A stretch of DNA of 64,000 nt from Isurus oxyrinchus. Its lineage: Eukaryota. Position numbers and translations under genes: made by a program. The number at the start of each line of letters is the position of its first letter. Within the stretch, counting starts at the first letter, position 1. Positions 1-64,000 of this stretch are shown one piece after another. The DNA is taken from contig JANJGN010000026.1 of assembly GCA_026770705.1 (NCBI GenBank), forward strand, positions 5,580,001 to 5,644,000, read 5' to 3'. The notes beneath the pieces were generated by a model that had not been told where the DNA came from, did not search any database, and saw only the letters and a program-made list of their open reading frames with translations.

Positions 1-11580: not shown

Positions 11581-12231
11581 GTGACAGTGACATTTCTGGA
11601 TGTTGGAAATGATGTTAGTGATTGTGAGCATTCTGGAAGTTGAGAGTGGGGCTAGTGAGTGTGATGATTCTGGATGTTGGAAATCGAGTTACTGAGAGTG
11701 TGGATTCTGGATGTTGGAAATCGGGTTAGTGAGAGTTAGGATTCTGTATATTGGGCATATGCTTACTGATAGTGAAAATCCTGATTGTTGGGAATGGGGT
11801 GAGTGATAGTGAGGTTTCAGAATGTTGGGGGTGTGGTGGCTTGATTGTGAGGATTTTGGATACTGGGAATATGGTGTTAGTGATAGTGAAGTCTCTGGAT
11901 ATTGGCAATGAGGTTCGTGAGAGTGAGAATTCTATATATTGGGAACAGGTTTAGTGATATTGAATATTCTGACTGTTGGAAATAGGGCTAGTGATAGTGA
12001 GTATTCAGAATGTTGGGAGAGTGGTTTATTGATAGTGAGAATTCTGGATACTGGGAATGAGATCTTAGTGATGGTGAGCATTCTGGATGTTGGGAATGTG
12101 GGGTTAGTTATAGTGAAGACTCTGGAAGTTGGCCATGTGGGGTTAGTGATAGGGTGGATTCTGAATGTTGGGGGTGTGTGGTTATCGTAAGAGAGGAATC
12201 TGGAAGTTGGAAAAGTGGGGTTAATGGAGAA

Positions 12232-13200
12232 CTCCCGAGGCACAGCCACCTTCAGCTCTTTCAGCTTTGAAGTTCCTTCCATCATAAGAGGAGAAGTGAG
12301 CATGTTCACTTATGATTGTGCAATGTTCAGAACCAAATCGCGACTGCCCAGGTACTGATGCAGCCCATGAACAAATGCAACTGGATCTGGACTGGGCTGA
12401 CAAGTAGCAAGCAACCTTCACACCACACAAATTCCGGGCAATGACTCTCTCTAACAAGAGATAATCTAAAGATGCCCTTTGACATTCTGCTTTACCATCG
12501 CCGAATCCCCAGCTATCGACAATCTGGGAGTTACCATTGATCAGAAACTGAAATGGAATTGACATAGAACTACAATGGCGATGAGAGTAGTTCTGGAGCG
12601 AGGAATCCTGTGGCGAACAACTCACCTCCTGACATCACAAAAGCCTGTCCACCATCAACAAACACAAGATAGGGGTGTGATGGGATACTCTCCACTTGCC
12701 TGGCTGAGTGAAGCTCCAACAACACTTAGCAAGCTGGGCCCAATCCAAGGCAAAGCAGGCAACTTGATTAGCACAAGATCCACAAACATTCACTCCTTTG
12801 CACCACTGATGCACAAGAGCAGCACTGAGTATCATCTACAAGATGCACTGCAGGAATTCACCAAGGCTCATTAGACAGCAGCTTCGAAACCCATGGCCGC
12901 TATCATCCAGAGGGACAAGGGCAGCAGACACATGGGAACAGCATCACCTAGAAGTTCCCGCTCAAGCCGCTCACTATTCTGACTTGGAAATATATCGCGA
13001 TTTCTTCACTGTTGCTGGGACAAAATCCTTGGACTCCCTCCCTAACAGTTTTGTGTGTGTACCTACACCACATGGACTGCAACGGTCCAATGAGGCATTT
13101 CATCAACCACCTTCACAAGTGCGATTCGGGATGGCTAATGAAAGCTGGCCTAGAGAGTGGTGACCCAAATGACATGAATGAATAAAACAAAAAGAAAATA
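12232..13200 (+). mobile_element. 5'-truncated L2/CR1-group LINE, copy 2
   Basis: Same family, same truncation point and same 3' tail as copy 1. Confidence 0.85.
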
Positions 13201-14769
13201 GTGATATGGAGAACTCTGGATGCTGGTAATGGGGGTAGTGAGGGTGAGGATGCTGGATGCTGGATGCTGGGAATCGGTTTAGTGATAGAAAGGATGCTGG
13301 ATGTTTGGAATGGGCTTAGTGATAGTGAAGTTTCTAGATGTTGTGATTGTGGGGTCTGTGATAGTGAGTATTCTGGATGTTGGGAATGAAGTTAGTGATA
13401 GTGAGGATCCTGAATGTTGGGAATGTATTCAAAGCTAAGTGAGGAGCCTGAATGCTGGGATTGTCGTGGTTAATTTTGGATGTTTGGGTTGTGGATTCTG
13501 GTTTTGGATTGTGGCATCAGTGATTTTGAGGTTTCTGGATTTCAACGTGTGGGATCAGTGATGGTGAGGTATATCGATTTCGGGAATACTGTGTTAGTGA
13601 TAGTGAGGATGCTGTGTGTTGGGAATTACTTTTGTGCTTTGAGGGTTCTGGAAGTTGGAAATGTGGATTTAGTGGTAGTGGAGAATTTAGATGTTGGGAA
13701 TGGAGTTAGTGATAGTGAGGAACCTGGATGTTTCAACTGGAGTTAGTGATAGTGAGGATTCTGGATGTTGAGAGTGTTTGGTTAATGATATTGAGAATTC
13801 TGAATGTTGGTAATGGAATTCTTGGGAGTGAGAATCCTGGATGTTGGGAATGTGGATATGTGATACTGAGGATTTCGGATTTTGGGAATGGTGTTAGTGA
13901 TAGTGAGGGTTCTCGATGTTGGGAATGGAGTTCGTGACAATGAGAATTTCAGATGATAGGAATATGGGGTTGGTGAGAGTGATGATTCAGATGTAGCAAA
14001 TTTCGTTCATGATGTTTAGGAGACTGCATGTTGGGAATGGGGTTAGTGTAAGTGAGGAATCTGGATGTTGGGAGTGGGGTTAATGATAATGAGGAGTCTG
14101 GATTTTGGGAACGGTGTTAGTGATAATGAAGAATCTGGAAGTTGTGAATGGGGTTAGTCATAGTGAAGAATCCGGATGTTGGGAATGCAGTTACTGATAA
14201 TAAGGAATCTGAATGTTGGAAGGGGTTTAGTGCTAGTGCAGATTCCAGATTTTGTGGACTGTGGTAGTGATAGTGAGGAGTCTGGTTGTTGTGAATGGGA
14301 TTCGTGACAGTGAGGATTCGGAATGTTGGTAACATGGTTAGTTACTATGAGGATTTTGCATGTTCGGAATGGAGTTAGTGATAGCGACGATTCTGAATGT
14401 TGGGAAAGTGGCGTTAATGATATTTATTGTTCTGGATGTTGTAATTTTCGAGTTAATGATAGTGTAGATAGTGGATTTTTGGTATGTGTGACTAATGGTA
14501 GTTTGAATTCTGGATGTTTGGGATGTGGGGTTAATGATATTGATTTTTTTGGATGTTGGCATTTTGGGGTTAATGATGCTGTGGATTCTGGATTTTTTGG
14601 CATGTGGGCTTAATGATAATGAGGACTCTGAATGTTCTGGATGTGGGATTAATGCTTTTATGGTTCTGGACTTGGGATTGTGGGGTTATTGATATTTATG
14701 GATCTGGATGTTGGGCTTTTCGGGTTAGTGATAGTTTTTATTCTAAATGCTGTGAGTACTAACTTCTCA

Positions 14770-16600
14770 TCCGAACTAAATTCCTCATCCCTAATTAAAT
14801 AGTTTGATCAGTACCATCTCTAAGTTCTTGTCATTTGCCCTGAAGTATGGTGTCCAGAATCGGACGCAATATGACAGCTGAGGCCTACGCAATGATTTCT
14901 GAACATTTTTCATAATTTCCTTGCTTCTGTTTTGTAATCCCTTATTAAATAAAAAAATCCCATAAACTATTCATGTCTTTCCACTGCCCAGTCCCGTTCA
15001 AGTATCTGTGTCCGTGCACCATCTCTGTCTTTTAAACTGTTTAAATTTATACTATTTAATTAATATTGCCTTTCTTTATTCGACCGACCAAAATGTATCA
15101 CTATATACACTTAACTATATTAATTTTTACATGTCATCTGTTTGCTCAGTCAAAATCCGCTTGAAGACTGTTACAATCCTCATGGTTTGCGACATTTTTG
15201 AGTCCGTATCATTTGCTATCAAGTTATTCCCTGAATGCCAAGTTCCAGGCTATTAGTAGGCATCAAAATAGCAGTGGACCTGATATTGACCACTACAGAT
15301 CAACGGTTTATAATTCTCTCTAGTCTGAAAAAAAATAACTGCTCGCCAGTACTCTGTTAGAAAGGTTTGTTTTCATGTTTCTTTAACATCATGAGTTTTA
15401 ATTTTGATAATGTTTCACTTGTAAACAACTTTTGCAAGTTCATACAGACAACATGAACCAGATTGTCATCATCAAACCTTTTTACTCCTTCACCAAAAGC
15501 ACAGCATTCAAGTCAGTTAGACAGAATTCCATTTATTAGCCCAGAATTTTTTTTTCAAATATGAATTATTTTTGTCCCGGATTATTGCCTTTAAACGTTT
15601 TCTACACCGACATTAGGATGTTTGGCCTGCAACTCCTTTGTTAGCCCCAATCCTCTATATATACACAGTGGTATAACTCTTGCAGTCCTGAAGCCTTGCG
15701 GCACCATCCCCGTAGACAAGGAGGATTGTAAGCTTCAGGTCAGAAACTCCACTGTGTCCTCCCCTACTTCCTCGGTAACACAATTTACTGATTTAGGTTG
15801 CTGGCTTTCCAGTGTTGGCGGTGGACAATCTTGAAGTACCTTCACTTTCTCTAATTTTATCCAATGAAATGTTGCCTCCATTTTTATGTCTGCATTGGCA
15901 ACACTTTCTTCTCAAGTGAAGAGGCGAAGTAGCCATTTAGCGCTTGAGCTTTTCTGTTGCCACGGGAAGGTCTGAATCTTGACATCATGGTCCCGAACAA
16001 CCTTTGATGCCCTATGTGCTGGATTTTGCTTCATTGTTATGTCAGCAGCAAATCTATTTTTTCCATTATATATTTTCGCCGCTCTAAACTACCCGCCTCC
16101 GTAACTCCAAACCCCCCTCCACCCCCACCACACCGCCCTGCAATTCATCTATTCAGATTACCTCGACCTTCTTTCAGATTCAGCTTGGTTCTTCACTGTG
16201 ATATGAAAAGAACATTGTCAAAAACTGTATTTTCCTCATCTCATTTTAACCGCTATTTATCTACTTATTTAGGAAACTCTGCCTTTGAATTGCCGTCTTT
16301 TACACCTCGTAAAAATGTGCCTCCAATTTCCCAGAATCATCTTCGCTTTGAAGTTCTCCAATTCCACAATTACCCTTTTGCTGCCAGTTTTTGTTTTCAC
16401 TCCAACGAACCCGGGTCAAATCCCCATTTAACTCAGTAAAATGTATCTATTTTTTTGCGCTTTTTGTGCTTGTCCCCTTTCCATAACCTCTCTAAACTTG
16501 ACATGATGTCCATTCTTTCACAAAGCTTTATCCACTGAAACATGCTCCACATGCCTCACTTCGTTCCCAGATGCAGATCCAGCACTTTTTTCATACTGAA
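14770..16600 (-). mobile_element. Decayed CR1-type LINE ORF2
   Basis: Minus-strand remnants of RPQL.YCVRFW (~14850-14900), QRV...FSD..E......SI.GPL (~15270-15355), QSSLSTGMVPQG (~15690-15730) and VLDLHLGNEV (~16550-16585). Confidence 0.7.
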
Positions 16601-16619
16601 TGGGTGGGGGACAAAGGCA

Positions 16620-16790
16620 CTGATTATCTGGAATGAGCTGCCTGAAAATGTGGTGAAGGCAGGTTCAATAGAAGCATGCAAGAGAATGTTAGATGATTAT
16701 TTGAACAGAAACAATGTGAAGGGTTTACGGGGGTGGCAGGGCAAAGGGACTAGGACATATTGCTCATTTGGAGCGCCAGTGCAGATACAA
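16620..16790 (+). mobile_element. CR1-type LINE 3' end fragment
   Basis: IWNELPENVVKAGSIEACKRMLDDYLN, the typical CR1 C-terminus WNxLPxxVVxAxSxxxFKxxLD. Confidence 0.75.
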
Positions 16791-17129
16791 TTGTACATCA
16801 GAATTTTTCAATTTCTGAACTTTCTTTGGAAGTGTCCTTTTTAAGTACGTACGCATCCCTGAAAAATCAAAGCTTCCTGATATGACGAAGTATGAAACGA
16901 ATTGTAAGCAGGTTCCAGTTCTGTTCAAATTTGGCCTCAATACGTGCAGTTAAAAGTCTGATTCTGTGAAGTCGTGCTTGTGTTCAATTCAAAACATTAC
17001 CCTTTTCTTGGCCAGTAGTATAGATCGTATCACAGAATAAACTGGCATAAATGAAGGTTCCCCTTCTCACCACTCTGTACTTTTTGCTTCTTTTTAAAAG
17101 TAATAATGTACAGATATCCTCCTTTATCT

Positions 17130-17302
17130 AAGATAAAAAAAATAAAATGCTACGGATGCTGGAAATCTGAAACAAAAACAGTGAATGCTGGAAAAAACTC
17201 TGCATGTCTAGCAGCATCTGTGGAGAGAGAGAAAGGGTTAACGTTTCGAGTCCGTATGACTTCTTCAGAGCTTCTGAGTTTTTCCAGCATTTTCTGTTTT
17301 TG
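17130..17302 (-). mobile_element. Penelope-type short element with hammerhead motif and short inverted arm
   Basis: The minus strand at 17240-17268 reads CTGAAGA-AGTC-ATACG-GACTC-GAAAC-GTT. It is followed by an inverted arm (CTGAGTTTTTCCAGCATTTTCTGTTTTTG). A degenerate TSD is possible: CTCCTTTATCT/CTCTTGTATCT. Confidence 0.75.
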
Positions 17303-17664
17303 CTCTTGTATCTCCTTGGAACTATTTAGTGGTCTGTAGTATACACTCTAGCCCTGCAGCTCTTCTATTGCTCCTTTATTTTAACAAAATGGAAACCGTC
17401 TTTGAGCTCGCAATTATATCATCCCCCACCGCTCCCCCACCAACCACCCCCCACCCCGCCACCTCCCCCCGCCCCCCAGCGCTTCAACATTTTATTTGAA
17501 CAACATTTCCACCTCCATTATTCCATTCCTCGTCATTGCTGAATACATTATGGAAATAAATATTAATTTTTTAATCCAAGCCGGTATCGAATCAGGTCCC
17601 TGTTACTTCCACAATAGCAGAACACGTGGCGATTTTGTCTGCAGTCAAACTCCATTCATCACTA

Positions 17665-17858
17665 GGATGAAAACAAAAAACTGCGGATGCTGGAAATCCA
17701 AAACAGAAACGGAATTACTGGAAAAACTCAGCAGGTCTGGCAGCATCGGCGGAGAAGAAAAGAGTTGACGTTTTGAGGAAAAAAAAACGTCAACTCTTTT
17801 CTTCTCCGCCGATGCTGCCAGAACTGCTGAGTTTTTCCACGTAATTCTGTTTTTGTTT
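17665..17858. mobile_element. Palindromic Penelope-type short element, centre deleted, 14-bp TSD
   Basis: Inverted arms meet at GTTGACGTTTT-GAGGAAAAA-AAAACGTCAAC. TSD TCCATTCATCACTA at 17651-17664 and 17859-17872. Confidence 0.88.
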
Positions 17859-18709
17859 TCCATTCATCACTACGTGCACTTGCACACGTGCACTGCAAAA
17901 CATTTAAAATGTCTCAGAATTTATCTCCAGTCTGTTTGCTCCTGTATCTCAACTGTTCTTAACTCCGGTGCTATTTGCCTCTCCTGGTGTTCTGCGCACC
18001 ATGTTTTTCCTCTCATCCTGTAGCTCATCTATTATTTAAAAATAAGTAATACCTCAACTCAATGGCACTAGTCTCTTTCTTGATTCAATGCACCCACCGG
18101 CATTTATAACAATAATTATGTTGGAGTCTGTTTGTGTTCATGCTGAGCAGTTGCAATTTTCCTATAATAGATAGATACGAGGTGACACATGTAAGCAGAT
18201 GGCAGTCAATCGCAGCAAAACAAGCCGGGCATTTATGTAAATTAGCACAGAAATAGGGCCACAACAGAGAGCTTAGTGAAAAAAGAGTAACCAGAGTTTC
18301 CCCACCAACCAAAACTGATTCATAATGATTAAGAAATTCAATTTCTACAACGAGGAATACAGATAGTTTCAGCATTTGTTGATTCAATGTTTTACTTTTC
18401 CATTAGTAAAAATGAAGAAAATGCAAGTTTCTACACAGTGATAAGGCTAAAGATTCTTCTGCAAAGCATGCAGCTCGACAAAACAAAAAAAAATTCTGTA
18501 AAAACATACCATTTCAAATATTTCTACTTAAATTGCAAGCGCATTTCTGTGAACGGCCCATTTTTTGTTTTACAAGAGGTAGCAAAAACCCTATTTACGA
18601 ATGGATTTACTGTTTGTAGCATGTCAATGATTCTTTAAACTCTTGTTCTCTAGATTTAAAATGTTTCCGGCGCTACCAATTAACTATCGGTTTTTCGGTC
18701 GCTCTTCTA

Positions 18710-19666
18710 TTCAACCATCTTCTGCTGGTTCATCAATGTCCTTCCTTCCATCATAAGGTCAGAAGTGGCGATGTTCACTGATGATTGCACAATGTTCAGC
18801 ACCATTCGCGAGTCCTCAGATACTGAAACAGTCCATGTCCAAATGCAGCAAAGCCTGGGCAATATCCAGGCTTGGGTTGACAATTGGCAAGTAAAATTCC
18901 CACCACACAAGTGAAAGGCAGTGACCATCTCCAACAAGTAAATATTTAACCATCGCCCCTTGACGTTCAATGCATTGCCATCGCTGAATTCCTCAATGTC
19001 AAATACCTTGGGGTTACTTTAAACAAGAAACTGCACTGGACGAGCAATATACAAAATGTGACAACAAGAGCAGGTCAGACGGTAGGAATCCTGCGGCGAG
19101 TATCTCACCTTCAGACTCCCCAAAGCCTTTCCACCACCTAGAAGTTGCAGGTCAGGAGTGTGATGTGATATTCCCCACTTGCCTGGATGAGTGCAACTCC
19201 AACAACACTCAAGTGGCTTGAAACCGTCTAGGCCAAAGTGCCGCTTGATTTGCACCACATCCAAAAACATTTACTCTCTCCACCACCAACACAATGTGTC
19301 GACAGTGTGTACCAGCTACAAGATGCTCTGCAGGAATTCACCAAGGCTCCTGAGACAGAACCTTCCAAACCCCGGCTGCTACGATCTAGAAAACAAGGGC
19401 AGCGGGCACATTGGGGCACCAGCACCTGGGAGTTGCTTTTCAAGCAACTCACCATTCTGACTTGGAAATATATTGCTGCTCCTTCCTGTGGCTGGTTCAA
19501 AATCCTGGAACTCCCTCCCTCACAGTTCTCTGGGTGCACCGACACAGCATGGATTGCAGCAGTTCATGAAGGCAGCTCACCAGCACATTGGCAAGGGTAA
19601 TCAGCAATGGGCAATAAATCCTGGCCTAACGAGAGAGGCCCACATCTCATGAATGAAAAGCAAAAA
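18710..19666 (+). mobile_element. 5'-truncated L2/CR1-group LINE, copy 3
   Basis: TIFCWFINVLPSIIRSEVAMFTDDCTMF RT motif, with 3' tail GGGCAATAAAT...ATGAATGAAAA. Confidence 0.85.
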
Positions 19667-21954
19667 GCATTCCTTTTCCTGCCTTTCCCTCTTCAATTCA
19701 AGACGGTTATTCCTATTTCCCTTCCCCTCTCCGCTGGTCTTCAATTCAACAATTCACTTCCCTTTCCCTCTCTTTTCATGATCCATTTAAAAATGCACCC
19801 ACTTTCCCTAATTTATTTAACATTATAAGTCATTTTTCTCTCTTTCCCTCTTCAATTCAACAATATACCTTCTTTTTTCTATTTCTAACCGTTTTACTTT
19901 TCAATATGATTGATGAGAGTTACATCTCTTCGTCATATCTCATTCAGAACTTGCTTCCACAATCAGTTAACCTGTTTGACCGCACATCAACAGACTCGCA
20001 CTCTTTGGCTCTCTGTCTACCCACTAATCGGCCAGTTGAAACCATTCAGCATAGCTTCCTATCCATGATGACCCTTATCACCCATCACAATGCCCCTGCA
20101 GGATTCTTTAAGTCGTAGCTCGCTCTTTCTCCTATTGAAGTACCCCCTTTCCGGCTTCAATTGCTAATCCTAAATTAGCACTTCCGTTGAAATTACTGTG
20201 AAAACAATTTAATCTGTCTCTTCCACTGAGATTTCAGCCTTTTGTTCCCGTTCAGAGTTCTGATTTTCTCCTAGATCGTTCTCCCTAAAAATTAACTAAT
20301 TGGCCAGCACCAAAGTTGACCGTTTGTGGCAGGGACTTGTTCTGATCTGATTTGTTCTGTTTATTATGTAAAACATTTTTATTTTTAGCCTACAATTGTA
20401 GTAACATCATGAAATTTCTGTTTCATGTACATCTGGCCTTTCTATATATTGCCTTCTACACGCACTATTCAACCGTGGACTGAAGAATATAGGGTATGTC
20501 ACCCATTTATGTAAAGATTGTGGATCTAATTAATCCTGCTGCAACTGAAAGCACACAGCAACCGATGATGCACAATCTGGACCGTCAGAATTCCCACACA
20601 TAACATGGCGAAGGTGAAAAATGCATGCTGTAAGGAGACGTCTAAAATGCAAAAGCAATAATTTCATCATCAGAACTATTTATTGGCCGCATTTGCAAAA
20701 TGGCATTGTAGGAAGATGTGTGGCTGAAACAGATAGGTTTATGACAAAATATTTCAATCCAGTCATTTCCTCGGGTTAGCCCATCAGCTGAGGCAGTCTC
20801 GTTCTAACATTAATAAGCCTGTTTCAGAATGCCGGCTCAGTGGTGGTGGCAATAAAGAACAGCACTTGATCCTATCAGTCTTTTCACTAAAGGCTGTTCA
20901 ACGTGTTAGACACGTGATGCAATGGGCATAGATTGTGCTCACGTGGAAGTTTCCTTTTCCTCGTTGAAAATGAAACAACGGGGTTTGTGGAATTTGGAGC
21001 CGGAAGACGAACGGCTGTGAGGGCCTTGCCAGGCCTGGTGCCAATTCAGATGTTTGTTTGTTGTCAGTGATGGGACACTTGTATAGATGGCGATGAGGAG
21101 CCTGCTTATTCACTATCTGTCAGGCATGTTTTCAAATTAGCATAATTTACATTACATAATATGGGAAATGGGGCGGAAACATCTCATGATAGCAGATAAT
21201 TCCACTTGAAGAGATTGCGCCAGCGTGTTCTAGTGAAATAGCGACCCCATGTGGCTGTGAGCGATATAACTCGAACGTTGCACGAACGCAACTGCACTGT
21301 TCTGGAATTTATTTTCCTTAGTAACATAACACTATGAGGCAAACTTGGAAGGAAACAATTTCCCAATGCATTCGCTTCCATGACTTTCCCTGTTTCTAGT
21401 TTGAGTCAGATGGAGTTCAAACTGAGGACCCTAGGGAAGCTCATGTTGTGTGAGGAAACAGCTGTAGACTTCGCTGTTGTGGATAATTAATCGACAATTG
21501 TAAAATTCTTTACTAAGATAATCAATAATCCTAACTGCTAGAAATCAAATACCTAATCTTTAAGTGTAAATTTGCCTGTTGGAAGTCCCAGAAAGTGTTG
21601 GAGTGTAGGGTACGGGGTTTGACTGCAATTCATCAAATAATTATTTCCATTAATGGAATTACCGTTATTGCCATTAACGCCACCACCTCCCACTTTAGAG
21701 TCCTGGGGCATTGGGACTGGTTTAGGAGAAAGGGGGACCTTCAAATGCCAATGGGATGCAACTCAAAGGCTCCAAAATAAATATCCTGGCGTGATTGTTT
21801 GCTGGTGCTCTTGGAAATCGTTTAAATTATTTTGGCCGCGCGATGAGAATCTGAACGCCCACTTGGATCGGATAGAAGCATAGCTTTAAGTTTTAGGCAG
21901 ATACTTAAAATAACATAGCAATAGACAGGGGAAGCAAAAAATTGAATATAGACA

Positions 21955-22240
21955 ACACGATGGTAAGAAATGGGAGCAGGAGTGGGCCATTTGCTCACGA
22001 GCCTGCTCGGCCATTTAACAAGATCATGGCTGACCTGATTGTGACATTAACTCCACTTTCCTGCCTGCCACCATAACATGTAGGTCCCTTGTAGATCAAA
22101 ATTCTGTCTCATTCGCATTGAACATATTCAATGACCCAATACCCACCTCTCCATGGGGAAAATAATTCCAAAGACTGACGAACATCTGAGAGAATGATTT
22201 CCTTTTAGTCTCCATCTTAAAAGGGTGAGCCCTTATTTTT
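21955..22240 (-). mobile_element. CR1-type LINE 3' end
   Basis: AAGAAATGGGAGCAGGAGTGGGCCATT...GAGCCTGCTCGGCCATTTAACAAGATCATGGCTGA, similar to the 3' end at ~46100-46170. Confidence 0.75.
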
Positions 22241-22249
22241 GTACAATGA

Positions 22250-22620
22250 CAATACTAAAATACTAAAAGGGATAGGCAGGGTTGATGCAGGTAAGATGTT
22301 GGCCCTCGCTGGGGGGTCTAGAACCAGGAACACAATTTCAAAACAAGATGGTAGCCACTTAGGGCAGACCGAGATGAGGAGGGTTTTTTTTACCAGAGAT
22401 TTGTGAATCTTTGGGATTTTCTAGCTCAGAGGGCTGTAGAAGCTTAGCCATTGAGTATGTTTAAATACAGGTTGACCTATCTCTAAATACATATGAAATA
22501 AAAGGGTTTGGGGATAGCGTGGGGAAAGGAGTTGAAGTACGTGACCAGGCATGATCGTATACCATGGCGGGGCAGGCTTGACGTGCGCAATGGCCTACTC
22601 TCCCTTTTATGTTCCTATGG
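22250..22620 (+). mobile_element. CR1-type LINE 3' end
   Basis: KILKGIGRVDAGKML.L.G.SRTR...FF.QRFVNLWDFL, ending in TGGCCTACTCTCCCTTTTATGTTCCTATG. Confidence 0.8.
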
Positions 22621-23183
22621 ATCCTCTCTCTCGGCTTCATTCCCTGTGACAATCTCTTCCTCAACTGACTGATTATCATATCAGGCATTTCTCTCCATCT
22701 CCTTCATCGTCAGAAATTCCTTCAGAGACTCCCGGTTACGGGAATAGCAGCATATGCATATTTCTGTTCACATTCCAGGATCTTCCAAAATTTTATCTCT
22801 GGAGCGCAGTCGTTTTTCCACTGAACAAACGCGAGTAAAGACTGAAGGTCTCTTGCTGTTGAATATCATAACGGAAAGGGAGGGAATAATTAACAACCCT
22901 TCTGAAGTCCTCAGACTTGTATGCAGCAAATCGAGGTGGTGTCTTAACTCTTTCTTTGTCCCAATCTTCCCACGACCACCGCTCCCTACTACGCTACTGT
23001 TTAGGACCAGCTTCCTCCCTAATCTGCTTTCGTGCTTAACCATTGCCTCTGTCCTTTCCAGTTTCCCTGCCCTTTATAGCGTCGGACAGACTTGATATGC
23101 CAAGGCCTCTCTCCCTGGGGATCATAACCCTGAGTCGGGAGTCACAAGCGGAACAAACTTCACCACTGGGCAGAGGTTGGAAC

Positions 23184-23308
23184 CGGCCATGTTCCCCGCT
23201 CCTGAATCAATGCAGTTAACAACCAAGCACGGTTCAATGACGTCCCGAAAGCATTGTGACATCATTAATGCAGGGCCAATCGGCGACAGGCATGTCTGGG
23301 TGACGTCA
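23184..23308. promoter_or_regulatory. Cluster of CRE/CCAAT/YY1-like motifs (orphan promoter candidate)
   Basis: TGACGTCA 23301-23308, TGACGTC 23238-23244, TGACATCA 23257-23264, CCAAT 23276-23280, and AACATGGCCG on the minus strand at 23184-23193. Confidence 0.35.
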
Positions 23309-23679
23309 TACCCTGCCCTTACCTGCCGTTTATTGTAAAGAGCTGTTCGACTGAAAATTACTTCAATCCTCATCAAAATAACTATTCAATGTTAACACTC
23401 ATTAGACCATGAAATGCAATGACTCTGCCAGTTTAATTTGTTTGCATCCTGTGTCTTATCACCTCAATTTGTACATAGTCCTTGTCCTTAATACACCATC
23501 GTGTGCGGCGTGGTTTCATAACAGAAAGATATTTCCTGAAACCTGCAGCTCTCACCAGTGGCACCGCTGAAATAGCAGCTCTGTAATTTTAAACAAAGAT
23601 GGGGGACTTCAAATGGAATTATTGTACGGGAGATCCCAAATGGAAACTGCGACTGTGAATTAAAATATTGATGAATATG

Positions 23680-25089
23680 CCTTGGTTATCATCAGTAAAG
23701 TGTTGGAAGGGGTCATGATAAGGGCTATAAAAAGGCACTACTTTAGCAATTACCCGCTCAATGATGCTCAGTTTCGGTTCCGCCAGTGTCGCTCAGCTCC
23801 TGACCTCATTACAGCCTTGGTTCAAATATGGACAATAGAGCTGAACTCCCGAGGTGATGTGAGGTTGACTGCCCATGACGTTATGGCAACATTTGACTGA
23901 GTATTTCATCAAGGAGCCCAAGCAAAGTTTGAGTCAATGGGATCGGGAGGGTGGAGGGGAGGGGTGGGGGGGGTGGTGGGGGCGGTGGGTGGAATACTTC
24001 ACTGGTTGCAGTCATACCTAGCACAAAGGAAAATGGTTGTCGTTATTGGACGTCAATCATCTCAGTTCCAGGACATCACCGCAGGAGCTCCTCAGGATTC
24101 TGCCTTAGGCCCAACCATCTTCAGCTGCTTCATCAATCACCCTCCTTCAATTGTAAGGTCAGAATTGGGAATGTTCGCTGATGATTGCACAATGTTCAGC
24201 ACCATTCGCGACTCCTCAGATATTAAAGTAGTCCATATGCAAATGCAACAGGGCCTGGACAATATTCAGGCATGAGCTGACGAGTGGTAAGGGACAGTCA
24301 CACCACACAAGTGTGAGGCAATTACCATCTCCAACAAGAGAAAATCTATCTATTTCCCCTTGACGTTCAATGGCATTACCATCGCTGAGTACTGCCCGCA
24401 CCCCCCCCCCCCCACCCCCACCGCCACAACCAGCATCAATACTCTCGAGGTTACCGTTGGCTAGAAACTGAACTGGAGTAGACATATAAATGCTGTGGCT
24501 ACAAGGGCACATCAGGCACTTGGAATCTTATGGTAAGTAACTCACTTCTTCACTCTCCAAAGCCTTCCTACCATCTACAAGGCCCAAGTCAGGAATGTGA
24601 TGGTGTATTCTCCACTTGCCTGGATGAGTGTGCAGCTCTAACAAGGCCCAGGAAGATAAAAAATATGCAGAAAAAAGCAGCCCGCCTGATTGGCAACCCA
24701 GCCACAAACATTCACTCCCTTCACTACCAAAGCACAGCAGCAATGTTTATCATCTTCAAAATGCACTTCAGGAACTCACCAAGGTTCCTTAGACAGCACG
24801 CTGTAAATCCACAACCTCTAGCAAGGGCATCAGATTGATGGGACTGCCACGGCCTGAGAGATCCCCTCAAACCTACTTACTATCCAAACTTGGAAATATA
24901 TCGTTGTTCCTTCACTGTCGTTGGGTCAAATTCCTGGAACTCCCTCCCTAGCCACACTGTAGCCACGGCACAGGAAGTGCAGCGGTTCAAGATGGCTACT
25001 CACCACCATCCTCTCAAGGCAAATTAGGGATGGGCAATAAATGCTGGCCACGCCAGCGACGCACACATGCCATAAATCAACAATAAAAA
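23680..25089 (+). mobile_element. L2/CR1-group LINE, copy 4 (longest; RT domain remnant)
   Basis: IISKVLEGV...DAQFRFRQ...DV.ATFD, LHWLQSYLAQRKMVVVI...GAPQDSALGPTIFSCFIN...MFADDCTMF, broken by stops. 3' tail GGGATGGGCAATAAATGCTGGCC. Confidence 0.92.
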
Positions 25090-25414
25090 TGATTATGGTG
25101 TTATTGTTTTGATTTTATTATTGCTGCAACTGATGCCATTTGGCTACGGTTTCTATGTTATATTGATTTTGAGATTATTTGGCTCTGCTTTTTTTCAAAT
25201 GCCCAAGTCACAAGTATGCCCTGTTCGGTGAAATAGATGAACTTCACTTAAATGATTTCACAATGATGAGGCTCGGCTGTTGGTTTCATTAGAATAAAGT
25301 GTATTGATATAACTAATTAACAAATAATGGAACCAAAAATGATTAAGTCCATAAATTAATGGTGATTAATACTTTATTTTTGAAGGTTAGTCAGCATTTT
25401 TGGTCAAACGTGGT

Positions 25415-25898
25415 TATATGTGTTTTGCGTGTGTGTTACTGTGGGTGTGTGTGATTCTGTTGGTCTGCGTATTTGTGTGTGTCTATGTATGCGTACATTT
25501 GTGTGTGTGTGTTTCTACATGTATATATGTATGTCCGTTTGTGTACGTATATGTGTATTCGTGTGTTTGTATGTATGCGTGTGTGGTTGTGTGTTTCTGT
25601 GTGTGTGTGCATGTGTGTTTGTATTTATTTGTAAATATCTGTGCATAAGTGTGTGTCTGTGTACATTTTTGTTTCTGTGTGTGCGAGTCTATGCATATGT
25701 GTCTATTTGTGTATGCAAGCATATGTGTCCGTGTGTGCATGTGTGTTTGTGTTTGTATGTGCTAATGTGTGTGTTTATCTGTGTATGTGTTTCCGTGTGT
25801 GTGTGCGCGCATGCACGTGTGCTTGTGTGCACGTGCATATGTACGAGCATACGTGCATATCTGTGTTTGTGTGTATAAATGCGTCTGTGTTCGTGTGA
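25415..25898. repeat. Degenerate (TG)n microsatellite
   Basis: Alternating purine-pyrimidine tract of ~480 bp. Confidence 0.9.
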
Positions 25899-26709
25899 TC
25901 CTCATCAGTTTGATTTCCAACAGATAGGTGTATCAATCAAGACTATCAATCTGGAGCAACGTGGGATACATACCAAGGAAAATCACCCTCAACAGTGTCG
26001 CATAAACACATCTGGTTCAGATATGTCACTGAAGAGAGACGGAGTAAAGCTACCTCCACACTTTACCCAGAAAAAGTCCAAGTTCAGGCAGGGCACTGAC
26101 AAAATGCATGGTTCTGGACGGATCAGGAGTCATTATGCCTGAAAATGGGAAACAGATCCAAATTCACTTCGAAATAATGAGACATATCATTTCATGTCAT
26201 TAAAATGCTCTGGCCATGTATCTCACGTTATCTTTATATTTCCCTGGTGTCACTCTCATTTCTCAAATCGATGTGTTATTTGCCTCTTTCGTCCGATGAA
26301 AAGTGAATTCTTGTGCATTCTCCTCACATCTTTCTTCTACCGCCTGTCTCTGGACTGTAGCACAGCACAACATCGGACAGCCAATTTAAGATAATAGGGG
26401 ATTTTTTTGTAGGGCCTACAGGTACTTTGAAACTTCCTTTCAACTCATCCCTGAATGTGGAAACGAGATTCGTAGGTATGGTTCTTTTGCGGCTTGACTG
26501 GAGAGTTACCTGCACTGGAACAGAAAGTAATTTAAAGGAAATACAAGGTTATGTTGAAGCGAAATAACTGTCATTCCTCTTTATGATGCATTAGTATCTA
26601 AAATTACGCCAAGTCACAGGAGCAGTTGGCAGAGTAAGAAGAGAATTAACATAATGATATGGACGAGGGGAATAATATATTATTTGTGGATATAGATGGC
26701 ATCAATAAA

Positions 26710-26889
26710 NNNNNNNNNNNNNNNNNNNNNNNNNNNNNNNNNNNNNNNNNNNNNNNNNNNNNNNNNNNNNNNNNNNNNNNNNNNNNNNNNNNNNNNNNNN
26801 NNNNNNNNNNNNNNNNNNNNNNNNNNNNNNNNNNNNNNNNNNNNNNNNNNNNNNNNNNNNNNNNNNNNNNNNNNNNNNNNNNNNNNNNN
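26710..26889. other. Assembly gap (180 N)
   Basis: Run of N. Confidence 1.
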
Positions 26890-27959
26890 GCTGTCCATCC
26901 ATCTATCAATTCTCTCTGTACTCTGATCCTGAATGTTCCTCCACCTAAAACGTTCAAACTGTTCGTATCCCTACAGCACTGCCTGGCCAATTGTTTCAAG
27001 ATAATTGCGATTTGTGTTGAGCATTTCCGCATTTTATATTTTTATTTCAATTACCTGCTGTGACCACGGGGTGGCGAACCAGCATCCCAGTCTTGTCAAA
27101 ACCTGCTGAGCTGCCGGTTCAAAGGCTTCAGAGGTGACAGCTGGGATTTCAGGAAATACATCGGTGTCCTAAAATCTTGCACGGTAGCTTGTTTAGGGCA
27201 GGAAACTATTGCTAAGTTTAAGTGTCACGTTATGGAAAACTGTGACATTAAAATCTCGGGTACATTGCATTGCATGGCCCAATCTGTTGTCCGTAAAAAG
27301 AAAAAAACATCCTCAATCCAAAATGAATTCTTATCTTCTCATTAATAGACGAACATGAGTGGATGTTATTATAAGCATTGACCACACATTGCAATTTTCT
27401 ATAAAGAACCTGGACTTTCAAATTCCCTCACCGTTAAACAAGACTCAGTCTGATAACATTTCCGGCTAGGAAATAAGCAGTCTTGACTTTTCTGTGTGAA
27501 GGTAATAAAAAGAAAGATAATATTTCTGTTCGATTTCAAATAGCCAGCCTTACACGTGTGAAATATACGCGATTAGCAATCCATTACAGAAGCACACCAC
27601 AGCAAACAACATGGAGGTACAGCCAAAATTTTAAATAGTGCAGGCTTGAAATACACCGGAACCTTTTGCATTTTGCCCTTAGGAATCAGATTCAAGGACG
27701 AAGTATTAGGAAGATTGCAGAATTTGATCAAGAAATTGTATTATAACATTACAACGTGCCAGGCCATTTGGCAATTGTACCTAGTCGGGATCTTTGAAAC
27801 AGCTGCCAAATTAGTCCGGATTCTTACTTTTTCTCCATAACCCTGCAATTCTCCCTTTCAAGCAATTATCCAATTCTCCATTGAAACTCCTGAGTTAAGA
27901 AACAACGTTATGGACAGGTGTGCAGGAGCCTTTGCAGTTTCGATGCAATGTGCTTGATA

Positions 27960-28195
27960 ATTGATGATGTTCCCCTACCCAAAAACAATGGAAGTTCAAT
28001 TCGGGATTCTGAATCGGTTTGAAAAAGTATTATTGTAGAATTGATTCCAAATCGAATTTGATCAATATTTATTCCGATCAAACAAGGCCTTGCTTTACTG
28101 AGTCGTTTCGCATTAACAATGAAATCGGTCAGTTTGGGGCTATATGAGTTGCAGGAAGTTTTGCTACAGTTATACAAAACTGGGTTAGATTACAC
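27960..28195 (+). mobile_element. Decayed CR1-type fragment abutting the satellite
   Basis: Ends with YELQEVLLQLYKT, resembling the CR1 motif EYKSxEVLLQLYKTLVR. Confidence 0.45.
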
Positions 28196-31100
28196 ACACA
28201 GTTCAAAAACTGAAAAAAAAACTCAGTTCGTCTTTATTATAATCATAAACAGAGACAGCTCTGATTGGAGTTCAGAATCAGTCCATTAGTGATAGGACTG
28301 GCTTCAGTCTGTGGGAATTCAAGAGGAGTACAGTGTCAGTCCATCAGGGACAGGGCTGGGCTCTTTGTGTTCGGAATTGATTGGAATTCCGGGTGAGTCT
28401 ATTAGGGACAGGAGTGGTCTCAGTCTGTGAGGAATAAATTGGAGTTCAGGATTAGTCCATTCGGGAGAGTACTTGGGTCAGTCTGTGGGGAATCAGTTGG
28501 AGTTCAGGTCAGTCATTTAGGGGCAAGGCTGGACTCAGTCTGTTGGGAATCAATAGCAGTTCAGTGACAGTCCTTTCGGGATATGACTTCCTCAGTCTTT
28601 TGGAAATGAATTGGAGTTCAAGGTCAGTTTATTGTGGACAGGACTGTGCTCAGACTGTGGGGAATTAGTTGGAGTTCAGGATCAGGCTATTAGGGACAGG
28701 ACTTGGATCAGTATGTGGGCAATGAATTGGAGTTCACAGTTAGTCCATTTGGGAAAGCGATCGGTTCGGTCTGAGCGGAATCAATGGGATTTCAGGGTCA
28801 GTCCATTTGGGACAGCAAAGGGCTCAGTCTGTGGCGAATCAGTTGGTGGTCAGAGTCAGTTCATTAGGGACAGGACAGGGCTCAGCCTGTGAGGAATCAA
28901 TGGGAATTCAGATACCGTCCTTTAGGGACAGGACTGGGCACAGTCTGTGGCGAATTAATTGGAGAACAGAATCAGTCCATTCGGGAGTCAGTCTGTGTGG
29001 AATCAAATGGACTTCTGCGTCAGTCAGTAAGAGACAGATCCGTGCCCAGATTGAGGGGAATCACCCGGAATTCAGGATCCCTACGTAAGGGACAGGAATT
29101 AGCACAGTCTGTGGGTAATAAATTGGAGTTCAGGGTATGTCGATTTGGGACAGGACTTGGCTCAGTCTGTGGGGATTGGATTGGAATTCAGGGTCAGTCC
29201 ATTAGGGACAGGACAGGGCTCAGTCAGAGGGCAATCAATTGGGGTTCATTGTCTGTCCATATGGTACAGGACTGGGCTCAGTATGAGGGGAATCAATTGA
29301 TGTTCAGGGTCAGTCCATTAGGGACAGGACTGGACTCAGCCTGTGAGTTATAAATCAGCGCTCAATGTCATCCCAATAGGCACAGGACTGGGTTCTGTCT
29401 GCGGGCAATCAATGGAAGTTCAGGGTCCTCATTTAGGGACACGATTGGGCGCAGTATGTGGGGAATCAATGGATGTTCAGGGTCAGCAATTTGAGACAGG
29501 AGAGGGAATCGATTGTAGTTCATTTCAATCCATTAGGGACATGACTGGCTTCAAGCTGTGAGGAATCAATTGGAGTCCAGGGTCAGTTCCTTAGGGACAG
29601 GACTTGCATCAGTCCGTGGGGAATCAATTGGAGTTCACGGTGAGTTCATTTGGGGCTGGGCTGGGTTCAGTCTGTGGGGAATCAATAGGAGATCAGAGTC
29701 AGTCCATTAAGTTCAGGAATTGGCTCAGTCTGTTGGAAGGAATTGGAGCTCAGGGTGAATCCATCTGTGAAAACGCTTGGTTCACTCTGAGAGGAATCAT
29801 TGGGAATTAAGTGTCAGTACATTAGGGCCAGGACTACGCTCAGGCTGCGGGGAATCAATTGGAGTTCAGGGTCAGTCCATTTAGGGAAAGGACTGGGCAC
29901 AGTGTGTGGGGAATCAATTATATTCAGTGTGATTCCATTTGGGACAGAGCTGGGCTCAAACTGTGGGGAATCATTCAGTGACAGTCCATTACGTACAGGA
30001 CTGGACCAAGTCTGTAAGGAACTGACTGGAGTTCAGAATCAGTCCATTAGTGATAGGACTGGCTTAAGTGTGTGGGAATTCAGGTGGAGTACAGAGTCTG
30101 TCCATTAGGGACACGTCTGGGCTCGTTCTGTTCGGAATTTATTGGAATTCAGGGTGAGTCCATTAGGGACAGGACTGGTCTCAGTCTGTGAGGAATAAAA
30201 TGGAGTTCAAGATCAGTCCATTAGGGAGAGGACTGGGGTCAGTCTGTGTGGAATCAAATGGAGTTCAGCGTCATTCCATAAGCGACAGCTCCGGCCTCAA
30301 ATTGTGGGGAATCACAGGAGCTCAGTGTCACTGCATTTGGGACAGGAATTAACACAGTCTGTGGGTAATACATTGGAGTTCAGGGTATGTCGATCCGGGA
30401 CAGGAGTTGGCACAGTCTGTGCGGACTCGATTGGAATTCAGGGTCAGTCCATTAGGGACTTGACACAGCTCAGTCACATGGAAATCAATTGGGGTTCAGG
30501 GTCTGTCCATGTGGTACAGGACTGGGCTCAGTCTGTGTGGAATCAATTGAAGTTCAGGGTCAATCCATTAGGGACAGGACTGGACTCAATCTGTGATTTA
30601 AAATCGGAGCTCTATGTCTTCCCAATAGTGACAGGACTGGGTTCTGTCTGCAGGGAATCAATTGGTGTTCAGGGGCAGACATTTGGGACAGGCGAGGTCT
30701 CAGACTATTGGGAATCGATTGGAGTTCATTTTTATCCATTAGGGACATGACATGGCTCAAACTGTGAGGAATCAATGGGAGTTCAGGGTCAGTCCATAAG
30801 CAACAGGTCCGGACTCAGTCTGTGGGGAATCGATTGGAGTTCAGCATCAGCCCATTATTGACAGGGCTGACCTCAGTCTGTGGGTTATCCGTCGGAGTTC
30901 AGTGGCACTAGATTAGGGACAGGAATGGGCTCAGTCTGTGGGTAATAAATTGGAGGTCAAGTTATGTCAATTTGGGACACGACATGGCTCAGTCTGTGGG
31001 GGATCAATTGGAGCTCAGGATCAGTCCAATAGGGACAGGACTGGACTCAGTCTGTGAGAATAATTCGGAGTTCAATGTCATCACAAGAGGGACAGGACTG

Positions 31101-34100
31101 GGCTCAATCTGTGGGGAATCATCTGGAATTCAGGTTCATTTCATTAGGGACTGTACTGGGATCAGTCAGTGTCAGTCCATTAGGGACGTGGCTGGCCTCA
31201 TTCTGTGAGGAATAAATTCGACTTCAGGGTTAGTCCATTTGGGACAGGTTTTGTGCTCAGTCTGTGGAACATCATTTGGGGTTCATGGTCAGTTCATTAG
31301 GTACAGGGCTTGTTTCAATCTGTGGGGAATCAACTGGAGTTCAGGGTCCGTCATCTAGGGGCATGGCTGGACTCAGTCTTTGAGGAATCAATTGTAGTTC
31401 AGAGACAGTCCATTCGGCACATGTCTTGGCTCAGTCTATGGGGAAACATATGGAGTTGAAGATCAGCATATTGTGGACAGGACTGTGCACAGACTCTGGG
31501 GAATCAGTTGGGGTTCAGGGTCATTCATTTAAGGACAGGGCTTTGCTCCGTCTGTGTGGAATCGATTGGAGTCCAGGATCAGTTCCTTAGGGACAGGACT
31601 TGGTCAGTCCGTGGGGAATGAATTTGAGTTCACGGTGAGTTCATTTGGGGCTGGGCTGGGTTCAGATTGTGGGGATCAATAGGAGCTCAGGGTCAGTCAA
31701 TTAGGTTCAGGAATTGTCTCAGTCTGTGGGAATGAATTGGAGCTCAGGGTTAGTCGATTTGGGAAAGCGCTCTGTTCAGTCTGAGGGGAATTCGTGGGAG
31801 TTCAGTGTCAGTCCATTCGGGACAGCAAAGGGCTCAGTCTGTGGCAAATCAGTTGGAATTCAGGGTCAGCCCATTAGGGACAGGACAGTGCTCAGCCTGT
31901 GCTGAATCAATCGGAGTTCACGTTCCGTCCATTAGGGAAAGGACTGCGCTCAGTCTGTGGCTAATGAATTGGAGTTCAGAATCAGGCCATTTAGGGACAG
32001 GACTGGGCTCAGTGTGTGGGGAATCAATTGTATTTTAGTGTGAGTCCATTAGGGACAGGACTGGAACAAGTCTGTAAGGAACTGACTGGAGATCAGAGTC
32101 AGTCCATTAGGGATAGGACTGGCTTCAGTCTATGGGAATTCAAGTGCAGTACAGTGTCAGTCCTTTAGGGACAGGGCTGGGCTCTTTCTGTTCAGAATTG
32201 ATTAGAATTCAGGCTGAGTCAATTAGGGACAGGAGTGGTCTCAGTCTGTGAAGAATATATTGGAGTTCAGGATTAGTCCATTCGGAAGAGTACTTGGGTC
32301 CGTCTGTGGGGAATCAATTGGAGTTCAGGTCAGTCATTTAGGGGCATGGCTGGACTCAGTCTGTGGGGAATCAATATCAGTTCAGAGACAGTCCATTCGG
32401 GACATGACTTGGCTCAGTCTATTGGAAATGAATTGGAGTTCAAGGTCAGTTTATTGTGGACATGACTGTGCTCAGACTGTGTGGAATCAGTTGGAGTTCA
32501 GGATCAGTCCATTCGGGAGTCAGTCTGTGTGGAATCAAATGGACTTCAGCGTCATTCCATAAGAGACAGCTCCGGGCCCAGATTGTGGGGAATCACCCGG
32601 AATTCAGGGTCCCTACGTAAGGGACAGGAATTAGCACAGTCTGTGGGTAATAAATTGGAGTTCAGGGTATGTCGATTTGGGACAGGACTTGGCTCAGTCT
32701 GTTGAGATTCGATTGAAGATCAGGGTCAGTCCATTAGGGACACGACTGAACTCCGCCTGTGAGTTATAAATTGGCGCTCAATGTCATCTCAATAGGGACA
32801 GGCCTGGGTTCTGTCTGTGGGTAATCAATGGGAGTTCAGGGACATCCTTTAGGGATACGACTGGGCTCAGTATGTGGGGAATCAATTGGTGTTCAGGGTC
32901 AGACATTCGGGGCAGGCGAGGACTCAAGTCTGTTGGGAATCGATTGGAGTTCATCTGAATTCATTAGTGACATGGTTGGGCTCAAACTGTGAGGAATCAA
33001 TTGGAGTTCAGGGCCAGTCCTTTAGGGACAGGACTGGGCTGAGGCAGTGGTGAATCTATTGGAGTTCAGCGTAGGTCTATTAGGGGCATTATTGGGCTCA
33101 GGCTGTGGTGAATCCATCGGATTTCTGGGTCAAGTCATTCAGCTACAGGGCTTTGCTCATTCTCTGTGACATCAATTGGAGTTCAGGTTCAGTGCATAAG
33201 CGACAGGTCCGGACTCATTCTGTGGGGAATCGATTGGAGTTCAGCATCAGCCCGTTATTGACAGGGCTGAACTCAGTCTCTGAGTTATCTGTCGGAGTTC
33301 AGGGGCACTACATTAGGGACAGGACTTGGATCAGTCTGTGGGGAAGCAATTGGAGTTCATGGTGAGTTCATTTGGGAAAGGGCTCTATTCTGTCTGAGGG
33401 GAATCAATGGGATTTCTGGGTCAGTCCATTTTGGACAGCAAAGGGCTCAGTCTGTGGGGAATCAGTTGGCGGTCAGGGTCAGCCCATTAGGGACAGGACA
33501 GGGCTCAGCCTGTGAGGAATCAATGGGAGTTCAGGTTCCGTCCAGTAGTGACAGGACTGGTCACAGTCTGTGGCGAATTAATTGGAGATCAGAATCAGGC
33601 CATTAAGGAGAAGACAGCACACAGTCTGTTCAGAATCGATTGCAGTTCATGTTCAGTCCATTTAGGGACAGGACTGGGCTCAGTATGTGGGAATCAAATG
33701 TATTTTAGTGTGAGTCCATTAGATAGAGGACTGGAACAAGTCCGGAGGGACTGACTGGAGTTCAGAGCCAGTCCATTAGGGATAGGACTGGGCTCAGTGT
33801 GTAAGGAATCATTTGGAGTTCAGGGTTAGTCATTTAGGGAAAGGGATTTGCTCCGTCTGTCAGGAATCGATTGGAATCCAGGGTCAGTTGCTTTGGGACA
33901 GGACTTCGATCAGTCCATGTGGAGTCAATTGGAGTTCACGGTGAGTTCATTTGGGGCTGGGCTCTGTTCAGTCTATGGGGCATCCATAGGAGCTCATAGT
34001 CAATCCATTAGTTTCAGTAATTGGCTCAGTCTGTGGGAATGAATTGGAGCTCAGGGTGAGTCCATTTGGGACAGCAAAGGGCTCAGTCTGTGGCGAATCA

Positions 34101-37100
34101 GTTTGCGGTCAGGGTCAGCCCATTAGGGACAGGACGGGGCTCAGCCTGTGAGGAATCAATGGGAGTTCAGGTTCCGTCCAGTAGTGACAGGACTGGGCTC
34201 AGTCTGTGGCGAATTAATTGGAGTTCAGAATCAGGCCATTAGGGAGACGACAGGAATCAGTCTGTTCAGAATCGATTGGAGTTCATGTTCAGTCCATTTA
34301 GGGACAGGACTGGGCTCAGTGTGTGGGGAATCAATTGTATTTTAGTGTGAGTCCATTAGGTACAGGACTGGAACAAAACTGTAAAGCACTGATTGGAGTT
34401 CAGAGTCAGTCCATTAGGGATTGGACTGGCTTCAGTCTATGGGAATTCAAGAGGAGTACACTGTCAGTCCATCAGGGACAGGGCTGGCCTCTTTCTGTTC
34501 GGAATTGATTGGAATTCCGGGTGAGTCCATTGGGGACAGGAGTGGTCTCAGTCTGTGAGGAATAAATTGGAGTTCAGGTTCAGTCCATTCGGGAGAGTAC
34601 TTGGGTCAGTCTTTGTGGAATCAATTGGCGTTCAGGTCAGTCATTTAGGGGCATGGCTGGACTCAGTCTGTGGGGAATCAATAGCAGTTCAGAGACAGTC
34701 CATTCGGGACATGACTTGGCTCAGTCTGTGGGAAATGAATTGGAGTTCAAGGTCAGTTTATTGCGGACAGAACTGTGCTCAGACTGTGGGGAATCAGTTG
34801 GAGTTCAGGGTGAGGCTATTAGGGACAGGACTTGGATCAGTCTGTGGGCAATGATATGGAGTTCACGGTTAGTCCATTTGGGAAAGCGATCGGTTCAGTC
34901 TGAGGGGTATCATAGGGAGTTCAGTGTCAGTACATTAGGGACAGGACTACGCTCAGCCTGTGGGGATCACCTGGAATTAAGGATCATTTCATTAGGGACT
35001 GGACTGGGCTCAGCCTGTGGAACATAAATTGAGCTCAGGTCAAGTTCATTAGGTACAGGGCTTGTTTCAATCTGTGGGGAATCAATTGGAGTTCAGGGTC
35101 CGTTATTTGGGGGTATGGCTGGACTCAGTCTTTGGGGAATCAATTGTAGTTCGGACACAGTGCATTCAGGACATGACTTGGCTCAGTCTATGGGAAACTA
35201 TTTGGAGTTCAAGGTCAGTTTATTGCGGACAGGACTGTGCTCAGACTGTGTGGAATCAGTTGCATTTCAGGGTCAGTCCATTAGGGACAAGACTTGGATC
35301 AGTCTGTGTGGAATGAATTGGTGTTCACGGTGAGTCCATTTGGGACAGCAAAGGGCTCAGTCTGTGGCGAATCAGTTGGAGTTCAGAGTCAGGCCATTAT
35401 GGACAGGACAGGGCTCAGCCTGTGAGGAATCAATGAGAGTTCAGGTTCCGTCCATTAGGGACAGGACTGGGCTCAGTCTTTGGCGAATTAACTGGAGTTC
35501 AGAATCGGGACATTAGGGAGACGACAGGACTCAGTCTGTTCATAATTGATTTGAGTTCATGTACAGTCCATTTAGGGACAGGACTGGGCTCAGCGAGTGG
35601 GTTATCAATTGTATTTTAGTGTGAGTCCATTAGGTACAGGACAAGTCTGTAAGGAACTGACTGGAGATCAGAATCAGTCCATTAGGGATAGGACTGGCTT
35701 CAGTCTATGGACATTCAAGTGGAGTACAGTGTCTTTCCATCAGGCACGGGGCTGGGCTCTTTCTGTTCGGAATTGATTGGAATTCAGGGTGAGTCAAATA
35801 AGGACAGGAGTGGTCTCAGTCTGTGAGCAATAAATTGGAGTTCATGATCAGTCCATTCGGGAGAGTACTTGGGTCAGTCTGTGTGGAATCAAATGGAGTT
35901 CAGCGTCATTCCATAAGAGACAGCTCCAGGCCCAGATTGTGGGGAATCACTCGGAATTCAGGGTCCATACGTAAGGGACAGGAATTAGCACAGTCTGTGG
36001 GTAATAAATTGGAGTTCAGGGTATGTCGATTTGGGACAGGACTTGGCTCAGTCTGTTGGGATTCGATTGAAGATCAGGGTCAGTCCATTAGGGACAGGAC
36101 TGAACTCCGCCTGTGAGTTATAAATTGGCGCTCAATGCCATCCTAATAGGGACAGGCCTGGGTTCTGTCTGTGGGAAATCAATGGGACTTCAGGGACACC
36201 CTTTAGGGACACGACTGGGCTCAGTATGTGGGGAATCAATTGTTGTTCAGGGTCAGACATTAGGGGCAGGCGAGGACTCAAGTCTGTTGGGAATCGATTG
36301 GAGTTCATTTCAATCCATTAGTGACATGGCTGGGCTCAAACTGTGAGGAATCAATTGGAGTTCAGGGCCAGTCCTTTAGGGACAGGACTGGGCTGAGGCA
36401 GTGGTGAATCTATTGGAGCTCAGGGTAGTTCTATTAGGGGCATTATTGGGCTCAGGCTGTGGTGAATCCATCGGATTTCAGGGTCAGTCATTCAGCTACA
36501 GGGCTTTGCTCATTCTCTGGGACCTCAATTGGAGTTCAGGTTCAGTGCATAAGCGACAGGTCCGGACTCATTCTGTGGGGAATCAATGGGAGTTCACGGT
36601 CTGTCTATTAGGGACAGGACTGGGATCAGTCTATGGTGAATCAAACGGAGTTCAGGGTGAGTCATTTAAGTACAGGGCTTTGCTCATTCTCTGAGACATC
36701 AATTGGAGTTCAGGGTCAGTCCATAAGCGACAGGTCTGGACTCATTCTGTGGGGAATCGATTGGAGTTCTGCATCAGCCCGTTATTGACAGGGCCGAACT
36801 CAGTCTCTGAGTTATCCGTCGGAGTTCAGGGGCACTACATTAGGGACAGGACTTGGATCAATCTGTGGGGAAGCAATTGGAGCTCATGGTGAGTCGTTTT
36901 GGGAAAGGGCTCCATTCGGTCTGAGGGGAATCAATGGGATTTCTGGGTCAGTCCATTTGGGACAGCAAAGGGCTCAGTCTGAGGCGAATCAGTTGGAGGT
37001 CAGGGTCAGCCCATTAGGGACAGGATAGGGCTCAGCCTGTGAGGGATCAATGGGAGTTCAGATTCCGTCGAGTAGTGACAGGACTGGGCACAGTCTGTGG

Positions 37101-39415
37101 CGAATTAATTGGAGATCAGAATCAGGCCATTAGGCAGACGACAGGACACAGTCTGTTCAGAATCGATTGGAGTTCATGTTCAGTCCATTGAGGGACAGGA
37201 CTGGGCTCAGTCCGTGAGGAATCATTTGGAGTTTAGGGTTAGTCATTTAGGGACAGGGATTTGCTCCGTCTGTGAGGAATCGATTGGAATCCAGGGTCTG
37301 TTCCTTTGGGACAGGACTTCGATCAGTCCGTGCGGAGTCATTTGGAGTTCACGGTGAGTTCATTTGAGGCTGGGCTGGGTTCAGACTATGGGGCATCAAT
37401 AGGAGCTTATAGTCAATCCATTAGTTTCAGTAATTGGCTCAGTCTGTGGGAATGAATTGGAGCTCAGGGGGAGTCCATTTGGGAAAGCGCTCGGTTCAGT
37501 CTAGGTGGAATTTTTGGGAGTTCAGTGTCAGTATATTAGGGACAGGACTACGCTCAGCTTGTGGGGAATCACCTGGAATTCAGGGTCATTTCATTAGGGA
37601 TAGGGCTGGGCTCAGTCTGTTGCGAAACAATTGGAGTTCAGTGTCAGTCCATTAGGGACAGGACTGGGCTCAGCCTGTGGAACATCAATTAGAGTTCAGG
37701 GTAAGTTCATTATGTACAGGGCTTGTTTCAATCTGTGGGGAATCAATTGGAGTTCAGGGTCCGTCATTTAGGGGCATGACCGGACTGAGTCTTTGGGGAA
37801 TCAATTGTAGTTCAGAGACAGTCCATTCGTGACATGACTTGGCTCAGTCTATGGGAAATTATTCGGAGTTCAAGGTCAGTTTATTGTGGACAGGGCTGTG
37901 CTCAGACTGTGGGATATCAGTTGGAGTTCAGAGTCAGTCCATTAGGGACAGGACCTGGATGAGTCTGTGAGGAATGTATTGGAGTTCATGGTGAGTTCAT
38001 TTAGGAAAGGGCACGGTTCGGTCTGAGGGGAATCAATGGGATTTCAGGGTCAATCCATTTGGGACAGCAAAGGGCTCAGTCTGTGGGGAATCAGTTGGCG
38101 GTCAGGGTCAGCCCATTAGGGACAGGACAGGGCTCAGCCTGTGAGGAATCAATGGGAGTTCAGGTTCCGTCCATTAGGTATAGGACTGGCCACAGTCTGT
38201 GGCGAATTAATTGGAATTCAGAGTCAGGCCATTAGGGAGACGACAGGAATCAGTCTGTTCAGAATCGATTGGAGTTCATGTTCAGTCCATTTAGGGACAG
38301 GACTGGGCTCAGTGTGTGGGGAATCAATTTTATTTTAGCGTAAGTCCATTAGGTACAGGACTGGAACAAGTCTGTAAGGAACTGATTGGAGTTCAGAGTC
38401 AGTCCATTAGGGAGAGGACTGGCTTCAGTCTGTGGGAATTCAAGTGAAGTACAGTGTCAGTCCATTAGGGACAGGGCTGGGCTCTTTCTGTTCGTAATTG
38501 ATTGGAATTCCGGGTGCATCCATTAGGGACAGGAGTGGTCTCAGTCTCTGAAGAATACATTGGAGTTCAGGATCAGTCCATTCGGGAGTCAGTCTGTTTG
38601 GAATCAAATGGAGGTCTCCGTCGTTCCATAAGAGAGAGCTCCGTGCCCAGGTTGTGGGGAATCACCCGGAATTCAGGGTCCCTACGTAAGGGACAGGAAT
38701 TAGCACAGTCTATGGGTAATAAATTGGAGTTCAGGGTATGTCGATTTGGGACAGGACTTGGCTCAGTCTGTGCGGATTCGATTGGAATTCAGGGTTAGTC
38801 CATTAGGGACAGGACAGGGCTCAGTCAGAGGGCAATCAATTGGGGTTCATGGTCTGTGGGGAATCAATTGATGTTCAGGGTCAGTCCATTAGGGAGAGGA
38901 CTGGACTCAGCCTGTGAGTTATAAATCGGCGCTCAATGTCATCCCAATAGGGACAGGACTGTGCTCTGTCTGCGGGCAATCAGTGGAAGTTCAGGGACCT
39001 CCTTTAGAGAGACGATTGGGCGCAGTATGTGGGGAATCAGTTGGTGTTCAGGGTCAGCAATTTGAGACAGGAGAGGACTCAGACAGATGGGAATCGATTG
39101 GAGTTCATTTCAATCCATTAGGGACATGACTGGCCTCAAGCTGTGAGGAATCAATTGGAGTCCAGGGTCAGTTCCTTAGGGACAGGACTTGGATCAGTCC
39201 GTGGGGAATAAATTGGAGTTCACGGTGAGTTCATTTGGGGCTGGGCTGGGTTCAGTCTGTGGGGAATCAATAGGAGCTCAGAGTCAATCCATTAAGTTCA
39301 GGAATTGGCTCAGTCTGTTGGAAGGAATTGGAGCTCAGGGTGAATCCATTTGTGAAAACGCTTGGTTCAGCCTGAGGGGAATCATTGGGAATTAAGAGTC
39401 AGTACGTTAGGGACA

Positions 39416-39520
39416 ACTCTTCAAGTTCTGTCGAAGGGTCATGAGGACTCGAAACGTCAACTCTTTTCTTCTCCGCCGATGCTGCCAGACCTGCTGAGTT
39501 TTTCCAGGTAATTCTGTTTT
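39416..39520 (+). mobile_element. Single-arm Penelope-type hammerhead element inserted in the satellite, 11-bp TSD
   Basis: TSD CGTTAGGGACA at 39405-39415 and 39521-39531. Contains AGTT-CTGTCGA-AGGGTC-ATGAG-GACTC-GAAAC-GTC-AACT. Confidence 0.92.
39424..39462 (+). ncRNA. Minimal type-I hammerhead ribozyme-like motif (core variant CUGUCGA)
   Basis: Stem I AGUU/AACU, core CUGUCGA...GAAA, stem II GGGUC/GACUC, minimal ACGU stem III and a GUC cleavage triplet. Activity is untested. Confidence 0.6.
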
Positions 39521-42500
39521 CGTTAGGGACAGGACTACGCTCAGGCTGCGAGGAATCAATTGGAGTTCAGGGTCAGTCCATTTAGGGAAAGGTCTGGGCA
39601 CAGTGTGTGGGGAAGCAATTATATTCAATGTGAGTCCATTTGGGACAGAGCTGGGCTCAAACTGTGGGGAATCATTCAGTGACAGTCCATTACGTACAGG
39701 ACTAGACCAAGTCTGTAAGGAACTGATTGGAGTTCAGAATCAGTCCATTAGTGATAGGACTGGCTTAAGTGTGTGGGAATTCAGGTGGAGTACAGAGTCT
39801 GTCCATTAGGGACACGTCTGGGCTCGTTCTGTTCGGAATTTATTGGAATTCAGGGTGAGTCCATTAGGGACAGGACTGGTCTTAGTCTGTGAGGAATAAA
39901 ATGGAGTTCAAGATCAGTCCATTAGGGAGAGGACTGGGGTCAGTCTGTGTGGAATCAAATGGAGTTCAGCGTCATTCCATAAGCGACAGCTCCGGCCTCA
40001 AATTGTGGGGAATCACAGGAGCTCAGGGTCACTGCATTTGGGACAGGAATTAACACAGTCTGTGGGTAATAAATTGGAGTTCAGGGTATGTCGATTCGGG
40101 ACAGGAGTTGGCACAATCTGTGCGGACTCTTTTGGAATTCAGGGTCAGTCCATTAGGGACTTGACACAGCTCAGTCACAGGGCAAGCAATTGGGGTTAAG
40201 CGTCTGTCCATGTGGTACAGGACTGGGCTCAGTCTGTGGGGAATCAATTGTAGTTCAGGGTCAATCCATTAGGGACAGGACTGGACTCAGTCTGTGATTT
40301 AAAATCGGAGCTCTATGTCTTCCCAATAGTGATAGGACTGGGTTCTGTCTGCAGGGAATCAATTGGTGTTCAGGGTCAGACATTCGTGTCAGGCGACGTC
40401 TCAGACTATTGGGAATCGATTGGAGTTCATTTTTATCCATTAGGGACATGACATGGCTCAAACTGTGAGGAATCAATTGGAGTTCAGGGTCAGTCCATAA
40501 GCAACAGGTCCGGACTCAGTCTGTGGGGAATCGATTGGAGTTCAGCATCAGCCCATTATTGAAAGGGCTGACCTCAGTCTGTGGGTTATCCGTCGGAGTT
40601 CAGGGGCACTAGATTAGGGACAGGAATGGGCTCAGTCTGTGGGTAATAAATTGGAGGTCACGTTATGTCCATTTGGGACACGACTTGGCTCAGTCTGTGG
40701 GGAATCAATTGGAGTTCAGGATCAGTCCAATAGGGACAGGACTGGACTCAGTCTGTGAGAATAATTCGGAGTTCAATGTCATCCCAACAGGGACAGGACT
40801 GGGCTCAATCTGTGGGGAATCATCTGGAATTCAGGTTCATTTCATTAGGGACTGTACTGGGATCAGTCAGTGTCAGTCCATTAGGGACAGGGCTGGCCTC
40901 ATTCTGTGAGGAATAAATTCGAGTTCAGGGTTAGTCCATTTGGGACAGGTTTTGTGCTCAGTCTGTGGAACATCATTTGGGGTTCAGGGTCAGTTCATTA
41001 GGTACAGGGCTTGTTTCAGTCTGTGGGGAATCAACTGGAGTTCAGGGTCCGTCATTTAGGGGCATGGCTGGACTCAGTCTTTGGGTAATCAATTGTAGTT
41101 CAGAGACAGTCAATTCGGCACATGTCTTGACTCAGTCTATGGGGAATCATATGGAGTTGAAGATCAGCATATTGTGGACAGGACTGTGCACAGACTCTGG
41201 GGAATCAGTTGGAGTTCAGGGTCATTCATTTAGGGACAGGGCTTTGCTCCGTCTGTGTTTAATCGATTGGAGTCCAGGATCAGTTCCTTAGGGACAGGAC
41301 TTGGTCAGTCCGTGGGGAATGAATTGGATGTCATGGTGAGTTCATTTGGGGCTGGGCTGGGTTCAGTCTGTGGGGAATCAATAGGAGCGCAGGGTCAGTC
41401 CATTTGGTTCAGGAATTGTCTCAGTCCGTGGGAATGAATTGGAGCACAGGGTTAGTCGATTTGGGAAAGCGCTCGGTTCAGTCTGAGGGGAATTAGTGGG
41501 AGTTCAGTGTCAGTCCATTCGGGACAGCAAAGGGCTCAGTCTGTGCTGAATCAATCGGAGTTCAGGTTCCGTCCATTAGGGACAGGACTGGGCTCAGTCT
41601 GTGGCGAAATAATTTGAGTTCAGAATCAGGCCATTAGGGAGACGACAGGACTCAGTCTGTTGAGAATCGATTGGAGTTCATGTTTAGTCCATTGAGGGAC
41701 AGGACTGGACTCAGTGCGTGGGTTATCAATTCTTTTTAGTGTGAGTCCATTAGGTACAGGACTGGAACATGTCTGTAAGGAACTAACTGGAGTTCAGTGT
41801 CAGTCCATTAGGGTTAGGACTGGCTTCAGTCTATGGGAATTCAAGTGGAGTACAGTATCAGTCCTTTAGGGACAGGGCTGGGCTCTTTCTTTTCGGAATT
41901 GATTAGAATTCAGTGTGAGTCCATTAGGGACAGGAGTGGTCTCAGTCTGTGAAGAATATATTGGAGTTCAGGATCAGTCCATTCGGGAGAGTACTTGGGT
42001 CCACTGTTTGGGGATTAATTGGAGTTCAGCATCAGTCATTTAGGGGCATGGCTGGACTCAGTCTTTGGGGAATCAATTGCAGTTCAGAGACAGTCCTTTC
42101 GGGACATGACTTGGCTCAGTCTATTGGAAATGAATTGGAGTTCAATGTCAGTTTATTGTGGACAGGACTGTGCTCAGACTGTGTGGAATCAGTTGGAGTT
42201 CAGGGTGAGGCTATTAGGGACAGGACTTGGATCAGTCTGTGGGGAATGAATTGGAGTTCACGGTTAGTCCATTTGGGAAGGCGATCGGTTCAGTCTGAGG
42301 GGATTCGTTGGGAGTTCAGTTTCATTGCATTAGGGACAGGACTAGACTCAGTCTGTTGCGAAACAATTGGAGTATAGAGTCAGTCCATTAGGGACAGGGC
42401 TGGGCTCTTTCTGTTCGGAATTGACTGGAATTCAGGATGAGTCCATTAGGAACAGGAGTGGTCTCAGTCTGTGAGGAACAAATTGAAGTTCTGGATCAAT

Positions 42501-45500
42501 CCATTCGGGAGAGTACTTGGGTCAGTCTGTGTTGAATCAAATGGAGTTCAGCATCAGTCCATAAGCGAAAGCTCCGGGCTCAGATTCTGGGGAATCTACC
42601 GGTTTTCAGGGTCACTACATTAGGGACAGGAATTTGCACAGTCTGTGGGTAATAAATTGGAGTTCATGGTCAGTCCATTAGGGACAGGACAGGGCTCAGT
42701 CAGAGGGCAATCAATTGGGGTTCATGGTCTGTCCATGTGGTACAGGACTGGGCTCAGTCTGTGTGGAATCAATTGAAGATCTGGGTCAGTCCATTAGGGA
42801 GAGGACTGGACTCAGCCTTTGAGTTATAAATCGGCGCTCAATGTCATCCCAATAGGTACTGGGTTCTGTCTGCAGGGAATCAACGGGAGTACAGGAACAT
42901 CCTTTAAAACACGAATGGGCTCAATGTGTGGGCATCAGCCTGTGAGGAATCACCTGGAATTCAGGCTTATTTCATTGGGGACAGGACTGGGCTCAGTCTG
43001 TTGTGAATGAATTGGAGTTCAGAATCAGGCCATTAGGGAGACGACAGGACTCAGTCTGTTCAGAATCGATTGGAGTTCATGTTCAGTCCATTTAGGGACA
43101 GGACTGGGCTCAGTGTGTGGGGAATCAATTGTATTTTAGTCTGAGTCCATTAGGTACAGGACTGGAACAAGTCTGTAAGGAACTGATTGGAGTTCAGAGT
43201 CAGTCCATTAGGGATAGGACTGGCTTCAGTCTGTGGGAATTCAAGTGGAGTACAGTGTCAGTCCATTAGTGACAGGGCTGGGCTCTTTCTGTTCGGAATT
43301 GATTGGAATTTAGGGTGAGTCCATTAGGGACAGGAGTGGTCTCACTGTGTGAAGAATACATTGGAGTTCAGCATCAGCCCTTTCGGGAGTCAGTCTGTGT
43401 GGAATCAAATGGAGTTCAGCGTCATTCCATAAGAGACAGCTCCGGGCCCAGATTGTGGGGAATCACCCGGAATTCAGGGTTCCTACGTAAGGGACAGGAA
43501 TTAGCACAGTCTGTGGGTAATAAATTGGAGTTCAGGGATGTCCATTTGGGACTGGACTCGGTGCAGTCTGTTGGGATTCGATTGAAGATCAGGGTCAGTC
43601 CATTAGGGACAGGACTGAACTCCGCCTATGAGTTATAAATTGGCGCTCAATGCCATCCTAATAGGGACAGGCCTGGGTTCTGTCTGTGGGAAATCAATGA
43701 GAGTTCAGGGACATCCTTTAGGGACACGACTGGGCTCAGTATGTGGGGAATCAGTTGTTGTTCAGGGTCAGACATTCGGGGCAGTCGAGGACTCAAGTCT
43801 GTTGGGAATCGATTGGAGTTCATTTCAATCCATTAGTGACATGGCTGGGCTCAAACTGTGAGGAATCAATTGGAGTTCAGGGCCAGCCCTTTAGGGGCAG
43901 GACTGGGCTGAGGCAGTGGTGAATCTATTTGAGTTCAGGGTAGTTCTATTAGGGGCAGTATTGGGCTCAGGCTGTGGTGAATCCATCGGATTTCAGGGTC
44001 AGTCATTCAGCTACAGGGCTTTGCTCATTCTCTGGGACCTCAATTGGAGTTCAGGTTCAGTGCATAAGCGACAGGTCCGGACTCATTCTGTGGGGAATCA
44101 ATGGGAGTTCAGGGGCAGAATATTAGGGATAGGACTGAGATCAGTCTGCTGAGAATAAATTGGAGTTCACGGTCTGTCCATTAGGTACAGCACTGGGATC
44201 AGTCTATGGTGAATCAATCGGAGTTCGGGGTCAGTTTTTTAAGTATAGGGCTTTGCTCATGCTCTGGGACATCAATTGGAGTTCAGGGTCAGTACATAAG
44301 CGACAGGTCCGCTCTCAGTCTGTGGGAAATCGATTGGAGTTCAGCGTCAGCCCATTATTGACAGGGCTGACCTCAGTCTGTGGATTATCCGACGGCGTTC
44401 AGGGGCTCTACATTAGGGACAGGAATGGGCTCATTCTGTGGGTAATAAATTGGAGGTCAGGTTATGTCCATTTGTGACACGACTTTGCTCAGTCTGTGAG
44501 GAATCAATTGGAGTACAGTGTCATCCATTAGGGACATTGCTGGGCTCAGTCTGTGGAGCATCAGTAGGAGTTCAGGTTCTGTTCATTATGTACAATCTGT
44601 GGGGAATCAATTGGAGTTCAGTGTCAATATATTTCGGGTAGGACTACGCAGTCTGTGGGGAATGGTTGGAGCTCAGGGTCAGTCCATCAGGGACAGGACT
44701 GGGGTCAGTCTGTGGGGACTCAATGCTGGTTAAGCATCAGTTCATTAGGGACACGACTGGGCTCAGGCTGTGGGGAATCAATTGGAGTTCAGTGTCGTTC
44801 ATTTAGGCACATGGCTGGGCTCAGTCTTTGGGATACAATTGGAGTCCAGAATCAGTCTATAAGTGACAGGTCCGGACTCAGTCTGTGGGGAATAGATTGG
44901 AGTTCAAGGTCTGTCATTTAGGGACAAGGCATTGCTCATTCTCTGGGGAGTCAATTGGAGTTCATGGTCAGTCCATAAGCGACAGGTCCGGACTCAATTT
45001 GTGGGGAATTGATTGGAGTTCAGGGTCAGCCCATTAGGGACAGGGCAGGGCGCAGACTGTGGGGAATCATTCGGAGTTCAGGGTCACTATATTAGGGACA
45101 GGAATGGGCTTATATATTTTATAACATAAATTTATTTTTTACTATTTGAAAATCTGGCTGTTGACAGTGAGGGTATCTGGTTGAGAAACTGGAAGAAGCA
45201 GCCTAAAGTAAATGCACTTCATACAACCTTGGAGTTTATTACACCTAAAAGACTGAGGCAATATTGACTCCAGGTTAATAGCTGGAAATGTAAGATCATG
45301 GAGATTAGAATAAGGGGAGGTCTAACACGATGTCACAATGTTTAAGCCTTCATAGGTGCCTATCTTGAGCTGGGAGATTGCAACCTTAGGGCGGTTGGAT
45401 ACTTGACGTGGTAACCTTCCAGTAATTGGAAGGCCCACAAAAACTGAGCCTGTACATGACATATTTCCCAGGCCAAGCAGTTAATTTTCCTGACTGGAGA

Positions 45501-45777
45501 GTTTGGGGGCTAAGTCAATGATTGTAGAATTAAGGCAGGTGGACTGAAGGTATTCAATTTAGAATATAAGTATTGTCTTCTTTGTGTTTATCTTAAATTG
45601 GACATAACTGATTGTTTAAAATAGTGTGCAATTAGCATCATTCATGCTCCTTGGCTTTTGTTTCACGAAATACTTTGCTTAAACCATGAACGTTGTTGCT
45701 TATTCGTTGAGTAAACACTTGGGTTTTCAGATTGTAAAATAAATTTAAAACGTTACTGATCCCTACCGAGATCACAA

Positions 45778-46085
45778 TACCTTGTACCTGAAATTAAGAT
45801 GTTGCGCTGACCTTGTAACTGACATTCATTTCTAACAGTGCCCTTGTTGCCGATACCCTGCTCTAACATTGACCTTGTACCTGACAATTTGGTCTTTATA
45901 TGGCCTTGTATCTGATATTTCAGTCTTACTGTGACCTTCTAACTGATACGCTGGTCTTTGAATGTTCTTGTAACTGGCACACCGGTATTACAGTGATCTT
46001 GCAATTGCTACCCCTGGTCATAGGGTGTCCTTGTAACTGACACTCCGGCATAGCAATGACCTTGCAACTGCCACCCCATCTAAAA
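45778..46085. repeat. 31-bp minisatellite (GACCTTGTAACTGACA...), left part
   Basis: A CCTTG-like core at 45780, 45811, 45842, 45873, 45904, 45935, 45966, 45997, 46029 and 46060. Confidence 0.85.
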
Positions 46086-46089
46086 TAGA

Positions 46090-48525
46090 AACAGATCAAC
46101 ATAGAAAATAGTTGAAGGAGTAGGTCATTCGGCCCTTCGAGCCTGTTCCGCCATTCAATATGATAATGGCTCAGCCTTTACATCAGCGCCATCCTTCTGC
46201 TCTCTCCCACTGAGGCTTGACACGCTTTTTGTCTAAACGTCTACCTATTTCCTTGTTAAATATATTAAGTGATTGGCCTACTTTGCCTTCCGTGGTAGGG
46301 AATCTCGCAGTTTTCCACCCTCTGAGTGAAGGAATGTCTCCTCATTTCTGTCCGATATGGCCTCCCACGTACCTTCAGACTATGAACCCTTGGTCAAGAC
46401 CTCCCTGCCAGAGAAACCGTCACCCCTGCCAGAAGTCTGTCCATCCTTGCCAAAAATGTATAGTTTTCAATGAGATCTCCTCTCTTTCTTCCAAATTCCA
46501 AGGAATACAGGCCACTCAACCCAATCTCACCTCATATATCAACCCTCCCATCCCAGGAACTACTCTGGTGGCCCTTCGCTACCACCCCGTTGATATTAGA
46601 TATATTCTTCCTTAGGTAAGGAGACCAAAACTGGACACAATGTTCCAGGTGTGGCCACACCAAGGCTCTACACAGCTGTAGCAAGATATCCTTACTTCTG
46701 CACCAACATCGTTCAGCAAATAGAGCCAAAATTCAACTTGCCTTGCTACATGCTTGCTGCACCTCCACTCTTGCTTTCAGTGATTGATGTAAAAGGACAA
46801 CCAGGACCCTTTGTAAATCAACATTTCCCAATCTATCACCATTTCAAAACCTCTCTGCCATTCTGTTTTTAATTCCTGCCGAAATGGATAATTTCACGTG
46901 ATACTTAATCTGCCAGGTATTAGCCCTCTCACACAATTTATATAAATTGTCTTGAAGCCTCTTTACATCCTCCTCACTACTTACATTTCTATCTAGTTTT
47001 GTTCCGCCAGAAGACTTGGAAATATTACGTTTTCTTCCCTCATCCAAATCATTGATATATGTTGTGAATAGTGGGGGCCAAGCACTGATCCCTGCGGTAC
47101 CCCAAAGGTCACTGCCTGCAACTCTGAATAAGATCCATTTATTCCTGCTCTATGTTTCCAGTCTATTGACCATTTCTCAATCTATGCCAATATATTATCA
47201 CAATCCCATTTGCTTTAAATTTACACACTAGCCTCTTATGTAGGACTTTTCAAAAGTTTTTTTTTTTCAAAATTCAAATGCACTACATCCTCTGGTTTTC
47301 CCTCATCTAGTCTAATGGTTACGTCCTCAGAAAACTCCAGGAGGCTTGTCCAAAACGATTTCCCTTTCATAAATTCATGTTGACTTTGTCTACTCAGTGG
47401 CCTGTTATCACACCCTTTATTATCGACTCTAGCATTTTTCCTACTACTGATGTCAGGCTAATCGGCCTGTAATCCCCTTTAAACCCACCCTCCCTTCTTT
47501 TTGTTAAAATAGCAGGGTTACATTTTCTACCATCCAATCATCTGAGGCTGTTTCATAATCTGCAGAATTTTGGATGCTGATGACCAATACATTCATTATT
47601 TCCATGCCACCTCCTTTTGTAACCTGGAATGCAGATTATCAGGCACTGGAGGTTTATCAGCTTTCAGGCTCATTAAGTTCTCCAGCAGTATTTATTTTTG
47701 TACCAATGTTAATTTCCTTAATTTTCTTCTTCTCACAAGACTCTTAGTTTTCCAGCATTTGTGGGAAGTTATTTGTGTCTTTTCCCATGAGGGCAGAACT
47801 AAAGCAGTTGCTCCATTGCTTTGACATTTCCTTGCTTTCTATTATAAATTTGCCGATTGTGGACTGCAAGGGACCTACATTTGCCTTCACTAACTTTTGT
47901 TTTCTTTTTGCTTGTTTATAGAAGCTTTTGCAGTCTGCCTTTATGTTCCTTGAAACTTAACTCTCATACTCTATATCTCACCACTTAATCCTTCTCTTGT
48001 TCCAGCTTTGCTGAATTCTAAACTTCTCTCAGTCTTTGGGCTTGCTGATTTTCTGAGAACCTTTATGTGACTCTTCTTTAGATCTAATACAATACTTAAT
48101 TTATTTTACTGGTCATAGTTGGGCCGCATTATGTGTGGTGATTTGTGGGATTTTTTGCACCAGGAAGGAAAGTATAACTGTTGCAATGCATGCATTTGTA
48201 CCATAAATATTAGATATTGTCTATTCATCATCATGCCTTTTAATGAAGTTCCACAACCTCTCATTGCCAACTCACGCCACAAAAGCCTGTAGTTTGCTTT
48301 GTTCAGATTTACGATCCTATTTTCGAATCGGGCTACTTCATTTTTCATCCAAATGAATAAATCTCTCATATTATGATCACTGTTCCCTTAAAATGAACCA
48401 CAAAGCAAGGTTAATAATTAAACCCTTCTCGTTGGACCATAATTATGTAACTCCGTCTCATTACACAAAATTAACGAACCCCTTCTTATTGCACAATAAT
48501 TAATTAAACCCTTCTCGTTGCACAA
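46090..48525 (-). mobile_element. CR1-type LINE, ~2.4 kb decayed ORF2 with 3' end
   Basis: Minus ORFs SKDILLQLCRALVWPHLEHCVQFWSPYLRK, ISKSSGGTKLDRNVSSEEDVKRLQ (decayed FADDTKL), NLNKANY and GNSDHNM. The 3' end is near 46100. Confidence 0.92.
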
Positions 48526-48684
48526 TAGCGACCTTTTAACTTATACTCTGGTAGAACAGTGTCCTTGCAACTGCCAACCTGTTCCAGCAGAGAACTTGTA
48601 ACTGATATTCCGATCTAGCACTAACCTTATACCTGGCAATCATGCATTACAGTGTCCTTCCAAGTGATACCTTTTCTAGCAGCG
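48526..48684. repeat. 31-bp minisatellite, right part (resumes after the CR1)
   Basis: GTCCTTGCAACTGCCA, AACTTGTAACTGATA and ACCTTATACCTGGCA at ~31-bp spacing. Confidence 0.75.
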
Positions 48685-49473
48685 ATGGATGGATGGATGG
48701 ATGGGTGAATGGATGGAATGGATAGATGGATGCCATGATGGATGGATGGATGGATGGATGGATGGAATGGGTGGATGCCATGTTGGGTTAATGGATGGAA
48801 CGGATATATGGATGGAATGTATGGATGCTAATATGGGTGAATGTTTGGTTGAATGCATGGAATGGATGGATGCCATAATGGATGGCTGCCATGATGGATG
48901 GATGGATGCGTGGGTGGATGGATGCATAGGTGGGTGGATGTAANNNNNNNNNNNNNNNNNNNNNNNNNNNNNNNNNNNNNNNNNNNNNNNNNNNNNNNNN
49001 NNNNNNNNNNNNNNNNNNNNNNNNNNNNNNNNNNNNNNNNNNNNNNNNNNNNNNNNNNNNNNNNNNNNNNNNNNNNNNNNNNNNNNNNNNNNNATGCCAT
49101 GATGGATGGATATATGGGTGGGTGGATGGAATGGCTGGATTCCATGATGGATGGATAGATGGGTGGATGGATGGAATGGATGGATGCCATGATGGATGGA
49201 TATATGGGTGGGTGGATGGAATGGCTGGATGCCATGATGGATGGATATATGGGTGGATGGATGGAATAGATGGATGCCATGATGGATGGATATATGGGTG
49301 GGTGAAGGAATGGCTGGATGCCATGATGGATGGATAGATGGGTGGGTAGATGGAATGGATGGATGCCATGACGGATGGATGGATGGAATGGATGGATGAG
49401 TGCCATGATGGACAGATTGATGCCATGATGAATGGATGGATGCAATGGATAGTTGGATGCCATGATTGATGGA
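48685..49473. repeat. (GGAT)n-derived complex microsatellite containing a 150-N gap (48944-49093)
   Basis: GATGGATG with GCCAT interruptions. Confidence 0.95.
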
Positions 49474-50394
49474 TTTTTATATTTTTATTCCTTTAGTATT
49501 TGCCATTGGAACTGAGTACTATTTTCTTCTAACTGATGAGATTAGAGGTGAGCCATGCTAATCTTCCGCTTCTGATCGAAAACACCCAGGCACCTGTACA
49601 CAAACTGTTCTGGGAGACAGTGGCAGGAACAAATTTGACTGTGGCAGTGTTGCAGGTCGAGTGTAACGGGCATCTCCTAAGGACAGCTAAATGATCAAGG
49701 AACATTCGCTGGATCAGACCATGAAAATATCATTTTCTTGTGTCTCAGTGTAAATGTAGACAATATAATTGAGGTTTCTCGATCTTCCTGACGTTCTGCA
49801 TTTTAAGGAGGATGTGTCAGAAAAGCTATCACAGTTTTTGTACACTTTGGCGAACATCTATTCAATGTTTGCATGTGAACCGGCACTTTCAGCCAGCTGC
49901 CGTTATAATTCTGCATCCCACTCCGACTGATGTCCCTCTGCCCTTGACCTTCTCTACTGTTCCGCTAAAAATTAATGGAAACAAAGGAACAAGACTTAAA
50001 TTTAGTTTTAGGAAGTGTACAGCCACAGGGGTCGAAACTGAGTTTAACCATTTCATATCACACGCTTCTCTGCCATTTATATTTTTCGTTCAGCAGCCGT
50101 AGGCAATTACTCTAGCAACGCTGTTTCCACTTCCTCTTGACCGATTTCTGCCCATTTATTTGTCCCATTGCCATCCCATATACCTTTCATGCATCCGTTT
50201 ATTCATTTAAACTCACCTACCCTCTTCCCCATAGACCGCTAAACAGACACATGGAGGAATCAGATCAAATATAGGAAAATCTGTAGGAAGTTAAAAAACA
50301 AGCAGTGTACTAATGGAGGGAGGTTTTAAAACGGCTTACAATAAATGGGATAAAATTAGAGTATAATAATTGGATTTGTGCTTTTGAAATTAAT

Positions 50395-50560
50395 GCAGAA
50401 GATTTTGATGAGAATTCAGAAGGGAATTGGATTGCTACCTGAAAAGAGAAAATGTACAAGGTTACAAGGATCATTCAGGGGAGTGGGACAAAGTGGAATG
50501 CTCTTTCCAAGAGCCAGTACAGGCTCGATGGGTCGATTGGCAACCTTCTGCACTGTAAGG
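50395..50560 (+). mobile_element. CR1-type LINE 3' terminus
   Basis: TTCAGAAGGGAATTGGAT...CAAGAGCCAGTACAGGCTCGATGGGTCGATTGGCAACCTTCTGCACTGTAA. Confidence 0.65.
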
Positions 50561-51628
50561 GTTCTGCAATACTTTAGCAAGTTCACAGTTAGTTCAACGC
50601 AAAACGTGGATTTGGAACAGCTGTTCTTCGCCTTAGTGGTACAGGATAAAACTGCAGCTGTTGAAGGGTTTTCAGTTGCGCCAAATGTTAGTAGAGATCA
50701 TCATGATTCATTTAGAATTAGGGTAGCTTGTTTGTTTTGCATATGTCAGTGACGTTCCCAAACTCTTCACTGTGTGCTTATTGTGGTCTTATTGATATAG
50801 AAAAACGATAAGGCAGTGATCTGATATAAAATATTATGAGATGTAAGTGAAAATACACCATGACAATGTGCAACATAATATCTTAAATGCAAGGGAAATG
50901 GGTTTAAAATCCATTAGAGCGATTTTGCAAAGTTAATACTTAAATTTAAGCTATGGTGCATTGCACTGTAAGTGAGAAGAAACAGGAAGCAATACTTAAG
51001 TTGTGGTAAAAGGTACTTGAAGTGTTAACGCAATGGTATAAAGTACAGCTTACAGTATTAGGAGTGTTGATGCAGGCGTGTCAAATAGAATATAATATTT
51101 TGAATGGATGAGACAAAAGTTAAAATGCAATATAAATTATATGAAATGATCAGAAGGGCAGTGGTCCGAACAACAGCCCATGTGGAACTCGAAAATTAAC
51201 TTCCTCCAGTCTGAAACAAAACATATAACAGTTCAGCCCTGTTCCATCATTTCTGAATATTGACGCAAAGAGGTAGACAAACTGCACCTTTCTCTTTACC
51301 ACAGCACGTTTTAATTTTGCGATCAAGCCAATTCTATGACGCTTTATGAAATATCATTTGGGAGGTCATAGGAAACGCATCAACTATTGATCATTCACAA
51401 AGCCTCTCATTTACTTGTAGCTGAAAAGCATTTCATGTCGCTTATGTACATTTTGTTGCAATTATATAAAGGTATCGTTAGAAATATTTTATATTGCAAT
51501 CTAAAGTAATCGTTTTGGTTCGAGTTGCATTAATTAGCATAAGCATGAAAATGACTGCATTAATTTGTTTGTTCAGATGACTGTAACTAATATGCAAGCT
51601 AATTGCCCCCCTAGCGGTGAACGTTCGA

Positions 51629-51635
51629 TATAAAT
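51629..51635 (+). promoter_or_regulatory. TATA box candidate for the GPCR gene
   Basis: TATAAAT about 65 nt upstream of the exon-1 ATG. Confidence 0.45.
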
Positions 51636-51696
51636 GGCTGTGTAACGCAGATTAAATCAGAGGGAAGAGGACACCAGCATATTGCTCTCACAGAAA

Positions 51697-51766
51697 ATGC
51701 ATGCTCCAGGAAATGGACCAGTATTTGCCATTTATTATTCTGCTCTTGCTGCTTTCGGTGTTCCAG
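51697..51766 (+). pseudogene. Exon 1 of GPR139/GPR142-like GPCR (N-terminus and start of TM1)
   Basis: MHAPGNGPVFAIYYSALAAFGVP, then a phase-1 donor CCAG|GTAAG. It joins in frame to exon 2 as GVP-A-NLVTIVIL. Confidence 0.88.
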
Positions 51767-52649
51767 GTAAGCTTTTGAGGAAAGTGAAAAACTGGACAAT
51801 TCAATCTTTAACCGTGCCATCTATGAGTTGCTGATTGCTTACCACAGAGTTCACGTTTTTTCTCCCAACTGCCTTAGGACTATTCCATCCCATCATTGCA
51901 GTACCATTACTCTCCACTACGTGGCTTGTTGAAAGATAAATTGAACTCCGTCTCTATAATAAGGAACCCAGTTAGAATATGACTTTTTGTGGAATATTGT
52001 AAAGAAGTTGTGTTCTACAACATGCTGTTGCATGTTCAAGATGCATTATAATACATTCACGTCTACAGACATTGCTCTGGAACTGCATAAATTTATTCAC
52101 CTCTCACAGTTCCATGGAACTTGCTTTGACGATCATCCAATGCCCGATTTCCTTAAATCTGAATGGTACAGATATTTGTAGATGATAGAAATGCAACAAG
52201 AAATATTTAGATCGTGACGTTAATATTTTGGACAATGTAATGCAATCTGTGTACAAGTGGTTTAAGCTAGGTTCGAAGTACTGAAGCAGCTTGATATGAT
52301 TCTTTTCCTTCTGTTGTTGTTTCCAACTTTACAGAAGCTCCTTGTAAGATGTTGAACATTTTCAACAATTTTGGTTGGCACTCCTCATGTTTGCAGTTGC
52401 TATGATTGAATGGAGTGACGTTATCGTACTATTATAATTAATGAGATTTTCTGAAGACCATGAATAGATGCTGAAATCCTCGATTAACTTTAACTGGTTC
52501 AGCAGCGTTATCAATAAATCTAAGTTATTTTCCAGGTTGTGTGTGAACTTTCAGAGGCGAAGTTCATTTTACTAATATTCAGTCACTTGATTTCCCTGAA
52601 AAATAATGTCAAATTATACCGCTCCATCAGAAGGCAGTAAGTTGGAACT

Positions 52650-52960
52650 CCGCTACAAATCCCGAGTCTGCAATCCAGCTCTGTACTCCTGGTGCATTGC
52701 TAGAGAACTGGAACACCGTCAAGCCTGCCATCCTTCTGAAGAAGAGGTGAGCGGAGGTCGTTCTGCTTCTTCAATCAGAGGGACCCGTGCCACTGTTATA
52801 AGAGCAGATATCTCTGTCTGTGAATCATAAACAGCATTCCACCGGCAAGATATATTAGAAATAAATGCAGAGAAATCTCGAACCTCCCTCCCTACTTTAG
52901 CAGAACATCGCTGGCGATAACACCTCCCATTAATGGATTCAGTGCACTGCAAAATAACTG
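52650..52960 (+). mobile_element. Possible ancient DeuSINE-like remnant in the GPCR intron
   Basis: Weak similarity (from memory) to the shark SINE body: TGCCATCCTTCTGAAGA...GACCCGTGCCACTGTT..AAGAGCAG. Confidence 0.3.
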
Positions 52961-53494
52961 CTGATACGCCTTGACTTCTTTCCACAGGAGTAGAGGCCGA
53001 ATTCAATCGATACTGCTGGCGCAAGGCTTTCTTTTGAGTAACATTGATCCTTAATTATATGTATGACAACCTTCTTATTAACCATATATCAGTTCATGCC
53101 ATTCGCTTCATTCTACACTTATTACAGTTCTTCTGTAGTTCTTATTGTCATAACTTACTATGATTAAACATGAATCAATGCATTGTATTTTATTATAATT
53201 AATACTATGTTAACATTGTTATTCCGTCGATATATTGCCTTGCTAAATTATGTTCCTTCTATTTCAGTTATTTATAAAGTTTGCTTGAATCTACAAAAAA
53301 CGCTACATTTTATTTCATGTTCGGCATTCCTGTGTTATTTGGAACATTCATGTGTTTTGTTGGACAACGAGTAATACATTGGTAGACCAAGCAGTTTCGG
53401 TGTTGACTCGTACAAGTTTCATACCATTCTGCCGCCAAGCGAAGTTGCAACTGTGACTCTGATTACGAACTCCGTCCTTCTCTCTGTCTTGCAG

Positions 53495-54477
53495 CTAACT
53501 TGGTGACGATTGTGATCCTGTGCCGAGGAAGGTGCGGTCTGTCCAGATGTATCACTTACTACCTGGTGTCCATGGCAGTGACTGATCTCCTTGTCATTAT
53601 CACTGCTGTGATATTAAGCCGGCTTCGTACTATCTATTTCCCACTTAGTTTCCTCTCCATTACCCCTGCCTGCAGCCTAGTTGTTGGCCTCAGCTGCACT
53701 TCCAGAGACAGTTCTGTTTGGTTAACTGTCGCTTTCACTTTCGATCGCTTCATAGCCATTTGCTCCCAGCAGCTGAAATTGAAATACTGCACTAGAAAAA
53801 CAGCAGCTGTGGTTAGTGGAATGGTCTGTGTCCTGTTCTGTTTCAAAAACGCCCCTTTTTACTTCATATATGAACCTATCTATGTCATCAATAACGTACC
53901 TTGGCACTGCAGCATGAAGGAAATCATTTTTGTTTCCATCCCATGGACAGTGTTTGCCTGGTTGGACCGTATTCTAACCCCATGTCTCCCTTTCATCTTG
54001 ATTTTCCTGCTCAATATACTGACTGTCAGATACGTTCTATCAGTCAGTTGAGCCCGGGGGAGACTCCGAGCACAAAACAATAGACAGACTCAGAGTGACC
54101 CAGAGATGGAGAGCCGCAGAAAGTCCATCATTTTACTCTTCACCATCTCGGGCAGCTTCCTCCTGCTTTGGTTGACATATGTTGTAAATTTCCTAGTTGT
54201 ACGAATTACAGGTAATAATTATTCTATTGGCTCTAATTCCAATGGTCTGAAATTTATTCTGCAGGAAAGCGGGTACATGCTGCAACTCTTGAGTTCCTGC
54301 ACCAATACGTGTATTTATGCAGGGACCCAGAGTAAATTCAGAGGAGAGTTGAGGGACGCAGTTAAATACAACTTCAATCTAATAACGAATGGCATTAACG
54401 GTGAACATAGTTTTAGATATTGTTGCAGTAATTCTGTCCCTGCTTCGAATTGCAATAAAGAAGAGCATAAAGTTTAG
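53495..54477 (+). pseudogene. Exon 2 of GPR139/GPR142-like rhodopsin-class GPCR with one premature stop
   Basis: Acceptor TCTCTGTCTTGCAG|. Contains NLVTIVILCRGRCGLSRCITYYLVSMAVTDLLV, VAFTFDRFIAIC, TPCLPF, then TGA at 54049-54051. The same frame continues ARGRLRAQNNRQTQSDPEMESRRKSIILLF...SSCTNTCIYAGTQSKFR to TAG at 54477. Spliced length is 351 codons, with the stop at codon 209. Confidence 0.92.
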
Positions 54478-54742
54478 TCAGCATTCGGCCGACCTGTACA
54501 CGGTTGGTTCAATTCTATTATTCTCCTTAATATTCATAAATTTATGCATGCCTGAGCGGCTGGTATTGTGTTATTTTTGGTTAAATTTATTAAACAGTGG
54601 GAAGAATTTCCATTATCAATACGAGTTGACCCTGTTTTATTCTCAATCTCTTCACCTCGGTGATAATCACAGGTTGAAGCCGGTTTGCATCTTTCACCAC
54701 CAGGATCCAGTGGCTAACAGAAACAGTGCATTTGGGAAGTAA

Positions 54743-54977
54743 AAACAAAAAACTGCGGATGCTGGAAATCCAAAACAAAAACAGAATTACCTGGAAACCT
54801 GAGCAGGTTTCGCAGCATCGGTGGAGAAGAAAATAATTGACGTTTCGAGTCCTCATGACCCTTCAACAGAACTGAGTCCCAGTTCTGTTGAAGGGTCATG
54901 AGGACTCGAAACGTCAACTCTTTTCTTCTTCGCCGATGCTGCCAAACCTGCTGAGTTTTTCCAGGTAATTCTGTTTT
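54743..54977. mobile_element. Palindromic Penelope-type short element with two opposed hammerhead motifs, 14-bp TSD
   Basis: Arms 54778-54874 and 54880-54977 (inner 38 bp perfect, 5-nt loop AGTCC). TSD CATTTGGGAAGTAA at 54729-54742 and 54978-54991. Confidence 0.93.
54881..54919 (+). ncRNA. Minimal hammerhead ribozyme-like motif (core variant CUGUUGA); mirror copy on the minus strand at ~54835-54873
   Basis: AGTT-CTGTTGA-AGGGTC-ATGAG-GACTC-GAAAC-GTC-AACT. Confidence 0.6.
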
Positions 54978-55117
54978 CATTTGGGAAGTAAGTTCACCTC
55001 AGTCCTGTTTGGTTCTGCTGGTTTTCAGGCTATTCCAAATTCCCAACTCTCCCGTTCGCCTTGGTCCTGGTGTGCGAAATTCTGATGTCATTACACAGAG
55101 GGGGCTTGTGTATGTAC

Positions 55118-55362
55118 TGCTGAGAACATCCAGCAGAGGATGGGTCAGTAAAGGTGTGTGGGATTAATTCTGAGAGCATCCAGCAGAGGGTAGATCAGTA
55201 CAGGAGTGTGTGTGTAATTCTGAGAGCATCCAGCAGAGGATGGGTCAGTAAAGGCGTATGGGTGTCATTCTGAGAGCATCCAGCAGAGGCTGGGTAAGTA
55301 AAGGTTGCGTGTGTAATTGTGAGAGCATCCAGCAGGGGGTAGACCAGACAAGATGTGTGTGT

Positions 55363-55417
<55 letters not shown>

Positions 55418-55649
55418 TGTGAGAGCATCCAGCAGAGGGTGGGTCAGTAAAGTGGTGTGTGTAATTCTTAGACCATCCAGCAGAGGGTAGATCAGTAAAG
55501 GAGTGTGTGAGTAATTCTGAGAGCATCCAGCAGAGGATGGGTCAGTAAAGGCGTGTGCGTGTAATTCTGAGAGCATCCAACAGAGCATGGGTAAGTAAAG
55601 GTGTGTGTGTATAATTGTGAGAGCATCCAGCAGGGGGTAGATCAGAAAT

Positions 55650-55684
<35 letters not shown>

Positions 55685-55822
55685 AATTGTGAGAGCATCC
55701 AGCAGAGGGTGGGTCAATAAAGTGGTGTGCGTAATTCTTAGAGCATCCAGCAGAGGGTGGGTCAGTAAAGTGGTGTGTGTAACTCTTAGAGCATCCAGCA
55801 GGGGGTCGGTCAGTAAAGGTGA
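55118..55822. repeat. ~50-bp minisatellite (GTAATTCTGAGAGCATCCAGCAGAGGGTGGGTCAGTAAAGGTGTGTGT) with embedded (GT)n expansions
   Basis: GAGAGCATCC at 55171, 55222, 55272, 55321 and onward. Confidence 0.92.
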
Positions 55823-57788
55823 ATAGGGAAACCAGAGCTGCATTGCAGATTGATATAATATCTGTGTTTTAACCCTATACCTGGGGAAATTGGAGCCAAT
55901 GTCTCCTTTGTTTATTGCCCTTGTTAACCTGATTACTATTGAAAGTGATGTGTTAACCTGTACCTATGGAATCTGCTCATCCTGTTGTAAACTTTACCAA
56001 TGATGTCCAATTTGATATTTTAAATGCTGTAAGTGCCTGATGAGTAGAATCACTTATTGTCTAACGGTTCAGTCTGTAATATTGCGGTGAATGAAGTCAG
56101 TGAAATGGAACCAATTGCTGTCAGCGTCTTTATCACATTGTGTGAAATCCCCAGATTCAATGTTTCAAATCCAGAATGAAACGCAGCTTGATATCCACAG
56201 GAGAAACTCTGTTTTCGAACATCCGAGTGGGCAGAATTGGGAAAGATCCCATCTGCAAGAAATTCTCAAATCACCTGTAAATATCTTCCAGATGTTGACG
56301 GCTTCCAATGCATTGTGAAATGAGCTGTTATATTGCAGCTCCATGTTTAATCTGAAAGACAAAGTGAGATCCCAGAGGATCAAGGTTAGTGCTATGAGTG
56401 TTGGCACAAAGAGAGTTGAGCGAAACTGTTTGACTACAGTGGCTCTCACATTCCTGAGCTGTGAGCACACAGCTTGATTTGAGTGGGAGATTGGGAGGCG
56501 AGAGTATCAATGCAGAAATGAAACTCAGAAGTCATTCTCTTGAAAGCTGGAAGCTGAGTAGAGCTGTTGCTCATTGAATACATGGCAAAGTCTGCAGGAG
56601 ATCTGGGAATATTGTTCTGCAGTGCTGCCTGTCTGGTCGCTGTAACACAAGGCTTCAGAGAATGTTTGATATGAAATGAGAATTGTAAATCTAAGCAATC
56701 TGTAATTACGTTGAAGTCACTCGGAGTGTTGCACACGGGATTGAAAGAAACTGAACCGTATTGCACTTTATGTCAACCTGAAAGCCATCTAATGTTGCCT
56801 CACAGATTTCCTGAATACAGTGTATTTTTTTAGAAAGCTAATTGCACAGTTTCCAGCCTTGTTGCTCTACAGTACAGGAGTGAATATTTCTCTCAGCGTG
56901 TGTGTCCGTGTGTGTACGCCTGGGTTCAGCCCAAAGAGTCCTCGGGGATAAGCCTGGGCATAAACCAGTGCAGCTCGATTCAGAACAGCTTGGTGAAGGC
57001 AGATCGCAGTATTTCATCTCTCCTGTTCCTACATCTGACCACAGAACAGATCCACTTTAAATATTTCCCCCTCCCCCACCCCTGCTCCTTGTGTTCAATG
57101 CTTTCAGTGTTTAAACTTTTGCCAACTCTGATCTCAGATCCCTGCTCTGAAATATTAAACCTGTTGCAGTCTCATTGGCACCGATAAGATTTGAAATAGA
57201 AAGAGCTGCACACACCCAGGGTGTCCAATGGGTACAGAGGTGGTCTAGAACAGACGAAGTGTAATTGCAAATTTAGTCAGTAACACACACTATGGGAAGA
57301 AAGTGATGAAGTTTGAATCTTATGGAATATAAAAAAGCTGCGGGTGCAGGGAAAACTCCTTTTTTTATTTCAGTAGGAACGAGTTGTGGAAGGAATGTTC
57401 CTGAGCTGCTTTCTGCTGAATTTAAAGTTGAAAACTCATTCAGTTACTTCCTTCCTGAGGTATGAGGCTGGTGTGGAGGTTGGGGTGGGGGAAAGGGAGA
57501 GACAGACAGATAGACAGAGAGAAAGAGAGAGATTGCCCTGGGTTAAATCATTTGCCTGGTGACTTCCATCCCCGCAGTCACACAGAGATTCCTGTTGCTC
57601 TGTGCCACACTTGAGGTAGGTGTGTCTCAGGTGTCGATAGCTGAATGTTGGTTGGAGGGGGAGGTGTGGAGTGTTTGAATGGCAATTATGGGAGTATAAA
57701 ATATCTGGAGCGACCATTGCTCTTTCTCCTGACCATGCGGCATTGTGGGAGTAATGGTGTCTGTGTCAGGTTAGTATATATCTCTGTC

Positions 57789-57790
<2 letters not shown>

Positions 57791-57844
<54 letters not shown>

Positions 57845-57862
57845 TGTGTGTGTGTGTGTGTG
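57791..57862. repeat. (TG)n microsatellite
   Basis: Near-perfect dinucleotide run. Confidence 0.97.
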
Positions 57863-58029
57863 CCTGAACCATGTCCCAGTTCTGATCTTTTAAACCCCCC
57901 ACCCAGACCAAACCCCCAGGATCTCTCCTCCGAACCATGGGAGAGGGGACGGAAGGAGTGTGAGTCCATCAGGTGAACTCAGGACCTGTGGATTTTTGAG
58001 TATGAAGCCTTTTAATTTTTCGCCTTACC

Positions 58030-61000
58030 TTTTTCTGCCTCTCACTCTCTCTCTGTTTCCCTCTCTCTGCAAAACTCTCTCTCTCTCTGTCTCTCTCTTT
58101 CTCTGTCTCTCTCTCCCTGCCTCAGTCTATCTCTGCCTCCCTCCCTCTCTGCCTTGCTCTCTCTCTGCACGTCTGATCCTCCATACCCCTCTTTGCCTCT
58201 CACTGTATATTCCCCTCGCTCTTTCTCGTCTTTTCCGACTTTTTCTCTGTCCCCCGTTTTGGATCACTTTTTACCTCTATATGTTTCTTGCTCTCTCTTT
58301 TCCCCCTCTCTCCCATTCCCCCTGTCATTTCTCTGGGTCCCTTTCCCTTCTGTCTCTCTTTCTATCTCTATTCTATCCCTTTTCTGTCTCTTTATTCTGT
58401 CTCCTTTCTCTGTCTCTTTATTCTGTCCCTTTATTCTGTTTCCTTTCTCTGTCTCTTTATTCTGTCTCTTTATTCTGTCCCTTTATTCTGTCTCCTTTCT
58501 CTGTCTCTTTATTCTGTCTCTTTATTCTGTCCCTTTATTCTGTCTCCTTTCCCTGTCACTGCATTCTGTAGCTTTATTCTGCCTCTTAATTCTGTTTCCT
58601 TTCTCTGTCTCTTTATTCTGCCTTTTTATTTTCCCTCTTTATTCTGTCTCCTTTCTCTGTCTCTTTATTCTTCCTGTTTATTTTCCCTCTTTATTCTGTC
58701 TCCATTCTCTGTCTCCTTATTCTGTCTCTTTTATCTGTCTCTTTATTCTGCCTCTTTATTGTGTCTCCTTTCTCTCTCTCTTTATTCTGCCTCTTCATTC
58801 TGTCTCTTTTCTGTCTCTCCTCTTTATTCTATCTTTTTTCTCTGTCTCCTTTCTCTGTCACTTTATTCTGTCTATTTTCTCTATTCTCTCTCTTTATTCT
58901 GTCTCCTTTCTCTGTCCCTTTAATCTGTCTCTTTACTGTCTCTTTTCTCTATCTCCTTTCTCTGTCACTTTATACTGTCTCCTTTCTCTGTCTTTTTATT
59001 CTGTCTCTTTATTCTGTCTCTTTATCCTGTCACTTTAATCTGTCTCTTTTCTCTGTCTCTTTATTCTGTCTCTTTATTCTGTCTCTTTATTCTGTCTCTT
59101 TATTCTGTCTCTTTATTCTGTCTCTTTATTCTGTCTCTTTATTCTGTCTCTTTATTCTGTCTCTTTATTCTATACCCCTTCTCTGTGTCTTTATTCTGTA
59201 TCTTTATTATGCCTCTTTATTCTGTCACCTTTCTCTGTCTCTTAATTCTGTATCTTTATTCTGTGTCTTTTCTCTGTCCCTTTATTCTGCCTCTTTATTG
59301 TGATTCCTTTCTCTCTCTCTCTTTTGTCTGTCTCTTTATTCTGCCTCTTTCCTATTTCTCCTCTTTATTCTGTCTTTTTTCTCTGTCTCCTGTATCTTTC
59401 ACTTTATTCTGTCTATTTTCTCTATTCTGTCTCCTTTATTCTGTCTCCTTATTCTGTCTCTTTCCTGTCTTTTTTCTCTGTCACCTTTGTCACTTTATTC
59501 TGTCTCTTTTCTCTATTCTGTCTCTTTATTCTGTTTCCTTTCTCTGTTTCCTTCTTCTGTCACTTTATTCTGCCAATTTTTTTCTGTCTCTTTAATCCAT
59601 CTCTTTATTCTGTCTCTTTGTCTATTTATTCTGCCTATTTAATCGTTCTGTGTTTTTATTCTGCCTCTATTCTTTCTGTCTCTTCATTCTGCCTCTTTAT
59701 TCTTTCTATCTCTTTATTCTGTCTTCTTTCTCTGCCTCCTTATTCTGTCTGTTTATTCTGTCTCCTTTCTCTGTGTCTTTATTCTGTCTCCCTTTCCCTG
59801 TCTCTTTATTCTGTCTCTTATCTCTGTCTCCTTTCTCTGTCTCTTTATTCTGTCCCTTTATTCAGTCTCCTTTCTCTGTCTCTTTATTCTGTCTCTTTAT
59901 TCAGTCTCCTTTCTCTGTCTCTTTATTCTGTCTCTTTATTCTGTCCCTTTATTCTGTCTCCTTTCCCTGTCACTGTATTCTGTAGCTTTATTCTGCCTCT
60001 TAACTCTGTTTCCTTTCTCTGTCTCTTTATTCTGTCTCCTTTCTCTGTCTCTTTATTCTGCCTTTTTATTTTCCCTCTTTATTCTGTCTCCATTCTCTGT
60101 CTCCTTATTCTGTCTCTTTTATCTGTCTCTTTATTCTGCCTCTTTAGTGTGTCTCCTTTCACACTCTCTTTATTCTGCCTCTTCATTCTGTCTCTCCTCT
60201 TTATTCTGTCTTTTTTCTCTGTCTCCTTTCTCTGTCCCTTTATTCTGTCTTTTTTCTCTATTGTCTCTTTATTCTGTCTCTTTATTCTGTCTCTTTAATT
60301 TGTCTCTTTATTCTGTCCCTTTAATTTGTCTTTTCTCTGTCTCTTTATTCTGTCTCTTTATTCTATACCCCTTCTCTGTGTCTTTATTCTGCATCTTTAT
60401 TATACCTCTTTATTCTGTCACTTTTCTCTGTCTCTTTATTCTGTATCTTTATTCTGTGTCTTTTCTCTGTCCCTTTATTCTGCCTCTTTATTGTGATTCC
60501 TTTCTCTCTCTCTTTTTTTCTGTCTCTTTATTCTGCCTCTTTCCTATTTCTCCTCTTTATTCTGTCTTTTTTCTCTGTCTCATTTATCTTTCACATTATT
60601 CTGTCTATTTTCTCTATTCTGTCTCCTGTATTCTGTCTCTTTATTCTGTCTCTTTCCTGCCTTTTTTCTCTGTCTCCTTTGTCACTTTATTCTGTCTCTT
60701 TTTCTATTCTGTCTCTTTATTGTGTTTCCTTCTTCTGTTTCCTTCTTCTGTCACTTTATTCTGTCAATTTGTTCTGTCTCTTTAATCCATCTCTTCATTA
60801 TGTCTCTTTGCCTATTTATTCTGCCTATTTAATCGTTCTGTGTTTTTATTCTGCCTCTATCCTTTCAGTCTCTTCATTCTGCCTCTTTATTCTTTCTATC
60901 TCTTTATTCTGTCTCCTTTCTCTGCCTCTTTATTCTGTCTGTTTATTTTGTCTCCTTTTCTGTCATTTTTCTCTTTATTCCTTTCACTCCATTCTTTCTA
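58030..61000. repeat. Pyrimidine-rich 13-bp minisatellite (TCTGTCTCTTTAT)n with an internal 1.2-1.4 kb duplication
   Basis: Near-perfect run at ~59055-59170. Unique landmarks are duplicated at 58551/59965 and ~59633/60823. Confidence 0.92.
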
Positions 61001-61004
61001 CCTC

Positions 61005-61612
61005 ATCACCCCCGTGAAATCCCCTTCCCATGCAATTTCTCCCCCTGCAAAACAAACCCTCCTGTGCATTACCAGCCCCCCCTGCAATTTACACCCCTGC
61101 ACAAAATTGAACACCCCCCGGCAAATTATCCCCCCAGCAAAATCCACTCTCCCCGCAAATTACCCCCTTCAAAATTCTCCCCCGCAAAAATCCCCCTCCA
61201 GCAATTTCTCCCCCCTGCAAAATTCCCTCCACCAGCAAATTACCACCCTACAAAATTCTCCCAAAAATATCCCCCCCTGCAGTTATGCCCTGCCACAAAA
61301 TTCTACCCCGCCCCCCACCAAATCCCCCCTAGCAATTTTTCACCCCTGCAATTTGTCCCCCCCTGCAAAATCAACCCCCCTGTAATTTCTCCCCCACCGC
61401 AAATTACCCCCCCCAAGACATTACCCTCCCTGCAAAATTCCCCCTGCAAATTGCCGCACCCCACAATCTCTTCACATCCAAATTTCTACACCCACAATTC
61501 GTCCCCCCACAAATTACCCCCCACACAAATCATCTTCCCCCACTGCAATATCTCTCCCCGCAAAATACCCCCTGGAATTTCTCCCTACCCCCCAAATGCT
61601 CCCCCACTGCAA
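61005..61612. repeat. C-rich degenerate tandem repeat (CCCCCTGCAAAATT-like)
   Basis: C4-7 runs every ~15-20 nt; the minus strand is rich in G-tracts. Confidence 0.85.
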
Positions 61613-61896
61613 TAGAGACAGACAGTTATATTGGGGTCTCTGCCACACCGTCTCTCAACTTTGACCCCCTGAGTAACACCCTCATTCCCCCTCCACCCCC
61701 CTCCACTGACCCCAATTGTGGGTGTGAAATTTCCACGCGTTCTTTCTCTGGGCAGAAGAATGAGTGACAAAGACAAGGATACATTCATATTTATTTTTCT
61801 CTCCGGTTATAGCTCTTGCCTGAGGATTCCTGGCGGCAAAATGGTTTTCTGTCTGCATCGTCAAATCTGCAGCTTCCAAATTAATTCTCCCTGGGG

Positions 61897-61930
<34 letters not shown>

Positions 61931-62594
61931 TGGAAATTGATTAAAATAAAGCATAAAGATGATTGAAACAAAGAAAACACAGCAAGATCCCAGGACTCCT
62001 CTCACTCACATCCAAAATCTCGGTTAGTAAGGTGAGGCGAGGGAAAAATTTTATACACACTTCCCCTGTTATTGAAACCAGACACTGGGGGCAAAAGATT
62101 TCAAATGAGTTGAAGTTGCACAAACACTGCTCATTCTCTCTCCGTCCCTCCTCCATTCACTGCCCCCACCCCCTCTACCTCTTCACTCCAGGGCTGCTGC
62201 TGTTTGGACACAAAATATTCACATTGCACTTTCGACTTCTAATACTCACCTCTGCCCCCTCTCTCTCTCTCCCCCTGTTTCTTTCCCCTTCTCTCCCTCT
62301 CTCTCTCCCTCTCTCGCTCTCTCTCACTCTGTTTCTCTGCCCCTCTTCCTGTACCTATCTAGCCTTCCCCTATCTATGCTCAGCTTTCCCCCTCTCCTAC
62401 TCAATAATTTATCACTATTTCTGATTTCCTTCTCTTCCTCGGGATCAATCTTGATTTAAATGCTCTCTGGAAACTGTGTGTCTCACCTATTTAAATAATG
62501 ACGCACTGTGGCAATGTTTTATATTTATCGATTATTTACATAGAAAAATGATGGGGATAGGAAATGGGAGCAATCCTCAATCAGTCCACCAGTA

Positions 62595-62690
62595 AACTGA
62601 ATTCTGGGAGGGCAGCCACGGTTGCAGTGCAGGACAGGCTGCAGGCCAGACACGGACAGCAAGATCCCAGAAGCAAAGTGATGTTAGTCA
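62595..62690 (-). mobile_element. DeuSINE-like (SacSINE1/AmnSINE1-type) core remnant
   Basis: The minus strand TCACTTTGCTTCTGGGATCTTGCTGTCCGTG...TCCTGCACTGCAACCGTGGCTGC resembles the recalled core TCACATTGCTGTTTGTGGGATCTTGCTGTGCG...TCCTACATTACAACAGTGACTAC. Confidence 0.4.
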
Positions 62691-62904
62691 GGTCCCCTTC
62701 CTCCCCTCCCCTGGAAAAGGCTTATCTCCCGCTTTAAAACTGGGGGCGGAAATGAGAACTGATTGTTTTGTAAAACCTGTGAAGACTTCAAAGGAATCAG
62801 TGAATGGAATTCAACCCCCTGCCCCCAACCTCCGACTGCCCAATTCACCATCTGGCCTTCAACAAAGGAAAAATAATAATACATAAATAATCTAAAAATA
62901 ACTG

Positions 62905-64000
62905 CGCTCAGTCTGTCCGGAATGAATTGGACTACAGGGTCAGTTCATTAGGGACAGAACTGGGCTCACTCTGTGGGGAATCAATTGGAGTTCAGGGTCA
63001 GTCCATTTGGGACAGGGCTGGGCTCAAAATTTGAGGAATCATTTGGAGTTCAGTGTCTGTCCATTAGGGACAGGGCTGGACCAAGTCTGTCAGGAACTGA
63101 TTGGAGTTCAGGGTCAGTAATTTAGGGACAGGGCTTTGCTCCGTCTGTGAGGAATCGACTGGAGTTCAGGTACAGTTCCTTAGGGACAGGACTTGGATCC
63201 GTCCGTGGGGAATCAATTGGAGTTCACGGTGAGTTCATTTGGGGCTGGGCTGGTTTCAGTCTGTGGGGAATCAATAGGAGCTCAGGGTCAGGCCATTAGG
63301 TTCAGGAATTGGCTCCGTCTGCGGGAATGAATTGGAGCTCAGTATGAGTCCATTTGGGACAGGGCTGGCCTCAATTTTTGAGGAATCATTTGGAGTTCAG
63401 GGTCTGTCCATTAGGGACAGGGCTGGACCAAGTCTGTCCGGAACTGATTGGAGTTCAGGGTCAGTCCATTAGGGACAGGACTGGCTTCAGTTTGTGGGAA
63501 TTCAAGTGGAGTACCGTGTCAGTCCATTACGGATAGGGCTGGACTCGTTCAGTTCGGAATTGATTGGAATTCAGGGTGATTCCATTAGGGACAGGACTGG
63601 CCTCAGTCTGTGAGGAATGAATTAGAGTTCAGAATCAATCCATTAGGGATATGACTGGGCTCATTCTGTTGTGAATCGATTGGAGTTCAGGGTGAGTCCA
63701 TTATGGACAGGACTGTGATCAGTCTGTTAGGACTCATTCGGAGTTCAGGGTCAGTACTTTAGGGACAGGAATGGGCTCAGACTTTGGGTAATATATTGGA
63801 GTTGAGGCTCAGTCTGTGAGGAATAAACTGGAGTTCAGGGTCAGTCCATTAGGACCAGGATTGGGCTCTCTCTGTGAGGAACTGATTGGAGTTTATGGTC
63901 AGTCCATGAGGGATAGGGTTGGGCTCAGACCGTGGGGAATCAATTGGACTTCTCTTTGAGATCATCAGGGACTGGGCTGGGTTCAGTCTGTGGGGAATCA
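62905..64000. repeat. Second block of the 58-bp satellite, same orientation, runs off the window
   Basis: Same consensus as 28260-45111. Confidence 0.96.

Follow-up and report, generated by a model that had tools for sequence, protein, structure and literature searches.

Genomic setting of the insert

The window analysed here, a 64-kb stretch of the Isurus oxyrinchus genome (contig JANJGN010000026.1), contains a GPR139-like receptor gene of two exons (51697-54477) that is interrupted by a premature in-frame stop codon at 54049-54051. Named elasmobranch proteins account for 119 of the best 120 of 815 matches to its product, the remaining one being unnamed, and the best among the matches listed, from Heterodontus francisci, is 79% identical. 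The focal element lies approximately 250 bp beyond the GPR139-like reading frame, possibly within the former 3′ UTR of the gene. A large 58-bp satellite with higher-order duplication occupies 28264-45110 and 62901-63998, with 95-97% identity between the segments at about 29.7 kb and 39.3 kb. Further tandem arrays, with units of 37-39, 48-50 and 13 bp, lie at 9516-14733, 55107-55818 and 58348-60964, and decayed LINE-type reverse transcriptase fragments are present at 23901-24272 and 18684-18911.

A 235-bp palindromic insert with asymmetric ends

The focal insert is 235 bp long (54743-54977) and lies between perfect 14-bp repeats of CATTTGGGAAGTAA, located at 54729-54742 and 54978-54991; the last one or two A residues of the left copy could equally belong to the end of the element. 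Among 5000 random 235-bp segments drawn outside the tandem arrays, with 3 bp of slop allowed, the longest flanking repeat was 10 bp, and none reached 11 bp or more.

The insert is composed of two inverted arms that meet head to head at a 5-nt spacer (54875-54879), which is immediately 5′ of helix I in both of the ribozyme motifs described below. The left arm has a pseudo-LTR (pLTR)-like body of 97 bp (54778-54874) whose sense strand is the minus strand, so that it reads outward, and the right arm of 98 bp (54880-54977) is sense on the plus strand; 38 perfectly complementary pairs adjoin the spacer. The element is nonetheless asymmetric, in that a 35-nt extension or ‘tail’ (54743-54777, minus strand) is present on the left arm and absent from the right, which terminates at a short end. 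Measured from helix II, the tailed end is at 119-120 nt and the short end at 85 nt. A preliminary description of this DNA, prepared without database searches, had reported the 14-bp target-site duplication, the inverted arms of approximately 97 bp, the 38-bp perfect stretch and the 5-nt loop, all of which are confirmed. It had also held the element to be non-coding, and we likewise find no useful coding capacity: no reverse transcriptase or GIY-YIG endonuclease reading frame of Penelope-like elements (PLEs) lies inside the insert, and in the two arms free of indels neither ATG frame stays open as far as the tail.

Minimal hammerhead motifs with a variant core

Each arm carries a minimal type-I hammerhead motif, as previously proposed. 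The left motif (54835-54873, minus strand) has C3 at 54869, a U in place of A at position 6 (A6U) at 54866, a 4-bp helix I with one G-U pair, a 5-bp helix II, and a predicted cut after 54839. In the right motif (54881-54919, plus strand) the core is at 54885-54892, with A6U at 54888 and an extra A at 54892, followed by helix II (54893-54907) and GAAA-C-G-UC; the GUC ends at 54915, after which the cut is predicted. The anatomy of a minimal type-I hammerhead is therefore as first described, but the core is non-canonical in having U for the conserved A6. The two ribozymes are on opposite strands, so a single transcript never holds both.

When position 6 is unconstrained, a descriptor based on the published features of minimal hammerheads has three matches in the window (both focal arms and one sibling described below) and none in 200 Markov resamples of it, and the same descriptor with the canonical A6 has none in the 64-kb window. 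Helices I and II, the extra base between 9 and 10.1, the G10.1-C11.1 pair, the palindromic 15.2-16.2 positions and the NUH site are retained in 3/3 subfamily arms that retain the region. The dimer-type ACGU palindrome is likewise intact in these three arms, each of which departs from the conserved core CUGANGA in having U at position 6. Rfam, searched in line with the preliminary description's suggestion of hammerhead models, gave no hammerhead match at the gathering score; the sub-cut-off matches are to generic hairpin or miRNA models and one 23S-methyl model, and were set aside. None of nine helix I and II pairs shows a two-sided change across four arms, one of them poorly aligned, which are too few for covariation to be judged.

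The hallmarks of minimal hammerheads given in the cited sections of Cervera and de la Pena 2014 (PMC4209133) are the extra base at 9/10.1, G10.1-C11.1, the palindromic 15.2-16.2 positions and a 4-bp helix I, and the focal motifs resemble these ribozymes in the extra base after A9, G10.1-C11.1, GAAA-C-G-UH, the lack of a helix III loop and the short helix I. The same sections report opposite-strand pairs of minimal hammerheads 100-700 bp apart and low activity of dimers; the focal pair differs in having U at position 6 and in being only approximately 15 nt apart. All 56 representatives in Fig. S3 of that study have A6, a count that is partly circular in that the descriptor required the core, and the representative list includes no cartilaginous fish. 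For A6C, Perreault et al. 2011 (PMC3088659) report a kobs of less than 0.1 per minute, and by analogy we infer that A6U may be as harmful. The focal ribozyme is probably crippled, and both hammerheads are predicted to be inactive in this copy.

Predicted folding of the insert

The insert RNA is predicted to form a hairpin of −162.8 kcal/mol (z −22.5), which none of 200 shuffles equalled. Partition-function folding assigns helices I and II a pairing probability of 1e-19 or lower on both strands, and forcing the ribozyme fold is predicted to cost approximately 65 kcal/mol relative to the hairpin. The antisense arm is transcribed ahead of the ribozyme on either strand, and predictions for growing 5′ prefixes do not release the ribozyme fold. 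These folding energies leave out protein assistance, and the ribozyme of an anole PLE is described as protein-assisted (cited part of PMC11167929). When the arms are considered singly, helices I and II form in the minimum-energy fold of the isolated right arm, and the minimum-energy structures of the left arm and of a sibling arm are not the ribozyme fold. A two-molecule hammerhead was modelled at −7 to −11.5 kcal/mol, less stable than alternative cofolds, but nearest-neighbour models omit the core and we give this comparison no weight.

It had been suggested that transcription of either strand yields a hammerhead together with its own antisense, and that the RNA could switch between cleavage and hairpin. 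The first part is correct, but the switch is not supported, because the ribozyme fold is buried – with the antisense arm first on both strands, a penalty of approximately 65 kcal/mol, helix probabilities of 1e-19 or less and the A6U core – barring a central transcription start or a protein that remodels the RNA. More generally, an active switch or retrozyme, in which the RNA would shift back and forth between a self-cleaving form and the hairpin and depend on cleavage to move, appears very unlikely. The intact helices I and II and ACGU palindrome of the three subfamily arms, and the folding of the isolated right arm, speak for it. Besides the variant core and the energetic penalty, it must contend with the presence of one ribozyme per strand, which precludes a cis dimer, with left and sibling arms whose minimum-energy fold is not the ribozyme, and with the absence of tandem units and the extension of inserted arms past the cut site. 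The proposed resemblance to retrozymes is likewise unsupported. Non-LTR retrozymes are, like the focal insert, short, non-coding, hammerhead-bearing and pLTR-related, but retrozymes are described as tandem head-to-tail units (cited portions of PMC7229834; Li et al. 2026, bioRxiv 10.64898/2026.07.22.740005) that can dimerise in cis and circularise, whereas the copies found here are inverted or solo, dispersed, and have a variant core. Read-through RNA of the focal copy would instead close up into a long hairpin with the ribozyme hidden inside it, and on these models the insertion is most probably passive, a source of double-stranded RNA rather than a catalytic switch.

Relatives of the insert within the window

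Four relatives of the focal insert are present in the 64-kb window. The first is a single-arm sibling of 105 bp (39416-39520, plus strand), in which the A6U core and the short end are identical to those of the focal copy, and which is flanked by an 11-bp duplication (39405-39415 and 39521-39531). Its target occurs once, at 29820-29830 (plus strand), in a second copy of the surrounding 58-bp satellite segment that is 95-97% identical to it, and this empty paralogous site shows that the sibling is an insertion, one that most simply postdates the duplication of the satellite segment. Together with the 14-bp duplication at the focal locus, it bears out the view that these are retrotransposed insertions that duplicate their target. 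The eight bases 5′ of helix I in the sibling (39416-39423) are unlike the focal spacer.

A palindromic sibling of the same subfamily (17670-17858) has a left-arm tail and has lost its ribozyme-bearing centre; it is flanked by a 13-14-bp duplication (17651-17664 and 17859-17872), and five unexplained additional bases (17665-17669) lie between the duplication and the tail. A palindrome of a related subfamily (17138-17303, with an approximate right boundary) has a left arm with a tail, a canonical CUGAAGA core with A at position 6 and a shortened helix II, and a right arm that is internally deleted; no clear target duplication was found for it. The fourth relative is diverged and cut by the window start (1-402), with an arm at 1-63 and a decayed ribozyme remnant near 55-90; its sequence runs on past the remnant, and its extent beyond approximately 90 is putative. 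A peptide encoded at 259-336 (plus strand) is a candidate C-terminus of a Penelope endonuclease, which it may resemble, and has no match in Pfam, PHROGs, PDB sequences or the Atlas.

Head-to-head inverted pLTR arms are therefore present in the focal, 17670 and 17138 copies, and in all three the left arm is tailed; the tail is absent from the focal right arm and from the 39416 sibling. The end of the tail is common to the focal and 17670 copies, with an identical tail terminating the left arm of the latter, and the focal copy and the 39416 sibling terminate in an identical short end. Duplications of 14, 13-14 and 11 bp flank three of the four copies tested. An ATT is present within the first six bases of two of the three duplications and, for the third, in the empty paralogue, which is a weak signal with a chance of approximately 10% each. 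A 5′ end or junction lies approximately 5-12 nt upstream of C3 in all four core-retaining arms, and since all four extend 5′ beyond the predicted cut site, their templates were uncleaved. The focal arms share one change that is absent from the three other arms, and a second that is absent from the single other arm covering the site. Sequence is missing at the centre or next to it in two of the three palindromes (17778-17786 and 17266-17275), consistent with hairpin-induced deletion.

Long inverted repeats, a short non-coding body and a target duplication would also suit a transposase-driven DNA transposon of foldback or MITE type. We regard such an origin as most improbable: the ends are asymmetric, the duplications (11, 13-14 and 14 bp) are not of fixed length, the ribozyme motif is of PLE type, and the insertion of a single arm with its own duplication largely refutes it.

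Relationship to Penelope-like elements

We think it likely that the 235-bp insert is a pair of head-to-head PLE terminal repeats (pLTRs), inserted by a PLE reverse transcriptase/GIY-YIG endonuclease and carrying hammerheads that are predicted to be inactive. The variable duplications (11-14 bp), the 35-nt tail on one arm, the fixed outer ends and a junction that abuts helix I on its 5′ side are established, as are the PLE-type minimal hammerhead anatomy with A6U and the repetition of the element in this genome and in other sharks. The Penelope origin put forward in the preliminary description is supported by the minimal-hammerhead hallmarks, the inverted arms, the one-sided tail and the short variable duplication.

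The head-to-head inverted architecture is already described for PLEs. Inverted 5′-truncated copies, one-sided tails of 30-40 bp, duplications of 8-10 bp, head-to-head palindromic junctions and trans-mobilisation by pLTRs are all reported in the cited sections of Craig et al. 2021 (PMC8557442) and Arkhipova et al. 2013 (PMC3846280), the latter favouring self-priming. The EN+ PLEs of these papers (Penelope/Poseidon, Neptune) share with the focal insert the head-to-head inverted repeat, a 30-40-nt tail, short variable target duplications and a hammerhead within the repeat, but the focal insert has no reading frame or internal body and consists of two repeat ends of approximately 100-130 nt. For Poseidon of Anolis carolinensis (PAc), the cited part of Frangieh et al. 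2024 (PMC11167929) describes nicking of both strands with extension, two internal reverse transcription starts that bound the tail, a cleavage preference for ATT, and insertion without ribozyme activity. As judged from that description, PAc and the focal insert are alike in having two ends that bound a tail, a similar distance from stem II and uncleaved RNA as the apparent template, and they differ in that the PAc reading frame starts at stem II, whereas the focal ATG frames close early in the indel-free arms.

By this model, a PLE protein would nick both target strands approximately 14 bp apart, and each nick would prime cDNA synthesis from an uncleaved RNA template. Synthesis would begin at either of two internal positions, 85 or approximately 120 nt downstream of helix II, so that one arm is short and the other tailed. 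Both cDNAs would copy the ribozyme, end immediately 5′ of helix I and then be joined. The derived changes that the focal arms share are explained no less well by a single template (a fold-back or palindromic master) or by later homogenisation than by two separate priming events.

Related sequences in other sharks and the question of a partner

Profile searches with the translated arm, in one of its three reading frames, identified related repeat pieces in gene models of Heterodontus (P0121), Carcharodon (P0125) and Rhincodon (P0126-P0129), and in three unnamed ENA proteins; a further candidate, P0131, is probably a chance match. The Glu codons of P0121 imply a canonical A6. In the whale-shark model P0129 an antisense arm is followed directly by a sense arm, and the palindrome is therefore present in that species too. 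P0129 also has a weak LINE-like reverse transcriptase match (E 0.058), and we read it as a chimeric gene model and not as a PLE.

An autonomous Penelope sharing these termini, the partner whose identification had been recommended, was not among the proteins recovered. One search gave five matches in 8000 scored candidates; the three that were fetched, a set that leaves out P0123 and P0124, have the appearance of host or spurious gene models. Another gave seven matches in 1.84 billion, all apparently host or spurious gene models, and a further one returned the query alone among 20. No PLE domain was found in the 101 open reading frames of the window. Assignment to the PLEs thus rests on the RNA motif and the architecture. 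The insert has no match in plasmids and phages, and one GTDB 21-mer match, with unrelated flanks, was judged to be chance and a prokaryotic origin rejected. Literature searches showed no account of this shark family, which Repbase and Dfam may already contain.

Within a PLE origin, two accounts of the short copies stand about equal. The first, which refines the preferred reading and keeps the core idea of the preliminary description minus the switch, is a dedicated non-autonomous mini-family. Its master RNA, either short or palindromic, would have neither a reading frame nor a working ribozyme and would depend on a PLE to copy it in trans. We regard this as plausible but tentative. It accommodates 5′ ends or junctions that fall within approximately 5-12 nt of C3 in all four ribozyme-retaining arms, A6U in two independent insertions, the closure of both ATG frames before the tail in the two indel-free arms, the direct passage from antisense to sense arm in P0129, and the derived changes common to the focal arms. 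It rests, however, on three subfamily insertions, one copy has a single arm, the 1-402 relative continues beyond its ribozyme remnant, and a real reading frame could begin downstream of the tail.

The second account, to which we give the same cautious credence, is that the copies are by-products of an autonomous PLE – 5′-truncated, inverted ends, or cDNAs primed nearest the 5′ end of its mRNA – with no life cycle of their own. The longer 1-402 relative fits here, with its candidate endonuclease-like peptide at 259-336, unmatched in the databases named above. So does the published structure of PLEs (cited sections of PMC8557442, PMC3846280 and PMC8969392), and opposite-strand minimal-hammerhead pairs 100-700 bp apart have been ascribed to truncated PLEs (PMC4209133, in the part cited). 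Inverted, truncated Penelope ends had been named in the preliminary description as the case that would overturn its proposal; they agree with that published structure, but the breakpoints here cluster rather than scatter, and the protein searches gave no partner reading frame.

Implications and minor observations

Taken alone, the focal locus is an ordinary repeat copy, one of five related copies in 64 kb, with related pieces in gene models of three other sharks. What makes it worth attention is the A6U subfamily, which can serve as a minimal record of how PLE ends become inverted. The origin of the inverted ends and one-sided tails of PLEs is treated as still open in the cited sections of PMC8557442 and PMC3846280, and these inserts reduce the inverted structure to approximately 235 bp with exact ends; counting them across the genome could help to distinguish two-strand priming from fold-back. 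The spread of a subfamily whose ribozyme core is altered would lend support to the in vitro finding that cleavage is unnecessary. A broader proposition, which at present we consider rather unlikely, is that sharks harbour abundant, recently active palindromic Penelope parasites of approximately 235 bp that have lost A6 and any reading frame and nevertheless continued to spread, each insertion being a record of the priming of both target strands at the two internal sites. If true, this would be evidence from nature that PLEs can move without hammerhead cleavage, and would supply a minimal substrate for studying the still unexplained step in which the inverted repeats arise.

Changes in the focal left arm at 54794-54811 create a perfect 8-bp local hairpin that is absent from the sibling arms. 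In a post hoc test, a hairpin as good arose in 53 of 200000 random trials of five changes, which suggests template-switch mutagenesis.

In P0125, a Carcharodon MATE1-like protein (isoform X4), 14 residues are identical to the translated arm of the 39416 sibling (compare window positions 54923-54970). The stretch terminates where the arm has a donor-like CAG/GTAAT site, and it is a possible exonisation.
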